A stretch of 64,000 nt of DNA from a virus, in IMG/VR virus record IMGVR_UViG_3300045995_000378; one strand, written 5' to 3'. Positions 1 through 64,000 of this stretch are shown in pieces (position 1 is the first letter of the stretch; every line of letters begins with the position of its first letter). The notes beneath the pieces were generated by a model, which was given only the letters and a program-made list of their open reading frames with translations, did no database searches and was not told the DNA's origin. A program made the position numbers and the translations under genes.

Positions 1-55
1 GTTACGTGGGTTGTCTGGATAGAAAGTATCCCCCTCCCCCCCACTATATGTAATG

Positions 56-69
56 ATATTATATAGTTA
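56..69 (+). repeat. copy 1 of 14-mer ATATTATATAGTTA in the 600-bp non-coding leader
   Basis: exact 14-mer repeated at 329..342; AT-rich, TATA-like. Confidence 0.5.
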
Positions 70-328
70 CAGGTGGTACGTGGTGGGGGAATAGCTGAAT
101 CCTGTCCTCTGCACATACAATGTGTCAAATACGCGTACTTTGGGGAATAGGTTAATGAATATAGGCAGTTGCGTTTTTCACGTGGTTTACATAAGTCGGA
201 AATCGGCATTATACGAGGGCAATATGAGAAAATGGATTGCCTCTGACCTGTGAGAATGACCGGAAATTTTGACCTGGCAGAAGGGTGCCGAGCTATAACA
301 ATAAGGGGAGAAAAATATATTGTGTACA

Positions 329-342
329 ATATTATATAGTTA
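329..342 (+). repeat. copy 2 of 14-mer ATATTATATAGTTA; possible -10 region or operator upstream of early plus-strand genes
   Basis: exact repeat of 56..69; TTGTGT-N17-TAAATT context. Confidence 0.4.
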
Positions 343-600
343 TAAATTATTATCGATTATCGTGGCGGGTGGCATGGATCATGCTCTAGATATAGCAGAC
401 AAGCAGGCAACTAAACCACTAACAGGAGGGCAGGCAAATGAAATTAAGCGAGATAGCAATCAACCAGTGTAAAACAGGGACCACCTGCCAGGGATGCCCG
501 GCGCATAACACGCCACAGTGTAACACCATAGCAGTATTGGCAATGATAAGACGTACTAATGATAAATGATAGCACTACTTAATAATAGGAGGCAAGTATC

Positions 601-798
601 ATGGATACAATGATCATCATGGCAGAGCGACAGGATAACGGTAAGTACATAATGACAGCCGATAACGGCGAGTTGCCGCAAGAGGGTAATGAGCACAACA
701 GCAAGCAGTCTGTATATAAGGATTGCAAGGCAATGTATGAGGGCGCAACATGGCAAGGGCGCAAAGTACATAGTGGATATCGGATAGTGATAGATTAG
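601..798 (+). CDS. hypothetical early protein (65 aa)
   Basis: ORF with AGGAGG SD 8 nt upstream. Confidence 0.55.
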   Translation: MDTMIIMAERQDNGKYIMTADNGELPQEGNEHNSKQSVYKDCKAMYEGATWQGRKVHSGYRIVID

Positions 799-847
799 CT
801 TAATCCTTTTACCCTGCTCTATCGCAAGGGCATAACTTGAAAGGGGT

Positions 848-1030
848 ATGATTATGAAATGCAATCAATGCGAAGCTGCTATGATTAACGGGATTTTTTG
901 TCATGAGCACGGATGTCCGAACTCAAGAAAAATCTACTCAGAGGAATCAGGACAATGGGAAAGAACCTTTACGTGCTCTTACTGTGGATATGAATATCCA
1001 GAGGATGAAACTTGTTGCGAGAAAGATTAA
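848..1030 (+). CDS. Cys-rich zinc-ribbon protein (60 aa)
   Basis: CxxC...HEHGC...CxxC pattern; GAAAGGGG SD. Confidence 0.55.
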   Translation: MIMKCNQCEAAMINGIFCHEHGCPNSRKIYSEESGQWERTFTCSYCGYEYPEDETCCEKD

Positions 1031-1131
1031 CATACTATCAACAAGATGCAAGCGATTAAATAAGTAGACATACTGGCGGGCATACCGGGAACGAGGGCAT
1101 ACCATCAACTGAACTATAGGAGGGCATACCA

Positions 1132-1329
1132 ATGAGGCAGACAATTAGTAATGATTTCCATAACATGAAAATTACCATTAACAAAACAGACAAGCAGTTA
1201 GACGCTATCTCATACCGGATATATAGTGGCACTGCAAGCAAGGCAGATAAGGCATACCGGCGAAAATTGCATAATGCCTTATGCGGGAGTGATGAGTGTA
1301 CCTGTGGCGATGATTTTGGCAGGCGGTAA
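1132..1329 (+). CDS. hypothetical early protein (65 aa)
   Basis: AGGAGGGCATACCA-ATG context. Confidence 0.5.
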   Translation: MRQTISNDFHNMKITINKTDKQLDAISYRIYSGTASKADKAYRRKLHNALCGSDECTCGDDFGRR

Positions 1330-1382
1330 TAGCGGTAATAGCTAACATACCAACAACTTTAATTAATTGAAAGGAGAACAAT

Positions 1383-1637
1383 ATGAAAAGGAACTATCAG
1401 GAACTAATCACACGAAAACAGCGGGAACATGGGGCAAAGTTTGACACTTCGGATCTTAACCAAGAATTTATTAAGCACTACGAATCAGGGGAAAGGGTAA
1501 CAGTAAACTTTGGATATGAGAAAAAACGGGGGACAATAGGAGTCACTACCGGGTGGAAACCTTGTTTTTTGCTTATGCTGAGGAGTAACTCCAGAGGGTC
1601 CAGTTATACTATCGGGAAAAATGACAAGGTTGTTTAA
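1383..1637 (+). CDS. hypothetical early protein (84 aa)
   Basis: AAAGGAGAACAAT-ATG SD. Confidence 0.55.
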   Translation: MKRNYQELITRKQREHGAKFDTSDLNQEFIKHYESGERVTVNFGYEKKRGTIGVTTGWKPCFLLMLRSNSRGSSYTIGKNDKVV

Positions 1638-1671
1638 TAGCATACCAACAACGATGAAAGGGGTACATACC

Positions 1672-1881
1672 ATGACTAACAATGAAGCAAAAAAGATCAT
1701 AAGCAACAAACTTAATGAACTTAACCTCCCAGCTTTTAAACTTACCGCAAAAACGATTGACTTTACGGACCTGGCGAGAGCAAGCAAGCTGTTCGTCAAA
1801 ATTCACGGTTGGAAACCATCGCCATTATGGGTTGACCTCCAGAAAACAGCAAAGGAAAACGGGTTTTTAATCCAAGATTAA
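1672..1881 (+). CDS. hypothetical early protein (start trimmed to the ATG after GAAAGGGG SD)
   Basis: SD GAAAGGGGTACATACC-ATG; track ORF 1621..1881 is extended upstream. Confidence 0.5.
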   Translation: MTNNEAKKIISNKLNELNLPAFKLTAKTIDFTDLARASKLFVKIHGWKPSPLWVDLQKTAKENGFLIQD

Positions 1882-1912
1882 ACATACCATCAACCATAAA
1901 GGAGTGCATACC

Positions 1913-2233
1913 ATGACAAAGCAAGAAAGAATTGATTCATTACTACCTGAGGGCATACCAAAGTGGATCAGAGCATTTGACAATGGCGGGAAAACTTTTG
2001 ACCGTTATACGGTAATATTTTCACATACTCACAGCTTTGGACTGAGAGGCTATACGGTGGGTGTGGGAATGTCGGAAAATCCCTTTCATCCGCAGGGGTT
2101 CGGTCAACACTTCGAGTATAAACGCCAGGACTATAACGGGCGGAGTGGCGGAAAGAGAATCACGTTTCAGGAATTGCCGGAAAAGTGCCGGGAACTGGTT
2201 TTATCGGATTATAAGGATTATTGGAAATTGTAA
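1913..2233 (+). CDS. hypothetical early protein (106 aa)
   Basis: AAAGGAGTGCATACC-ATG; track ORF starts 9 nt earlier. Confidence 0.55.
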   Translation: MTKQERIDSLLPEGIPKWIRAFDNGGKTFDRYTVIFSHTHSFGLRGYTVGVGMSENPFHPQGFGQHFEYKRQDYNGRSGGKRITFQELPEKCRELVLSDYKDYWKL

Positions 2234-2272
2234 AATATCAACATACCATCAAACTTAACAGGAGGTTACAAA

Positions 2273-2419
2273 ATAGAATTTCTAAAATGTAAGCGGTGTA
2301 CTTATGAATGGTTGCCGAGGCCGAGGTTCAAGGGGGAGAAGCCTAAGCAGTGCCCGAGGTGTAAACAATTGACCTGGGAAACGGGACTATTACCACGGAT
2401 TAAACGGGAAAAGGAATAA
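2273..2419 (+). CDS. candidate zinc-ribbon protein (CKRC...CPRC); no ATG/GTG/TTG start, in frame directly after the TAA of the upstream gene
   Basis: AGGAGG SD 7 nt before an ATA codon; paralogous to the minus-strand zinc ribbon at 14753..14896. Confidence 0.35.
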   Translation: MEFLKCKRCTYEWLPRPRFKGEKPKQCPRCKQLTWETGLLPRIKREKE

Positions 2420-2462
2420 TTAAGCATACCATCAACAGACATACCATAGGAGGAATTGAAAA

Positions 2463-2690
2463 ATGGAAATCATTGGATATTATGATCTTGACGGGTATAG
2501 GATAGAAGACAACCTTGACGGTGAAATATTATATGAGGCCGGGAATAATCCGCTTGAGAGTACAAGCCACGTTGACCATGCAGACGGATTGCCGATTGAA
2601 AAGATTATTGAATACTGCATATTGACAGGGCAGGAAATGGCAGAGGAATTGAAAGCGGAGTTTAAAGGAGCGTATTTGATTGAGGAATAA
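2463..2690 (+). CDS. hypothetical early protein (75 aa, acidic)
   Basis: ATAGGAGGAATTGAAAA-ATG. Confidence 0.55.
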   Translation: MEIIGYYDLDGYRIEDNLDGEILYEAGNNPLESTSHVDHADGLPIEKIIEYCILTGQEMAEELKAEFKGAYLIEE

Positions 2691-2751
2691 ACAAGCATAC
2701 CAGAGGCGGGAATATATCAACATACCATCAACAAATCGAAAGGGGTTTATT

Positions 2752-2940
2752 ATGAAAATCACGGTTACAGTACCACCGACAAATGAGCAGGGAAGTTATA
2801 AAACCATAGTCAAGGGTTCGTATTTGCAGACATACCGGGCAGAGGCTTTGCAAGATTATAATTCAGCACGCGCTCATGATGGACTTGAACCACTGCGGAG
2901 AATGCCAAAGGGGACGACATACCAGAGAGCGGCTTTATAA
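2752..2940 (+). CDS. hypothetical early protein (start trimmed)
   Basis: GAAAGGGGTTTATT-ATG. Confidence 0.5.
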   Translation: MKITVTVPPTNEQGSYKTIVKGSYLQTYRAEALQDYNSARAHDGLEPLRRMPKGTTYQRAAL

Positions 2941-2986
2941 CATACCGGATTTTATAACATACCAGACGACGAAAGGGGAATAAATC

Positions 2987-5227
2987 ATGGTTTACAATAT
3001 CAATTTCGCAACGGGGAAATTAGAGGCTATAGATTGCAGCGATAAGAATAATTTGCCAGTGGGGACGGTACTTCACATGCACGGGTATAATGAGCCGGAG
3101 TATGTGATCGTTGAGAAGGTGGGTATTGATACCAAATACGGGACCGGCGCGAAATATCGGACTTTAAATATTGATGATCTAATCTATAGCCAAAAAGAGG
3201 CAAGCGGCCTTATGTGGCTGAAGGATAAGAAAAGCGATATGATTCAGACCTATATCACGGAAAGGGTATTGACGGTTGAACAGGTCCGGGAACTGGTTAG
3301 CAAGGCGGATGTTAAAAAGTTAGCGTCTGACACATACCGGGCCAATGCTGAGATTGAACGGGCACGGCTGGAAACCATAGGCAGGGAACTGTTCAAGAAG
3401 CACATACCAGAAAGTGCACAGGCTCTAATTGTTGCGGAATGTCATAAGGACGAAAGTAACATGATGGAGGATTACCACGGGCATACCACGAAAGCCACTG
3501 TGATTATCGGGTATAGTATGCACAAAAAAGACCTATTTTCCGAAATGAGAAAGGCAGCGGCTCGCATACCGGAAACGGCACACCTGGGGCCGGGGAAGGG
3601 GCACTTTGAGCCACGGGTAATAATTGGACAGGATTTCCAGAGCAACGGGTCGTTTTATCACAAGGGGTCATATTCGCATTGGCACCAGAAATTGACAGAG
3701 GATGAAAGCCGGGCCGGATATAACAGGGGCTTTGTATTCCCTACAATGGCGGAGGCTCAGGCTTTTATTGATAGCAAGGGGCCTGCATACCCGATATCAT
3801 TTGACGGTGTGAGCATACTCTTTGAATGGGATATAGTGGAAAGTAAGATCGAACATCGGGAGAAGTATTCAATGGGGGCGGGGTATTACCTGAAAGATGG
3901 GCATAGTAATTCCAGCGGGTGGGCTGTGTCAAAGGAAACAAGGTATCGGGACCAGTGGCCGAGCAACTTCTATGTGGCTATGGCTGAAAGGTGCATATTT
4001 GAGACAGCCGCACCCATACCGCCAACACCCACCAAGAAGCAGGATCTAGAGCATACGACCGACACGACCACGACCGCACCGGCGACACATACCGAGGGCG
4101 TAACCGTAACCAAAAATGTTGAGAAGTCCGGGATTGAAATCAGGTTCCCGAATAAACCAGCCGTTACAATTCTTAATAATCTCAAAGCTCACGGGTGGAG
4201 GTGGACTAATTACGGCGGGTGCTGGTATCATAAGGACACGCCGGACAATTGGACTTTTGCGCAGACCTTCACGGGTCAGGATATATCGGAAAGCATACCG
4301 ACCGACACGACAGCGGAACCCATACCGGCCACCATACTGCAACGGACAACCTCAGACATCCCCGCTAAACTCCGCACCTTAGCCGATGAGATGGAAAAGA
4401 CTATTGATGGAAAAATGAACAGTGCAACCAGTCAACAGAATCCGACACGGCGACGATTAGCAATGGCGGAGGGTATGCGTAAAGATGGGGAGAATTTGCA
4501 AAAGGTGCAGTTTTTGCTTAGGGCATTGGCAGATATGCACGAGGCCGGGACCGTGCCGCTTGAACTGGCAAAGGTCACATCAAAGGCCGCCGCCCAGGTT
4601 GCCTTGACTGGTTGGGGCGGGGATAAAATCCAGGCCGCTGTTGACATTGCCAATGGTAAGCCGCCCGAAGATGCAAAGGCTAAGACGCTAAGGGACTTGG
4701 ACCGGGAGCTTATAGGGTGCAAGATACCGGGGTTTTTCATCACGCCGAAAAATGTTGCCGCTCAGGTGATTGAACTGGCAGACATACGGGAAGGCATGGA
4801 GGTCTTGGAACCATCAGCAGGCCGAGGCGATATTGCCGAGCTTGTCAACCACGGTTCACATTTAACCTGCATTGAGTACCAGCAGAAATTGGCGGGCATA
4901 CTGGATCTGAAGGGGTTTAATACGATTTGTGGGGACTTTTTGGAGCATACCGGGAGTTATGACCGCATCTGCCAAAATCCACCCTTCGAGAATTTTCAAG
5001 ACATTTCCCATGTCCGCCATGCCTTTGATTGCCTTAAACCTGGGGGCCGTCTGGTTTCAATCATGGGTGAAAGTGCCTTCTTCCGTCAAGACCGCATACC
5101 GACCGAGTTCAGAGAATGGCTTGACGATAAGGGGGCCGAGGTCATTGATTTACCAGCGGGGAGCTTTCAAGGAACTATCACCAGCACAGGAGTTAAGGCA
5201 CGTATAGTGATTATTGACAAGGATTAG
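2987..5227 (+). CDS. 746-aa multidomain early protein; N-terminal and central regions unknown with Thr/Pro-rich linkers; C-terminal gamma-class N6-adenine DNA methyltransferase domain
   Basis: motif I VLEPSAGRGDI followed ~50 aa later by motif IV NPPFE; SD GAAAGGGGAATAAATC-ATG; 11 internal CATACC copies. Confidence 0.6.
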   Translation: MVYNINFATGKLEAIDCSDKNNLPVGTVLHMHGYNEPEYVIVEKVGIDTKYGTGAKYRTLNIDDLIYSQKEASGLMWLKDKKSDMIQTYITERVLTVEQVRELVSKADVKKLASDTYRANAEIERARLETIGRELFKKHIPESAQALIVAECHKDESNMMEDYHGHTTKATVIIGYSMHKKDLFSEMRKAAARIPETAHLGPGKGHFEPRVIIGQDFQSNGSFYHKGSYSHWHQKLTEDESRAGYNRGFVFPTMAEAQAFIDSKGPAYPISFDGVSILFEWDIVESKIEHREKYSMGAGYYLKDGHSNSSGWAVSKETRYRDQWPSNFYVAMAERCIFETAAPIPPTPTKKQDLEHTTDTTTTAPATHTEGVTVTKNVEKSGIEIRFPNKPAVTILNNLKAHGWRWTNYGGCWYHKDTPDNWTFAQTFTGQDISESIPTDTTAEPIPATILQRTTSDIPAKLRTLADEMEKTIDGKMNSATSQQNPTRRRLAMAEGMRKDGENLQKVQFLLRALADMHEAGTVPLELAKVTSKAAAQVALTGWGGDKIQAAVDIANGKPPEDAKAKTLRDLDRELIGCKIPGFFITPKNVAAQVIELADIREGMEVLEPSAGRGDIAELVNHGSHLTCIEYQQKLAGILDLKGFNTICGDFLEHTGSYDRICQNPPFENFQDISHVRHAFDCLKPGGRLVSIMGESAFFRQDRIPTEFREWLDDKGAEVIDLPAGSFQGTITSTGVKARIVIIDKD

Positions 5228-5277
5228 CATACCGGACATACCGGGAACTTTAACGCATACCATGAAAGGGGCATACC

Positions 5278-5463
5278 ATGATTAAGATAGGCAATGAAAA
5301 ACTGTTCACCATGACGGAGTTACTGGAGAATTTAGTAGAAGATATCAAGACAAGCGAGTTAGATGCTGAGGTGGTAGAGATAGCATTTATCACGGTGGGG
5401 AATATCATCGGAGAATCGGCGGATTTTGTGCGCGGATTCGTAACGAGTAGAAGGGAGGGGTGA
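5278..5463 (+). CDS. hypothetical early protein (61 aa)
   Basis: GAAAGGGGCATACC-ATG. Confidence 0.5.
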   Translation: MIKIGNEKLFTMTELLENLVEDIKTSELDAEVVEIAFITVGNIIGESADFVRGFVTSRREG

Positions 5464-5466
5464 AAA

Positions 5467-5721
5467 ATGGAAAATGTAGGATGCAAAAAAATCATAGGTG
5501 GCTATCCAAAGTATATCGTGTTACATGAGGACGGATGCTGCGGACATAAACACCGGAGCTTAAACAATGCCATGAAATGCTATGACCATTATGACCTGAC
5601 AAGCAATGTCGTGATGGTAACGCTATCGAAAGAATGCAGCAAAGTCGATACGCTGTGGATTGACCATTGCCTGCTGAAACATACCTCGGTGAGGGAGATG
5701 GCGGAAGTATTGGAGGCTTAA
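5467..5721 (+). CDS. Cys/His-rich early protein (84 aa)
   Basis: GGAGGGGGTGAAAA-ATG. Confidence 0.5.
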   Translation: MENVGCKKIIGGYPKYIVLHEDGCCGHKHRSLNNAMKCYDHYDLTSNVVMVTLSKECSKVDTLWIDHCLLKHTSVREMAEVLEA

Positions 5722-5748
5722 TAAACGACATACAAGGAGGTGCATACC

Positions 5749-5958
5749 ATGTTGAATAAGATTAAAGTTTATACTGAGGTTGGCGCAAAGGCGGGACGGG
5801 CAAGAAAGCATCACGACGAAGCGACGGCGCGAAGCCATATTGACTGGTTCAGGCGGGCCGTGAGACTGGAAGCCGATACTGACCTTGCGGAAATAACCGA
5901 GGCTTTTAATGCCGCATACCGGGAGGAGGCCACGCCTTCAGTTAGGGGGATGATATGA
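5749..5958 (+). CDS. hypothetical early protein (69 aa)
   Basis: AAGGAGGTGCATACC-ATG; overlaps the next gene by ATGA. Confidence 0.55.
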   Translation: MLNKIKVYTEVGAKAGRARKHHDEATARSHIDWFRRAVRLEADTDLAEITEAFNAAYREEATPSVRGMI

Positions 5959-6146
5959 GCCGGGCACTGGAAATCAAATATATCGGCGCGGTTGCTTTGC
6001 TCGGCAGGCTATCACCGCAAATCAGGGACGATGACGACCGTTATTGTATAAAGCAGGCGATGGACGACCTGCTGGCTGAGATGCCGGGACGGTTTGAAAT
6101 CTGGAAAGTGTCGGGCGGGTTTTCGCTTGAACCAAAACGGGATTGA
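5955..6146 (+). CDS. hypothetical early protein (63 aa)
   Basis: ATGA overlap with the upstream gene. Confidence 0.5.
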   Translation: MSRALEIKYIGAVALLGRLSPQIRDDDDRYCIKQAMDDLLAEMPGRFEIWKVSGGFSLEPKRD

Positions 6147-6168
6147 CATACCACAGGGGGAAGAGACG

Positions 6169-6429
6169 ATGAATTATGACATAGCTTTCGACAATGAACA
6201 CCTGCGTGAAGACCAGGAAATTGAATGGCACCGAGAAAATGCCGAAACCATACTTCCTCCCTCTCTGATCTCCGCTCTAAAACACTCAAACGAGGTGAGA
6301 CAGGCAAGAATCGATAATCTCATGGACGAGAACATAATATTGACCGCCCTGCTGAGTGACATGTGGGAGCGGCGGTACGGGACAACGGAAGGATTTGATA
6401 GCTGGCTGAAAGGGAGGATTGAAAAATGA
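6169..6429 (+). CDS. hypothetical early protein (86 aa, start trimmed)
   Basis: GGGGGAAGAGACG-ATG. Confidence 0.5.
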   Translation: MNYDIAFDNEHLREDQEIEWHRENAETILPPSLISALKHSNEVRQARIDNLMDENIILTALLSDMWERRYGTTEGFDSWLKGRIEK

Positions 6430-6593
6430 GCAAATTTCATGTTGGAGTAGTCTGCGGAATAATTATTGGTATGCTGATCCAATGGTTTGGATACAGTCTT
6501 GCAGAATTATGGAAGGAGTTGTCGAAAAACAAGAAAGCTAAAAAGAATAGCCTAGCATACCGGCGGGCGCTGAAGGAAAAATATGATTTATAG
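6426..6593 (+). CDS. small membrane protein (55 aa), not in the ORF track
   Basis: ATGA overlap with upstream stop; AGGGAGG SD; one hydrophobic helix then a basic tail. Confidence 0.5.
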   Translation: MSKFHVGVVCGIIIGMLIQWFGYSLAELWKELSKNKKAKKNSLAYRRALKEKYDL

Positions 6594-6626
6594 ACATACT
6601 GCATACCATCAAGAACGGAGATAACT

Positions 6627-6710
6627 ATGGAAGCGTTTGGAATCTGGATAGCGATAATGTCGGTAGCAACTATCTATCTTTTTAGTCGATGGGATGGAAG
6701 TATGTGGTGA
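6627..6710 (+). CDS. 27-aa hydrophobic peptide, not in the ORF track
   Basis: ACGGAGATAACT-ATG; single transmembrane-like segment. Confidence 0.35.
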   Translation: MEAFGIWIAIMSVATIYLFSRWDGSMW

Positions 6711-6791
6711 AAATTTAGACATACCGGAATATCTCGCATACCGGCATACCAGTGGGCTGCGTCACGATAATCGCGGAGAAAGTAGGAAGAA

Positions 6792-7079
6792 ATGGAAAGA
6801 GAACAGGCGATTGCCTTATCAGAAAGTAAGTTTTGGGAGCCAATGTCGTTTCGAGAACGTGCCGTATTCCAGATTAACGAGCATCGTCTATGCATGCCGT
6901 TTGAAGTATTCCATGAAGCGGTGGAAAAGACTCTTGGTAGGCCGGTATTTACTCATGAATTTGGATTGAATTATGAAGGGTTGAAGAATGAAATTAACAA
7001 CGGTGGCCCATCACCAACAATGGAAGAAATAATCAATATGATACCAGAAGATAAAAGAGTGATTGTTGTGGTAGCATAA
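6792..7079 (+). CDS. hypothetical early protein (95 aa), last gene of the plus-strand block
   Basis: protein-like composition; preferred over overlapping ORF 6694..6969. Confidence 0.5.
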   Translation: MEREQAIALSESKFWEPMSFRERAVFQINEHRLCMPFEVFHEAVEKTLGRPVFTHEFGLNYEGLKNEINNGGPSPTMEEIINMIPEDKRVIVVVA

Positions 7080-7093
7080 TCTCGCCCATACCA

Positions 7094-7120
7094 CCCCCGG
7101 ATTGAATGGCGTCTGGGGTA
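7094..7120. terminator. imperfect GC hairpin (CCCCGGA...TCTGGGG) at the convergence point of the two blocks
   Basis: 7-bp stem with one G-U pair, 10-nt loop, no clear U-run. Confidence 0.25.
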
Positions 7121-7138
7121 CATACCAGACATACCACC

Positions 7139-7327
7139 CTAATTAATTCCTATGGCCTCTACACCCTGTTCGATCAGTAACCTGGCCATGGCCGCCTTTT
7201 TGCGTTTGTTCAACTTAGCGATCTGCTCTAACTGGCATACTGTATCATCTGTTAGAACTATAGTCATCACCCTGGATTTGATGGTTGAACGGTCGGTGAA
7301 CTCCGGGCGACCTCGTTTGGTTAACAT
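7139..7327 (-). CDS. ribbon-helix-helix (Arc/CopG-like) DNA-binding protein
   Basis: beta-strand VMTIVL followed by two helices (DDTVCQLEQIAKLNKRKK, AAMARLLIEQGV); GGAGG SD; start trimmed to the ATG at 7325-7327. Confidence 0.5.
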   Translation of the reverse strand: MLTKRGRPEFTDRSTIKSRVMTIVLTDDTVCQLEQIAKLNKRKKAAMARLLIEQGVEAIGIN

Positions 7328-7397
7328 ACCTACCTCCAAAAGTTAATATTGACATACCATCGCATACCACATGCTATAAATATGGCATACCATTGGA

Positions 7398-7429
7398 GGA
7401 TACATATCATAAGATTTAATACCATGTCA
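7398..7429 (-). promoter_or_regulatory. sigma70-like promoter for the RHH gene (TTGACATGGTATTAAATCTTATGATATGT, minus strand)
   Basis: TTGACA -35 box plus conserved TATTAAAT extension shared with three other minus-strand promoters. Confidence 0.45.
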
Positions 7430-7439
7430 AACAATTTTA

Positions 7440-7637
7440 TTATTCATTTTCTAATGCTTCTAGTACCATTTTCCCGTATTCAGATCCGCGCCGGATACGC
7501 TTCACGATATCCAACTTGTCCTTGTAGCATCCGATAATGTCTACCTGATCCTTGTTGATGATAGCCTTGAATGCGATGAACGTCATGCCATTGTGGGAGA
7601 GGATGTGGGTGTTGCCGTATGTCCAAAGCCTTTCCAT
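7440..7637 (-). CDS. hypothetical protein (65 aa)
   Basis: ORF, weak SD. Confidence 0.4.
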   Translation of the reverse strand: MERLWTYGNTHILSHNGMTFIAFKAIINKDQVDIIGCYKDKLDIVKRIRRGSEYGKMVLEALENE

Positions 7638-7743
7638 CTTATTATCTCTTATCTGGTCGCTACATTTACGCTGCGTGCCTTGGCCCGACCTCCCTCCGTT
7701 CCGGGGTCGTGCCGTTCACGCGCTACATTCGCTTGTCTATCAG

Positions 7744-8022
7744 CTACTCATCCCATTCAATAGTAACTTTGGCATCTTCGGGGATATGTCTAACGCTGGG
7801 AAGTTGAAGACCCTTTAATGTTGTTTCGAGTACCTTATGTTCCTTGACAATTTCCCAATCATCGGCAAGGAACCATTCATCATACATATGTCCAACAGTA
7901 TCCGAGAAACTAAATTCATTGGTAAATATTCCTTTAATTTTAATACATTTTTTATCATCGCTACTATTTCTCTTAATTGCCTGCCCGTCCTTTGCCAATT
8001 TCCATGCTTCGATGATGTTCAT
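7744..8022 (-). CDS. hypothetical protein (92 aa)
   Basis: AAAGGAGACTAT-ATG. Confidence 0.5.
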   Translation of the reverse strand: MNIIEAWKLAKDGQAIKRNSSDDKKCIKIKGIFTNEFSFSDTVGHMYDEWFLADDWEIVKEHKVLETTLKGLQLPSVRHIPEDAKVTIEWDE

Positions 8023-8048
8023 GATAGTCTCCTTTTTTGGTTTAGTGG

Positions 8049-8612
8049 CTACTTTTTCACCAACAGCGGCATCACTATAGCAGTGCGGGTTTTAGTGGCA
8101 ATAATCACCGGCTGGTTCTCGCCGTAAATCCGCACGTTCATCAGCTCATTGGAGATAGCGTCTTGGAGTAGCTTGATGTTTACGGGATGATGTTTAAGAA
8201 TCTCAGTGTAGAAGTAAGTAGGATTGGTAATAGCGATTTCATGCTCAGGGGTGTTACCCTCCATGGTTATGACTGGCCTGTTCCAATTGGGAAACAATCT
8301 ATCATCAGAACCATCCGGCTTGGCGATAAGTATTACCTTGGACTGGTTGATAGCGTACACATCATATTCACCACAAGATATACTCGGATAGGGGTTGGTG
8401 ATTAAATGCAGCCTGTGGCCGTCCGTAGCGACTATTTTGGCAGGTTCGACCAGTATGCCGGTTATGGCAGGCCGGGTGATGTCGCGGGATCGAGCCTTGA
8501 ATAGCCATTGGAGGTCGAGAAAGGCGGTGTCGAAACGGGATTTCTTGGTGATTATGTAGAATAGTGCGCCGGGGGTTACAACTTCTTTTGCTGATTCATT
8601 TTCCATTTTCAT
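8049..8612 (-). CDS. DNA polymerase III beta (sliding clamp)-like single-domain protein
   Basis: motif VATDGHRLHLI matches the conserved ATDGHRL of DnaN; only ~187 aa, about one clamp domain. Confidence 0.4.
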   Translation of the reverse strand: MKMENESAKEVVTPGALFYIITKKSRFDTAFLDLQWLFKARSRDITRPAITGILVEPAKIVATDGHRLHLITNPYPSISCGEYDVYAINQSKVILIAKPDGSDDRLFPNWNRPVITMEGNTPEHEIAITNPTYFYTEILKHHPVNIKLLQDAISNELMNVRIYGENQPVIIATKTRTAIVMPLLVKK

Positions 8613-9028
8613 CTCCGCTCTTTGCCAAGGGTAAATATCCCTTCTCGGTCAAAAAGAACTAAATCCATCTTAGATAATTTATCGTGGTCATATATATTGC
8701 CAATCACCTCAAGGTTGCAATCGTGGTCATCAAGGGGGATAGATTGGCTACCAGAATCTAGCCAGAAAGAAGTATATTGAAAAGTTATTACGCCTATCCG
8801 CTCGTTCCATTCACAACCAAATCCAGGCAATTGATTAAGAATATCCCCTTCGTAAATATCAATTCCATTTTTATCCTTCAACCCTGTAAATTCCATGAGT
8901 TCAAAATGAGTGTCAAAAATACCAACACTTTCCCAAAAACCAGTATCGCCGCTTGACGCAGACCAATCTAACATTTTTTTATTGTTTTTATCCCATGCGC
9001 GAAATTTAATTTCTCTTTGCTTAGCCAT
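8609..9028 (-). CDS. YopX family protein
   Basis: N-terminal KFRAWDK..KM motif and overall YopX-like layout. Confidence 0.6.
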   Translation of the reverse strand: MAKQREIKFRAWDKNNKKMLDWSASSGDTGFWESVGIFDTHFELMEFTGLKDKNGIDIYEGDILNQLPGFGCEWNERIGVITFQYTSFWLDSGSQSIPLDDHDCNLEVIGNIYDHDKLSKMDLVLFDREGIFTLGKERR

Positions 9029-9224
9029 TTGAGTCTCCTGTTTTAATTAAATAGTTATTTTATGATTTCGCTCAGACTCAACACCTTTTAAAAAGCTGAT
9101 ATAAAGAGGAAAGTCGTCGTGTGCTTTAATCATTTCACTCCACACGTCCCAAGTCTCCCAATCTACTTCTTCCTCAAGCCATGTAAGGAAATAATCTTTT
9201 ATATCTAACTTTTCATTTTCCATA

Positions 9225-9542
9225 TTATTCTCCTTTCATTAATTTGTACAATTTCTGGATACATTCAAAGCATAACCATACGGTATTGCTTTCATAATCA
9301 GGTTCCTCGCCAATCTCAATAACAGGGATTGACTGTTTCCCACACTCAGAACAAGACATAGTTGTCCATGTGTCATTTCCAATAATATCTGCTATTTGTT
9401 TTGATGTGGCTATCTCAGCGTCTAAGGCGTTGAGTTGGATCATCTTGTCAAGTTTATCTTTCCCATATTTACCATCTTCATACATCCCCTGCCATCTTTG
9501 CGGAACTTCTCTAATTTTATCGCGTTCAGTTATCAGTTTCAT
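9225..9542 (-). CDS. hypothetical protein with C-terminal zinc ribbon (CSECGK...CFEC)
   Basis: four Cys in two CxxC pairs. Confidence 0.45.
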   Translation of the reverse strand: MKLITERDKIREVPQRWQGMYEDGKYGKDKLDKMIQLNALDAEIATSKQIADIIGNDTWTTMSCSECGKQSIPVIEIGEEPDYESNTVWLCFECIQKLYKLMKGE

Positions 9543-9593
9543 GGTTCATTCTCCTTTTCAATTTCAGGTTCGGGTTGGATCGTGTTTTGGTAT

Positions 9594-9622
9594 CTGATAC
9601 ACCTTATTTAATATGTTGTCAA
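9594..9622 (-). promoter_or_regulatory. sigma70-like promoter GCTTGACAACATATTAAATAAGGTGTATCAG (minus strand)
   Basis: TTGACA-N17-TATCAG; conserved with the promoters at 29858..29886 and 30382..30409. Confidence 0.55.
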
Positions 9623-9643
9623 GCGTTATGTTAATTAGTCGGA

Positions 9644-10051
9644 TTACTCCTTTTTTCTTACAACCTCATTCTTTTTTATAATAAACTTGCCACTATCCAA
9701 CAAATCAGAAAAGGATTCCCGTAATTCATCCAAAGGTACGCTTTTTTCGTATGTATGTGTTTCTTGGTGTACGCTTAATCCCATGCTTATTACTGGCGGC
9801 ATTTCGTGAAATTTTTCAAATAGCTCTTCTTCCATCGTTAAACCCTTACACCAGCACTCTTTGTCACCACAATGATGATATTCATCTCTTTTTTTCTTGC
9901 GGTAATTATCTTCATTGTCCCAAGGGTCGATACTTAGTTTTATTGCTTTTCTTATCAACGAGTCCTTGTTGAGGCTTCTCTCTGATTTTGGGGTGAGTCC
10001 ATTTCTTACCCAAAGCAATGTCCAAACAGTAAATGTATGCGTTCTTTCCAT
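9644..10051 (-). CDS. hypothetical protein (135 aa, HHCGDKECWC)
   Basis: ORF. Confidence 0.45.
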   Translation of the reverse strand: MERTHTFTVWTLLWVRNGLTPKSERSLNKDSLIRKAIKLSIDPWDNEDNYRKKKRDEYHHCGDKECWCKGLTMEEELFEKFHEMPPVISMGLSVHQETHTYEKSVPLDELRESFSDLLDSGKFIIKKNEVVRKKE

Positions 10052-10084
10052 GATAATGATTCCCCTTTCTTGTTGGAATGTTAA

Positions 10085-11671
10085 TCAATCAATAGCCTGA
10101 ACCCACCACTTCGGCATCGCGGAGATGTTCTCTGTTAGTGCCTTGAACACTTGCTTATCGCCTATGTAGGATTTTCCATGGTCATTCTTAGAGCGAACAA
10201 TTCTGCCCGTCATCTGGACGACATCAAGCAGCATGGTGTTAGTGTACCATTTCTGCCCTATTGCACCACTATACAATCTTTTGGACGTAGAAGCCTCACC
10301 AAGCGATAAGAAGGGCGCTTTGGCAATGTAACACCATCTGGCCTTATCGTCTTCGCAGGATACCCCACGAACCATTGCAGGGGATATTATGACCAAGGGT
10401 TTATCCGACGCTAACCATTTGGTGACAACTTCTTCCCGGTCTTGCGATGTATGGGTAACTATCCGTGGTGAATTTAGAGCCTCAGCAATCTTCTTTGATA
10501 GCAGGTATGAGGTTGCGTGAATGATACCCTTTTCGTTTTTGTGGATCTCCATGACCTTTTTTATATCCTCAATCAACAGCGGCAATTCAGCATCGGTTGT
10601 TTTAGCTGTCATGTTGGCAACATCACGAAAGTAAATAGGCCGGTTCTCAACGGGGAAATTGGAAGGGACTTGAAAATACTCCATGTCGTCGGGGTCAAGG
10701 CCGAGGGTTTTTGAAAGCAGAAGCCGGGGAAGTAGCGTCCCTGACATCAAGATAAAATTATCTGCGTGTTTCCACAACGCTTCTTCGCTAAGCGCAGGGG
10801 AGAGCCATAGAGGTTTAAACTTAGTAACCGCTTGCCGTGAACCCTGCCGTTCGGTAAACTCCATGATCCAGTCACGGTCAACGGAGGCTAAAAACGTCTG
10901 GCATCGTTCCCATAGGTGCTTGTAGAAATCACGTTCTCGTAACTTGGAAAACTGCTGGTCGTCTTCTATGCTATCCCATGATTCTATTTCTGATTCCAAC
11001 TTTACCCAGACTTCTTTAGAACGGTGCAATGCCTCAGCACCAAAATCCTTCCATGATGATAACCCATCCTGAGACGTAACAGTTTTTCGTGATGGGCCAG
11101 CGTCTAAACCTAAACGGTATAGAGCACGTTCAGTGAAGGATAATTCAATGGCAGATAGTAACGAACCCTCCAAGGCATCTGCCTCATCAATAATGGTCAA
11201 GGGTGTGCCGCTGAACCTACCGGCAAATTTTAATTCACTTAACAGATAACTATAATTTACGATTCTTAGCGACGAATCCAGTACCTTTGCCTTGGCAACC
11301 TTGTATAGACATCTGCTAAGAAATTCGCATGGATTGGCTTTGGTAGTTACGCATTGCTCACAGGTTTTATCACTATCAAGCAAACACTCGTAGTTATTTC
11401 TTCCGTACAGAATCATTCCGTTTGGAAAATCAGAGGCAAGTTGTGCCTGTAATTGCTTTGTCGAGCATGTATAGTTGGCCTCGCCTGCCATAATACCGCA
11501 GATAATTCCTATCAGGCTCTTCCCCGATCCAGTGGGCGCATCAATGACCTTTATTCGCTTATTTGACTCCATTACCGCCGTGATTGTTTCGAGTTGCGAT
11601 TGCCGCCACGGTTTATCCCTGAAGTTGCTGAGTTTACTTTTCGCTAATTCAGCCGTCATGATTGTGTGCAT
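10085..11671 (-). CDS. SF2 DNA helicase, DinG/Rad3-like
   Basis: Walker A DAPTGSGKS, box II IIDEADAL, Cys cluster CEQC...C...C, motif VI GRIVRS. Confidence 0.6.
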   Translation of the reverse strand: MHTIMTAELAKSKLSNFRDKPWRQSQLETITAVMESNKRIKVIDAPTGSGKSLIGIICGIMAGEANYTCSTKQLQAQLASDFPNGMILYGRNNYECLLDSDKTCEQCVTTKANPCEFLSRCLYKVAKAKVLDSSLRIVNYSYLLSELKFAGRFSGTPLTIIDEADALEGSLLSAIELSFTERALYRLGLDAGPSRKTVTSQDGLSSWKDFGAEALHRSKEVWVKLESEIESWDSIEDDQQFSKLRERDFYKHLWERCQTFLASVDRDWIMEFTERQGSRQAVTKFKPLWLSPALSEEALWKHADNFILMSGTLLPRLLLSKTLGLDPDDMEYFQVPSNFPVENRPIYFRDVANMTAKTTDAELPLLIEDIKKVMEIHKNEKGIIHATSYLLSKKIAEALNSPRIVTHTSQDREEVVTKWLASDKPLVIISPAMVRGVSCEDDKARWCYIAKAPFLSLGEASTSKRLYSGAIGQKWYTNTMLLDVVQMTGRIVRSKNDHGKSYIGDKQVFKALTENISAMPKWWVQAID

Positions 11672-11868
11672 GATTTACCCTTCCTTGTTTCCCATTATCA
11701 ATTTACGTTCTTTTTTAGTTATTGGAGCGTAATCTACATATACACCCTTGCTTGATACGTCGATAAAAGTGTCCTCGCTAACCTCGCAGGTTTCATTTTC
11801 TGACGAATAGTGGAGGCAAGTAGTAGCGTTGCATTCGATAAATACTTTTCTCATGATTCACCTTTCCT

Positions 11869-12117
11869 TTACAATTCACCTTGAGCTGTTAGATATGTCA
11901 ACACCCCTCGCATCTGGTCGCTTAATGTTTCGATAATTACACTTTCCAGTTCGTTGGATACGAATTCATCGGATAGGTGGATGATCTGATATCGTTTGCC
12001 TCTGGAATAGGATTTCTTGGTGACTACCTTGAATGAATGGTAGCCGTCTGATTCTCGGCGGTCATAATAGATATCAAATTCATCCGTTTCAACGTGATAG
12101 TAGTTTTGATATTCCAT
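11869..12117 (-). CDS. hypothetical protein (82 aa)
   Basis: ORF. Confidence 0.4.
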   Translation of the reverse strand: MEYQNYYHVETDEFDIYYDRRESDGYHSFKVVTKKSYSRGKRYQIIHLSDEFVSNELESVIIETLSDQMRGVLTYLTAQGEL

Positions 12118-12146
12118 AATCCCTTTACCTTTCCTGTTTCCTGTTC

Positions 12147-12287
12147 TGGTTATCGTCTAATATCAATTCTAAGCCGCTCTGGTATGGTAGCCTTGCCAAC
12201 TACCTTTTTAACCTGATCGTTGAACCTATGGCCTATTCTGTGACTTTTTTGGCATATTGCGAAGGGTAGTGTGACGGCATATAACAT
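12147..12287 (-). CDS. small basic protein (~46 aa), not in the ORF track; approximate coordinates
   Basis: AGGAGG SD; MLYAVTLPFAICQKSHRIGHRF... Confidence 0.3.
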
Positions 12288-12314
12288 TTTCAATCCTCCT
12301 TCTGCGGGTTGAGG

Positions 12315-13061
12315 TTAACTAAAATCAAATACCGATTGCGATAATCGCTTGACGGCTATCTCGCAGTATTTCTCTTCGATCTCAATACCGATTGCTTTTC
12401 GTCCTAATTGCTTAGCAGCGAAAAGTGTAGTCCCAACACCCATAAATGGGTCAAGAACAACATCCTTATCTTTGGTAAAATAACCTATGAAATAATTACA
12501 CATTGCAATTGGAAAAGTTGCATGGTGCTCTTTGAATGATTCTTTTTTATACCATGTCTTGATATTAGGAACATAACCATTAGAAGGGAAATTGGAATAT
12601 GAGAATACTTTACTTTTATTTTCACCAAGTAAAAAGACAAATTCAAAGCCATTTGCCATTATGGGCGACCCTTGCATGGCGATTTGTTGTGCTACTGCTT
12701 GCTTCTGCCAGATAAAAATATCCTTTATGTTTCCATCAAAGTAGGAAAATATTTTATGTATCACATCTTTGGTGCTCACAATATATTGCATATTCCAAAA
12801 CACATATCGTGATTTCAATAAACATGATTCTATCGCGGCAATAATCATATCCATGTATTGAATTTGGTTAATATTATCTTTATATTCATTGTAATAATTA
12901 TTACCTATTTTAGTTTTGGGATGATATCCTAAATTTTTCTTGCTACTAATGTTATAAGGCGGTGAGGTAAGTACCAAATCCACTGGGGCAAGTTCCGGCA
13001 ATATCTCCCTGCAATCACCATGATAAATTGTAATATTGTCAGATTCGTAATACGGCTTCAT
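12315..13061 (-). CDS. DNA methyltransferase (N4-cytosine/N6-adenine family, pfam01555-like)
   Basis: TSPPYN catalytic motif and C-terminal DPFMGVGTT SAM-binding motif. Confidence 0.8.
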   Translation of the reverse strand: MKPYYESDNITIYHGDCREILPELAPVDLVLTSPPYNISSKKNLGYHPKTKIGNNYYNEYKDNINQIQYMDMIIAAIESCLLKSRYVFWNMQYIVSTKDVIHKIFSYFDGNIKDIFIWQKQAVAQQIAMQGSPIMANGFEFVFLLGENKSKVFSYSNFPSNGYVPNIKTWYKKESFKEHHATFPIAMCNYFIGYFTKDKDVVLDPFMGVGTTLFAAKQLGRKAIGIEIEEKYCEIAVKRLSQSVFDFS

Positions 13062-13078
13062 GCTATCTCTCCTGTTAT

Positions 13079-13114
13079 CTGCTACCTGCTACCTGCTACC
13101 TGCTACCTACCTAC
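13079..13114. repeat. (CTGCTAC)x4 + (CTAC)x2 heptanucleotide microsatellite in the 5' leader of the methyltransferase gene
   Basis: perfect tandem copies starting 18 nt upstream of the start codon, immediately 5' of the SD. Confidence 0.8.
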
Positions 13115-13155
13115 CCCTCCTTTCAAGCCAAGAGGTTCAAGGGGGGGCTACTACT

Positions 13156-13413
13156 TTACTCTTCCACCGGTGCCACAAAAAATATTTGGTCGAGTTCTTT
13201 TGTGTACAATTCATTCAAGTCAATCCCCATTTCTTCGGCTTCCAGTTTTCCCGGCCAGTACCCCGACCATCGTGCGAAGACTCGGTTATGACCTTCGCAA
13301 CCACATTGAATAAATTGGCCACCACAAACAGAACATCGTTCCACGTCACAATTATAACGGTGAACGAATCCGGGTAGAACTTCACAATCTGGACAAATAG
13401 TTGGTAATGACAT
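13156..13413 (-). CDS. Cys-rich zinc-binding protein (85 aa)
   Basis: CPDC, CDVERCSVCGG, CGCEGH. Confidence 0.5.
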   Translation of the reverse strand: MSLPTICPDCEVLPGFVHRYNCDVERCSVCGGQFIQCGCEGHNRVFARWSGYWPGKLEAEEMGIDLNELYTKELDQIFFVAPVEE

Positions 13414-13454
13414 TTTGAATCTCCTTAGTGATTGAATTATTTTGGGTTAACATA

Positions 13455-13823
13455 TTACGATAGGCAAACACTACTTGCTCGTTGTTCCGCCACTCGCTTT
13501 AACTGTTCCACATAAAATTTTTCCTCTCCGTGATTCATGGCCCAATGTTGATTTCTTATTTTATCGCGGGCGGGGTTTTTATATATTTTATTATGCAATG
13601 GTTTTTCATTTTCAATTGCTAATTTTTCAGCTTCCTCAGCCAACCGTCTTAATGTAAATCTCTGGATAGTAATATTGCAAATTTCAGCAAACCATTTTGA
13701 GTTTCTTTTGTGCTGAGAAATTCGGTGGAGGACAGAAACGGATATCCCAATATAAAGCAGGTTGCCATCCTTATCAAAGTGACGGTATAGGTGACAAAAT
13801 CGGTTAGATTTGTTTGTGTTCAT
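13455..13823 (-). CDS. GIY-YIG nuclease domain protein
   Basis: LYRHFDKDGNLLYIGIS...LHRISQHK matches GIY-(10)-YIG...R..H. Confidence 0.5.
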   Translation of the reverse strand: MNTNKSNRFCHLYRHFDKDGNLLYIGISVSVLHRISQHKRNSKWFAEICNITIQRFTLRRLAEEAEKLAIENEKPLHNKIYKNPARDKIRNQHWAMNHGEEKFYVEQLKRVAEQRASSVCLS

Positions 13824-13980
13824 TTCGTTTCTCCTATTAAAAGAAGTTCTAATAAGATCTTGTATACTAAGAGTCTTCTACAGGGGGGTAGACGACTTGC
13901 AAAATTGCATAATTCCATAACTGCATAATCCCCTATGGTGTAGATGAAAAGCAAAAAAGCAAATAAGCATAAAAGCATTA

Positions 13981-14679
13981 TCACCCAACCTCGTGTATTC
14001 CATGCTCTTTTTGTTTTTGCTTCATCGCGTAGAGCTTCTTCTGCCTGATACGTTCAGCAGCTCTAACTTCCTCACCCTTGTTTATCATCAAATCCAAAAC
14101 CTCGGCCATCTTGATTCTGTCATTTGCGTTCTCGAAAGTTGCGATATATTTATCTACTTTTCCGTCCATTTCTTCGTCTGTCATAAACCCTTCTGCCTTC
14201 TTTTCGCAAAAGGAAGCGAACAATTCCTTCACAGATTTCATCTGATCCCAGATAATAAATTGAGCTTCCTGATCTTCGAGAAGTTGAGATAATGGATATT
14301 TTTTCTGATTTTTTTTGACAATATAAACTTGTTCAAGGATTCTTGCTCCAATATAATGAGACAATAAATCTACTTGAACCCGGAACCGAAAGAATGATTT
14401 ATTGCACTCGAATATCTGCTGGCAAACCTTCCCGATTTCATCAAAGGTTGTGATGCTAATCTTGGTTTTTGCTCCCCTTAAATATCTTAGCATAGGTAGA
14501 TCATCGACAAATTTGCCATAAGGTAGCCTGTTGTACCACTTAATTTTGCCTTTGCCATCAAGGTCGCCATCTTGCTTGACGTTTTTATTTGGTTTTGTTT
14601 TAGGCCAGTTTTCATCATCATTAAGCTGGTCTTCATCGGACACTTCCCATGCCCCACTTTCCCTACCTTGTGCCTTCAT
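13981..14679 (-). CDS. hypothetical protein (232 aa)
   Basis: ORF. Confidence 0.45.
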   Translation of the reverse strand: MKAQGRESGAWEVSDEDQLNDDENWPKTKPNKNVKQDGDLDGKGKIKWYNRLPYGKFVDDLPMLRYLRGAKTKISITTFDEIGKVCQQIFECNKSFFRFRVQVDLLSHYIGARILEQVYIVKKNQKKYPLSQLLEDQEAQFIIWDQMKSVKELFASFCEKKAEGFMTDEEMDGKVDKYIATFENANDRIKMAEVLDLMINKGEEVRAAERIRQKKLYAMKQKQKEHGIHEVG

Positions 14680-14752
14680 AACACTAACCTCCTCAAATGA
14701 AATAGTTTAGTAAAATTGCTCATCCGCGTGTAACCCGTTGTCATTTCCCATT

Positions 14753-14896
14753 TCATTTATCGGTTCTGGTACTTTTCTTTTCCTTATCCCAATACGCTGA
14801 TTTGCAATGGGGGCAGATTCGGATTTCAACGATTCTTGGATTCCACTCATAGCCACACCTCCTGCACTTTAGTTGCTTATTTATTATAATTTTCAT
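14753..14896 (-). CDS. zinc-ribbon protein (47 aa; LKCRRCGYEW...CPHCKS), not in the ORF track
   Basis: AGGAGGTG SD; paralog of the plus-strand candidate at 2273..2419. Confidence 0.45.
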   Translation of the reverse strand: MKIIINKQLKCRRCGYEWNPRIVEIRICPHCKSAYWDKEKKSTRTDK

Positions 14897-14941
14897 GGCT
14901 ATTAAGTATCACCTCCTAAGTAAATTGTCAAGGGGTTATTT

Positions 14942-15112
14942 ATCATTCAACAGGTTTCCTATAAGCCTGATACCCATTATCCTTCGGTTTGGTTGGCTTA
15001 GTTTCGATCTCCTTGGTTCTCACGCCGAATTCCTTGCCATCTTTATCGGTACGAGAACACACGGTTGAGATTGCGTAAGTACGCGAACAAACGTAGCATT
15101 TGAATAGCCTCA
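14942..15112 (-). CDS. zinc-ribbon protein (~56 aa; CYVCSRTY...CSRTD), not in the ORF track; approximate end
   Basis: GGAAGGTG SD before the ATG. Confidence 0.35.
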
Positions 15113-15264
15113 TTTATTCACCTTCCCATCATAGTGCAAATACGCCTTGTAAGCCATGCCACCCCAAAACATCAATAACGGTGTCCACCATCCGGGGTAG
15201 TGATTACCAATGGCAAATGGGATTGCATAGCAAGCAGCACACAAAAATAAAATGTAAAGATATC

Positions 15265-15561
15265 TCATTTATGGTCATCCTCTATATAGGTAAAATCACC
15301 ACACCTCATGATATCCATATTCTTAACTGTACGGGTATGCAATAAACAGTAATGTCTACCCTCCTGATACACGCAATCATCGCAGGTTGGTTCATTAGGT
15401 TCAGCGCGGCGAAGGTCAAATTTCTCCCACTTTACAAACTTACCACATTGGCATCGAAGGGGGAATTTTCCATGTCCATGTATATAGCAATCCTCATTGG
15501 GCTCATCCGCCAATATAGAACAGATACAATAATCTATTCGCTTACAGATATGTTTTTCCAT
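15265..15561 (-). CDS. Cys/His-rich protein (98 aa)
   Basis: multiple CxxC/HGHG motifs. Confidence 0.5.
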   Translation of the reverse strand: MEKHICKRIDYCICSILADEPNEDCYIHGHGKFPLRCQCGKFVKWEKFDLRRAEPNEPTCDDCVYQEGRHYCLLHTRTVKNMDIMRCGDFTYIEDDHK

Positions 15562-15791
15562 TAAACCTCCTCTACGTTTGAGTACAATTTCTCATTGCGT
15601 ACCTGCCATTTAATAAGTGCCACGTCTTCGTCTACGTCACTGGCATAGCGGAAGCAAGCATTGGATAACGCTGCCTCTTCGTTGTAGGCGTAAGTGGTAA
15701 AATGGCTGTCCTCAATTACAACCTCATATTGGTTTTTTCTTTGTGATGGATTTTTGCCTATCTTTGTCGGTTTGAATTTCATATCATCCAC
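15561..15791 (-). CDS. hypothetical protein (76 aa)
   Basis: ORF, ATGA-type overlap with the flanking gene. Confidence 0.45.
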   Translation of the reverse strand: MDDMKFKPTKIGKNPSQRKNQYEVVIEDSHFTTYAYNEEAALSNACFRYASDVDEDVALIKWQVRNEKLYSNVEEV

Positions 15792-16117
15792 CCCTTAACC
15801 CATTCTATGATATCATCGTCAATGGTTTCAAGGGTTATCATCCCATCTTCATATTTAATTCTAACCCTTGCCTCGCGATACTCATCGTCATGATTGTAAA
15901 TGTTGACTGTGATTATATCTTGTCCTTTTATTTGTAATGCTTTGAAATATCTTCCTACTTCATCAACTTCAATAGGGTCAAAAATGCCATTGAACGTGAT
16001 TGATTCGGTAGGCATATCTACTTCTTCCACTGGGTATCCAAGAAGTGTCCATGGTTTAACCTTTCCGACTCCCTTGTCACCAATAAACATCTTTGGATTT
16101 TTACCTGATATTTTCAT
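15779..16117 (-). CDS. hypothetical protein (112 aa)
   Basis: ORF. Confidence 0.45.
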   Translation of the reverse strand: MKISGKNPKMFIGDKGVGKVKPWTLLGYPVEEVDMPTESITFNGIFDPIEVDEVGRYFKALQIKGQDIITVNIYNHDDEYREARVRIKYEDGMITLETIDDDIIEWVKGWMI

Positions 16118-16341
16118 ATATCCTCTCCAAATAAATTAGGTTGCTTACTATTCACCTTATCCCGTTGAAATTGTTTAATCTCTTGCCGTAATTTAGCCTC
16201 CTGCTTCTTCGATAAGCCTTCGGAATGTTGGGACATACAATTCTCTACGCGTTTATCATCAACTCTATGAGCGGTCTTCCGTCCACAATGTTCGCACCAC
16301 TTGAAGATACTTATTACGTTGCGTTGATAGTGCTGAGCCAC
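16114..16341 (-). CDS. zinc-finger protein (CEHCGRK)
   Basis: ORF with a Cys pair. Confidence 0.45.
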   Translation of the reverse strand: MAQHYQRNVISIFKWCEHCGRKTAHRVDDKRVENCMSQHSEGLSKKQEAKLRQEIKQFQRDKVNSKQPNLFGEDI

Positions 16342-16342
16342 C

Positions 16343-16885
16343 CTACAACTCCTTCATTATTTCCCACCATTTAGTAGCAGAATCCAGTATAAACCTTGTG
16401 GCGTGTTCCTTTGTAGGAGCGAAGTAGATATGTACGCCGTAGCGCATTCTCACACTGTTTAACGCACCACGGATACACTCAGGGTGAACTTTAGTATGCT
16501 CTTGCCACTTGAAGATGTCTGATTCCCGATTGTCGATCAAGAGGCCGCACCAACCACCAGAGGCTATAATTCGCTTGAACCGTTCAAGTTTCGGGCGTGT
16601 CTTTGATTCCCATTCAGTAGATAGATACGGGTACAAGTCGCCATAATACTTTTTTTCTATGCAGAAATTATTTATCCCACGTATCTGATAGTCGCCATCC
16701 CTACAACAATCACGCACTACTGTTAGTCCCTTCGGTGGTTTATCTAATAATAACGGGGAGTTCTGTTCCCTCGTGTCAATTATCAAGACCATATCTGGCG
16801 GAATTATGGTATCCTTGAACTTGAACGGGGTAAGGTATTTCAGGTTAGGTTGGATAACACCGCATGTCCGGGGGGTAGCTTTCAC
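16343..16885 (-). CDS. ERCC4 (XPF/Mus81/Hef)-type nuclease domain protein
   Basis: LIIDTRE (D-x-R-E), GDYQI (GDY) and IEKKYYGDL (ERK-like) in canonical order and spacing. Confidence 0.55.
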   Translation of the reverse strand: MKATPRTCGVIQPNLKYLTPFKFKDTIIPPDMVLIIDTREQNSPLLLDKPPKGLTVVRDCCRDGDYQIRGINNFCIEKKYYGDLYPYLSTEWESKTRPKLERFKRIIASGGWCGLLIDNRESDIFKWQEHTKVHPECIRGALNSVRMRYGVHIYFAPTKEHATRFILDSATKWWEIMKEL

Positions 16886-17076
16886 TGTACCTCCATCAAT
16901 TCAAAGGCGTACCCTACCGGCAATGGTTTGGGTATGGTAAATTGGATATTCTTAATTGACCTTGTTTCTTTTTCTGGATTGGGTACAAACGCCTTGCCGG
17001 TGAATGTGCAAATTGTTCCATCTGATAGAGTTATAATGATATTTTGATACATAGGTATAATGGGTTTGGTTCTCAT
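16882..17076 (-). CDS. hypothetical protein (64 aa)
   Basis: ORF. Confidence 0.4.
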   Translation of the reverse strand: MRTKPIIPMYQNIIITLSDGTICTFTGKAFVPNPEKETRSIKNIQFTIPKPLPVGYAFELMEVQ

Positions 17077-17107
17077 TCAATGTTCGCCCCTCTTGAATTG
17101 TTAGATA

Positions 17108-17302
17108 TCATTTCGCCCTCTCGAATTTTGCTATATAATAACTTGTGCATTCCTGCAATTCTTGAACGCCGTGCCATGCGATAACTATCCCATACAAAAT
17201 CAATATAACAACAATCGTATTGATTACTATGTGTAGAAAATGGACACGGCGGAAATTTCGCAATGTGTCACGGTGGACAAGGATGTAGTTTTCACGAATC
17301 AT
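17108..17302 (-). CDS. small membrane protein (64 aa)
   Basis: hydrophobic core VVILILYGIVIAW. Confidence 0.4.
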   Translation of the reverse strand: MIRENYILVHRDTLRNFRRVHFLHIVINTIVVILILYGIVIAWHGVQELQECTSYYIAKFERAK

Positions 17303-17528
17303 TTCTTCCCTTAAAAATATCAGTTAACCCGCCCAGCATCTTAATTCTCTTAATATCGTGATTGTAGGTATCCTTCGTTACCCGATCCCCGCAATTCGGA
17401 CATTCTCCGCGTTTACAATCCATCCGATCGCCGAACCAGCCACAGTCACACTTTACAGGGTAAACTTGCTCCATCTCTTCCGCTGCCTGTCTCTCGTCCT
17501 CTGTGTACATCGCCGACCTTCCCTCCAT
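17292..17528 (-). CDS. zinc-ribbon protein (CDCGW...CPNCGD)
   Basis: ORF; 5' end overlaps 17446..17637. Confidence 0.45.
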   Translation of the reverse strand: MEGRSAMYTEDERQAAEEMEQVYPVKCDCGWFGDRMDCKRGECPNCGDRVTKDTYNHDIKRIKMLGGLTDIFKGRNDS

Positions 17529-17637
17529 GTATTAGATAAAACAACCGCAGCCTTCCGCTAAAACAGTCGTGGCACAGGCCCTCAATCAGGTATGCAACTT
17601 CCCGCCCGCATCTGCCGCATCTAAACATTGCCTTCAT
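17446..17637 (-). CDS. zinc-ribbon protein (CGRCGRE...CHDC); 3' part overlaps the previous gene
   Basis: N-terminal Cys4; C-terminal part looks out of frame. Confidence 0.3.
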   Translation of the reverse strand: MKAMFRCGRCGREVAYLIEGLCHDCFSGRLRLFYLIHGGKVGDVHRGRETGSGRDGASLPCKV

Positions 17638-17706
17638 GCCGCCACCTTAAAAAACGGGGTACAGTTTACCCTTAAAAAGCGTGTTACGTATAATAATTGT
17701 TATGTA

Positions 17707-18063
17707 CTAATCATTTCCGCCACAAGATGATGAACCGCTGTCACTACTAAAATCGGAAGAAGGAGATGGATCAAAGTCTCGGATGGCCCCACCGCCACCA
17801 GATTCACCGCCGCTGAAACCGTCAAACTGAGACGGAGAATCGTTAGACTGTACGGGCGAGTCAAAACTTCCCCCCATTGCCCCCATCACGATGAGGGTTG
17901 TCAGTAAATAGTCATCATTCTCATACCGCACATGCCCACGTTCTCCACAGTAATGGTTTCTCAGTTCAGAAACGTTCCCCTTCTTTTTGCAATTCCTACA
18001 TTGATAAATCATACGCTTCTCCTTTCTCTGGTTAAAAAAGTTAATAAAAGCATAACAATTCAC
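17707..18063 (-). CDS. zinc-ribbon protein with Gly/Ser-rich acidic tail
   Basis: CRNC...C..H; low-complexity C-terminus. Confidence 0.45.
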   Translation of the reverse strand: MNCYAFINFFNQRKEKRMIYQCRNCKKKGNVSELRNHYCGERGHVRYENDDYLLTTLIVMGAMGGSFDSPVQSNDSPSQFDGFSGGESGGGGAIRDFDPSPSSDFSSDSGSSSCGGND

Positions 18064-18354
18064 TACAGCGGACGGCTACGCCGCCGCTGACCTTTGCGTT
18101 AGGTGACGGCTTTAGACGGTTTTGTGTATGGTTTTCAGATTGCTCCTGGTGGACGACTGCGCTCCGACATCCCGTGTTAACCCGTACTGCCACCGCCAAC
18201 GCTTTTCGCCCAGCAACCATACTACTCTTTGATAAAGCCATTAAAACACCTAACAATTAATTAGGTGACGGGGATTTACTCCGTCGCAGACTTGGCACAT
18301 TCACGGCCCGCGCCTTATTACTGCGTTATCAAATCATTTCAACTTGACAATACC

Positions 18355-18525
18355 ATCATACCGCCACCTTTTTTCTAGGGTTCAGGTGCACGTGTTTCCC
18401 ATCGCGGTGCAAATATCGTTCGATAACCTGCATATAATCGCCCTCGTAATCCATGATTGTCTCCACGATGTCCCGGCGCGCCGGCCAGGGCAGCCGCTTT
18501 ATTGCCCATATGAGACATGCTTTCA
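18355..18525 (-). CDS. hypothetical protein (56 aa; MKACLIWAIKRLPWP...), not in the ORF track
   Basis: ATGA overlap with the upstream gene stop; GGAGGG SD; more protein-like than the overlapping track ORFs. Confidence 0.4.
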
Positions 18526-18705
18526 TGCCGCCCTCCGTTTCTTCTCCTCAACGAATACCGCTTTGAAGCCCTTGCCTTCGATGCGCCCCTTCCGTTCGAC
18601 AACTCTTGCTACCATATTCTCGTTGCTCAGAGTTCCCGCAAGCAAGGGATGCTCCGGCGGTGGCATTACCTGGCTCAACCTGTACGATGGGATTTCTTGC
18701 GTCAT
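18523..18705 (-). CDS. hypothetical basic protein (60 aa, start trimmed)
   Basis: AGGAGGTTAAA-ATG. Confidence 0.45.
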   Translation of the reverse strand: MTQEIPSYRLSQVMPPPEHPLLAGTLSNENMVARVVERKGRIEGKGFKAVFVEEKKRRAA

Positions 18706-18715
18706 TTTAACCTCC

Positions 18716-18940
18716 TTAATTGTCCAATCCAAGGCTATTTCTAAATTCATCGAAGTGACCCCTTGCGTCTGATTCCCTCATTTCCATATGCCGTGCGTAA
18801 TTGTGCATAACCTCATCCAGTTCTTTTTTCGTTTTGGCTTTCTTGATACGATCCGTTTCAAAAATATCCGCTCCGTAAAAATCCTCCCAGGATAGCATCT
18901 TCTTTTTTATCTCTGAAAGTTTCATTGCACCCCCCTTCAA
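18716..18940 (-). CDS. hypothetical protein (74 aa)
   Basis: ORF. Confidence 0.45.
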   Translation of the reverse strand: MKGGAMKLSEIKKKMLSWEDFYGADIFETDRIKKAKTKKELDEVMHNYARHMEMRESDARGHFDEFRNSLGLDN

Positions 18941-19079
18941 TCCATTAAATGGCGCTCAACTTCTTCCCCATAGTCCTCCGGGAAGTCCAAGTATACGGCG
19001 TAGAAGCAACTATCGGCGTGTTTGCAGTCCTCACAGTGCCCGTCGCATTCTTTGTAGGGGTCGGCGGTCATGGCATCAC

Positions 19080-19268
19080 CTAAAAATAAAGATTCACAAC
19101 CCCGGTCAACAGTAAGGCCAGGATCACCAGTAAGATAATCCCGGCGATGAAATCACCAATACCCCGCTCAAACACCTCTTCCTCGCGCTCCATTTCCTCT
19201 GGAGTGACCTTCGCCTGCAACTTGGCAAGGGAGGCGATTCTCTGGTCTTGTATCTGATTGCCTGTCAT
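19080..19268 (-). CDS. small membrane protein (62 aa)
   Basis: C-terminal transmembrane helix IAGIILLVILALLLTGVV. Confidence 0.45.
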   Translation of the reverse strand: MTGNQIQDQRIASLAKLQAKVTPEEMEREEEVFERGIGDFIAGIILLVILALLLTGVVNLYF

Positions 19269-19299
19269 GTGTTAATCCTCCGTTTTCTTAGATTACCTT

Positions 19300-19632
19300 C
19301 TACCAACTTAAATATAAAGCGTTACCACCATCGAATTCCCGCAGTCCAATATGATTATGACAGAAAATCCACAGCTTTCCCATTGGGGGTGCGGGGCGCG
19401 ATACTTGGTGTTCTTTTCGGCATTTGGGACAGGTTGCCATATAGGGTTTATCCGTTGCGCTTGTCCGGTGCCCGCACACATCCCCATCCCCAACTCTGGG
19501 CTTGGCCCGTTTGTTCTCCTTCCGGTTCCACCACCTGGCCGCACATTGTTTATCATAAAACTTCTGCGCCTTCTGGCCCCGGGGCCTGTCCGGTAATTCC
19601 CTCAAACATCCGCACTGGCATAAGTTTAACAT
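19300..19632 (-). CDS. Cys-rich zinc-binding protein (110 aa)
   Basis: CQCGC, CPKC, CHNH. Confidence 0.5.
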   Translation of the reverse strand: MLNLCQCGCLRELPDRPRGQKAQKFYDKQCAARWWNRKENKRAKPRVGDGDVCGHRTSATDKPYMATCPKCRKEHQVSRPAPPMGKLWIFCHNHIGLREFDGGNALYLSW

Positions 19633-19814
19633 TTCTCCTCCGCTCTCTTGATCCAGTCAAGCAATCTATCGTACAACTCCCCTGATCCCATTGCCGGGCT
19701 GCCGTATATCAATGTTGCGGCTCCCCTGATATGGGGTACGGCCTCGGCAACCAGGGCTTCGAGCCTCCGGTTCTTCTCATCCAGTTTCTGCAATTTTTGT
19801 ATCCAACCGTTCAT
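19626..19814 (-). CDS. hypothetical protein (62 aa)
   Basis: ORF. Confidence 0.45.
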   Translation of the reverse strand: MNGWIQKLQKLDEKNRRLEALVAEAVPHIRGAATLIYGSPAMGSGELYDRLLDWIKRAEEKC

Positions 19815-19977
19815 TTCTCCTCCATCATTGTTTCAAATAATTTCTTGATTATAGTATTTTCCACACTTAGCCTGTCGACATGGATATAATGCCTCCCCCC
19901 ATTAGCTTCTGCTATAGAGGTGGTGACGATAATTAAATACCCATCACCGGACTTTTCAATAGTGGCATGTACCATCA
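19813..19977 (-). CDS. hypothetical protein (~51 aa), not in the ORF track; approximate
   Basis: ACGGAGG SD; ATGA overlap with the next gene. Confidence 0.3.
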
Positions 19978-20258
19978 CTAAGCCTCCGTATCCGTTTACT
20001 TAATTCCCAAGCCAGATAGCACAACTGCGAGCCTTGCAGCCTTCGACGCCGTGGACATCACACTTCATTTTCACCACTTTTATCATCCTCTTGCTCAATT
20101 CCCAATCCAATGCCTGATAATCCTGTCATCCTGCCATGTCGACTCACTATATTCATCAGCCTCGATAGCGGCTATAGCAAACAGTGCGTTGAGGATGGTG
20201 GTATCGTCCATGTTTTGTAGGTTTTGCATGTTAGCTCCTTTATTTATCACTTGTTATT

Positions 20259-20335
20259 TGGCGAAGGGCTAAGGAATCGAACCTTACACAGTCAAATTTG
20301 GAGTCTGACTCGCCAGCCTTGGAACATGGCCCCCC
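20259..20335 (-). tRNA. tRNA-Trp(CCA)-like gene with encoded 3' CCA
   Basis: reverse complement reads GGGGGGC...T-arm TAAGG-TTCGATT-CCTTA...GCCCTTC-G-CCA; anticodon loop CTCCAAA (U33, CCA, A37); G18G19 in D-loop; weak D-stem and two G-U pairs in the acceptor. Confidence 0.5.
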
Positions 20336-20346
20336 TTGATTATTGC

Positions 20347-21759
20347 TTACCAATCCGGTTCGGTTACGATTGACGGTGCGGGTTTACTGGTTGACTTGGT
20401 TGCGGGCTTAGGTGCTGGTTTGATTTCCTTTTCTACTACTACGCCCTCTATCGCCGCGATTTCACCCTCTTCGATATAGAACCCTACGCCCGGCACATTA
20501 CCATCTTTGTCTCGCTCGGCAACACCCTCAAAGAACATTTGGAACTTCTTATCCTTAATCATTTCTTTGATAATCGCACGGTTCTTGGAGTCTATCAAGC
20601 TACCCCTCCGTGTCCAAATAACTCTTAATTCCGGCTTCTGCGCCATTGCAATTCCCAATCCAACCCGCAACCTATCTCCATCGGATACTTGGTCAAGAGG
20701 GATATCATTGTAGAATAATTCCCCTTCAGAATACGAAAACCCAGGGATAGGCCACTCAGCATTTTTGAGGATGGCAGCACGTTCATTGGCTATGGATTCT
20801 ATATTGGCGGTGAATGTATCGTAAGTTGATTTAGCATCATCAAACTCAGCCTGTGCTTTCTTACGACTAACATTGGCGCGAATTTTAGAATTAGTAATTT
20901 CAATAGACTGGATTTCAGCGTTGATAGCAGAAATATCAATAGGCTCAAGTTCAGCGATTGCTTCTCTTTCTGCCACAAACTCTTTCTTTTGGTTGGCAAG
21001 TAGAATCTCAAGATGTCCCATCTCTGTTTGCAGATTAGCTATTTTTTCCTTGATATCTTCAATCTTCCCCCTGGTCGCAACACCTGCATTCTTCAACTTC
21101 TCATTTGCCGATTCGCGGTTTTTGATATCCTGGTTCCAATTCATAGCCTTGGTCAACTTCTGGGATAATTCACTAATTTTGACTTCTTCTGTCCCCTTGA
21201 TGGCAGGATAGTATTCAATAGCCTTGTAAACTGCCTCCGCCTTTTTCATGTCTCGGCCTACCGATTCCCGTTGCTGCCTCAAGTCCTTTTCTTTCTTATC
21301 TAATTCATCAAGATTGATACCGAGCACATTGAATAGGATTTTCTTCAATTCGTTCTTGTCTGTTTTCTCAATCAAGTCAAGCGGGTCAAATGATATACGC
21401 GACCGGATTTTATCAAGAAATGACTGCGGTGATTCGTTAATAGCATTCCCGGAAGCATCTTCGATTTTCAGGATGCCTTTGAGATTCTTCTTGGTAAAGG
21501 TTTTTGATATCCAGTATTCAATCCGGTCATCACCTTCACCAATTGCCATTCGCATCTTTCCTTTTTCTTCTCCAATTCGGATAGGCATTCCGGGGACTTC
21601 AGATGCACCACCAGTTAGAGCAGGGATACAATCAATAAGGCTACTTTTGCCGGCTCCGTTAGGGCCGGTGATTTCATTGAGGTCTTTAGTTGGCGTGATG
21701 TCTATTGCGATTAGTTTCTTGAAGTTCTCGGCTTGTAAAGTTATAATTCTCATGTTCAT
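20347..21759 (-). CDS. SMC/SbcC/RecF-like ABC-type ATPase with central coiled coil
   Basis: Walker A GPNGAGKSS; long coiled-coil middle; C-terminal signature/D-loop region (DGDRLRVGLGIAMAQ). Confidence 0.6.
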   Translation of the reverse strand: MNMRIITLQAENFKKLIAIDITPTKDLNEITGPNGAGKSSLIDCIPALTGGASEVPGMPIRIGEEKGKMRMAIGEGDDRIEYWISKTFTKKNLKGILKIEDASGNAINESPQSFLDKIRSRISFDPLDLIEKTDKNELKKILFNVLGINLDELDKKEKDLRQQRESVGRDMKKAEAVYKAIEYYPAIKGTEEVKISELSQKLTKAMNWNQDIKNRESANEKLKNAGVATRGKIEDIKEKIANLQTEMGHLEILLANQKKEFVAEREAIAELEPIDISAINAEIQSIEITNSKIRANVSRKKAQAEFDDAKSTYDTFTANIESIANERAAILKNAEWPIPGFSYSEGELFYNDIPLDQVSDGDRLRVGLGIAMAQKPELRVIWTRRGSLIDSKNRAIIKEMIKDKKFQMFFEGVAERDKDGNVPGVGFYIEEGEIAAIEGVVVEKEIKPAPKPATKSTSKPAPSIVTEPDW

Positions 21760-21962
21760 TCCCCTTTCATTTCCCCTGGTTCGTGGTCGTTAAATTTCAT
21801 TATTTTTAGATAGCAATCATCACAAACTCGCGCCATTGTTTTGTGATCCATATCACCCCAACCATTTGATTCTTTTTCCTTCAAGGCATCTGATTCACTC
21901 CAATCGGCTATGAATATATTGCCACACCCATCACATTGGTATTCTCTCTCTTTCATTTTCAT
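21756..21962 (-). CDS. zinc-ribbon protein (CDGCG...CDDC)
   Basis: Cys4. Confidence 0.45.
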   Translation of the reverse strand: MKMKEREYQCDGCGNIFIADWSESDALKEKESNGWGDMDHKTMARVCDDCYLKIMKFNDHEPGEMKGE

Positions 21963-21973
21963 TCCCCTTTCTG

Positions 21974-22720
21974 TTATTCTTCAAGTCCTGCGTTGCTTAC
22001 CTTTCCCATTCCTAACAAACCGATTACATTTTCTAATGATAAACAGTCTTTGCATCCGGTTTGACTATCCGGTGGCTTCTCCATCTCGTAAATCTCACGG
22101 GTTGTGGTCAGAGCTTGCCGTACCACCGCCCGATCATTTACCACCGGCACCACAACCGCTGAAAATGCCATCTTGAATCCAGCAACAGTAATGTTATCAC
22201 AGGCCGCAACTTTCTCCGTCCACGGTTCCATGTAGACAAGGCAAAGGTCGGTGTTGACATCGCCGTTCAGAATCGCATAGACGTTCAATTGTACCTGATA
22301 CAATGGCAAAAGTTGATCTTGAGTATCCGTGTGCTTGGCTGTCTTCCAATCCGGGATAACCTTACTACCATCAGTACGAATCAGGATATCATCTGGTGCA
22401 CCTGACAATACAATATTTGATTTGGTATCTTCAAACTTATTCTTACTCCAATGAGGGACAGATTTGTAAGATGTAATATTCCCTATTTCCTTCATCCACA
22501 TAGGAAGTGCGTTCATTACATCTCCGGTCCTGCCTTCCTTACAATCAATTATGTGGTGAATACAATGCTTTGTGTAGGCGTCTATCGAACTGAAAATGCC
22601 GGGGAACGTCTGCCACGGTAACTTGTGCGATGTCTTTAGCTTAATCCAATAACACCGTGGGCAGAAGTCGGCCAAGGCTGTATATCCTAAATTTTTAGCA
22701 CTTATCTTTATCTGATTCAT
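21974..22720 (-). CDS. PD-(D/E)XK nuclease, Cas4/RecB-like with Fe-S cysteines
   Basis: N-terminal CPRC, QLNVYAIL (Q..Y motif), acidic/K core, C-terminal CKDC; adjacent to the SbcC-like ATPase. Confidence 0.5.
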   Translation of the reverse strand: MNQIKISAKNLGYTALADFCPRCYWIKLKTSHKLPWQTFPGIFSSIDAYTKHCIHHIIDCKEGRTGDVMNALPMWMKEIGNITSYKSVPHWSKNKFEDTKSNIVLSGAPDDILIRTDGSKVIPDWKTAKHTDTQDQLLPLYQVQLNVYAILNGDVNTDLCLVYMEPWTEKVAACDNITVAGFKMAFSAVVVPVVNDRAVVRQALTTTREIYEMEKPPDSQTGCKDCLSLENVIGLLGMGKVSNAGLEE

Positions 22721-22726
22721 TGATTG

Positions 22727-22960
22727 TTACCTCGCTTTCAACAAAAAACCATAAGCTGTATCTAATAACTTTCTCATATCGCTGATTATGGAACTTTGCA
22801 AATCAAATTCAAAATCAGGATAATCTTCTTTCATCCAATTAAACAATACAGTTTGCCCTGCTATAGTTGTGAAATCGGGAATATTGGCTTCTTCAAGTCC
22901 TAACTTTTTACCAACAAATAAATGCGTTTCATCTCTTAAATGTATTTCATCTCTTAACAT
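22727..22960 (-). CDS. hypothetical protein (77 aa) with an 18-nt internal tandem duplication
   Basis: LRDEIHL/RDETHL from duplicated ttaagagatgaaa..cattta. Confidence 0.35.
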   Translation of the reverse strand: MLRDEIHLRDETHLFVGKKLGLEEANIPDFTTIAGQTVLFNWMKEDYPDFEFDLQSSIISDMRKLLDTAYGFLLKAR

Positions 22961-22967
22961 GATTTAA

Positions 22968-23042
22968 TCATCCAATTCGTGGGCAGAAATCAGCAAGCGC
23001 AGTGTAGCCAAGGTTTTTTGCTGAAATTCGTAAAGTTTCCAT
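22968..23042 (-). pseudogene. 24-aa ORF duplicating the N-terminus (ISAKNLGYTALADFCPR) of the Cas4-like nuclease
   Basis: 17 identical residues encoded with different synonymous codons. Confidence 0.4.
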
Positions 23043-23044
23043 AA

Positions 23045-23140
23045 TCATCTCCTTGTTCCAATTAAACAAAGACAAATAGAAAGAACTCCAATAGATATTA
23101 TAATCGTAAGAAATCTAATTGCATTTGCTATTTCTTCCAC
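23045..23140 (-). CDS. 31-aa hydrophobic peptide (GTG start), approximate
   Basis: GGAGG SD; single transmembrane-like segment. Confidence 0.25.
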   Translation of the reverse strand: MEEIANAIRFLTIIISIGVLSICLCLIGTRR

Positions 23141-23217
23141 GTTTAATCCTCCATTATCAGTTAATTAAATCTCAATCCGCTTTACCTCTCCCTTGTCGCA
23201 CGCCTGAATGATGTCCC

Positions 23218-24132
23218 CTATTTCTTCTTAATCATGTCGGGACTAAGAATGAAGCTCTGACCGGCGGGAAGTATCATCACCTCGATCTTGTCAGACAGCT
23301 TACTAATCATGGTGTATTGGATCAATTCTGCCGATAGTGATTCAGATAGCTTCTTGTTTGCCGCCGCTTGCCGTTCCGCGTTGATGTAGATTGATTCCGC
23401 ACTTCCCCGTGCCGTCTCTACCGCCTGAGCCGCCAGCGCCTTTTTGACCTTGATATTCTGTTCCTCTTCCAATGCCTTTTGTGTCGCCACCTGCTTGTTC
23501 TCGATTGATTGTTGAAAGGCGGGCTGGAAGGATATGTTATCGAGGAGCAAGTCTTTCACCTCGATGGAATAGGATGCCAGTTCGGTTTCGAGCCGCTTAC
23601 TGACAGTCTTGCGGATTGCTTCTCGATTCGGGGCAATATCAACAGAATTATATTTGACCGTTTCATCCTTGAAGGTCTGGGCAACACGGGGTGCGACAAG
23701 AACATCAAAATAGCCATGCCCGACCCGACGATATAAATCCTGAATTGTTTGCGGCGACACGTTGATGTTTAGTGTGGCATCAACAAAGACATCCTGCGTT
23801 TCCTTGGAGAAAGACGACAAATCCTTGAACTTATAGCTCTGTATTTGGACGCTGGCCACAATCACATTACTCCACGGGGCAATCATAGTGAATCCTTCTG
23901 TTATCTGTCCGGTGATTTTGCCGAATGTATAGACGACGCCAACGCGCCCCGCTTTTATGATGTTGATGGAATATCCGACAGATACCGCCAAGAATGAGAA
24001 AATTAGCACTCCACCAATACCCTGCATGATAGTTCTGAAAAGTTTCATATCGGTATTAATAATTCTCTTAGCGATCAAAAAGCAAATCCCCGCTATGATT
24101 AACAAAAACACAGAAATCACAATGTACGTCAT
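23218..24132 (-). CDS. SPFH/band-7 (stomatin/HflK/C-like) membrane protein
   Basis: N-terminal transmembrane segment then GRVGVVYTFGK..., typical SPFH core, coiled-coil C-terminus. Confidence 0.6.
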   Translation of the reverse strand: MTYIVISVFLLIIAGICFLIAKRIINTDMKLFRTIMQGIGGVLIFSFLAVSVGYSINIIKAGRVGVVYTFGKITGQITEGFTMIAPWSNVIVASVQIQSYKFKDLSSFSKETQDVFVDATLNINVSPQTIQDLYRRVGHGYFDVLVAPRVAQTFKDETVKYNSVDIAPNREAIRKTVSKRLETELASYSIEVKDLLLDNISFQPAFQQSIENKQVATQKALEEEQNIKVKKALAAQAVETARGSAESIYINAERQAAANKKLSESLSAELIQYTMISKLSDKIEVMILPAGQSFILSPDMIKKK

Positions 24133-24165
24133 AATATTCCCCCCTTCCTTCTTGTTTATGGGCTA

Positions 24166-24669
24166 TCAGATTTCAATCCTTTTCACTTCGCCACCATTAA
24201 CCGCTTGGATAATGTCATGCAGCAGGCCACCGCACTTCCTTACACGCTGAACGAATCCACAGTAGGCTTTCTTAGGGAAAACGTCCCCGATACATACGGT
24301 ATCATTGTAACCAAAATGCACTCGAACCACGCCGAATGTATCAAAAACTTTTACCATCTTATCGGGGTACTTTGTGTACGTGTCAGCGATAACCTCACCG
24401 TATTTCTTCTCCAATTCAACTACTGACAGGAAATTCTCGAACCCGGTAATCAGGATCATGTCATCCGGCAACTTCTTGTAGAGGATGGTGGCGGGCTTGC
24501 AATAAGCCACATCTTTGAACGCAAGGACACCCTCTGGTGGTTTGCATCCTGTTCCGCTTATATGTCGTGGATTTACAATTTTCTTGTGGTGACTTCGTTT
24601 TGGAGCTGGGATAATCTTCGCATTCTTACCGCTGAATATGTTCTTTGATTTCGTTACTTTTGCTGTCAT
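24166..24669 (-). CDS. hypothetical protein upstream of the SPFH gene; possible NfeD-like partner
   Basis: beta-rich C-terminus; position mirrors bacterial nfeD-stomatin operons; no clear transmembrane segment. Confidence 0.25.
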   Translation of the reverse strand: MTAKVTKSKNIFSGKNAKIIPAPKRSHHKKIVNPRHISGTGCKPPEGVLAFKDVAYCKPATILYKKLPDDMILITGFENFLSVVELEKKYGEVIADTYTKYPDKMVKVFDTFGVVRVHFGYNDTVCIGDVFPKKAYCGFVQRVRKCGGLLHDIIQAVNGGEVKRIEI

Positions 24670-24926
24670 GTTATGTTCCCCTTTCAGTTAATTATTTTAC
24701 CAATATTTGTTTATGAAATGGAAGGTTACGTAAACCATCCAGCCAAACGCCACGCTAGTGTAGGCATTACTTCCAAGCAATCCCCCAAGATTTCCTGATT
24801 CATTACGATACCTTCCTACAAGTTAATTCCCCACTCGATAGCACAGGTTCGGGTGCGATTATCCCTGCTTTTGAGTTGATTCAGCCACTCCCTCAAGCTG
24901 CGTCGCTGCTACCAAGTGGGAAAGTG

Positions 24927-25118
24927 TTATGTAAAATTATCATTGAGCATATATGTTTCAGTTTCACAATATGATTGGATAACATCCGGGATTGCTCTAC
25001 TAATAAGCATGGATATCTTTGGTGTAATATCATCATCTACCCAATCAATAATCCCATCATGCTGTTTCATAAACTCAATAATTACTGAATGTTTTTGTTT
25101 TAATTCTAATGTTTTCAT
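24927..25118 (-). CDS. hypothetical protein (63 aa)
   Basis: ORF. Confidence 0.4.
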   Translation of the reverse strand: MKTLELKQKHSVIIEFMKQHDGIIDWVDDDITPKISMLISRAIPDVIQSYCETETYMLNDNFT

Positions 25119-25259
25119 AATAAAAACCTAAAAACTGGATAGGGTAGAATTCGATATCTACATGGGCTATATTGCCGTTCGCGCCCTTACGGTATTAGCG
25201 TCTATTGTGTCCAGATGACCTTATCGCCATCATTGCTTCCGCCACCTATCCAATTATTC

Positions 25260-25841
25260 CTACGCGAACGGGTCAGCCTCATCCACTTCCGGCTTATCCG
25301 CTGCCTTGCCTGCCGATTTACCCACTGATTTGCCCTTCTTATCCGGGAACAATGCCGAATCCAAACTCGCTATAGTATCCGACACCTTGCCAAAGCCTAC
25401 AATGTTAATATAAGGCTGATCCGGGTCTTTCTTGTTGGCGACGTGCTTGACCTTGAACCGCCAGAACTGGTTCGGCAACTGAGTCATAATCAACTTGATA
25501 ACTTCCGGGTCGAACACTGATTCATCATTCTTGAACTTCTTGGTGAACTTCTCAAACAGGCCTGTGCACCCCAGGATGTCAGCGACCATCTGTTCACCAC
25601 GCTTGTTTTCGGCAACGATGATGTCATGCTTGATCTCGTTGTTATCATCGTCCTCATCCTCAATCACCATAGGGAATTTCCAGTTTTTGTCACCCTGCTT
25701 GTTAGCCGATACGGTTTCCTCGCCGTCTTTCTTGGTTTTCAGGTAATCAATACCTTCGAGAAATTTCCCAATATGCCATCCCTCATCGGGGCGGCGGAAT
25801 CCTGTTTCCCATGTTCCACGTTCGTTTGCTGTTGCTCTCAT
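25260..25841 (-). CDS. putative ssDNA-binding protein (gp2.5-like?)
   Basis: acidic C-terminal tail ending DEADPFA, reminiscent of SSB/gp2.5 acidic-Phe tails; next to a recombinase-like ATPase. Confidence 0.3.
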   Translation of the reverse strand: MRATANERGTWETGFRRPDEGWHIGKFLEGIDYLKTKKDGEETVSANKQGDKNWKFPMVIEDEDDDNNEIKHDIIVAENKRGEQMVADILGCTGLFEKFTKKFKNDESVFDPEVIKLIMTQLPNQFWRFKVKHVANKKDPDQPYINIVGFGKVSDTIASLDSALFPDKKGKSVGKSAGKAADKPEVDEADPFA

Positions 25842-25847
25842 ACTTTC

Positions 25848-26192
25848 TTAATCCTCCTTGTTAGTTGTTCCCATGTTTCTCATGGTATATAAATCTGTTC
25901 TCATTTCCTTGAGCGATCTGACGAAATCCCGAACACCGATACTAGCATTGCCATAATATTCCCGTCTTGCCTTCTCGACATTCTCGCCTTGGACATCCCA
26001 AACCACTCGTGGTAATTCACCTTCTTTGGATTCTTTCATGTAGGGGATTGCTATAAACCCCCTTGAAACTAGATAGGCTACTAAATTAACATCTTCAACT
26101 CCTTCCAATGTTTGTCCATTTTCTAACTCGTTCTGTGCCACATATTGCCTCCTTTTAGTAGATTTGATGGTGGTATGGTTGGCTGGCATCAC
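25848..26192 (-). CDS. hypothetical protein (114 aa)
   Basis: ORF. Confidence 0.45.
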   Translation of the reverse strand: MMPANHTTIKSTKRRQYVAQNELENGQTLEGVEDVNLVAYLVSRGFIAIPYMKESKEGELPRVVWDVQGENVEKARREYYGNASIGVRDFVRSLKEMRTDLYTMRNMGTTNKED

Positions 26193-26755
26193 ACTCCTTT
26201 CGATTCAATTACTATATCACTCTCAACTTCATTACCCCATACATCCCAACCTTCTGTTTTCTGCCGAGCAAAGAGTTCAATGCGATGTAAGTCTCCTGCA
26301 ATTTCTACTATTTTATCTCTGATAATACTTGGTTTTTTGCTATGTTCTTCAATGGGACTTTCAAATACACAATGAATACTCCGAGATTGTCTTGCCATTT
26401 TCCCCTTTAATCCTATCAAGCAAATCTCTGGATTTTGTCGTGTATAATAACCCATCCCCCAAAACAATGAATCAGCACACTTGTTTTTCTTTATCCAAGT
26501 AAAACCTAATGATTTATATTTGAATCCCCATGCCTTCATCAATTCCAACCCTTCCTGCAACCGGGGGAATGTTACCCAGAGGAATAAAATACAATTTACA
26601 TCGCAAATACTCTCAATAGGCAAATTGCATAATTCTTCTATCGAAAGCACACCATTATATCTATCCCCAAGGTTTGCTGTTCCTCTAATGCCAGTACCAC
26701 TTTCAGTTGCTTTCCACGGAGGATCGGCATAAATGATCTGATATTTTCTGTTCAT
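26189..26755 (-). CDS. MT-A70-type N6-adenine DNA methyltransferase
   Basis: IIYADPPW catalytic motif. Confidence 0.7.
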   Translation of the reverse strand: MNRKYQIIYADPPWKATESGTGIRGTANLGDRYNGVLSIEELCNLPIESICDVNCILFLWVTFPRLQEGLELMKAWGFKYKSLGFTWIKKNKCADSLFWGMGYYTRQNPEICLIGLKGKMARQSRSIHCVFESPIEEHSKKPSIIRDKIVEIAGDLHRIELFARQKTEGWDVWGNEVESDIVIESKGV

Positions 26756-27582
26756 TTCGCCCCCAAACCATTCGCTTCCTTAAACATCTGCGCCACGTGG
26801 AATTTCCTATGCACAATCCCCTGCGGTGGCATACAACCCGTGAATTTTGCTAAGTAATCATCATTGGGATTCCATGAGGCATAGGGTGCGTAGTATTTCC
26901 AAGTATCCAATAATGATGCGCCGACACCGGGAGGCTCAACCCCTTCTGGTAATTCAGGTGCTTCCCATGGCTCCAGATATCCAATCAGATCAAAGAACCC
27001 GTCCATTGATTTGCTAAACGCCTTTCCCATTAATGCTGGGGCGCAGGACAATGACCGGTTCCATTTAGGCCGATCTTCAGTACGAGCGGTACAGACCACA
27101 TCGTAACCAGCCAAGGTCAACCCTTGCAAGGCTCTCATTAGGCGGTTCATCTGTCCCGCTAATGTTCCGTAGGCTTCCTCTGACATCTTGACCTGCATGG
27201 TGAGCGCCTTCGCAATTTGCGCTTGTTCTTCTAATGTTTTGGAAGAGAAGTTTTCATGTAGGATTTCCAAGGATAGATGGACAACCATTAAGTGAGTCAG
27301 GGAATCAAGGATGATGGTCTTGGCACTTCCGAATTTACCCTTTGTCATGCAGGTTTCAATCAGGTCATCGAAATTCTCATATATCCCAACCACCATCTTG
27401 AGGTCAGGACGGTTGATGGGCTTAATGCTGGTTTCCACTTTCCGGCCCTCAGCGGTGAGGTAGACGATGGGCATCTCGCTGGTCTGGATTGCCGTGCAGG
27501 TCTTATGTCCACCGGCAAGTGCATAGATCAACATTAGGTTCCCTTGGTGCTCGGCTAAATTGTGGTAATTGACTAAGTTCAT
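26752..27582 (-). CDS. RecA-fold ATPase, Sak4-like (pfam13479-like)
   Basis: degenerate P-loop LAGGHKTCTA, Walker B TIILDS; next to the SSB-like gene. Confidence 0.35.
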   Translation of the reverse strand: MNLVNYHNLAEHQGNLMLIYALAGGHKTCTAIQTSEMPIVYLTAEGRKVETSIKPINRPDLKMVVGIYENFDDLIETCMTKGKFGSAKTIILDSLTHLMVVHLSLEILHENFSSKTLEEQAQIAKALTMQVKMSEEAYGTLAGQMNRLMRALQGLTLAGYDVVCTARTEDRPKWNRSLSCAPALMGKAFSKSMDGFFDLIGYLEPWEAPELPEGVEPPGVGASLLDTWKYYAPYASWNPNDDYLAKFTGCMPPQGIVHRKFHVAQMFKEANGLGAK

Positions 27583-27584
27583 TC

Positions 27585-27818
27585 TTAATCCTCCCCTTTT
27601 TCTATACTATCCATGAATTGAGTTAAAATACTTTTCGGGTTGCTTGCCATTGGACAGCCACCACAAGGGGCCAAGTCACACCTAATAAAATGATGAAATG
27701 CCAAAAACCATGTTCCACACTTAGGACACTTTTCGTCTTTGTATCCTTCAAGGATAGCTTTTTCGTAACGATTAACATCATCCAAAGATAATTCCGACAG
27801 CAAATCAGCCAATTCCAT
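27585..27818 (-). CDS. zinc-ribbon protein (CPKCG...CGGC)
   Basis: Cys4. Confidence 0.45.
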   Translation of the reverse strand: MELADLLSELSLDDVNRYEKAILEGYKDEKCPKCGTWFLAFHHFIRCDLAPCGGCPMASNPKSILTQFMDSIEKGED

Positions 27819-27828
27819 TGTTTCCTCC

Positions 27829-28410
27829 CTATAAGTTACTTCCCCAGTATTTTACCATTGCCATTGCTACACCCTCAAATGTTCTACTTCTGTCCCTTTT
27901 CCGTGTTGGGCTTGGTGGCATTCTAAAAACACGATGTTCTCTACCAACAACCTTATTCGTTGGTTGCAATGGGGGAAGATTATAAAGTGCAAATCCCGTT
28001 TTTTTAGTTTCCCCATGTCCAAAATCATAAGGTTGAATGTAATGAACATTTGGAATATGCTTAAAAAGAACACTTACCGGATTTTCCAATGCAACTTTGT
28101 TGCTGTATTTTTTAGCTAATTCCCATAGTTCAAGTGTCCACAAAATTGCCTCATCTCTTTTATGGTTAAGCGGCATTCCTTTACCGTACCACCGGTTTCC
28201 ACTAACTGCCATTGCTGTGCAATCTGGATGCAGAATAATTAAATCCCATTGTCTTGTAGGAATTACTTGCATTATATCTTGCTGGAAATGCCATTCCGCT
28301 CTCCCACGAGTAGGCTGGAGATCACAAAAGTATGCTAAAAACCCAGCATCTCTAAATGCCTTACAGACAACTTGACTTTCTTCACAACCAATAAGCACTG
28401 TTTTTTTCAT
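27829..28410 (-). CDS. 193-aa protein with degenerate C5-cytosine methyltransferase-like motifs
   Basis: LIGCEES (motif I-like), HPDC (PCQ-like Cys), ENP (ENV-like), C-terminal GSN; no target-recognition domain. Confidence 0.3.
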   Translation of the reverse strand: MKKTVLIGCEESQVVCKAFRDAGFLAYFCDLQPTRGRAEWHFQQDIMQVIPTRQWDLIILHPDCTAMAVSGNRWYGKGMPLNHKRDEAILWTLELWELAKKYSNKVALENPVSVLFKHIPNVHYIQPYDFGHGETKKTGFALYNLPPLQPTNKVVGREHRVFRMPPSPTRKRDRSRTFEGVAMAMVKYWGSNL

Positions 28411-29546
28411 TATGGTTTCTGCCTGATACTAAATTTAGTTTCACTCATATTCTCATTGGCACAAATGGATAAATAAGGGCAAGGTTGACCGTATTGAAAA
28501 TTACACGCCTTCCGATTCTTGTACCAGTTATTTGACCATCTAGCCGATAGGATTTCGATGACGATCTGTTTATATGAGTCAGCGATTTCTTCTAAGCAAA
28601 ATTCTCCGCGAAAAAACTTCTTGCCCATTTTCTTGGATTCACGGTTATATCCGATGAAGTAATTTGATGGCCGTGATAATATTTCGTTGTAAACCCGCTC
28701 GTATAGTTGATCGGGCGTTTCTGCCTCGGTACGCTTTTTTGTTTCCTTGAGAATCTTTTGGCCGGGGAATTGAACCACCTCCATAATTACGTGCTCAAGG
28801 TTCGGATCAGCAAGGAAATACGTCCCGATCTGGCTGGTTAAGGGGTACACTTCCGTATAATACTCCGGCCTACTACTCAATTTATCTTCAGTAAAATACC
28901 CTTGATATTTCCGGTCATAGAACCCGGTTATCTTCAGCGGGAATATCCATTTTCTATCATCTTCTGCTTGATTCTTAGCTTCCTTCCATAAATTGACTAC
29001 TTCCTTAGCATGGTTATCGCCTACAGCTATCGACGGTACGAATTGGCTTGGCGGCAGGATGATATCGTAGGTCATGTCGATCTTGGCCTGTAACTCATAT
29101 CCGGGGTCAACTTCGATTTCGAGGTATTTGTAGGCGGAGTAGATAGCCTTGACCTTCGCTACGGTGTAATCATCGATTTCGTATTTGTTGATAATATCGC
29201 GGAGTGATTTCTTCTCGCCTAAATGGAGCTGCTTGGTGGAATCCCAGAGTTGACCGGCTTTGAGAGCGGATGATAGAAATGGTGGCCGGACTTCGATACC
29301 TAATATCTTCTTTAAATAGTACAAATAATGGCAAGTGCAAAAGTCATTAACTGCACTAAATGACAACGGGATTATCCTGCAAACATCGGCCACACACCGG
29401 AATGCTTTTGGTTGCTTGCAATACCCGCATTCACCGCTGATGGGTTCCATGTTATCATCTTGCGCGGGGATGTAGTAATCGCATTCAAGGTTATCGAATG
29501 ATGGTTGAAACTTTGGGCACAAGGAGGTAGACAAAAGATTTCTCAC
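28410..29546 (-). CDS. Cys-cluster protein, possibly a second Cas4/AddB-like PD-(D/E)XK nuclease
   Basis: N-terminal CGYCKQ..C..C and C-terminal C-x7-C-x5-C. Confidence 0.3.
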   Translation of the reverse strand: MRNLLSTSLCPKFQPSFDNLECDYYIPAQDDNMEPISGECGYCKQPKAFRCVADVCRIIPLSFSAVNDFCTCHYLYYLKKILGIEVRPPFLSSALKAGQLWDSTKQLHLGEKKSLRDIINKYEIDDYTVAKVKAIYSAYKYLEIEVDPGYELQAKIDMTYDIILPPSQFVPSIAVGDNHAKEVVNLWKEAKNQAEDDRKWIFPLKITGFYDRKYQGYFTEDKLSSRPEYYTEVYPLTSQIGTYFLADPNLEHVIMEVVQFPGQKILKETKKRTEAETPDQLYERVYNEILSRPSNYFIGYNRESKKMGKKFFRGEFCLEEIADSYKQIVIEILSARWSNNWYKNRKACNFQYGQPCPYLSICANENMSETKFSIRQKP

Positions 29547-29776
29547 TATCTTAGCGCCCCTTCCATTGCTTTCTTTAAATTTTCACCACGGTCATCAATG
29601 ATTATCGTCCGAGTCTGCCGGTTAGTAGGAAAAAGAAACGAATCGAACGCGCCACCAATTATTAACATACAAATTGCTATTAATAAAATTGCGACAATGC
29701 ATAGTTTCGGGTGGTCTTGTTGGTTTGGGTTGCAAGAAAAAAAGATATCGGAAAACTTCGATTTTGTTTTTTGCAT
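29546..29776 (-). CDS. small membrane protein (76 aa)
   Basis: transmembrane helix IVAILLIAICMLIIGGAF. Confidence 0.45.
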   Translation of the reverse strand: MQKTKSKFSDIFFSCNPNQQDHPKLCIVAILLIAICMLIIGGAFDSFLFPTNRQTRTIIIDDRGENLKKAMEGALR

Positions 29777-29793
29777 ATCATTCTCACTTTCAT

Positions 29794-29845
29794 TTTTCAG
29801 TTTCAGTTCAATTTCAATTTCGTTTGCAATTTCAGTGTCAATCTA
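29794..29845. repeat. degenerate 6-bp periodic repeat (TTTCAG/TTCAAT...) in the 5' leader of gene 29546..29776
   Basis: eight consecutive TTYMRN hexamers between the promoter and the start codon. Confidence 0.6.
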
Positions 29846-29857
29846 TTGTTGAATACG

Positions 29858-29886
29858 CTTATACGGAATATTTATCATGTTGTCAA
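29858..29886 (-). promoter_or_regulatory. sigma70-like promoter GCTTGACAACATGATAAATATTCCGTATAAG (minus strand)
   Basis: TTGACA-N17-TATAAG. Confidence 0.65.
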
Positions 29887-29899
29887 GCATTATTTTATA

Positions 29900-30148
29900 T
29901 CATTTCTTGTGCTTTGTTTTCTTCCGCATTTCAAGAAGCATCTTGACAATATGCTCACCAGTAAATTTTGTTGAAATTTCAAGTGTAAACGTACCGGTCA
30001 TATTAATATTCAATCTACGCAATATGTTATCCACCACTTTAGTAGCTTCTTGCTCGGCGTACATATCCATCGCCATCTTTAGCATTTTAGTAATACCTTT
30101 GATAATAGCCTTCCGTTCTTTCTCCGTTTCAATTCTTATGTGTTCCAT
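29900..30148 (-). CDS. hypothetical protein (82 aa)
   Basis: AGGAGATAGAAT-ATG. Confidence 0.5.
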   Translation of the reverse strand: MEHIRIETEKERKAIIKGITKMLKMAMDMYAEQEATKVVDNILRRLNINMTGTFTLEISTKFTGEHIVKMLLEMRKKTKHKK

Positions 30149-30151
30149 ATT

Positions 30152-30355
30152 CTATCTCCTATGCACCAACCCGCAATATCCTAATTTATCACGGTCTTTA
30201 ATCCCATGGGCAGCCTTCTCGGTCATGTTGATAGTTGGTGGAATATAATATTCCCAGCCCATACAATTGGTTGTGGTACAATTTCCGATTCCTTTTACGC
30301 ATTCCTTTTCTAGTGCATCGGCGGTTCGTACAATCATGGTTAATCTCCTTTTCAA
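30152..30355 (-). CDS. Cys-rich small protein (67 aa)
   Basis: ORF. Confidence 0.45.
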   Translation of the reverse strand: MKRRLTMIVRTADALEKECVKGIGNCTTTNCMGWEYYIPPTINMTEKAAHGIKDRDKLGYCGLVHRR

Positions 30356-30381
30356 TAGGGTTGGTTGGTTACATTGATTGC

Positions 30382-30409
30382 AGAATACACCTATTTACTA
30401 TGTTGTCAA
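30382..30409 (-). promoter_or_regulatory. sigma70-like promoter GCTTGACAACATAGTAAATAGGTGTATTCT (minus strand)
   Basis: TTGACA-N16-TATTCT; same extended consensus as the two above. Confidence 0.5.
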
Positions 30410-30424
30410 GCATGATTATAATTA

Positions 30425-30955
30425 TTATTTCGGCATAGGATACGCTGTCTGCTCAAAAGATAAACTTGTTCCTTCTACATTTACAACCGATGATGTGTCC
30501 CCCATTTCCTGAATACCAACCGAACATGCTGTTGATTTAAATCCAACATTTGTAATCTTTCCTTTTGTAGTTCCCGTTCCCACAATACGAATCAAACAAG
30601 AATCTGTATATGCTTTATCAATATTACGGTTTACAAGACCAATGCTTGTTATCAGGAAAGCCTTATCGAATTGCATTTCAACATCAATAACATCTCCTCC
30701 AATTGGGGTTTTATCGACAAGGATCGTCCTCGCCTTCCCTGTCCCCTTAACTGTTATTGCTTTATTCGCCCAATAAATAGTTTCCGATATATCACAGGTC
30801 ATCGCCGAGATAGAAACAATGTCTCCGTCTACAGCCCTATCTATAGCAGGCTGAATTTCTGCACATGTTCTTGCATATAAGGTGAGGGCGGAAGCGAGAG
30901 TGGCATGGGATAAGAACAATAGGATCGTTAAAAATAATGCTATCTTGAGTTTCAT
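30425..30955 (-). CDS. secreted protein with signal peptide, possibly beta-helix
   Basis: MKLKIALFLTILLFLSHATLASA signal peptide. Confidence 0.5.
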   Translation of the reverse strand: MKLKIALFLTILLFLSHATLASALTLYARTCAEIQPAIDRAVDGDIVSISAMTCDISETIYWANKAITVKGTGKARTILVDKTPIGGDVIDVEMQFDKAFLITSIGLVNRNIDKAYTDSCLIRIVGTGTTKGKITNVGFKSTACSVGIQEMGDTSSVVNVEGTSLSFEQTAYPMPK

Positions 30956-31092
30956 CTTGTCTCCTTCGCAATGTATTTAATGGTCAAAATTCCAAATTAT
31001 TTTACACTCACAATATTCTCTTGCGTCTCAAATACAGCCACCCGGCGATTATCGCTGCGACTATCAGCAGAAAACTGTCCATCCTCCTCACC

Positions 31093-31782
31093 TCAATCAA
31101 TCGCCGAGAAGTCCATTGAAATCGCGTAAGTCACCGTCAACTGCGCCCCGTTGGCTACTGGAACTGTGGGGGAGAGGACGGAACGTTCCATCATAAATGA
31201 GCCATTTGCAGCGTAGAAAAGCTGGAAGTAGCTATAAATTCCGGTTTCTTTAACTGTGATGCTAGCCCCGGAATTATTATTGAAAATCCTGGCTACGCTA
31301 GCAGTCCATACTTTTGTACCCACATTATAAGTGGCCGTGACGGCAGGACAGGCCTGATACGAAAAAGTACCGGAGCCTGTCCCACTCCCTATTAGGCCAG
31401 CAAGCACATATTGTCCAACACCAAATGCTGTGTCAACCGTCCCAACCACAATACCAGAAGCAACGCTACCTACGGCAGCAGCCCAGATCCCATTTGTTGG
31501 GGCAACCAAACTTTGAGCTGATACGTAACCAGCTGTGTTCCTCGAACATAAATAACCAGCGCTGAAATTTGCGGTTGTAGGGAGTGAACCAGCCCCTATA
31601 GCAAACATCATATTCCAGTAATTCCTCGTCCAACTATGCCCCCTCTGCACATCATCAAAAGTCAGTACCCCGCCCTCATGCACCTGTAATCCGATCATGA
31701 TTTCCGGTGGAGCGGGGACTTTGAGTTCCCGGCACATGGATTTTAACTCGTCAAATTTTGCTTCTTCTTTTGGGTCTAACAT
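31093..31782 (-). CDS. tail fibre/tip-associated protein
   Basis: position in the tail distal module; Gly/Thr-rich. Confidence 0.3.
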   Translation of the reverse strand: MLDPKEEAKFDELKSMCRELKVPAPPEIMIGLQVHEGGVLTFDDVQRGHSWTRNYWNMMFAIGAGSLPTTANFSAGYLCSRNTAGYVSAQSLVAPTNGIWAAAVGSVASGIVVGTVDTAFGVGQYVLAGLIGSGTGSGTFSYQACPAVTATYNVGTKVWTASVARIFNNNSGASITVKETGIYSYFQLFYAANGSFMMERSVLSPTVPVANGAQLTVTYAISMDFSAID

Positions 31783-31796
31783 TGTATCCTCCTACA

Positions 31797-32732
31797 TTAC
31801 ATTATCATTATGATTCTTGGCGTAAAAGTACTTGGTGGTGGTGGTGCTTCCTCTTCCGCGCCCCACGATCCCCATGCTGGTTCAGTTCCAAGGAATTGAC
31901 TGATAAATACCCATTCGCTGTAAACAGTCTGACTCTGGGCATGGATGTCTGCATATAAACTATTTGATGAAAGATTTGTCGTAGTGGTCTGTACATTAGT
32001 GCCGTTAATTTCAAATTGAACATTTGTTGAATTATTTCTCTTAACCTCAAATATATTATAGGCGTTATGTCCCACATTTCCAAGTGCGACAAATGTTGCG
32101 CTGCCATTATGTTTAGTTTCAGCATTTAATTGTGATCCTGTGGTATGATTAGCGTAATAATTTGCTGCGGAATTACCAGCAGTTTCAAGATAGAATCCAA
32201 ATTTCATATAACTGCTGTTCGTGCCATACTTCATCAATCCCCGAAACCGAGTATTCGTTCCAACTGTTGTTTTGCCCGTAATTTCACCGGAAGTAAGCGT
32301 AAGCAGAGATGACCCGACAGAACCGCTCCCGTTCCATTTGGTTCCATCCAGTGCCGATCCGGGGAAATCATCGAAGAAGAGAAATGTATTGTCACCATTA
32401 CTCGCTGCGCTTGCCCCTGCGTTTCCATAATACATATAGAACGTAGTCGCACCTGTCCCAATAGAATCAAACTCAATCCAGATTGTCGCGAGTTGATTTG
32501 GAGTTGCCCCGGAAACAGATTCGATCCAGTAATCGAGCAAAGTTGTGCCATCTGATTTAGTGAAACGGATATCGTTGAAAGAAGAAAGGCACAAACCGCC
32601 AGCATCAACGTCCTCACCCGTTGCGCCAGATGATTCACCAAGTAGGAGTTTCATCTGGTAATTAGTAACAGTACCGGAGGCCCTGCTTAAAGAGATTTCC
32701 TTCCTATATGTCCATCCGCTCAACCACGCCAT
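31797..32732 (-). CDS. tail fibre protein with ConA/LamG-like lectin domain
   Basis: FDDFPGSALDGTKW motif typical of concanavalin-like lectin/glucanase folds. Confidence 0.4.
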   Translation of the reverse strand: MAWLSGWTYRKEISLSRASGTVTNYQMKLLLGESSGATGEDVDAGGLCLSSFNDIRFTKSDGTTLLDYWIESVSGATPNQLATIWIEFDSIGTGATTFYMYYGNAGASAASNGDNTFLFFDDFPGSALDGTKWNGSGSVGSSLLTLTSGEITGKTTVGTNTRFRGLMKYGTNSSYMKFGFYLETAGNSAANYYANHTTGSQLNAETKHNGSATFVALGNVGHNAYNIFEVKRNNSTNVQFEINGTNVQTTTTNLSSNSLYADIHAQSQTVYSEWVFISQFLGTEPAWGSWGAEEEAPPPPSTFTPRIIMIM

Positions 32733-32740
32733 AATAATCC

Positions 32741-33646
32741 TTACGGTAAAGCAAAAACGAGTTCCGCTATAAGGCCGAGAGGGGCTGTTGTCGAAACGGC
32801 ACTCACATCAATCCGCAAAATATCTCCTGTCACAACATCATCTTTCGTTACATCAATAGTCCCCGGTGTGGCTGATGTTCGGGTACTAGTTTCTCCGGTT
32901 TCAATATTCATTGAAGTGGAAAGCATTTGCTGCGCGTCTGTAAGATTGTAAATCCCGATGGTTGTGCTGCCCGTCGTGCCTGCGGTGATGACAGTCGCGG
33001 CTACCCGAACGAGGTTCATCCCGGTCATTTCATCGGGTACGACAAAATAGGATTTCCCGTTTCCTGTGGTAATATCTGTTGTAAAATCAAAAATTACAAG
33101 TTCAATTCCTTTTGTACCAAAGTTACTGCCAGCCAACGAATCAGGGGTAACAGCTCTTGTGGCATCTGATCCGGCATTTACCTCTGTGTTGATTGCCAAT
33201 TCTACTATCCCAGCGACCGTTGTGGAGGCTGCTGAGTTATCACCTGAATTTGTCCCTGTTAATCCTAGATCAGTTTTCAACGTTGCAAGGGTGTTAACTT
33301 CAGGCACCCCCGTGCCTGCTGTTTTCCGATAGTACAATGAAGCAGTCGCCATATCTGCGAGTTTCGCCAATGTTATGGAAGCATCGGCAATAGTTGAAGC
33401 CACTCCTTGCAACATCCACCTGAAATCACCTGCATTGGTGTCAGGTCTGATAATATCAGGATCAGATTCCGCCAGTCCATTTGCTATACCGATGTAGGGA
33501 TAAAAAGTATCGTCGATCATCACAAATGCAGCATCAAGCTCTTGCAGCGGATTTCCGTCGCCCCTGTCCGTACCATCAATCCCGTCAAGAGCGGTGGCAG
33601 TTCCGCCTGTGCGCGTTGTCCTGAAAAATACCATCCTGTCAGCCAT
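32741..33646 (-). CDS. tail fibre/baseplate protein
   Basis: position; Thr/Gly-rich beta composition. Confidence 0.3.
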   Translation of the reverse strand: MADRMVFFRTTRTGGTATALDGIDGTDRGDGNPLQELDAAFVMIDDTFYPYIGIANGLAESDPDIIRPDTNAGDFRWMLQGVASTIADASITLAKLADMATASLYYRKTAGTGVPEVNTLATLKTDLGLTGTNSGDNSAASTTVAGIVELAINTEVNAGSDATRAVTPDSLAGSNFGTKGIELVIFDFTTDITTGNGKSYFVVPDEMTGMNLVRVAATVITAGTTGSTTIGIYNLTDAQQMLSTSMNIETGETSTRTSATPGTIDVTKDDVVTGDILRIDVSAVSTTAPLGLIAELVFALP

Positions 33647-33648
33647 GC

Positions 33649-35085
33649 TTACACCTTCCCTAAAACCTTATGTGTTCCTGAACCCGCATTGGTTGTATCG
33701 ATATTTGAACCGCCCGCCGTCAGTGTCACATTAAAACTTCCTGCATCAATAGCAGAAACAAAGTAATGAGTCCCAGCTACCAATGGTGCGGGCAAGGCTC
33801 CTGATGTCTGGAAGAATATTTCCTGATTATCTGACAACCCGTGACTTGCGATGGAAACGATTGCCGGGGATGCTTGTGAAATTGTGCAAACACCGTCGGT
33901 ATCAGCTACTTCATAAAGCCCAAATGAAACTGCAATTGTCGGAACCGAGGGAACTGTCAATGTGTCAGGCGTTGCGCTCACGGGGGCTTCCTCAATCAAA
34001 GTCGTGGTCAAATCAATAACAGGAATGCCGGGAACTGTCAACTCAATCGTTCCATCCCACGGTGATATCCATGTGTCTACCGTAGCGGTTGTAGTAGAAA
34101 CAAAGTCAGCACCCAATCCCTCAATATTCACCGAACCTTCAGCACGAATGGGATTGATAATCGAAATTTGTAAATCCCGATAAAAACCATAGGCAATAGT
34201 TGTCGAATAAAGATTGCTAATAATCCAGACAAGCGGTGTAGCACGGTATTTTTCTAATAGAGACAATATTGCTGAATGAGTAAGGGTTGACATAAAAAAT
34301 TGACAATTGATCTTTTTGGAATAGGATCGTTCTAAAACGGAGAAGTTTCCATAATCATCGGCTTCCTTTTGACTATAATCTGTAATGCCAACATCAATAC
34401 CATATTTAGCACTTCCAATATCTCGTAATCTGCCAAAAATAATCTCCCCGATAGCTAAATCTCCAACATTATTCCTGGCAGATACTGATACTGTAGCGTT
34501 CGGATAAGAAGGCAGTCCAGAGAAAACTCCGTTATATTCGGTCATAATTGTGGAAACTTTTGTCTCGTTATAAACTTCCCCCTCAACAGGATCAGTCATT
34601 ATAACTTGCATATTGGTAAGGTCAGCATTCATTATGGCTATAGAATCAATTTGACCAGGGAGAACATCAAGGCGCATTGCAGCATAATTCCCTGTTGACC
34701 ACGATGTTCCTGGTTCCCACGAAACCCCTGATTCCCAAACGGTGGTAAATACATTAGCCTCAACAACTGCCCGATCGGGTGCCACAATCTGATCAAAGAG
34801 TCGCCATCTGTTTGTTGCCGAAATTCTTAACCACCAGATATAACCTCCACTGACGGCAAGATTATCAGGAGGATAGAGATCAATGTTACCATCTCCATGC
34901 CACATACATTCATAAATTTTATGGACACCAGGAGTAATGCCATCTATTTCATAATTCACCGACACTCGTTGTCCAGTAATATAGGAAACAGTATCATCCC
35001 ATTCCGGATATTTATCACTTATTGCGGAAATATCACAAGAAACAAGGTTGGAATCAGTAATATATGAAGGTGCGATTATTTGCAT
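33649..35085 (-). CDS. tail-associated protein (Tal-like position)
   Basis: second gene after the tape measure protein. Confidence 0.3.
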   Translation of the reverse strand: MQIIAPSYITDSNLVSCDISAISDKYPEWDDTVSYITGQRVSVNYEIDGITPGVHKIYECMWHGDGNIDLYPPDNLAVSGGYIWWLRISATNRWRLFDQIVAPDRAVVEANVFTTVWESGVSWEPGTSWSTGNYAAMRLDVLPGQIDSIAIMNADLTNMQVIMTDPVEGEVYNETKVSTIMTEYNGVFSGLPSYPNATVSVSARNNVGDLAIGEIIFGRLRDIGSAKYGIDVGITDYSQKEADDYGNFSVLERSYSKKINCQFFMSTLTHSAILSLLEKYRATPLVWIISNLYSTTIAYGFYRDLQISIINPIRAEGSVNIEGLGADFVSTTTATVDTWISPWDGTIELTVPGIPVIDLTTTLIEEAPVSATPDTLTVPSVPTIAVSFGLYEVADTDGVCTISQASPAIVSIASHGLSDNQEIFFQTSGALPAPLVAGTHYFVSAIDAGSFNVTLTAGGSNIDTTNAGSGTHKVLGKV

Positions 35086-35993
35086 TAAACCAACCCCTCA
35101 ATTTCCAATTCACATATACTAATTGTCTTGTAAGAAAGAACAATCGAAAAATCTTTATAAAATCCATACACTATCATAGAGGGATAATCCACTGAACCTA
35201 CCCAAACCGTCGGCAAGGCTCTACGACCAGCAAGAATATTATATGTCAGGTCAAGTGCGGTATTCTGAACTCTGGTAGTACAAGTTAATCGTTTGGAATA
35301 GGCCCTTTCGGTAATAGTATAATTTCCAAAAGAATCAATTTCTTTTACTGAATAATCAATAATGCCTATGGTTGGTGTATAAAGCGTGTCTCCTATAGAT
35401 TCCTTGTTCCCTATGACAATTTCTCCTACCTTAGCGGCAGTTAAGTGATTGCGTATCGTGATAGTAAAATAAGGATTATTGTCAGCGCCAAAATCAGTCT
35501 TGACAATATCCGAAACATATAGTTCGTTGACCTCATCATACGTGTCTGCATTCCACGTTTCATCGGCAACATCCCCGGCAAACGTTCCGTGTCGCCTTTC
35601 AACCATTACTGACTCAGCTTCAATGTTTAGCAGTACCACGCTGTCGATTGACATTCCGGGAGTAAACCGGTAAACAATGTCGGCGCCCCCTACTGCCTCA
35701 GCCTGCCCGGTAACTTGTTTATCAAAAGGGAGCCATGCCTCCGTCGCGCCGAAGATTAACCAATAAGCATCATTGCCTGTTCCCCCAGGAGTAAAACCTT
35801 CATTCGGGGTTATCAACGAAACATAAAGCCTATGGTCGGCGACAACCATGACCATGTCATCCACGGCATAATTTGTCCCTGCTGACCATTCGCCCTGATA
35901 GTGGTCTTGTGCAATATCAAAACCCGATGGCTCTGAAATCGACGAGGAGTAAAATATAGCGTCTGTTACGGTTATGGGAGGTATTATCTCCAT
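35085..35993 (-). CDS. distal tail protein (Dit-like position)
   Basis: immediately downstream of the tape measure protein; start trimmed to the ATGA overlap. Confidence 0.3.
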   Translation of the reverse strand: MEIIPPITVTDAIFYSSSISEPSGFDIAQDHYQGEWSAGTNYAVDDMVMVVADHRLYVSLITPNEGFTPGGTGNDAYWLIFGATEAWLPFDKQVTGQAEAVGGADIVYRFTPGMSIDSVVLLNIEAESVMVERRHGTFAGDVADETWNADTYDEVNELYVSDIVKTDFGADNNPYFTITIRNHLTAAKVGEIVIGNKESIGDTLYTPTIGIIDYSVKEIDSFGNYTITERAYSKRLTCTTRVQNTALDLTYNILAGRRALPTVWVGSVDYPSMIVYGFYKDFSIVLSYKTISICELEIEGLV

Positions 35994-38900
35994 TATGCCC
36001 TCGTCGCAGGAAGCCCTTCGGTATCCCACTTTGAGACGATGCCAGCCCTATCAGGTGGCAATCCGTCTTGATCCCAGCGGTCGAATATTTTTGTGGCTTT
36101 CAGGGTATTCTTGGATACGGCATATCCAATAGTTTTTAGTTCTTCTTTTAGGTCATTAATGGCCGCGACCATATCGCTGTTATCAAGAAATGCCTTGCTA
36201 CCAGAATTGCTTATTATAGTACTTGGTTGCGTGTATTCAAGTTCAGGCCCTTGTTCTCCTACTACCCGCCATCCACCCGAAAAATCGCCACCAGAAGCGT
36301 ACCCTTGAACCCTTAGAGATTCTATCATTGTATCGCTATTAGGAAGTAATGTTCCAAGAGGAAACCCATTAGGATAAAAAACTTTGTAATAAAGTTCTGT
36401 CAAAGCCGCAACTGTCCATGATTCAGATACCTTACTTGTTGCCACTGTTGAAGTTGTTGCTGCTGTGTCTGATATGGTTGTCGCCGCTGCCGCTGCTGTA
36501 TCAGAAGCAATAGTTGCTGCCGTAGTAGCAGAAGTAGTAGTAGCTGTGGTAGTAGAAGTATTCGCGGCAATCTCCTGCAAAACCGATAATGATGAAGTTT
36601 GAACAACAAGTGATTTCTCTTCGGTTGTAGTAGTGCCGCCAACGAGGTCTTCTAGCTGGGTAAGGGAATTGTAGGTTTTCCAATAGTTCGCTTGATACTC
36701 TTCCCGGGTGGCAAATCCAGAGGTTGAGCTTGCATTTGATGCGATGGTGGATAAATCCAGGTCGCTGACATTGGTAAAGTTTCCCAGTTTAGCTTCGGCC
36801 AAAACAGTTTTCAGAGCAAGGTATGCCGTAGTCGCTTGCGATTCTGCATATGTCAAACCTTCTAATTCCATAGAATCTTTTGCATCCGATATTGCGGAAA
36901 CCATGTCGTCGAGCATGGTATAAAAAGAATCGGCTGTATCCGCAAGAAGCATCATTGAAACATAGGTACTTTGTCCTGCTTCAGTTGTTAAATCCAGACT
37001 TTCCACCAGCGCTTTATATGCCTCTCGTGTAGCTGGCATGGTCACATCCATGCTGGCAAAAACATCGGTCAGGCTACTTAACAAGTAAGTATATTTTTCC
37101 CCATCCGAGAAAAATTTATCGTAGTAACTCGAAACAGCAGTTGTAAGGGTATCAAGATCGCCCGCAAGCGTAATAAGACTTTCGCTGAAGGCTATCAATT
37201 CAACAGTAGTTCCCGAAAAAGCTTGATTTGTCATATCTAGAGCGTTCAAAATAGCATTTTTATCTGATACAATTCTGACGGCTGTTTCAAGCAGACCTTC
37301 ATCCAGTTCTTGATATTGACTTAATATATCCCCAAAAAGAGCCTCAACGGCGGTATCTGCCAAATTAGAGAAGTATTCACTAATAGCCGTATTCATTTCG
37401 TCTGTTGTCATTCCTTGAAGGCTTAATGTAGCAGCCTCAAAAGTATAATTCAAGGCATCTGTTGTACTTGTTCCTAATTCTCCAGCTAAAGAAACAAGGG
37501 TATCGCCCATGCCTGTAAAAACTTTAGTCAATAATTTATTTACTTCAGCAGATAAGGCTATTCCCTCTTGCCATGTTGTTGTGTCTGTTCCTCCACCAAA
37601 AAGCCAACCTTTATCTGTTTCTGTTTTCATGTCTCGGTATCCGCTAAAAGTCTGCGAACCAGCCTTTCCTGCACCAAACGAGATTCCAGAACCAGTTGAT
37701 GTTGTTGTTGAATCACCACCAGCAAACCAATTAGCGATTGAACCAAAGCCACTCATTGATAAATCCGATAAATAGGAAAACACAGGATCAACTATTTTTG
37801 CGATTGTATTACCAAATATCTGAGTGGCTGCATCACTAACAAAATTATCATCAAAAAATTTAGCCGCAGAACCTTCTAAGTTCGTTTCAGCCGCTGCCCC
37901 AAAAGTTGTCAAACCCATTTTCACAATCCCTGTTACTAATCCTGTGATATTTGTGTTCAGGTCTTTCATCTCATTGTATATTCCAGTTAGTTTTGTGTCC
38001 TCCATATCGTAGGTATCTTTAAGGAGTTCATAGGATCTTGATATAGACTCACTCCCGGTCTGATCCGACGCACCAAGAACGGTGCTGGTTCCGGTATATG
38101 TTTCCGTGTTTGCTGTTGAACCTGCTGAACTGCTACTACCAAATCCGCCAGCTACACCAACTGCGCCCAATACACCCGCAACAATAGCCATCATTGCAGC
38201 TATACGTGCAAAAGCTGTGTATGGTTCCCCCTCTCCTTGAGTTAAAATCGCCTCTGCCGCAGTCAATTCCAAGGAGGCCACCTTCTTGGCCATTGCCGCC
38301 CCGTATGCAGCATTTTGGGCTATCATGTTGGCAAGTAAAGCCACATTCTTGGCTGCTTCCATCGCCATTTCAGCGATTAGAATGCCTTTCTTTAAATCAG
38401 CCAATCTCTTGTATTCAGAGGAGTCCGTATCATACATGGTCATCGCGGCATCGAGAACTTTGCCTGTACCCGCAATTACATCATTCTGTTCTTTATGTTT
38501 GAGATCCCAGACTTCTCCAATGAGTTTTAATTGTTCTTGTGCAGCCTTAGCATTAGCAGCGCCAACGTCCATCAGTGCACCAATTTCCATCTGACGAGTT
38601 TTTTCAATCAAATCCATTTTTTTGGTATAATAGGTATCTGCGTACTTGGTAAGATTAGCGTACTGTTTAGCTACATCAGAAGCATCCTTAGCTAATTCCT
38701 CTGCGGTCTGCTGGCCGGTGATACCCGCAATCTTTGTCTTATCTAATTCAGCTTGTGCGGGAGATATCTTACCACTCAATACTTGTAAGTCAATGAGGGC
38801 TTGTTCGGCCTTAGCCTTAGCATTGATACGATTCATCGCACGTTGGTGGTCGGAAAGTGCTAAGTCTTCATTCGCATCCATCATACGTTGATAAGCTTCA

Positions 38901-41458
38901 AATGATTTTTTCTGTTCCTCGAACTCCTTCTTGTTCGTAGCAACGGCTAATTTCCCAATCTCATCCCATTTTTTCTTTTGTGCATCGTAATTTGCAATGG
39001 TAGCTTTATTTTCTTCTTGCTTATTCCATTCATTGAATTTAGCTACTGCCGTTTGTCGTTCTGGTATAGCTGCTTTCTCTGCTTGAGAAACTGACCATCC
39101 AGCAGTAATATGTGCTTGTTTCTCGGATTCAATAGTTAATAAATCTTGCTCATAGACAGACTTGCCAATTTTTTCACGTTCTAACTGGTTCTTGCGAATG
39201 ATTTCGGTGATTTGCTTTTGGATATCCTCAGCTTTTTTAAGTGCTGCCTCGTCGCCTTTTCCAGGAGATACTCCGGGAACATAACCTGATCCAGCCGCTT
39301 TCTTTGCCGCCTGATATTGTTTATCATATCCAACTATCGCATCAGCAATCCCATCAACAAGAATCTTTCTATTCGCTATGCTTAATTTTTCTACTTCGGA
39401 GAAATTCTTCTTAGCCTCTTCCCATGCCGTTTTCGCAACACTTGTATTCCCAGTTGCAAATGCGCCGATTGCGAGGGTAGCATTGCCAATCATTTTCAAA
39501 AGATTATAAGTAAGAGAAATTGAATTACCTAAAAATTCGCCAATAGGTTTTAAAACAGCAAGGACTCCGCCCCATCCGTAAGCAATAGCACTGACCAACG
39601 GTGGAATATCTTTTAGCAGTGGGCCAAATCCTTTGAGAACACCCCACACTGCTCCAATAGCATCAGCAATAGCACTTATAGATGCTCTAAAATACACACC
39701 TATCAATGGTGCATTTTCCCTTGCCCATCCAACTAATTCCTGCCCACTGGTAACTAACCCCTTATAGAAATCAGCAAATATTTCTGTTTGTAAAATCATC
39801 CATGTTGTTTTAAGTGAAGAACTTGTAGCTTCCCATGTTTTTTGAATATCACCAGAAGCAGCCGCAATACCAACCAAGTATGGGCTTATCCTTTCCAACC
39901 AATCGTTATGCTTTGCAGCTTCAATATTCAACCCAGCAAGCCCATCCTTATAATCACCTTGCCGCCTAATTTGTGTGTCAACCATTTTGGCAATTTTGTT
40001 CCGAGTGGATACTGTACCATCCAATAACGCATTAGTTTCTTGCGATGATTGTTGCTCTTTGCTTTGACCAGCAGTGTACATAGCAATTGCATTAGAAAGA
40101 GCGGTTGCAGCTACCACCTGTTTCTTATTGCTACCATCAAGAATAACGCCATGCATCGCAAGGGCATTATTCATATTGTTGACCTGTTCAAGGTTCATCA
40201 ACGAAGCGGCATCTATTTGCATTAAAACAGGAACAAGGGCTTTTGCGTAGCCAAGGTTATTCTTATAATTCTCTGCTATATTGCCAGTAGTACCTTGCAA
40301 ATTTGTTATTGTTGCAGCAACAGTCACAGCAGATAATTGCATTTTATCAATGGTTTCTACCCCAGACATGAACGCTCTGCCAACTACTCCAACAACAGTA
40401 GATATAACATAATACGCCGCATAGAATCTCAGCACCGCACGAGTCATCGATGCCATCGACATCTCATGCTGGCCGGTCATCTCCCTGTTCAATTCCTTCA
40501 ATTTCTCATTCTTGGCGCGTTCGATTCTAACCCAGTCATCCGAGCTTTTGCCGACTATGGCTTGCTGTGCGGTGGCGGCATTCTGGACATCGGATATGCG
40601 TTGCTTGACATCAGCGGCGGATTTCATGCCGAGGGTGTTATAATGTTCATTGGTAGCTGCAATCTTGTCCGATGTCGCCTTCTTGGTACGTTCAACATCA
40701 TCCTTGGTAGCCTGAATCTGCATCAAACCTTGTTCTCTGGTACGCTTGGCATTTTCAGCCCATGCTTCCGATTTGGTGGCTTCCATCTTCTTCTGCCATT
40801 CCATTTCGGTCATTATACCTTGGGCTTGAGCCTCTTGGAGGGTTTTGGTTTCTTTAGCACGCATTGCAGAAGCTTCAAGTTGCATTAAGCCTTGTGCCCG
40901 TATCTTTTCCTGTGCGGCTATTATTTCATTTGCAGCATTCTTGGCAGAAGCAACCGCCTTCGCATCATTGGCTATTTTTACCGCCATGTACTCGTTATCC
41001 AAAGCGGTTAGTTTAGCAGTTGTAGCTACTTCAATGGCTTCAATATCACGAGCATTGCCCGCAGCCGCAGCTCTTTCCATCTTATAGACTTCCATGATAG
41101 CAAGCCGTTCTTGGTTAAGCTGTTCTGTCGAACGGATACCCAACATAGATAATCCGGGGGATGCAGCCATTTGTTGATTAAGTGCATTAATTTTGGCAAC
41201 CATTGAGGCTTGAGCACGATATTGTTCAGCAGCAGAGGCATTGGCAGAGGCAGATATTTTCTCGTAAGCCTTGATAGCTAAGTTAGCCATCATTTGGTAG
41301 GTCTGGTCAGCAGTGACACCAAGTTTCTGAAAACTGTACTGTAGAGCTTTATCAGCCTTAGAACCGATTAATTCAATATCCTTGAGAATGGTTTCTTGCT
41401 TGGATTTGAATTTACTGAGGTCGATGTCAAGTTCCGTAAAAATTGAGGCTACAGCCAT
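35993..41458 (-). CDS. tail length tape measure protein (1821 aa)
   Basis: very long Ala/Lys/Glu-rich coiled-coil protein with hydrophobic central segments, downstream of chaperone-like genes. Confidence 0.75.
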   Translation of the reverse strand: MAVASIFTELDIDLSKFKSKQETILKDIELIGSKADKALQYSFQKLGVTADQTYQMMANLAIKAYEKISASANASAAEQYRAQASMVAKINALNQQMAASPGLSMLGIRSTEQLNQERLAIMEVYKMERAAAAGNARDIEAIEVATTAKLTALDNEYMAVKIANDAKAVASAKNAANEIIAAQEKIRAQGLMQLEASAMRAKETKTLQEAQAQGIMTEMEWQKKMEATKSEAWAENAKRTREQGLMQIQATKDDVERTKKATSDKIAATNEHYNTLGMKSAADVKQRISDVQNAATAQQAIVGKSSDDWVRIERAKNEKLKELNREMTGQHEMSMASMTRAVLRFYAAYYVISTVVGVVGRAFMSGVETIDKMQLSAVTVAATITNLQGTTGNIAENYKNNLGYAKALVPVLMQIDAASLMNLEQVNNMNNALAMHGVILDGSNKKQVVAATALSNAIAMYTAGQSKEQQSSQETNALLDGTVSTRNKIAKMVDTQIRRQGDYKDGLAGLNIEAAKHNDWLERISPYLVGIAAASGDIQKTWEATSSSLKTTWMILQTEIFADFYKGLVTSGQELVGWARENAPLIGVYFRASISAIADAIGAVWGVLKGFGPLLKDIPPLVSAIAYGWGGVLAVLKPIGEFLGNSISLTYNLLKMIGNATLAIGAFATGNTSVAKTAWEEAKKNFSEVEKLSIANRKILVDGIADAIVGYDKQYQAAKKAAGSGYVPGVSPGKGDEAALKKAEDIQKQITEIIRKNQLEREKIGKSVYEQDLLTIESEKQAHITAGWSVSQAEKAAIPERQTAVAKFNEWNKQEENKATIANYDAQKKKWDEIGKLAVATNKKEFEEQKKSFEAYQRMMDANEDLALSDHQRAMNRINAKAKAEQALIDLQVLSGKISPAQAELDKTKIAGITGQQTAEELAKDASDVAKQYANLTKYADTYYTKKMDLIEKTRQMEIGALMDVGAANAKAAQEQLKLIGEVWDLKHKEQNDVIAGTGKVLDAAMTMYDTDSSEYKRLADLKKGILIAEMAMEAAKNVALLANMIAQNAAYGAAMAKKVASLELTAAEAILTQGEGEPYTAFARIAAMMAIVAGVLGAVGVAGGFGSSSSAGSTANTETYTGTSTVLGASDQTGSESISRSYELLKDTYDMEDTKLTGIYNEMKDLNTNITGLVTGIVKMGLTTFGAAAETNLEGSAAKFFDDNFVSDAATQIFGNTIAKIVDPVFSYLSDLSMSGFGSIANWFAGGDSTTTSTGSGISFGAGKAGSQTFSGYRDMKTETDKGWLFGGGTDTTTWQEGIALSAEVNKLLTKVFTGMGDTLVSLAGELGTSTTDALNYTFEAATLSLQGMTTDEMNTAISEYFSNLADTAVEALFGDILSQYQELDEGLLETAVRIVSDKNAILNALDMTNQAFSGTTVELIAFSESLITLAGDLDTLTTAVSSYYDKFFSDGEKYTYLLSSLTDVFASMDVTMPATREAYKALVESLDLTTEAGQSTYVSMMLLADTADSFYTMLDDMVSAISDAKDSMELEGLTYAESQATTAYLALKTVLAEAKLGNFTNVSDLDLSTIASNASSTSGFATREEYQANYWKTYNSLTQLEDLVGGTTTTEEKSLVVQTSSLSVLQEIAANTSTTTATTTSATTAATIASDTAAAAATTISDTAATTSTVATSKVSESWTVAALTELYYKVFYPNGFPLGTLLPNSDTMIESLRVQGYASGGDFSGGWRVVGEQGPELEYTQPSTIISNSGSKAFLDNSDMVAAINDLKEELKTIGYAVSKNTLKATKIFDRWDQDGLPPDRAGIVSKWDTEGLPATRA

Positions 41459-41462
41459 TTTG

Positions 41463-42959
41463 CTACCTCTTCATCTCAGGTTCTTTAAGCATCTCTTCTT
41501 CGATCCGCGCCTGGGCAGTACCTTTGATTGCCAAAAAAGCTGGCCTCATGAATGGTTGCTTCTTTGAATGAGAAGTTCCGAACTCAACAAAAGAATTTGA
41601 CACAACAATACCGCTTGCAATGAAAGAATGAACATCTTTTATAGAAAGATCATATAGGCTTATGTCGCTTTCGCTGGCATCAACAATCTCTTTTTTCACA
41701 ATCTTTCTGGCCTCAAAATAGGTCATATCAACAAAACTATTCATTGAATTATTGCATTGCATATAACGCACACCAGGAATCGGGGACGGATTAATGGATT
41801 TACTGAATCGCCTGTCTGTAAAATGAATATGAACGATATCCCACCCCGGAAGAAGGTTAATGATTTCTTTATCCCTCTCAATATCTATTGCCTGATTTGA
41901 ATGCCAGAATGCACCATCGGCCTCAATAAGCATTTTCTTTTCTGGAATAGCGAAGTCTGCAAAATGATTGCCGACCTTAAATTGACGTTCATATTGCAAG
42001 CCAGTTAATCCAATCCATTCCTCAACCTGCTTTTCGGAACTCGTTTGGAACCCACGTTGAGACATGATTCTGTTGGGATGTGTTTCAGGTCTTGCTACCA
42101 TCCTTGCTGTCGTTACTTCATGCATTAGCTGCCTTGTTGAATCCGTTCTTTTTGAGCCAATATGGGGATTATTTCCTTTCACCCAATATTCATCCCTGCA
42201 TTGCACGGAGCAATATTTCTTCCCTTGGCTATCTTGCCGAGTAAACTCTTTTTGGCAATTAACACAAACTCTTTTCTTCCCTTTCCCCTTATCAGGCGAA
42301 ATCTTTTTAGGACAAAATACATAATCGCCTTCTTGTAATTCACCAGCTTTTACCCAAAATGAAACACCGTCTTTTATGGTTAATATTTTATGGTCATCAG
42401 TTACAGTTAAAGTGTGTTTTCTATCTGATCGCCACTCCACAGTTAGTCGAACAAGGTTCGGTTTTTGCTTCGCAGGAAATGAACTTTTCAAGAGAACTTC
42501 GTGTGGCATCCCGTCTTGTCCAATTACAAGATCACCTTCTTTTATTGAACTTATTGCCTTGAATCCACAGGATGTCTTGATTGTTGTCCCTGGCCCATAA
42601 ATACAAGCGTAAAATCGCGTCGCCGATCCTGCATAAACTCGAATATTCCCTGGCCGGTCGTTCTTCTCAACCTTACGAATAGTATCTCGTAGACTTCCAG
42701 CAGTACGGCCCATCTCTGTTTTTGCGATAAAGTTGACATGCTTCCCACGACCTCTACCAGTTTTGGGAGTGAACATAACATCTCGCATTACGGTCCCATA
42801 GCCTCGATAAGTAGTGCCAATTGCTACATCTTTTTTAGTGGGGCATCGCCTATAAGCATCGGCGGCGACATCGGCCATAACCTTATTCGCACCAATGATA
42901 GCAAGGTCGGCTATGTTCTGGAAGACTTCTTTAATTTTCAGGCCAACTACCCGTGCCAT
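41463..42959 (-). CDS. HK97 gp10-like tail/neck protein interrupted by an intein
   Basis: exteins join to ...TIKTS/SFVEFGTSHSKKQPFMRPAF (gp10-family vEfGT..PflrPAf motif). Confidence 0.6.
   Translation of the reverse strand: MARVVGLKIKEVFQNIADLAIIGANKVMADVAADAYRRCPTKKDVAIGTTYRGYGTVMRDVMFTPKTGRGRGKHVNFIAKTEMGRTAGSLRDTIRKVEKNDRPGNIRVYAGSATRFYACIYGPGTTIKTSCGFKAISSIKEGDLVIGQDGMPHEVLLKSSFPAKQKPNLVRLTVEWRSDRKHTLTVTDDHKILTIKDGVSFWVKAGELQEGDYVFCPKKISPDKGKGKKRVCVNCQKEFTRQDSQGKKYCSVQCRDEYWVKGNNPHIGSKRTDSTRQLMHEVTTARMVARPETHPNRIMSQRGFQTSSEKQVEEWIGLTGLQYERQFKVGNHFADFAIPEKKMLIEADGAFWHSNQAIDIERDKEIINLLPGWDIVHIHFTDRRFSKSINPSPIPGVRYMQCNNSMNSFVDMTYFEARKIVKKEIVDASESDISLYDLSIKDVHSFIASGIVVSNSFVEFGTSHSKKQPFMRPAFLAIKGTAQARIEEEMLKEPEMKR
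41595..42569 (-). mobile_element. intein (~325 aa) with embedded endonuclease domain
   Basis: Cys1 (CGFKAISS), block B TVTDDHKILT (TxxH), blocks F/G LYDLSIKDVHSFIASGIVVSN followed by Ser; internal zinc finger and GNHFADF...IEADGAFWH endonuclease-like motif. Confidence 0.7.
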
Positions 42960-42961
42960 CG

Positions 42962-43309
42962 TTAACCCTCGCTATCCCTCTTCAACTGTTGTGAAGTGTG
43001 CCATGCTCTGAGTACCCGGTTGAATGTTCCCCACTCATCCTGAATCCCCCCCGGAAACTTCTTAATCGCTTTCCAGAGTGATGGATGGTGGAGGTCGATT
43101 TCAACATCCTTTTCACCATCCCAACGAACTTCGCACTGGCTACGGGTCATCAGGAATATCTTAGCTGCAACCTCATTCTCCTGTAACAACCCTACCCGAG
43201 CCCGCTTGCGTTCGTCGGTACAGGTATCACATATCGCCTCTTGCGGCGGGTTACGGGCTGCAAACATTGCCGTGCATTGAGTGGGACAGTAGGGGTTATT
43301 GCCCCCCAC
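42962..43309 (-). CDS. hypothetical protein (115 aa) between major tail protein and tape measure protein
   Basis: position. Confidence 0.35.
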   Translation of the reverse strand: MGGNNPYCPTQCTAMFAARNPPQEAICDTCTDERKRARVGLLQENEVAAKIFLMTRSQCEVRWDGEKDVEIDLHHPSLWKAIKKFPGGIQDEWGTFNRVLRAWHTSQQLKRDSEG

Positions 43310-43311
43310 GA

Positions 43312-43782
43312 CTATATAACTGCACCACTCACAGAGTTTTTTTCAACTTGCTCCTTAACCCCGGAACTCGAAAGAAGCTGCTGGCACCGGGCAAAGAACC
43401 TGTCGAATACCGGAACCTTCATTAAAGCCAACTTATTCTCGCGAGTGCAAATAATAATCTTTCCAGTCTTGGAATCTTTGATCCCCTCAATACCGGTGAT
43501 AGCGAAATCAAAGGCATCGTCACGTTCGGCCCTGGATTCCTCAACTGACAATTCAGCGTAGAAAGATATCCTTTCCATCTGCCGAGTTTTGGGGTTCATA
43601 ACGTGTTCAGCCTGGCGCTTACGTTTGGCTATCCGAACCTCGAAAAACGGTGTCATAGATCGAATCTGAACCCTACCATCTGTATCAGGATCATCAAACA
43701 CCGGCTCCCCGGTTAAGGGGTCTATTTTGGAATTCTGAAAAGGAAACCATTCACCCTGTGTGGCATCAAGATCAATGAACAT
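43312..43782 (-). CDS. putative tail assembly chaperone
   Basis: acidic protein immediately downstream of the major tail protein. Confidence 0.35.
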   Translation of the reverse strand: MFIDLDATQGEWFPFQNSKIDPLTGEPVFDDPDTDGRVQIRSMTPFFEVRIAKRKRQAEHVMNPKTRQMERISFYAELSVEESRAERDDAFDFAITGIEGIKDSKTGKIIICTRENKLALMKVPVFDRFFARCQQLLSSSGVKEQVEKNSVSGAVI

Positions 43783-43872
43783 AACTCACCCATCTGTTCT
43801 TTCTGGCAATCAAGCCCACTAAAGGAGACCATGCACAATTACATGGTCTCCCGAGTTAAGGTACTATTACTA

Positions 43873-44301
43873 CTACGTTCCCGTGCCAACCTGCTCCATT
43901 GCCTGACTGGACACCTGTCCGCTGAAGGAAATGGTGCCGAAGTTATTCCGGGGAAGGGTGACAGCGTTAGCCTTGGTAACGATGATGTACCCACCAGATG
44001 CTACCCGCCAGAACGTCGAGGTATTGGCATAGAGGTAGAGATTGGTCAGGTGCGTACCTGCCTGGCAAAGAGTAGAAAGAGCAAGCTGTCCCGTGGTATC
44101 GGTAGGATCATAGTTGCCATTGAACTCCATCGTCCCTGCTTCGCCTAACTCCGCCACTTCATAAACTTTAGTTCCCGTGTCGCCAAACGCGGTGGGTGCC
44201 GAAGTTACTGGTAGACTAAATCCACTCATTGACCACGACACCATATTGGCTACCACCGTGCTACCATACATAACTTTTCCATTAACTCCTGAAATTTTCA
44301 T
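43873..44301 (-). CDS. major tail protein (gpV/TP901-like N-terminal domain)
   Basis: MKISGVNGKVMYGSTVVANMVSWSMSGFS pattern; GGAGG SD; upstream of chaperone-like genes and the tape measure protein. Confidence 0.5.
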   Translation of the reverse strand: MKISGVNGKVMYGSTVVANMVSWSMSGFSLPVTSAPTAFGDTGTKVYEVAELGEAGTMEFNGNYDPTDTTGQLALSTLCQAGTHLTNLYLYANTSTFWRVASGGYIIVTKANAVTLPRNNFGTISFSGQVSSQAMEQVGTGT

Positions 44302-44334
44302 TTTGAAATCCTCCTTGTTTACCGAGGACAATAA

Positions 44335-44398
44335 AAAATGCCCCGGAAATTGAATTATTACCAATTTCAGCGGGGCATGTGCGCGGCTGACTATCAGA
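44335..44398 (-). terminator. stable hairpin plus T-run on the minus strand, 35 nt upstream of the major tail protein start
   Basis: ATGCCCCG-CT-GAAATTG-loop-CAATTTC-CGGGGCAT followed by TTTTTTATT on the minus strand. Confidence 0.5.
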
Positions 44399-44530
44399 CT
44401 ATGCGTCTTTCGAGGGATAGCCTGAGTATTTGATTGCTATCTTACTTTTTTTCTAAAAAATCTTCAAGTAATTTTACAAACATTTTCACACATCGTACAA
44501 ATATTTGCAATAATTCTTTTGCGTCATCAC

Positions 44531-45877
44531 TCATGTTACTTGTTCCTCGTCAAATGGTGCTGCTGAAGTCATAAATTCTCGTATCTGTTCTAACCGTTCC
44601 TCAGCATCGGGGGATAAGCCTAATGCGGTGGAATCTAATTTCCATTTTGCGCTAAATCGGTCATGAAGTATCTTGTAATTAGCACAAAATTGTTCTGATG
44701 GACTCCACGTAAACGGTCTCATACAATAATGTTCACAAAAACAATCAATTACCCACGATGTTTGGTTAGCTTCCCATGCCTGCAAGCAACAAAGTGTACC
44801 ATAAAGGTCAAATCCAGTTAATGATTCATCGAACCTAAATCCCTTCTTCATATTGACGATTATCACTGCCTCGTCAAAACAACAAGCTTCGTGGGGAAAG
44901 GAATGGATATCGGAGGTATTGAAATAGTCTGGGATTCGCATGTCGTGAAATTTGCCACAGACCAAACCACTTGCATCTTTACCTATAACTCCCGCAACAA
45001 CCCAGGACTCTGGTAACATTTTGATTTGATAACGTAGCTGGTCTACCCAACCAGATCGAAAATACATATCCTGATGTACCAGCACGCAGATATCGGCACT
45101 TTCCAATTCGGCCTTATCTAATAGTATGTTTAACCCTTTGGTAGCCGATTCAGGATTCTGGATAAACATTAGAGGACTATTGATCTGAGATTGGCGGAGT
45201 ACCATTGAAAACCTTTGGGGATTGTTAATCATGCAACCAAATACTACTTTTGGATGATTGTGATCCCATCGTTCTGGTTCGTAATAATTGAATAAGGCAT
45301 AGAGGTCAGGGCGGTAAACTATCTTCTCGCGAGCGTCTTTATAATCTACCGCTAACTCCCCGTCCCAGCAATGAGAGTTTTCATTGTGGAGGTGCCGTTT
45401 GAATAGTATACCTTTCACAAATGACTGTTGGGCGGAGATGCTACCTAATTCTACATTCTTAGGATCAGCAAATAATGTATCGGTGGGGTAATCTCGTGGT
45501 GGCTTTACCCCCTTTGGTATCCGGTGGCCGCGCTTCATGCTAATAATTACAATGTCGTCATCCATCTTGCGGATCTCGTCCATGACATTCGGTTCGTACA
45601 TATCATCATCATCAACTGTTACATAGTAGTCGTCGTCAATGATACGATAATTATTAATGAACTTATTACGCTTGAAGCATCCCGGCATCATTACCTTACA
45701 ATCAGAAGCCTTGCCGGGGATGGCAACAGGATAAATAAAGTCTTCATTGCTAAAATCAACCAGTTCATCCTCAAACATAATCGGATGCAGGATTACCCCC
45801 ATTGGCCGGTAAGCCTCAATGAGTTTATCCTTGTTCTCGGGGCGACTGAATGGGATGATAAGGTGTATTTGGTGCAT
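44531..45877 (-). CDS. two-domain glycosyltransferase-like protein (448 aa)
   Basis: N-terminal IIPFSRPEN (GT2-like), second half with DXD-like acidic motifs. Confidence 0.4.
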   Translation of the reverse strand: MHQIHLIIPFSRPENKDKLIEAYRPMGVILHPIMFEDELVDFSNEDFIYPVAIPGKASDCKVMMPGCFKRNKFINNYRIIDDDYYVTVDDDDMYEPNVMDEIRKMDDDIVIISMKRGHRIPKGVKPPRDYPTDTLFADPKNVELGSISAQQSFVKGILFKRHLHNENSHCWDGELAVDYKDAREKIVYRPDLYALFNYYEPERWDHNHPKVVFGCMINNPQRFSMVLRQSQINSPLMFIQNPESATKGLNILLDKAELESADICVLVHQDMYFRSGWVDQLRYQIKMLPESWVVAGVIGKDASGLVCGKFHDMRIPDYFNTSDIHSFPHEACCFDEAVIIVNMKKGFRFDESLTGFDLYGTLCCLQAWEANQTSWVIDCFCEHYCMRPFTWSPSEQFCANYKILHDRFSAKWKLDSTALGLSPDAEERLEQIREFMTSAAPFDEEQVT

Positions 45878-45889
45878 GTGTTTCCTTTC

Positions 45890-46684
45890 TTACTCGTTAA
45901 TTGCCTGTAATAAGGGCATGTGACATTCAATTCGTTTTCTGATTATGTCGCAATAGGTGGCATCCTTTTCAATCAGGATGTATTTTCTATTCGTGTTTAG
46001 ACAGGCCACACCGGTTGTGCCGCTACCCGCGAAAGGGTCAAGAACCGTGTCGCCTGCGTTGCTCCATGAAAGAATGTGGTCGGTGGCGAGTCGTTCAGGG
46101 AACATGGCCGGATGCTGATAAGCCTCCTTGCACGTCGTTCCTTTTCCGTATCCGGTGCTATATGCCCATATATTTTTACGCTTCCCGAAAGCCGCTATCA
46201 CCACGGGATTCCTTTTCGATGTGCTCCCGTCCGCGTTTCTGACCGTTTTGCTTGATACTGTTTTCCCTCCTTGAGAGTTTGCCCGGTCACTTATCATATA
46301 TGCCGTTTTTGGTTTTCCTTTACTCAACACAAACATATATTCAAAACACGACCAATATCGGTTATGATTAGGCTTCTGGAAAGAATCTTTTTCAAAAATC
46401 ATCGTATCGTGAAGGTTAAAACCAAACTCCTTGAAGTAAAGTGCCTGTTTGAATGATGTCCCCGTTTCGCTCCCGTTGATTGTGGCATCGCCTACTACCC
46501 AGACCACCACACCGCCGTCTTTCGTAACCCTGTAAAGTTCTTTAGCTATCCCCTCAAAATCAAAGGTAGAATTGCCGTTATAGGTTCGCAGATTGTCATA
46601 GGGCGGAGATGTCACCGTCAGGTCAATGGACTTATCGGGCAAAGTCGGCATTATGGTTAAGCAATCACCTTCGTACAGCATCAC
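45890..46684 (-). CDS. DNA methyltransferase (N4/N6 family, pfam01555-like)
   Basis: VTSPPYD and DPFAGSGTT motifs. Confidence 0.8.
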   Translation of the reverse strand: MMLYEGDCLTIMPTLPDKSIDLTVTSPPYDNLRTYNGNSTFDFEGIAKELYRVTKDGGVVVWVVGDATINGSETGTSFKQALYFKEFGFNLHDTMIFEKDSFQKPNHNRYWSCFEYMFVLSKGKPKTAYMISDRANSQGGKTVSSKTVRNADGSTSKRNPVVIAAFGKRKNIWAYSTGYGKGTTCKEAYQHPAMFPERLATDHILSWSNAGDTVLDPFAGSGTTGVACLNTNRKYILIEKDATYCDIIRKRIECHMPLLQAINE

Positions 46685-47373
46685 TTACTCCGTTGGAAGA
46701 GGGCTATGCCACAAGGATTAGTCACATTGGTTGGCGATATCCACTCATTGATAAACTTGTAATCCGCGTGAGTCTTCATCTCCCTTACTACCCTCTCAAC
46801 CTCGCCGCCATTCCACACTGAATCATGGAGGAAGAGGTATCCACCGGGGGCAATCATGGGCGCGAAGTGTACAATATCCATCATTGTCTCCATGTAGGTA
46901 TGCACAGCATCAAGAATGACAAGATCAAAAGGTGCATATTTCTTGGCACGGCGCACCGCGTTCTCGGATTGCGAATCGTCTATGATTTCAATAGTGTCAA
47001 TTTCGCGTAATATTCTACCACGATGGAAACATTGAGGATGGGAGTTATTGTCTACGATTATAATGGTTTTGGGGTGGAAATAGTGATTGAATAAGAACGT
47101 GGTTCCACCAGCTGCCGCGCCTACTTCAAGGTAGGAATTTATCTGCACATTATTGGATAGAAGGTAATGGATACAGGGACCTATTTCGTCTATAACCTGC
47201 TGGCAAAAGTTTCCACCTACGAACGAACCTTCCATCTGACCGAAGGTGTTGAAATCCTCAGTGCCGTGGGAGATTACAAATTGCTGGATTTCTTCAATAG
47301 TGGGGATAACCTGCTTAGTCGGGTTCGGTTTAAGATCGGCAATCTTGATTTTGGTTTTAACTTCTTCTTCCAT
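46681..47373 (-). CDS. class I SAM-dependent O-methyltransferase, Methyltransf_24 (CmcI/TylF-like)
   Basis: LEVGAAAGGTT motif I, IIIVDNN, DLVILDAVHTY (FIDADH-type motif). Confidence 0.55.
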   Translation of the reverse strand: MEEEVKTKIKIADLKPNPTKQVIPTIEEIQQFVISHGTEDFNTFGQMEGSFVGGNFCQQVIDEIGPCIHYLLSNNVQINSYLEVGAAAGGTTFLFNHYFHPKTIIIVDNNSHPQCFHRGRILREIDTIEIIDDSQSENAVRRAKKYAPFDLVILDAVHTYMETMMDIVHFAPMIAPGGYLFLHDSVWNGGEVERVVREMKTHADYKFINEWISPTNVTNPCGIALFQRSK

Positions 47374-47403
47374 TATTGGATAGCTCCTTTCTTTGGTTCA
47401 GGT

Positions 47404-48018
47404 TCAGCCGAATAATCTTAATTGAGCATGGCTGTCATTATTGCTTTTTATTATATTGCACTGATGGCATAAGCACCGCGTATTTCGCATAGAATGTTCT
47501 CCACCATTACTTAATGATATTATATGGTCAAGATTTGGATATAACATATGATTAACATTTTTGAAATCAGGTCTCGTTTTCTTCTTACAAATTTGGCACC
47601 TATATCCATCTCGTTTAAAAACATCAATAGGATTAAATTGTTCATATCCCACGCCAAACTTCGCAGATTTTCTCTTGTAATTTTTATTCCTCATCACAGA
47701 TTTGCCTTGTTCAGTCTGCCAATATTCCTTTTCCCATGCTGATATTTCTTCTTTGTGTGTTAGCCGATAGATTATTGCGGTCTTCTTTATTTCTTCTTTA
47801 TGTGACTGATTATACTCCTTGCTGTACGCTGCTCTTTTTTCTTTATTAGCATCGCGAAACTTTTTCTCTTGAGCTAATCGTTGTTCTCTGGTTGCTGCAC
47901 GATATGCCTTAGCCCTAACAGCAGCCTCTGCTTTATGTTCATGGTAATGTTTTCTACCATATTCCAACCGCTTCGCTATCGTAGCAGCACTATACACCAG
48001 AAAGCACCTCCGCTGCAA
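47404..48018 (-). CDS. HNH endonuclease
   Basis: CQICKKK...NLDHIISLSNGGEHSMRNTRCLCHQCN. Confidence 0.7.
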   Translation of the reverse strand: MQRRCFLVYSAATIAKRLEYGRKHYHEHKAEAAVRAKAYRAATREQRLAQEKKFRDANKEKRAAYSKEYNQSHKEEIKKTAIIYRLTHKEEISAWEKEYWQTEQGKSVMRNKNYKRKSAKFGVGYEQFNPIDVFKRDGYRCQICKKKTRPDFKNVNHMLYPNLDHIISLSNGGEHSMRNTRCLCHQCNIIKSNNDSHAQLRLFG

Positions 48019-48178
48019 TATCCCACTCTTCTATAGCCAACATCATTTCATCAGGTGTCCTTTTCCCAGCCGACCGGAACATTCTCTCGTCGTCGTTGTC
48101 GTCCATTGTCGGGGGGATTTCAATCCACCGGTAGGCTATCCATTCTTTGCGGGTGATGTCATTTAATTTCTTCTCCAT
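47990..48178 (-). CDS. hypothetical protein (62 aa)
   Basis: ORF. Confidence 0.35.
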   Translation of the reverse strand: MEKKLNDITRKEWIAYRWIEIPPTMDDNDDERMFRSAGKRTPDEMMLAIEEWDIAAEVLSGV

Positions 48179-48179
48179 T

Positions 48180-48368
48180 CTATTCCTCTCCTATCCGTCG
48201 CCACTCGTGGCCGTAATATTTAGTAAATCCAAATAGCCTTGGAATTAAATGCCACAAGGGGCGTGATAGCACCATGTGTTTCCCATTCCAGCCCGGAGGG
48301 GGCCACTTGCCACCCGCTCTTAAATCCTCTTCTAAATCATCAGCGTAAATCCTTGCACTCATAAACAT
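48180..48368 (-). CDS. hypothetical protein (62 aa)
   Basis: ORF. Confidence 0.35.
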   Translation of the reverse strand: MFMSARIYADDLEEDLRAGGKWPPPGWNGKHMVLSRPLWHLIPRLFGFTKYYGHEWRRIGEE

Positions 48369-48404
48369 TCCTTTCTTAAATTAAAATAGGCAGGCAGTGC
48401 CTTG

Positions 48405-48695
48405 TTAAATCTTATCTACCGTCCGTCCTTCATTGTTCAAGATAAAAATTGGCGAATGAGCCATAATATCTATTGGCTTTTTATCACCCCTGAATAACGA
48501 AAGCTCCCATATTTGGTTCTGGTTCGCTGCCTCGGTGAAATCTAACACCGATCTTAGGGAAACGACACCAAATTCCGTAACCGCATCTACCATCTTTGAA
48601 CAAAAACGCGCATTCACACTGTACCTATCTACATCACCAAAAACTTCCCACCGTTCTGTTTCTTTTGTTACTCCATGCGAAAATTTGATTATCAT
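48405..48695 (-). CDS. hypothetical protein (96 aa)
   Basis: ORF. Confidence 0.4.
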   Translation of the reverse strand: MIIKFSHGVTKETERWEVFGDVDRYSVNARFCSKMVDAVTEFGVVSLRSVLDFTEAANQNQIWELSLFRGDKKPIDIMAHSPIFILNNEGRTVDKI

Positions 48696-48965
48696 TTTTC
48701 TGCCTCTCTTCTTTTCTATTGAGACTATCTTCGTTCAAATAGATTTTTTTGCCAAATTGTGTCTTCCAGTAGAGAAAGTTGGAATCACTATTTTCTATTT
48801 GAACTGGATGGTGCATTGTCTCTACCTGCCTTTCTGTCTATGGCCTGCCTGCCTATTTATTTTTTACCAGCAAAATGGAATGCTATTCCTTGTCCTATCG
48901 TCAGCCCGACAAAAAACACCATAATCAAATCGCCTATGAATTCGCTTACAGTTATTTCAAGCATC

Positions 48966-49376
48966 TTACGTCCCTTCCCTTCTAAAGATACACACCATCG
49001 ATGGTCTCATTGAACCATTCTTTGAGAAACCAACAAATTTCACCCTTCCTCGCAAGAACCTAATTTCCGCCTTTCCATAAACATAATCATGGAACCATGC
49101 CGTATCAGTATTTACAAAAACCAAGAAGACAATCGTTTTTGCCTCTTTCTTTAATTCCTCATGTGCCTTTACAAGCCATTTTTTAACTTGTGAATAAGGT
49201 GGATTGACAAAAACATTGCCCCGCCATTCCATGTCAAGTCCGTTCACCATTGATTTCAAAGGGCAGGGATCAAGATCAAAATGAAATTCAGAATCAAGCT
49301 GACGATACAACCATTCAGGGGTTGCCCAATCATCCGTTACTTTTGATCCAAATAAGTCTGTTTGATTTTTATTCAC
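48966..49376 (-). CDS. dam: phage-type DNA N6-adenine methyltransferase (Dam, pfam05869-like)
   Basis: DDWATPEWLYRQL...FDLDPCP N-terminus and NPPYS motif. Confidence 0.7.
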   Translation of the reverse strand: MNKNQTDLFGSKVTDDWATPEWLYRQLDSEFHFDLDPCPLKSMVNGLDMEWRGNVFVNPPYSQVKKWLVKAHEELKKEAKTIVFLVFVNTDTAWFHDYVYGKAEIRFLRGRVKFVGFSKNGSMRPSMVCIFRREGT

Positions 49377-49393
49377 TTATTGCAATTCCTTTC

Positions 49394-49807
49394 TTATGCG
49401 GTTTGATAGACGATTTCGTAATCAATTACCCAGTGAAAAAGTAGCGAACTTCCATCTTGCAACGATGAATTATCCTCAACCATTGTAACAAGATTTTGGC
49501 GCTGAAACTGAACACAATTCTTGCCGGTGATGGTTAGCACACAATCGTCAAGTAAGGTAGTTAAATCAGTATACATTGTGGTGATTTCCACTCTACCCGA
49601 TGTCATTGCGGAGAATAGGTCGAACTGGATTAAGACAGACTCGCCGGTTTTCTGGAATACGTTATCAGGCACACCGGAAACTATTGAGTAGACTAAGTAT
49701 GGCATGTCGGCAGTGTCGGCGGTATCTCGGTAAACTCTTCCACCACAGTCGTTATATATATTGGAATCAAGGAGTTTAGCGTCGATTGCTGAGAAGAGGA
49801 TTTGCAT
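49394..49807 (-). CDS. putative neck/tail completion protein
   Basis: position directly downstream of the head-tail adaptor. Confidence 0.3.
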   Translation of the reverse strand: MQILFSAIDAKLLDSNIYNDCGGRVYRDTADTADMPYLVYSIVSGVPDNVFQKTGESVLIQFDLFSAMTSGRVEITTMYTDLTTLLDDCVLTITGKNCVQFQRQNLVTMVEDNSSLQDGSSLLFHWVIDYEIVYQTA

Positions 49808-50121
49808 TATGCTACCTCACGAATCTGGATTTCCATCCACTCATTCTTACCACTTAAATTGATAGGGGGTGCAGCTATGTTTAGTACCGTAACTCCATTC
49901 ACCAATATGCGCCACGTTACCAATATTCTCACAGGCCGGTAACGGATACGAACCTTGCCGGTGATGGTGCCACCTAATGCGAGGGCTTGGATACGCTCAA
50001 CGGATGTTAATGGCCACCACGCGCCCTTAGCAGTGAAGATGGTCTGCCATCCAACCACTCCGTTAGCATCTTTCGTGGGAGCTTGGAATATCAAGTTACG
50101 ATTTAAGTCACCTAAGCGCAT
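49807..50121 (-). CDS. head-tail adaptor/joining protein (Phage_H_T_join-like)
   Basis: 104 aa; LNRNLIFQ...GAWWPLTSVERIQA...GKVRIRYRP...NIAAPPINLSG pattern typical of the family. Confidence 0.55.
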   Translation of the reverse strand: MRLGDLNRNLIFQAPTKDANGVVGWQTIFTAKGAWWPLTSVERIQALALGGTITGKVRIRYRPVRILVTWRILVNGVTVLNIAAPPINLSGKNEWMEIQIREVA

Positions 50122-50131
50122 GATTCAATTC

Positions 50132-51421
50132 CTAAAAGTCAAAGTCCATATCATTCAGCTTACCACACTGGTTCACGAAACGTCCGTAAGTATCACTTTT
50201 AATAACCGTCTGACCTGTAGTCTTGTCGCCCTTATCGGTAAAATTATCCGCACAGTGACATTTAATTGCTCTTTTGAAACTTACAGGGACTTCCGCCGCC
50301 GTAGCCCAACCACAAACATATCGAATTGTAATCGGATTATGAGGATAAAGTTCTCCACTTGGCCACGAACCGCCGTACAGAAGTCCGACAAATCCGCATT
50401 GAGTCCCATTTATCACTACAACATAATCGGTATTTTCAACAAGGGTTGTAACTGTTCCGGCTGAATCTATCCACGTCACGGATGTCACGCTGACAAGATT
50501 TCCCCATGGTAATTTAATCCTATTTCCAGAAGGCCATTTCTTTGGGCAATAATCCCAAACCTGCTGCATGATACGCTTAGAAGTATCGTTTTCAACTGAT
50601 AGTCTACCCGCTGCAATCAATTCGATAAGGTTGGTATCTTCGGAGACATTCGGTTCCCAGACCATGATTGAAGTTCCGAAATCACATGATGCTACGAGTG
50701 TTTTGGCTACAGTTCGGATATATTGCTTAGTGCCGGTATAGGTTTTCTCCTGAATGACCGTATCGTTTAATTCCGTTACCTGCGTAAACGCCCCTGTCGC
50801 CCAATCGGTATAGGGCCCGGCAAGAACATCGGCTTCCTGAATCTTGACATCCACCGTCCCGCTAGCTCCGTTATTCACCGGGGTCAGATAGACGACTGCT
50901 GCACGACCTAAGACATTCACCGCTGTCCCTAAGAGGGTGTATGCAGTCACGACCCCATGAGATCCGGATGCAATAGAGGTGTATAGGGTCGAATCCGTCG
51001 CCATCGTGCCTGAATCTATACCTAATGCTGTGCGAAGTTCTGCAATTGTCACGGGTTCTAAGGTAGGTTCGGTAACACATCTTGTCCCCCCACCTGAAGA
51101 TGATACCGAACTGGGGATCTCAAGAACCGACAAGATTCCATCTAATTCATAAGTCGAAGCAGGAGTGCCATCACCGATAATCGTGCAGGTTAATAAATAA
51201 TTCCGGCCACTTGTACCATTCTGCACCCATCCATATACAATCTTAGTTGAAAAAGTTTGGTTGCCGACCTCCAGAATTGTTGTGGAAACATCAAGACCGG
51301 TAGTTTGATCTATTGCGGTTATGATTGCCGATGCTATGTTTTCAGTGCCTAACGGCAGAGTGAAATCAAAACTAATCGCATAGGCTTCGGAGGGCTGCTT
51401 GGACGAAAATTGAGTTGACAT
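50132..51421 (-). CDS. structural protein with gp6-like head-tail connector motif in the middle
   Basis: VTIAELRTALGIDSGTMATDSTLYTSIASGS resembles the gp6 connector signature; N- and C-terminal extensions. Confidence 0.3.
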   Translation of the reverse strand: MSTQFSSKQPSEAYAISFDFTLPLGTENIASAIITAIDQTTGLDVSTTILEVGNQTFSTKIVYGWVQNGTSGRNYLLTCTIIGDGTPASTYELDGILSVLEIPSSVSSSGGGTRCVTEPTLEPVTIAELRTALGIDSGTMATDSTLYTSIASGSHGVVTAYTLLGTAVNVLGRAAVVYLTPVNNGASGTVDVKIQEADVLAGPYTDWATGAFTQVTELNDTVIQEKTYTGTKQYIRTVAKTLVASCDFGTSIMVWEPNVSEDTNLIELIAAGRLSVENDTSKRIMQQVWDYCPKKWPSGNRIKLPWGNLVSVTSVTWIDSAGTVTTLVENTDYVVVINGTQCGFVGLLYGGSWPSGELYPHNPITIRYVCGWATAAEVPVSFKRAIKCHCADNFTDKGDKTTGQTVIKSDTYGRFVNQCGKLNDMDFDF

Positions 51422-51424
51422 AAT

Positions 51425-54091
51425 TTATGCTCCCGTTATCCGCGAACCGGCAGATATGTCTTTTACCCGTTCCGGCGATGATAACCCGGATGTTGTTGAT
51501 GGACTTATTATATTACTATTTTTAGTTGTTGCAAATATTACTTTTGAATTGAATGGTGATGTCGCTTGATCGGCTGATCGTATCTCCGGGTACGTGCGTG
51601 TGATGTAGAATGTGTCGCGAATAGATGTAAGATCAACATTGCTCAATGTGCCAAACATATCAATGACTAACAATAAAAATTGATCAGTTACAGTGTTGAT
51701 ATCGGATTGGATAGAATTGAACCGGTCAAAAAGAACTGAAAACTGGTCGTAGGTTAATAAAGTTTCGACTCGATTGATTAGATAAACGTCCTGCTGAATC
51801 GTGGGAATATCGGAAATGGTTAATGATTCAGATTGAGATTTGTTTATAACGTCCATCATTATTGTGATTGAATCTTGGATGGTGGACAATTCCTGCTTGA
51901 AAACTCCATAGCTTCCAAATGGAATTGAAATAGTAAAGGTATCGGAAATAGTTGAAGATTCTGATATGAAGGTATTGAATAAATCTAACATTACGGCAAT
52001 TGAATCTTTAAGTGTAGATAGTTCATGTAAAAGTAATTCAGAACTCCTCCACGATGAACTAATAGCAAATGAATCCCCAACCGTAGCGGAATCGGAATAC
52101 GAGATATTGAACAAATTTAACATTGCAGAGAAGGAATCAGACACAGTTGCATAATCTGACTTAATTGCATTATAGGCATCAAATATTATAGATAATCGTT
52201 CGGCCAATGAGGTGCTTTCAGATATTGACTGGATTAGTTGTTCATATTGAATAATTGCGGCATCCGCAGTTGTTGTCATTTCTGATTGATGTTTGACAAT
52301 TAAATCAACCATAATAGTAACAAAGTCGGTAATCGTGGCTTTATCAATATTGCTTAATTCAAATCCACCATATAAAATTGCTATGGTGAGTATATCAGCA
52401 AAAGTTGTGCGGTCTATTAAAGAAACATTGTATTGGTCAAGCATTAAACTAGCTATGTCTTGAATCGTTGAACTATCTAAAGCTGATAAATTCAAAGTAT
52501 CAAGCATTATGGCAAGCGTGTCTCGAATAGTGATTTGCTCTGTATTAGAAATATTATAAATATCCAATTGGAGGGAAAGAATATCTCGCAAGGTTAAAGA
52601 CTCTGACCTACTACTTACCAGAACATCAAACATCACGCTGAAGGTATCTTTAATTGTTGCTGTGTCAACGGAAGCTATTACGAACTGGTCAAACATTACC
52701 AATGCTATATCCCGAAGTGTGGCTTTATCTACTAATAAGGGGACAAAGGCATCTAAAATAATACTAATTACATCTTTGATAGTTGCGCGATCTGATAACG
52801 AAAGGTTAAAATCTACAAGAAATATTTCTAATTCAATTGCCAGAATATCCTTAGCTGTGGCCACTTCTATATTGTTGGCATTAAGAACATCAAGAATAAT
52901 AAATAGGGTGTCCTGGGTAGTTAACCTGTCTATGCCAACAATTATGAGTTTATCTAAAATAAGGGAAAGAACGTCGCTAACGGTAGCACTATCTATGCTT
53001 GATACGTTTAATGTATCAAGGATCAGGCTGAAAATGTCCCGGGTAGTAGCATTGTCTACATTGCTGACATTTAATTTATCGAGGATTGCAATAAAGGTAT
53101 CACTAACTGTAGCATTATCTGCCGCCGACACATTTAATTTATCAAGAATTACAGCCAAAATGTCTTGAGTAGTTGCTATGTCTTGGTTAGAAACATTGAG
53201 AATGTCAAGAATGATAGTCAATGTTTCACGAATGGTTGCTGTATCCGCATTGGCTGTAATTAGTGTATCGAACATTACTGTCAAGATGTCTTGAACAGTA
53301 GTTTTATCAACCTGAGCCGAACAAAGTACATCAAGAATCAATATGAAGATTTCTTTGATTGTTGTTTTTTCAGGCGAAACTCCCGCAGTGCTTTCCTGTA
53401 CAAAAGTGTCACCATCTTCGGTTAATAAAGAAAAGCCGTCTTCCATCAACAACTTTCCGCCCACAACACTAGAATTTATATAAATGTCAACAATAGAAGA
53501 GATTAAAGATAGAGTTGCTGTTTCAGACAAGGTTGCTTGGTCAAGATTGGATTGGTTAATAATATTGAAAAACAAAGTTGCCATATCCCGAATTGTCGCG
53601 ATATCTTGATTTGATGTTACAAGAATATCGAAAAGTAAGGTAGCCACATCTTGGATGGTAAAGTTTTCAGTACCAGATGAATTAAGTTGATCTAAGATTA
53701 GGGTGATAACATCCCGCGTTGTTACCGTGCTTGCGATTTGTGCGTTAAGAGTATCAAGGACGATCGAACTGACATCACTAATAGTAGCAGCATCAATGTT
53801 GTTAGCCTTCATAGCGTCAATGATTATGGAAACTATGTCTTGGACTGTTGCTGAATCTAATCGGGAAAGGGGGATGTCTGTAATGATTGACTGTAGGGAT
53901 ATGGTAATTATTTCCTGAATAGTGGCAAACTCATCATTATTAGCAATGTTAAGTTTATCTAAAATCAAGGTAACAATATCTTGATTCGTAATAGTCTCAT
54001 TATCTGCCACATTCAAGACATTAAGAATGACGGTTTTAATGTCTTGAATGGTTGCTTTCTCTGATTTTGCTACTGCTCGTGCTGTCGTCAT
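51425..54091 (-). CDS. 888-aa protein composed of ~35 degenerate ~20-aa tandem repeats (ATIQDIxTLILDxLNxSNxD); fibrous structural protein?
   Basis: continuous ORF; repeat visible along nearly the whole protein and as ~60-bp periodicity in the DNA. Confidence 0.6.
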   Translation of the reverse strand: MTTARAVAKSEKATIQDIKTVILNVLNVADNETITNQDIVTLILDKLNIANNDEFATIQEIITISLQSIITDIPLSRLDSATVQDIVSIIIDAMKANNIDAATISDVSSIVLDTLNAQIASTVTTRDVITLILDQLNSSGTENFTIQDVATLLFDILVTSNQDIATIRDMATLFFNIINQSNLDQATLSETATLSLISSIVDIYINSSVVGGKLLMEDGFSLLTEDGDTFVQESTAGVSPEKTTIKEIFILILDVLCSAQVDKTTVQDILTVMFDTLITANADTATIRETLTIILDILNVSNQDIATTQDILAVILDKLNVSAADNATVSDTFIAILDKLNVSNVDNATTRDIFSLILDTLNVSSIDSATVSDVLSLILDKLIIVGIDRLTTQDTLFIILDVLNANNIEVATAKDILAIELEIFLVDFNLSLSDRATIKDVISIILDAFVPLLVDKATLRDIALVMFDQFVIASVDTATIKDTFSVMFDVLVSSRSESLTLRDILSLQLDIYNISNTEQITIRDTLAIMLDTLNLSALDSSTIQDIASLMLDQYNVSLIDRTTFADILTIAILYGGFELSNIDKATITDFVTIMVDLIVKHQSEMTTTADAAIIQYEQLIQSISESTSLAERLSIIFDAYNAIKSDYATVSDSFSAMLNLFNISYSDSATVGDSFAISSSWRSSELLLHELSTLKDSIAVMLDLFNTFISESSTISDTFTISIPFGSYGVFKQELSTIQDSITIMMDVINKSQSESLTISDIPTIQQDVYLINRVETLLTYDQFSVLFDRFNSIQSDINTVTDQFLLLVIDMFGTLSNVDLTSIRDTFYITRTYPEIRSADQATSPFNSKVIFATTKNSNIISPSTTSGLSSPERVKDISAGSRITGA

Positions 54092-54092
54092 T

Positions 54093-54428
54093 TCACATCA
54101 TCCGTTCTCGTGATCCAACTTTTTCGGCTACATGAATCCTTAACACACCATCATCAATTGCTATTGGGATGTCCTCTTGGTACTTACAGCCTAGTTCTTT
54201 TAATTCGGCATAATGGGTCTCGTATCCTGACTTACAGAAACGTGGTCTACTCTCATATATCTTACATTTCCCATCTTCAGCTAATTCCTTACAAGGATGA
54301 TTAAAAAACACTGTCTGCCCTATCATCCGGCCACCCCGAACCGCAATGTGCTTTATATCATAAGCAAAACTTGAAACTGGTAAGGTTAAAAATCTGCAAC
54401 ATATCCCACATTTGGCGCAAGTACCCAT
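54093..54428 (-). CDS. YkgJ-like CxxCxxCC zinc/iron-chelating domain protein
   Basis: CAKCGICCRF motif. Confidence 0.5.
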   Translation of the reverse strand: MGTCAKCGICCRFLTLPVSSFAYDIKHIAVRGGRMIGQTVFFNHPCKELAEDGKCKIYESRPRFCKSGYETHYAELKELGCKYQEDIPIAIDDGVLRIHVAEKVGSRERMM

Positions 54429-55027
54429 TATCCTACCATCCCAAATATGTCACCCGTAGTAACATCATCTACAAACCCAAATACATTAGAAGGAATGTTG
54501 CCACCTTCCCAGTCATCGGCTGTAGAATTCAGGTAATAAATGGCGAACCCTGCGCTACCAGATGTAATGTCACTATCAACTGCTGTCACTCGTAATATAC
54601 CATTTTGAAGCAATGTGAGATTAGTTCCTACAACTCGTAATTCCCAAATATCACCAACTACCGCAGTAAGTCCGGAAGTACTTCCAATAGTAGTTTGTGT
54701 CCCGGTAATAAATTTCTGAATTAAAAAAGTGGTTCCATCATCACATCCACCCAGATAACAAGTTTTTTCTGACGCAGACTGTCTGACAATTAGCTTATGA
54801 CTCCATTCCGTCTCACTATTTTGTGCAGTAATTTTTATTTTGCTATATTGATTGTTCTCAAATACATCTAACCCCCAATACGCACCACATTCACCATTAA
54901 CTCCCAAAGAATTTCTTACTACTCCTGATAATTTTTTTAGTGGATCTGATGGGAAAGGATTAGTAACCCAATTTGTGTTTAAAGGATTCTCGTCTCCAAT
55001 AAAAGAATCAATTGCTGGTAATGTCAT
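54428..55027 (-). CDS. tail fibre/receptor-binding-like protein (start trimmed to ATG)
   Basis: track start is a TTG; beta-rich, Thr/Gly-rich. Confidence 0.35.
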   Translation of the reverse strand: MTLPAIDSFIGDENPLNTNWVTNPFPSDPLKKLSGVVRNSLGVNGECGAYWGLDVFENNQYSKIKITAQNSETEWSHKLIVRQSASEKTCYLGGCDDGTTFLIQKFITGTQTTIGSTSGLTAVVGDIWELRVVGTNLTLLQNGILRVTAVDSDITSGSAGFAIYYLNSTADDWEGGNIPSNVFGFVDDVTTGDIFGMVG

Positions 55028-55140
55028 AATTTTATCTCTCGAATAATTGCTTGTTGATAACCATTCTTTAAGATTTTGGCACTTTCTTTTTACTGAACCC
55101 AAAAAACACTAGATAAAAAGCGAATAAAATTACCATCAAA

Positions 55141-55602
55141 TTAAGCTACTACATACTCAAAGGTAATAATCGCCCGTGTTATGGTTCCATCTACGCTTGT
55201 CGTCTTCCAGCCTATGTAATTGCCAGCCGCTATACTGGCGTTCGATAATGCACCATCATCATTTGTATTAGTATCTGCTGCACCAACAATATCAGAACCG
55301 TCCACAACAGCACCGTTTAAACCATTGGAATCATATTCATACATCTGACCTGTAATAGAAATTCCACCTATACACAAAACATGAATAGCGGTAATTGTTA
55401 AATTTACAGGCGCACGCCATAAAGGACTATCTGCCGTAGCGGTTGGAGAAGTAATTACAAAGGATTTGGATAGCGCCAATGCTTTACTGAGACTAGCTAC
55501 GGACACCTTCTTGTTTGCGCCCCCAGCATCAACTTCAACTAACATATTAGTCGAAACGAGAGCGGTATCTTCAGTTAATTGACTTATTTTTTGATCAGCC
55601 AT
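55141..55602 (-). CDS. tail fibre N-terminal domain protein
   Basis: MADQKISQLTE N-terminus. Confidence 0.35.
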   Translation of the reverse strand: MADQKISQLTEDTALVSTNMLVEVDAGGANKKVSVASLSKALALSKSFVITSPTATADSPLWRAPVNLTITAIHVLCIGGISITGQMYEYDSNGLNGAVVDGSDIVGAADTNTNDDGALSNASIAAGNYIGWKTTSVDGTITRAIITFEYVVA

Positions 55603-56409
55603 TTATTTCACCTTCGCGTACTGCAATTCTTCACCGGCAATCGGGTATTGTTGACCATCCATCGCAATGTGACGGCAGAAGATATTAGTGTCACAGAGTA
55701 CCGACCACTTCTTTTTCTGGATATCCGGCCACCCAGCACGTTCGTAAATCTTCTCTTTCTTCAAGCGATTATAGAAAAAGATATCCTCTGTCCCGCCTTC
55801 GGTTTTCCACTCATTCTTTTCGGAATCATAATAGGTCCGGCTGGGAGTCTCGAATATCCGCCGGACTGTTTGCGTTCCCATCTTATATTCTTCAGAATCC
55901 TTGTAAATCACCTCAAGAATCGAACGATGGATAAGGTTGCAACCAAGCCCCATTGCCTGTAACCAAACCAAGTCTCCCATCTTCCAGTCCATGAAGTAGG
56001 ATGATCCATATTCACGGTACATTAGGGGCTCTGCTGGAACACCTTTAGTGAAGTATAACCCACCAAGAACGGGTACTGTCCCCTTCATCATCCAAGTATT
56101 AAGACGGCTAAAGGTATCATAAGGAAGAATTACATCGTGATCGAGGAACAGGAGCCATTCGAAGTCCCCTTTAATAAATGCATCAACTGCTGAATTCCGG
56201 GCATCAGCAACAAGGAATCCCATTGGAGAATACTGATCCATCCACTGGATTATTTCTACCTGAGACCAGTTTGTAGGGATACCTTGACCATAGCGTGAGA
56301 GCATCCATTCAGCACGAACAAGACCGGTAAGAGGAACGGAGATTAAAAGTCTCTTGCCATATTTAACCTGGGCATTGACTATCGTTGAATTACGCTTTAG
56401 GAGTTTCAT
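55603..56409 (-). CDS. GT-A fold glycosyltransferase (GT2-like)
   Basis: N-terminal RLLISVPLTG..., DXD motif in LFLDHDVILPYD. Confidence 0.5.
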   Translation of the reverse strand: MKLLKRNSTIVNAQVKYGKRLLISVPLTGLVRAEWMLSRYGQGIPTNWSQVEIIQWMDQYSPMGFLVADARNSAVDAFIKGDFEWLLFLDHDVILPYDTFSRLNTWMMKGTVPVLGGLYFTKGVPAEPLMYREYGSSYFMDWKMGDLVWLQAMGLGCNLIHRSILEVIYKDSEEYKMGTQTVRRIFETPSRTYYDSEKNEWKTEGGTEDIFFYNRLKKEKIYERAGWPDIQKKKWSVLCDTNIFCRHIAMDGQQYPIAGEELQYAKVK

Positions 56410-57530
56410 TAGGCACCACCCTTCCCACGAGCAATTGTCAACCCTTTTGCTTTAGGGGGAGTGTCTAATTTCTTTCTAATCACGCCAATTCCGCCCCAAC
56501 TGATATCCCGTGGATCAATGAACTCCCAGTGTTCGTATTGAGATTTGAGTTCAGCCCATAACTGGTCTACTTTGCAAGTTGGATGAGCAGGATGAAAACA
56601 AATGTCATGGAAGGCAATCAGACCACCATTACGAACTAAAGGTGAATACATGTCGAAATCAGCCTTTACGCCTTCATAAGTGTGATCACCGTCTATAAAG
56701 AGGAGGTCTATTTTATCCCCATTCAAATCCTGTTTAACACGATTCAAAGTAGATAGCTTGTGGGAATCAAATCTTAAAAAATAAAGCTTCTGTTTCCCTT
56801 TTGCAAATGATCGGAACCTTTTTTGATCCTCAATCATATACCCCCCACCAAACTCACCACCAGGAAGGTCAATGCTAAGTAATTTAGCGGCGGCAGAAGC
56901 TAACTGGCAAAGAACATAAAACACCCCACCACGAGCCGTTCCTATTTCAACAACTGTTTTTAATTCAAGCCCTCGGATGAACTCAATGAAGGCGGATAAC
57001 TCTACAGGTTTCTGCAATGCACCGATCAGCATTGCCTTTTGTGCCAAGTCGATATTAACAATTACTGTGATGTCTCGTTTCCGTAATATCGCCTCTATGT
57101 TCCCACCCCACTGCCATGAAGCATATTCAATCTTCCATGGTTTAGGTTCATACTGCTTATACATGGGGTAGGTAGGATCAAGGTGCTGAAAGGTCGCCTC
57201 GTTGATGTAGGTGATATGGGTGGGATCGCTAAAAAACCCCTGGCTATTGGCAAAAGGAGCGGATACTACTAACTGACCACCGGGAGTAAGTAGTCTCCAC
57301 ATCTCATTAAACCAGTCAAAGGTTAGCCACGGCTTGATATGCTCGATAACATGGGCGGCCTTGATCGTCAAACAAGAATCGTCGGCAAAGGGATATGGGA
57401 AGGATTCGAGGTCATGAACTATGTCCACTCCCTCGCGATGACGATAATCAATCCCAGTGAAGTTTGATTCCTTCCTGTCTCGTGCGCCAACGTCAAGCAG
57501 GATTCCGGACTTTAATTTCTTAACCGCCAT
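56409..57530 (-). CDS. two-domain SAM-dependent methyltransferase (Methyltransf_11-like plus Methyltransf_24/CmcI-like)
   Basis: N-terminal ILLDVGARDR...IEHI; C-terminal VVEIGTARGG and LLFIDGDHTYEGV. Confidence 0.5.
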   Translation of the reverse strand: MAVKKLKSGILLDVGARDRKESNFTGIDYRHREGVDIVHDLESFPYPFADDSCLTIKAAHVIEHIKPWLTFDWFNEMWRLLTPGGQLVVSAPFANSQGFFSDPTHITYINEATFQHLDPTYPMYKQYEPKPWKIEYASWQWGGNIEAILRKRDITVIVNIDLAQKAMLIGALQKPVELSAFIEFIRGLELKTVVEIGTARGGVFYVLCQLASAAAKLLSIDLPGGEFGGGYMIEDQKRFRSFAKGKQKLYFLRFDSHKLSTLNRVKQDLNGDKIDLLFIDGDHTYEGVKADFDMYSPLVRNGGLIAFHDICFHPAHPTCKVDQLWAELKSQYEHWEFIDPRDISWGGIGVIRKKLDTPPKAKGLTIARGKGGA

Positions 57531-57754
57531 TAGTTCGACCGCCCTTCTACCAATGCTGGCCGCTGTCCAGAGTAAAGGGGATCTGGTTGAGCATCCTTAA
57601 CCATAGCACCCATCTCTTTGACAAACTCAACCATCGTTTCAATTTTACAATGAACAGACAGGTCGATATTATCATTCTTGTGGATACCAATGATTATCTC
57701 CGCATCCTCACCTTCGGCCTGTCTAATCTTGTCTAACCATTGCTCTGATGTCAT
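57530..57754 (-). CDS. hypothetical protein (74 aa)
   Basis: ORF, ATGA-type coupling. Confidence 0.4.
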   Translation of the reverse strand: MTSEQWLDKIRQAEGEDAEIIIGIHKNDNIDLSVHCKIETMVEFVKEMGAMVKDAQPDPLYSGQRPALVEGRSN

Positions 57755-57767
57755 AAACTCCCTTTCT

Positions 57768-58367
57768 TTAATGGTTTAATTGGCTAACTTCTAATTCAAG
57801 TTTTTGTATCCGCGCTTCAAATGAATGTACAGATTCTTTTAAAACTCTATTTTCTTCTTCTAATCTCATAACATTCTTGCCCTTAGCAAAGTGGTTGTGG
57901 ACATGTAAGGAACGAGAAATCACTTCAAGGTTCTCTATACGATTGTCTTTTGGATCACCATTGATGTGATGAACAATTTCTTTTGGTTCCAAATATCGTC
58001 CTAATTTTTCTTCCATCACAAGACGATGTTCCATAACATAACCATGATTGCTTGCATAGGGATGATTAGGACGTTGAAGCATAGTATAATTTCCTCCGCC
58101 TCCTCCCTTACATTGTCCCCCTTGCCAATGGCTTGCTAATTCGCCAACCCACTCTTTTCTTGGTCTAATACGAATCCCATTCTTTCGCAAAATTGCCGGA
58201 ATAGAATTCCTATTTATTCTCAATTCATGTGCAACCGCTGTCATTGACATTGTTTCATACAATTTTGCTACCTGTTTGCCATCTATCACTTTTTTAACTG
58301 TTGTTACCATATATAGACCTCCTAAATTATTTTCAGAAAGTCTATCTCTATAATGCAACAAAGTCAA
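57768..58367 (-). CDS. HNH homing endonuclease with N-terminal HTH
   Basis: HGYVMEHRLVMEEKLGRYL...VHHINGDPKDNRIENLEV. Confidence 0.7.
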   Translation of the reverse strand: MTLLHYRDRLSENNLGGLYMVTTVKKVIDGKQVAKLYETMSMTAVAHELRINRNSIPAILRKNGIRIRPRKEWVGELASHWQGGQCKGGGGGNYTMLQRPNHPYASNHGYVMEHRLVMEEKLGRYLEPKEIVHHINGDPKDNRIENLEVISRSLHVHNHFAKGKNVMRLEEENRVLKESVHSFEARIQKLELEVSQLNH

Positions 58368-58393
58368 GTAGTATTTATAACTACTTGAAATTA

Positions 58394-58906
58394 TTAAGAA
58401 GTTGACGCTAAAAAAATTACGTCATACGTCAGGTTGACCGCTTGGTTACTCGCAATTGAACTTGACGCATAAGTCCCGCCGCAGAATATATGGTCAGTCG
58501 CAACACCGTACAATCCAACATTGGAAATGAGTGCAGTGGATGTTCCAGACACCCAAGTCGCCAAATATCGAGCTGTATCCCCATCGGTTGACGCTGCACG
58601 AGTAATGTAGGTTTTAGATACCGTCTTATGCAATGTAGTGGCAAGCGAGCCGGGGAGGATCGTAGCATTAGATGCGACTAATGAGGCTGACCCCAATGCC
58701 GCCAAATTGATTACCTGCGACCCTGCTGAAGATGCGAATACATAGGTCATATATTCAGTTATGCCCATCGAGGTAATCAGGTTATGCTTGTACCCACTAT
58801 CTCCCACAACTTCCCCATCTTCTACAATGTTTATCCTGAACATTCCATGCATTCCGACACTCACTGTGGGATGGGCACTTTCTACTTTTTTAGTTCTTGG
58901 CATCAT
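58394..58906 (-). CDS. hypothetical structural protein (170 aa)
   Basis: Ser/Thr/Ala-rich beta composition. Confidence 0.35.
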   Translation of the reverse strand: MMPRTKKVESAHPTVSVGMHGMFRINIVEDGEVVGDSGYKHNLITSMGITEYMTYVFASSAGSQVINLAALGSASLVASNATILPGSLATTLHKTVSKTYITRAASTDGDTARYLATWVSGTSTALISNVGLYGVATDHIFCGGTYASSSIASNQAVNLTYDVIFLASTS

Positions 58907-59236
58907 ACACCTCCGTTAATTACTTCTTGTTGGTTATAGTTGAAGTTTCCATTACTTACGTTCCTTACGTGTCGGCGCGTCATGCCGCCTTTGGCGTCCG
59001 CCGCCACTACAGTCTCTTTTCACCTTACATCTACACTATTCTTATAGATTTTTCATCTATTTATTTTAAGAACCCGCCATTTGCACATCATCTTTATTTG
59101 CCTCCTGGCGCGGCATTAAATGTTCCGAGAGAGGTGGGCGGGTATCCGTAAATTTAATCTTACTTTTTCTTCTTACCTTTAGCCTTCTGCTTCTTTAATT
59201 TCTTATCATTTGCGATTTGGTTGACCCTACCTGTTT

Positions 59237-59866
59237 TCATTTCTTATCCCCCGCCTTCTCGATCACGCCCGCCTTGGTATCCCTGAGGTCACTGGTGACC
59301 TTCTGGCTTGCCTCAACCATTTCCGGCTTACCTTCTACCCCTGCCGGTACATCTTTGATTGCATCCGTAGCCTGTTCGCTCTGGACGATTGCCGCATCCA
59401 GCTTCTCAACGGTAACGTACCTATCCCCATCAAATCCGTATAGTTCCTTGCAGGTTGCCTTAACAGACCGCTTATGGAAGAACCCAGGCCAGACATAAAC
59501 CACAGACCACTTTGCCCATCGGCGGGTGAAGTCCTTTGCATGAGCGTAATAACTCCTCCCGGCGTCGATATCGTCGCAGTAAGCATTGATTTCTAGGTAC
59601 ACATTGGCGGCGAGGGATTGAGTGAGACAGACAGGATCAGAATCATAGCAGGAAAGATAATCATGAACCGCCCCACCCCTGACATTCCTTCCCCTGACTA
59701 TCGGAACTGATTCGCCATCCATCACAAAGCCTGCGGGGATAGTTACCCTTGCTTTCAATCCAGCTTTCGCCAGCTCGTCACTCTCGAAGCGGAACGGCGC
59801 CGTCATTTGAACAAATCTGTCATTGTCCAGGTGACGGGTTTCAAATTCTGAAAGGATTCGAGTCAT
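59237..59866 (-). CDS. hypothetical protein (209 aa)
   Basis: ORF. Confidence 0.4.
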   Translation of the reverse strand: MTRILSEFETRHLDNDRFVQMTAPFRFESDELAKAGLKARVTIPAGFVMDGESVPIVRGRNVRGGAVHDYLSCYDSDPVCLTQSLAANVYLEINAYCDDIDAGRSYYAHAKDFTRRWAKWSVVYVWPGFFHKRSVKATCKELYGFDGDRYVTVEKLDAAIVQSEQATDAIKDVPAGVEGKPEMVEASQKVTSDLRDTKAGVIEKAGDKK

Positions 59867-59879
59867 TTCGTGGCTCCTG

Positions 59880-60053
59880 CCCTTAATATTTAGAGGGAAT
59901 CAATCCTCTTTCGAGAAGGTAAAGATTCCAATTTGCCTTGCGTAACTGCATATTCAATGCTTGGATTTCGTGTCTACCTGCATTAACATCAACAAAGTCA
60001 TCATCTTTAGACAAGACTGTGTTTTTCCTTGTTCGCGCCCTTCGTGTCATTTC
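59880..60053 (-). CDS. small basic protein (~57 aa), not in the ORF track; approximate
   Basis: GGGGCGGGG SD then ATG. Confidence 0.25.
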
Positions 60054-60268
60054 CCCGCCCCTGCCGCCGTGAGTATGTTGGATAACGTCACCGCATCGAT
60101 CCCCTGCCCCTTGCTCGTAACTTTCGCATCACCTACGGACGCGGTAAGCTCCGTAGAGGTCGTCAGGAATCGGGTGTAGGATACCGTCACAGTGCCGTCT
60201 GGCTTCTTTTCAAAGGTGGCCGTGGCGCATCCGGTAAGCAGCAGAACTATTAAAAGTAATCGCTTCAT
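60047..60268 (-). CDS. lipoprotein (lipobox LLTGC), possible o-spanin-like component
   Basis: MKRLLLIVLLLTGCATA. Confidence 0.5.
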   Translation of the reverse strand: MKRLLLIVLLLTGCATATFEKKPDGTVTVSYTRFLTTSTELTASVGDAKVTSKGQGIDAVTLSNILTAAGAGK

Positions 60269-60276
60269 ATTCCCCC

Positions 60277-60468
60277 CTATATCGCTCCAACAAGCAAAAG
60301 CACCACAAGGATAACCAAAATCAGGCCAAAGCCGCCAAAAGGAGCGTATCCCCAGTTATGAGAATAACTGTATCCAGGATAAGAACCAAAGAGCATGACC
60401 AACAGAACGACAACGAGGATCAAACCGATTGCGCTAATTCCCTTATTATTTGATAGCCACTTCTTCAT
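60277..60468 (-). CDS. small two-transmembrane-helix membrane protein (holin/antiholin-like)
   Basis: two hydrophobic helices; adjacent to the lysozyme. Confidence 0.45.
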   Translation of the reverse strand: MKKWLSNNKGISAIGLILVVVLLVMLFGSYPGYSYSHNWGYAPFGGFGLILVILVVLLLVGAI

Positions 60469-60479
60469 AGCACACCTCC

Positions 60480-60923
60480 TTATCCTACCCTCACCATCCC
60501 CACAATTTCGGAACCACGTTCACCAACTTGTCGAAACCAGAGAGAGTCAGCCATCTTGTCAGCCGCCTTCTGCCAGTTCCCCTCTTTAATGGCCGACAGC
60601 ATCTTCTTAAACTTCCTGGCACCACCTGCCCCAATGTTCAGGACAAAATCCACGAGAGCAAACCGCCGCGCCTCTGGGTACCCGTCGAAACCGGGGTACA
60701 GGTCGCGGCACTGCCACGTTGCAGACTCAATAGACCGATCAAGCAGTTCCTCTGCCATCTCCTCGGTTATCCGCCCATAAAGGTGCATGAATGAGAGGAT
60801 TTCGGGCGGCAGGGTATTGTCATCGAAGTTGTACCCGTATCCCACTGTCTGTTTCCCCGCAGGGCAAAGGTACGGTTTCAGCCGTTTTCCCTCGTGACGG
60901 CGGATCATTTCTTTAAGATCCAT
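60480..60923 (-). CDS. endolysin, GH24 phage lysozyme
   Basis: RHEGKRLKPYLCPAGKQTVGYGYN matches the T4-lysozyme-family catalytic region. Confidence 0.7.
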   Translation of the reverse strand: MDLKEMIRRHEGKRLKPYLCPAGKQTVGYGYNFDDNTLPPEILSFMHLYGRITEEMAEELLDRSIESATWQCRDLYPGFDGYPEARRFALVDFVLNIGAGGARKFKKMLSAIKEGNWQKAADKMADSLWFRQVGERGSEIVGMVRVG

Positions 60924-60980
60924 TTACTTCACCTCGTCCCCGACCTTTTTTCCCATATGGTAAAAAGGGTAATCATTACT

Positions 60981-61550
60981 TCACCTCTTGCCATCCTCTG
61001 TTCTCATTGTAGGAGCCTTCTCCCATAAATTTATTAGTGGATTGAATATATAAGCAGGAGTCTTTGGATCACCTGTATGAAATAAAGTTCTTCCATCAGC
61101 CAACGCATGTGTATGATAACCACTCAACAAAGATTGAATATCTGTGGTTTTCTGCATAATTCCCCGTTGCTGTCCAGCAGTCTCCTGGGAATATCTCTCT
61201 TTTAAATATAATCCTACTCCACCATTAACAAATGAATTGGCAATAATGAAGATGACAATGTACCCTATTATCTTGGTTACACTTCCTGTTACTATCCGTG
61301 TAAACCAATTCTCGGCATCGTTCTTAGCTTGCCGAGAAACACGTTCCGTATTTTCTTTCTCATCTTTCACGCCCGTTGCGGCAATAAAATCAGCAAGTGC
61401 TTTTTCAACAGAGTACAATTCCCCCGATACCTTGCTAAGTTCTGTAGATAATCCATTATCCACCTTCTTCCGGATATGGCTAACATCTGAAGCCATCATT
61501 CCTAACACGCCTTCATGTTTTATGACGAGTTCACAGGGTATCTCGCTCAT
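60981..61550 (-). CDS. membrane protein upstream of the lysozyme (holin candidate)
   Basis: central transmembrane segment IIGYIVIFIIANSFV. Confidence 0.35.
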   Translation of the reverse strand: MSEIPCELVIKHEGVLGMMASDVSHIRKKVDNGLSTELSKVSGELYSVEKALADFIAATGVKDEKENTERVSRQAKNDAENWFTRIVTGSVTKIIGYIVIFIIANSFVNGGVGLYLKERYSQETAGQQRGIMQKTTDIQSLLSGYHTHALADGRTLFHTGDPKTPAYIFNPLINLWEKAPTMRTEDGKR

Positions 61551-61644
61551 CTGGCAATCCTCCTCAATTTAATTGGCCTAACTCAAATCATTGTATCGTC
61601 CCACCTGAGTTCATGGTGCCGGTTATCACCCTAATCAGTTTAAT

Positions 61645-62454
61645 TTAATAAACAATCTCAAGTTCAGATGCGACAACGGTAGAGACAGTTCCCACCGCTA
61701 AATTCGCAGCACATCCAATCCTGACCACACCATCGGGGATAGAAAGACCACTTGGCATGTATTCACGAACAGGTGCTTCAGATAAGGTGGTAATCCCTCT
61801 CCATGAAGTAAGTGGAATACCAACATAAACACGTCTGGCAAGTCCTGCTGTAGTCCCTGCTGCACTTGAGGAATAACGTAAATTGTATTTTGTCTGGCTG
61901 ACTCCTGTGCCTGTCCCGCCTACCGCCCAGTCAATTGGAGGATTGAACATGATGATTAATTCACCCAATGCCCACTGAACACCAGCAGCACGGGGGATAT
62001 CAACAAGCATTTGAGCAGCGGAAATAGCTATCCACGCTCCATTCCAATATTCGATGATTCCTTCTAATGCCGCACCAATGGTAGCCGTGGTGATGTCGTA
62101 GGAAACTAATCCGAAGGGATATGTACACCCGATTATATGACCATCGTTTATTGTTGTAGTATTGATTGGGAAGTCGTTTGTGCCTGCATCCTGAGCATCT
62201 GTAGTATCGTCGGTTAATGTTGTTCCTACCGCTACCCATTGACCTGCTGTCCATGCGGAATCGGGGAATAAACCAGCAACACACATAGACACGGTTCCGG
62301 CTGAAATGTTTTGCAAATAGACTCTCATAATTACTGAGGTTGACACCGCCACGCCCGCCGATGCCGGAATAGTATTTGCAGCAGTCGCCGGTTGACCAAG
62401 CCAATGATAATTATTTGATACCCGGTATCGTGATGGATTAATATTGCTTATCAT
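61645..62454 (-). CDS. hypothetical structural protein (269 aa)
   Basis: Ala/Gly/Thr-rich. Confidence 0.35.
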   Translation of the reverse strand: MISNINPSRYRVSNNYHWLGQPATAANTIPASAGVAVSTSVIMRVYLQNISAGTVSMCVAGLFPDSAWTAGQWVAVGTTLTDDTTDAQDAGTNDFPINTTTINDGHIIGCTYPFGLVSYDITTATIGAALEGIIEYWNGAWIAISAAQMLVDIPRAAGVQWALGELIIMFNPPIDWAVGGTGTGVSQTKYNLRYSSSAAGTTAGLARRVYVGIPLTSWRGITTLSEAPVREYMPSGLSIPDGVVRIGCAANLAVGTVSTVVASELEIVY

Positions 62455-62530
62455 AATTCAGTCCTCTAAGAAAAGGCGGGGCCGCGAAGGGGAGGGAAAA
62501 CGGACACCCGCCTGGAAGGGGTTAGGTTAA

Positions 62531-63034
62531 TTAAATCAGCGACTCCACGTAGGCTCCGTCTGACAATGGCACCCACAAGCATGTTACTTTTGAAGTTCCG
62601 CTTGTCTGAGCAGCCGCAGCACCGGTGATGTATAATACGCCTAGCCCATTGGCAGTACCAATATCAACTGGATTAGTTAAGAGGGATATGCCAGGGGAAG
62701 CAGCTTCCAGTGCACCAGTAGCCAATGCATCGCCAAGAACTGCCACTCGCTTTCCTACAGCTAGTGAAGTCAAGGCACCTGAAGCAGCACAAATGTCAAC
62801 TGCGCCAGTAGCCGGAACACTGGGGTCGTAGCCAAATTTAATAGTAGTCGCATCCGCAGACCATACGGTGATGGCTTCAATGCCGAGGTACAAAAGCCGA
62901 ATCAGGCCCGACACAGTAAATAGTGATTTCTGGGAGATCACAACATAGGTAGCATTGGCGAATACGGCGGTTTCCGTTTTAAGACCACGGATGATATCTC
63001 CTGCAACTTGCATGGTGGATGGTGAGTAATTCAT
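62531..63034 (-). CDS. hypothetical structural protein (167 aa)
   Basis: ORF. Confidence 0.35.
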   Translation of the reverse strand: MNYSPSTMQVAGDIIRGLKTETAVFANATYVVISQKSLFTVSGLIRLLYLGIEAITVWSADATTIKFGYDPSVPATGAVDICAASGALTSLAVGKRVAVLGDALATGALEAASPGISLLTNPVDIGTANGLGVLYITGAAAAQTSGTSKVTCLWVPLSDGAYVESLI

Positions 63035-63261
63035 GGTTTATTTCTCCTTCATCCCCTTTTTAGGGGCTTCGGCATGGACTTCCTCAACTGCCGGTTCAGG
63101 GGTTTCAATTTTTACTTTAGCCGTGGGTTTAATTGTCTCCATAGCCGCTGCGATTTCCTCTTTTACAATCTGCCGAACTTGTTCTATCTCTTCTTTAAGC
63201 ATTTTGAACTCCTTTCGTAATCGGGGAGCCGGTCACAAGCACTCCCCTATGATATTAAAGG

Positions 63262-63759
63262 TTAGATAACCGCCATCGAGGTCAGGTTAGCATCCTGGAA
63301 CCGGCCACCGGACAACAGTACGCTCACACAACCAACAGAAGCAGCACCGGGATCAGCAACACAAACCCGGAATCCGATATGATTGGCAAGCAACATAGCC
63401 GCTTTGATTTCGATTATGTAGCAAGCAGGGGTTGTGGTTGCAACCGGAATCAATCCCGCAGAAGCCGAGGTCGTCCAGGTACGCGCGCCATGCACATCGC
63501 CATTCGCCAAGATAGAGCTGGTTTCATAGCGATAATACGGGAACATGATCGCCGTTGCAGTGGTAGGAACCACATCGTCACACGACTCAATGGTAACAAC
63601 CGCAGCAGCTTTCGGAACGCCCCAATTAATGATAACCATTGCCTGATCGAAACTCCTCATCAGGACAACCAGCGGGGCTTTGGCACCCTGCAAGGTGTCA
63701 ATGTCAATCGGGGTGTAAACATTGGGAATGAAATGAACATCTTCGAGTTTAACTTTCAT
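63262..63759 (-). CDS. hypothetical structural protein (165 aa)
   Basis: ORF. Confidence 0.35.
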   Translation of the reverse strand: MKVKLEDVHFIPNVYTPIDIDTLQGAKAPLVVLMRSFDQAMVIINWGVPKAAAVVTIESCDDVVPTTATAIMFPYYRYETSSILANGDVHGARTWTTSASAGLIPVATTTPACYIIEIKAAMLLANHIGFRVCVADPGAASVGCVSVLLSGGRFQDANLTSMAVI

Positions 63760-63829
63760 GATAATTCTCCTTTTTTGTTCTTGTTATGGGGAGGATCACC
63801 CCCCCCGGTTATGAGACTAAATAAACTAT

Positions 63830-64000
63830 TAACGGGCGGCCAAAACGACGAAATCGCTTTGAGTTGCCGCGCTTCCCTTATAGGGAGTTAACGGAGTAGC
63901 ACGCACCGGTTGTCCATCGACACGATACACAAACCGGAACGTAGATTCATCGAAAACGAAACGAACATGGATACTTACGTCTGCCTGGATGCCACCTTTC
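63830..64000 (-). CDS. 3' end of a gene continuing beyond the window (partial)
   Basis: open frame to the window edge, stop at 63830-63832. Confidence 0.3.

Follow-up and report, generated by a model that had tools for sequence, protein, structure and literature searches.

A conserved methyltransferase–glycosyltransferase locus of an uncultured phage, proposed as a virion-glycosylation module invaded by an HNH endonuclease

The window analysed is a stretch of 64,000 nucleotides of viral DNA (IMG/VR record IMGVR_UViG_3300045995_000378). An initial annotation of positions 55,603 to 58,367 had described an HNH gene, a small open reading frame (ORF), a methyltransferase (MT) and a glycosyltransferase (GT) as an inserted cassette, B, that would be a second copy of a similar cassette, A. 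The coordinates of its four ORFs are exact, and all are on the minus strand. Together with the flanking genes the locus contains the following features, in descending coordinates.

58394..58906, minus: p170 (170 aa), first gene of the p170-MT-GT trio, outside the interval initially annotated
58364..58388, minus: hairpin with a 9-bp stem, directly 3' of the p170 stop codon
58367-58339, minus: promoter-like TTGACT-17-TAGACT, after the hairpin and upstream of the HNH start
57768-58367, minus: HNH ORF, open back to TTG at 58367
57768..58310, minus: predicted free-standing, homing-type HNH_3 endonuclease, 180 aa from ATG at 58310
57530..57754, minus: 74-aa ORF with no assigned function
56409-57530, minus: MT gene, 373 aa, two methyltransferase domains
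57036..57530, minus: MT N-domain (MTn), residues 1-165, class I SAM methyltransferase of the Methyltransf_11/23 type
56409..57035, minus: MT C-domain, residues 166-373, O-methyltransferase of the Methyltransf_24 / CmcI type
55603..56409, minus: GT, 268 aa, GT-A glycosyltransferase
55141..55602, minus: p153, small fibre-like protein, translationally adjacent to GT
54428..55102, minus: p224, virion structural protein-like (PHROG 2804 'virion structural protein', E=5.4e-5)
54093..54428, minus: putative Zn/Fe-binding CxxCxxCC (YkgJ-type) protein (Pfam PF03692, E=1.8e-8)
51425..54091, minus: 888-aa repeat protein, candidate fibre, about 34 copies of a 21-residue repeat

Start and stop codons overlap or abut at every junction from the 74-aa ORF to p153: the stop of the 74-aa ORF overlaps the MT start (TAATG), the GT start overlaps the MT stop, and the GT stop abuts the p153 start (TAAATG). 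Megablast of positions 54000-59000 against GenBank phages gave no match, and the capsid gene was the only one with relatives found (43% identity to a Clostridium phage).

The GT has a Rossmann-like α/β/α GT-A fold, as had been proposed for 55603..56409. It carries a DHD motif of the DxD type at 56134-56142 and a GTED motif at 55783-55794. The DxD residues, D90-H91-D92, are invariant (n=44 homologues), end the central strand and align to the DED of STIV A197, the closest solved relative and best structural match of the GT; the GTED and H247 positions are invariant as well. Against PF00535 (Glycos_transf_2) the GT scores E=0.031 and 14.6 bits, under the cut-off of 23.3, and none of the 120 homologues listed for it carries a precomputed Pfam domain. 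Because of this sub-threshold score and these homologues without a Pfam domain, the GT is placed in a separate, unmodelled GT-A family and not in PF00535; no Pfam or NCBIfam model covering the family was found. Among 1.84 billion representatives the family comprises 90 clusters with a cut-off of E<=1e-30 and 441 with one of E<=1e-10, and tblastn of the GT against 50,697 GenBank phages, mycobacteriophages included, gave no match at E<=1e-3. We infer from sequence and fold that the GT would be a metal-dependent, sugar-transferring enzyme of an uncharacterised phage-specific family.

Profiles and motifs also bore out the other domain calls of the initial annotation, the HNH endonuclease and the dual methyltransferase with a FIDGDH-type Methyltransf_24 domain. 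The MT C-domain matches Pfam PF13578 (Methyltransf_24; E=1e-16, 62.2 bits, cut-off 26.3) and PF04989 (rhamnosyl O-methyltransferase/CmcI; E=4e-8, 33.7 bits, cut-off 23.2). It contains the sequences EIGTARGG (residues 195-202, 56925-56948) and FIDGDH (residues 278-283, 56682-56699), which from knowledge of the family would be functional motifs, the first a glycine-rich motif I and the second an acidic metal-binding motif of the DxDH type. The domain is predicted to be a cation-dependent O-methyltransferase. Its match to the NCBIfam rhamnosyl O-methyltransferase NF045824 is weak (E=0.002, 17.4 bits against an equivalog cut-off of 400), and since the relationship is only distant the sugar specificity is not transferable. 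The nearest solved relative is PDB 6G7D (E=0.002), which we take to be a mycobacterial sugar O-methyltransferase; a literature search found no paper on this entry. The C-domain is an accessory domain. It is fused to MTn in 4 of 62 related phage loci, all of this subclade, and elsewhere is a separate gene nearby.

The class I methyltransferase assignment predicted for MTn holds at family level. In the window the domain remains under the Pfam cut-offs (Methyltransf_11, 19-20.5 bits vs 21.2; Methyltransf_23, 19.5-21.8 vs 27). Eighteen of 26 MTn homologues match PF08241, the best of them at E=7e-6, and the MTn family profile matches the uncharacterised methyltransferase PDB 3dli (E=9.5e-5) via a common SHxVEH...DPTH pattern. 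Motif I of MTn in the window reads DVGARD, in which the second glycine is replaced and the GxGxG-type motif is not intact. The fused proteins have D[VI]GC[RK]DRK where the stand-alone proteins have DIGCGxNK, corresponding to a change from G to R/K in the fused clade. Given this loss of the glycine from MTn, it is more likely the C-domain that supplies methyltransferase activity in this phage. The MTn of the fused clade may be impaired or altered, and the 'dual' methyltransferase may have one active domain.

The modelled fold of p170 is a beta-sandwich like those of tail-fibre, baseplate or lectin domains (pLDDT 69.8, moderate confidence). This fold and the PHROG 2804 match of p224 agree with the setting among tail-fibre-like genes that had been noted earlier. 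The p170 protein is a candidate acceptor or partner of the enzymes; tblastn of p170 against the same 50,697 GenBank phages gave no match, and Pfam, PHROG and NCBIfam searches with p170, p153 and the 74-aa ORF found nothing. The sole homologue found for the 74-aa ORF is a 70-aa ORF at the same position (43% identity, E=3e-11) in L001, one of the three closest related loci (L001, L074 and L075), and L074 has no such ORF. The N-terminal 42 aa of p153 are common to a 143-aa protein of L001, p224 is missing from the corresponding position there, and the YkgJ-type protein shares 50% identity with an L001 homologue that sits directly after the GT.

The 888-aa protein has the repeat consensus T[IV]xD[IV]xx[IL]xLDxLN[VI]Sxx[DE]xA, with a period of 21 in 23 of 33 spacings. 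The repeat is seen at the protein level only; Tandem Repeats Finder detected no DNA repeats between 51000 and 59000. Pfam and NCBIfam searches assigned the protein to no family, and it is a candidate fibre and possible glycan acceptor. In L001, L006, L008, L011 and L054 a homologue is encoded downstream of the GT. A giant downstream protein was considered as a further conserved partner and rejected: homology to the 888-aa protein is sporadic, and large ORFs are ordinary in structural regions (an ORF of at least 600 aa occurs within 7 kb in 36 of 44 loci).

The constant part of the locus is the trio. The order p170-MTn-GT is found in 59 of the 62 related loci, with a stand-alone MTn homologue next to the GT, and these three genes are the only invariant partners across loci. 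They always lie among the structural genes, with the capsid gene on one side and head-closure or fibre-adaptor genes on the other. The p170-MT-GT trio is a conserved synteny across uncultured phages and not a mobile cassette. The slot of the HNH gene is filled in relatives by a sulfotransferase (E=4e-18), an NDP-sugar 4,6-dehydratase (E=2e-38), CmcI-type rhamnosyl-O-methyltransferases (E=6e-53), an extra GT2, an RmlD-like reductase, or by NeuB, a CMP-transferase and a Maf-like gene, contents that are as expected for a glycan-tailoring island. Fusions tie the parts together, P0271 being an MTn-GT protein and P0278, P0281 and P0290 GT2-GT proteins. In the window, the surroundings of the module yielded no gene for nucleotide-sugar synthesis.

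The HNH gene differs from the trio in distribution and composition. Its product matches HNH_3 (PF13392; E=2e-13, 50.2 bits, cut-off 24.8) and HNH families of PHROG (best E, 5e-21). Its likely start is the ATG at 58310, which is preceded by an AGGAGG site, and gene callers on identical contigs also give a protein of 180 aa. The gene has no counterpart in the three closest relatives; in L001 just 15 bp separate the homologous genes. HNH homologues occupy the same slot in 7 of the 62 loci. With a GC content of 0.37 and a GC3 of 0.27, against a GC3 of 0.44-0.48 for its neighbours, it is the sole compositionally foreign gene, and the base composition of MT and GT is backbone-like. In other lineages the same slot or module harbours NUMOD3-HNH and NUMOD3-Vsr-like endonucleases, and LAGLIDADG inteins are found inside the GT gene. 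The hairpin and the promoter-like site together may mark the 5' edge of the insertion. They are only suggestive, since both are consensus matches only and a promoter and terminator scan of the region gave as many sites as expected from shuffled sequence or fewer.

Judged by these features, the HNH gene is an independent selfish gene of the homing type that appears to have been inserted recently between p170 and the downstream genes. Because it is patchy, AT-rich and one of several unrelated elements found there, it is seen to parasitise the module and not to carry it. It resembles the mob and seg genes of T-even phages, which are free-standing homing endonucleases, in being small, AT-rich, intergenic between conserved genes and patchy among close relatives. 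The HNH_3 family includes non-homing members too. The term insertion, used initially for the whole region, therefore fits the HNH gene alone and not the syntenic MT and GT with their backbone composition.

The initial annotation had taken HNH, small ORF, MT and GT as one HNH-homed unit, duplicated as cassettes A and B. At either locus an HNH gene does come first and a Methyltransf_24-containing gene next, the HNH gene is in each case richer in AT than the genes around it, and homologues of the HNH gene of B adjoin the MT gene in several phages. However, MT and GT occur without HNH in the three closest relatives, and about 52 of the 59 trio-bearing loci lack it; what recurs in other phages is MT-GT with p170. 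The composition of MT and GT and the unrelated endonucleases that take the same slot also argue against such a unit. The presumed duplication fares no better. The HNH proteins of A and B fall into separate Pfam families and have no resemblance to each other (E=0.81), and pairwise comparison of the cassettes aligns nothing but the Methyltransf_24 domains (24% over 85 aa, E=5e-6). At the position of the GT in B, cassette A carries as its third gene an N6_N4 DNA methylase. The 448-aa protein of A is unlike the GT family (hhalign probability 0.1%, no similarity), and Pfam, PHROG and NCBIfam searches with it found nothing, also when its halves were scanned separately at E<=5. On these comparisons cassette A is not a paralogous copy of B, and the Methyltransf_24 likeness is distant. 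The cassette model is largely refuted, and we regard it as very improbable.

In view of the above, we propose, with a probability of roughly 0.55, that the region is a late-expressed virion-glycosylation module invaded by a selfish HNH endonuclease. This reading is based on the GT-A fold with its invariant motifs, the synteny of the trio, the fusions and the sugar-tailoring genes of the slot, and further on the fibre- or lectin-like p170, the soluble GT, the overlapping or abutting genes and the known precedents. It supports, at the level of a proposal, the earlier idea of sugar modification of the virion, and the position of the module in the structural region is suggestive of virion proteins as the target. 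Acceptor, donor sugar, reaction order and biological benefit can be inferred as follows. The GT would transfer a sugar from a host nucleotide-sugar onto a virion surface protein during particle assembly, with p170 or the fibre-like products of the next genes downstream as candidate acceptors. The methyltransferase would then O-methylate the transferred sugar. The particle would then carry a capped, methylated glycan, with possible effects on its adsorption, stability or recognition. The HNH gene, having entered the intergenic slot after p170, would have no part in the sugar chemistry.

Phage-encoded glycosyltransferases may also act on the host. TarP is a prophage-encoded GT-A acting on the wall teichoic acid of S. 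aureus, and TarP and GtrB-type GTs are lysogenic-conversion genes directed at host envelope polymers, GtrB being membrane-anchored. GT and MT could likewise modify teichoic acid, O-antigen, capsule or S-layer glycan, with superinfection block or receptor change during infection as the effect, as with TarP. We consider this improbable. In contrast to TarP and GtrB, the GT described here is soluble, without a membrane segment, and is encoded in a late structural operon, coupled to fibre-like genes (59/62) and not in a moron or lysogeny region. Its best structural match is a viral enzyme, A197. A profile search of 185,579 reference genomes retrieved only two MAG contigs, labelled Clostridia and Gemmatales, which are likely phage contigs drawn in by binning and give no host assignment; because the family is nearly absent from these genomes, the GT is not a common prophage conversion gene.

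Less probable again is a role in DNA hypermodification, in which the GT would glycosylate a modified base and the methyltransferase would tailor it for protection from restriction. Phages do glycosylate DNA, and GTs acting on 5hmC are found in the literature. This genome contains four DNA methyltransferases, and the Methyltransf_24 gene of cassette A adjoins the N6_N4 DNA methylase. However, among the approximately 55 window ORFs scanned there is no hydroxymethylase, TET/5mYOX or other acceptor-base enzyme, the module stands beside a fibre-like protein in the structural region (59 of 62 loci), and it is accompanied by enzymes of sugar O-methyl, sulfo and NDP-sugar chemistry rather than of nucleotide metabolism.

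The conservation of p170 itself, with surface-type motifs including N-x-T/S (N158 in 71% and T160 in 79% of sequences), could be explained if MTn were a protein methyltransferase and the GT protein-specific, both modifying p170 directly with no extended glycan. That p170, MTn and GT are the sole invariant partners would fit this, as would the reported bearing of the methylation of a tail protein on mycobacteriophage infectivity (PMC13445384). We rate direct modification as unlikely, on a par with DNA hypermodification, because the CmcI/rhamnosyl-O-methyltransferase domains, the sulfotransferase and the NDP-sugar enzymes point to chemistry on sugars, and the GT2-GT fusions imply that the glycan contains more than one sugar.

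If the module does act on virions, the known systems offer partial parallels. To our knowledge, virion glycosylation by a phage or virus is experimentally documented in few systems, namely mycobacteriophages, chloroviruses and probably STIV. A197 of STIV is an essential viral GT-A thought to glycosylate the STIV capsid protein. Unlike the present phage, STIV is an archaeal, non-tailed virus, and A197 has no associated methyltransferase or fibre-like partner; with 197 aa against 268 aa for the GT, its similarity is too weak to assign both to one family by sequence. In PBCV-1, A064R and A061L provide two sequential methyltransferase activities that yield 2,3-di-O-methyl-rhamnose at the tip of the capsid glycan. 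The combination of a virus-encoded soluble GT-A (DxD, with Mn2+ there) and SAM methyltransferases makes A064R/A061L the best parallel in function for a GT-A paired with a dual methyltransferase. PBCV-1 is, however, a giant virus of eukaryotic algae, its domain order is GT-GT-MT in one protein, and its major capsid protein bears the N-glycan that serves as acceptor.

Closer in virion type are the tailed mycobacteriophages. [quoted passage not shown] These phages share with the module a phage-encoded methyltransferase and GT, and their virion-protein target is the function proposed here. They differ in that the GT of the module found no match there, and that the present locus has a p170-MT-GT trio in a fibre/neck region, a single GT-A of a separate family and a fused two-domain methyltransferase.

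A wider reading can be considered with less confidence. The trio may represent a widespread, undescribed system for glycosylation and methylation of fibre or receptor-binding proteins, in which tailoring diversifies the surface and which, through its weight for phage fitness, serves homing endonucleases and inteins as a safe harbour; this is possible, and we hold it as tentative. The tailoring envisaged would comprise methyl, sulfate, 6-deoxy or nonulosonic sugars, depending on the lineage. If true, virion glycosylation would be general and evolvable in environmental phages and not peculiar to actinobacteriophages and giant viruses. Should the module decorate virions, surface glycans would be common and diversifying among environmental phages, with consequences for host recognition, particle stability and the evasion of immunity or defence. 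What emerges from the analysis is a phage-specific GT-A family, locked in a trio and ringed by variable sugar-tailoring genes. For annotation, the lesson is that an HNH gene beside an enzyme pair does not amount to a mobile cassette. Three endonuclease types and LAGLIDADG inteins converge on this one conserved block, and such convergence can flag genes that are important to the phage.

The window is a tailed-phage genome of metagenomic origin in which nearly all genes lie on the minus strand, and contigs identical to it are found in the Logan assemblies SRR35489444 and SRR35489506 and as a 71-kb JGI contig. An ORF scan recovered the four genes of cassette B at exactly the coordinates of the initial annotation:

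57768-58367, minus strand, HNH gene (Pfam HNH_3, E=2e-13)
57530-57754, minus strand, small ORF (74 aa)
56409-57530, minus strand, methyltransferase MT (373 aa)
55603-56409, minus strand, GT-A glycosyltransferase GT (268 aa)

The true start of the HNH gene is probably the ATG at 58310, which follows an AGGAGG site and gives a protein of 180 aa; gene callers assigned this same length on the identical contigs. In the series small ORF, MT, GT and p153, a fibre-like gene, the stop codon of one gene overlaps or abuts the start of the next.

The genomic neighborhood of GT was compared over 63 IMG/VR loci collected with a GT profile, together with other contigs, by searching their ORFs with the window proteins. 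Synteny was counted for the 62 loci with enough upstream sequence, considering neighbors within 5 kb of GT. GT is preceded in 59 of the 62 by a stand-alone homolog of the N-terminal methyltransferase domain of MT (MTn) and, farther away, by a homolog of the 170-aa fibre/lectin-like protein p170; these genes mostly follow one another directly, only a few bases apart. This synteny identifies the p170-MTn-GT trio as the conserved unit, which reaches past the block originally delimited, since p170 lies at 58394-58906 on the minus strand. The GT family has at least 297 homologous clusters, and among the matches listed none is named or carries a Pfam domain. Among 1.84 billion proteins, the number of its cluster representatives is 90 at a cut-off of E<=1e-30 and rises to 441 at E<=1e-10. 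Pfam and NCBIfam hold no model for it, the PHROG match of GT is only marginal, and neither GT nor p170 has a homolog among 50,697 GenBank phages.

The HNH gene has a different history. It is missing in the three closest relatives, L001, L074 and L075, whose GTs are 80%, 83% and 84% identical to that of the window; in L001 only 15 bp separate the p170 homolog from the small ORF. It is also the only compositionally foreign gene (GC 0.37, GC3 0.27), as p170, the small ORF, MT and GT have a GC of 0.44-0.46 and a GC3 of 0.44-0.48, against window averages of 0.43 and 0.42. The same slot holds homologs of this HNH gene in 7 of 62 loci, scattered over the family. Other elements occur in related phages as follows:

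L044 and L073, at or near the HNH slot, NUMOD3+HNH
L053, at or near the HNH slot, NUMOD3+DUF559/Vsr-like
L063 (9989-11980), P0275, P0284, P0285 and P0291, LAGLIDADG inteins within the GT gene

The patchy presence, the foreign composition and the unrelated elements in or near the same slot argue that the HNH gene is a selfish element that invaded a conserved module. The initial annotation had described the block as a mosaic insertion and suggested a mobile cassette, possibly spread by HNH homing. This model is largely refuted and we regard it as very improbable: the HNH gene is the invader rather than the vehicle of a cassette, and the trio is kept in 59 of 62 loci. Inteins usually occupy conserved active-site regions of important genes. 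Going by the query ranges that matched, the inteins entered GT at different points, one after about residue 52 and another after about residues 159-164. At least four homing-type elements are present in the window, namely the two HNH genes, a GIY-YIG domain protein (13455-13823, minus strand, E=1.7e-5) and an intein in a 498-aa protein (41463-42959, minus strand) that combines Hint and intein-splicing domains with an inserted DUF559/Vsr-like endonuclease.

The block had also been read as a second copy of cassette A, the other HNH-methyltransferase gene block:

44531-48018, minus strand, cassette A: HNH (PF01844/HNH_5, AT-rich), then a 230-aa Methyltransf_24/CmcI-like protein, an N6_N4 DNA methylase and a 448-aa protein

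Pairwise comparison contradicts this. The two HNH proteins belong to separate Pfam families and show no similarity (E=0.81), the Methyltransf_24 domains give no more than a weak alignment (24% over 85 residues, E=5e-6), and the position of GT is filled in cassette A by the DNA methylase. The 448-aa protein gave no match in a family search and, by hhalign, none to the GT family (probability 0.1%). A weak match to the GT-A-like Majastridin (E=0.006) lies in its C-terminal half, and cassette A may represent a second glycan module, not homologous to that of cassette B. The likeness of the two blocks is one of gene types and not of duplication. A GT-A-like pattern, LIIPFSRPEN...VDDDD, is present in the N-terminal half of this 448-aa protein.

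The two-domain architecture proposed for MT was confirmed in its C-terminal half, where a Methyltransf_24/CmcI domain is confidently detected (E=1e-16 and 4e-8) with FIDGDH at residues 278-283. The N-terminal half of the window protein scores slightly under the Pfam thresholds. Of its homologs, 18 of 26 match PF08241, and the family profile matches methyltransferase 3dli (E=9.5e-5), so that at the family level this domain is predicted to be a class I methyltransferase. Motif I is intact (DIGCG) in the stand-alone MTn proteins. In the fused clade it reads D[VI]GC[R/K]D, and DVGARD in the window, where R17 falls in this motif; the SAM loop has thus lost its second glycine, while other conserved positions (H60, E63-H64, DPTH) are kept. 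The fused N-domain may thus be altered or inactive, with catalysis by the fused CmcI-type domain, and two methylations by the 'dual' enzyme are possible but not assured. Fusion of Methyltransf_24 to MTn occurs in only 4 of 62 loci, all close relatives of the window; elsewhere Methyltransf_24 is a separate gene or missing.

Several features suggest where the module acts. It always lies within the structural region, following the capsid gene and preceding fibre-adaptor, head-closure and tail-completion genes. In relatives, the p170-GT slot and the flanks of GT form a variable sugar-enzyme island with the following genes:

island in relatives, sulfotransferase (E=4e-18)
island in relatives, NDP-sugar 4,6-dehydratase (E=2e-38)
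island in relatives, CmcI-type rhamnosyl O-methyltransferases (E=6e-53)
island in relatives, extra GT2, RmlD-like reductase, NeuB, CMP-sugar synthetase (CMP-transferase) and Maf-like gene

This repertoire suggests that the glycan chemistry differs by lineage and would include sulfation. Individual examples beside GT are a sulfotransferase (L013, 9204-9968), an NDP-sugar 4,6-dehydratase (L014, 4329-5339) and NeuB/CMP-transferase/Maf-like genes for nonulosonic acid (L006, 1-900 and 14428-15333). Fusions occur between MTn and GT (P0271) and between a canonical GT2 and GT (P0278, P0281, P0290). GT has no membrane segment, and its family is nearly missing from reference genomes (two MAG contigs among 185,579 genomes). 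Taken together, the location, codon overlap, sugar-enzyme island, fusions and a soluble GT that is rare in reference genomes speak for glycan chemistry taking place on the virion. Modification of the host envelope, of the TarP or Gtr type, would be consistent with the GT fold and the sugar enzymes, but we consider it unlikely, since neither a soluble enzyme encoded in a late structural operon nor a family nearly missing from bacterial genomes agrees well with it.

Glycosylation of DNA is another alternative, in view of four DNA methyltransferase genes in the window:

48966-49376, minus strand, Dam-type
45890-46684, minus strand, N6_N4
12315-13061, minus strand, N6_N4
26189-26755, minus strand, MT-A70

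These predicted genes indicate a heavy investment in anti-restriction methylation within 64 kb. However, a scan of about 55 ORFs found no hydroxymethylase or dioxygenase able to equip a base with an acceptor for sugar, and the companions of the module are not nucleotide-metabolism genes, which makes a role in DNA glycosylation quite improbable.

The proposal of virion glycosylation and sugar O-methylation is drawn from the glycan-chemistry evidence and from experimentally supported precedents; virus-encoded glycosyltransferases and methyltransferases acting on virion glycans are already known as a type of system. According to Freeman 2023, as reported in PMC11600133, an O-methyltransferase and three GTs modify the capsid as well as the tail tube of cluster O mycobacteriophages. 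In the chlorovirus PBCV-1, a GT-A and two sequential methyltransferases cap the capsid glycan with di-O-methyl-rhamnose, and the essential A197 protein of STIV is thought to glycosylate the coat protein. No earlier description appears to exist of this GT-A family, of the obligate trio that it forms with MTn and p170, or of the way in which it attracts homing elements. In the proposed mechanism, GT would transfer a sugar from a host-derived nucleotide-sugar to a virion surface protein, with p170 or the neighboring fibre-like proteins as candidate acceptors, after which the methyltransferase would O-methylate the transferred sugar. We infer this function entirely from fold, motifs and context, and the same holds for acceptor, donor and any benefit of the modification. 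In a variant to which we give a low probability, residues of p170 would themselves be methylated and glycosylated and would carry no extended glycan.

Downstream of GT lies an 888-aa protein (51425-54091, minus strand) in which a 21-residue repeat, T[IV]xD[IV]xx[IL]xLDxLN[VI]Sxx[DE]xA, recurs in about 34 copies that make up the protein. The residues I, L, S, T and D are abundant, many repeats contain an N-x-S motif, and the protein belongs to no family in Pfam or NCBIfam. The gene shows no tandem repeat at the DNA level, so the copies have diverged; several relatives have homologs of 470-1488 aa downstream of GT. The GC3 of the fibre-like genes p153 and p224 and the repeat protein (54428-55602 and 51425-54091, minus strand) is 0.24-0.32, under the 0.44-0.48 of the MT/GT/p170 core, and L001 lacks p153 and p224 at the matching position. 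Fibre genes may be exchanged horizontally, independent of the enzyme core. A CxxCxxCC protein (54093-54428, minus strand; PF03692, YkgJ-type Zn/Fe-binding) sits between fibre-like genes, and its L001 homolog is directly 3' of GT. Upstream of p170, within the structural region, a lysis cassette (59883-60923, minus strand) contains a lysozyme (60480-60923), a DUF3309 membrane protein of 63 aa, a putative lipoprotein of 73 aa and an ORF of 55 aa, all on the minus strand; its position between capsid and fibre genes is unusual.
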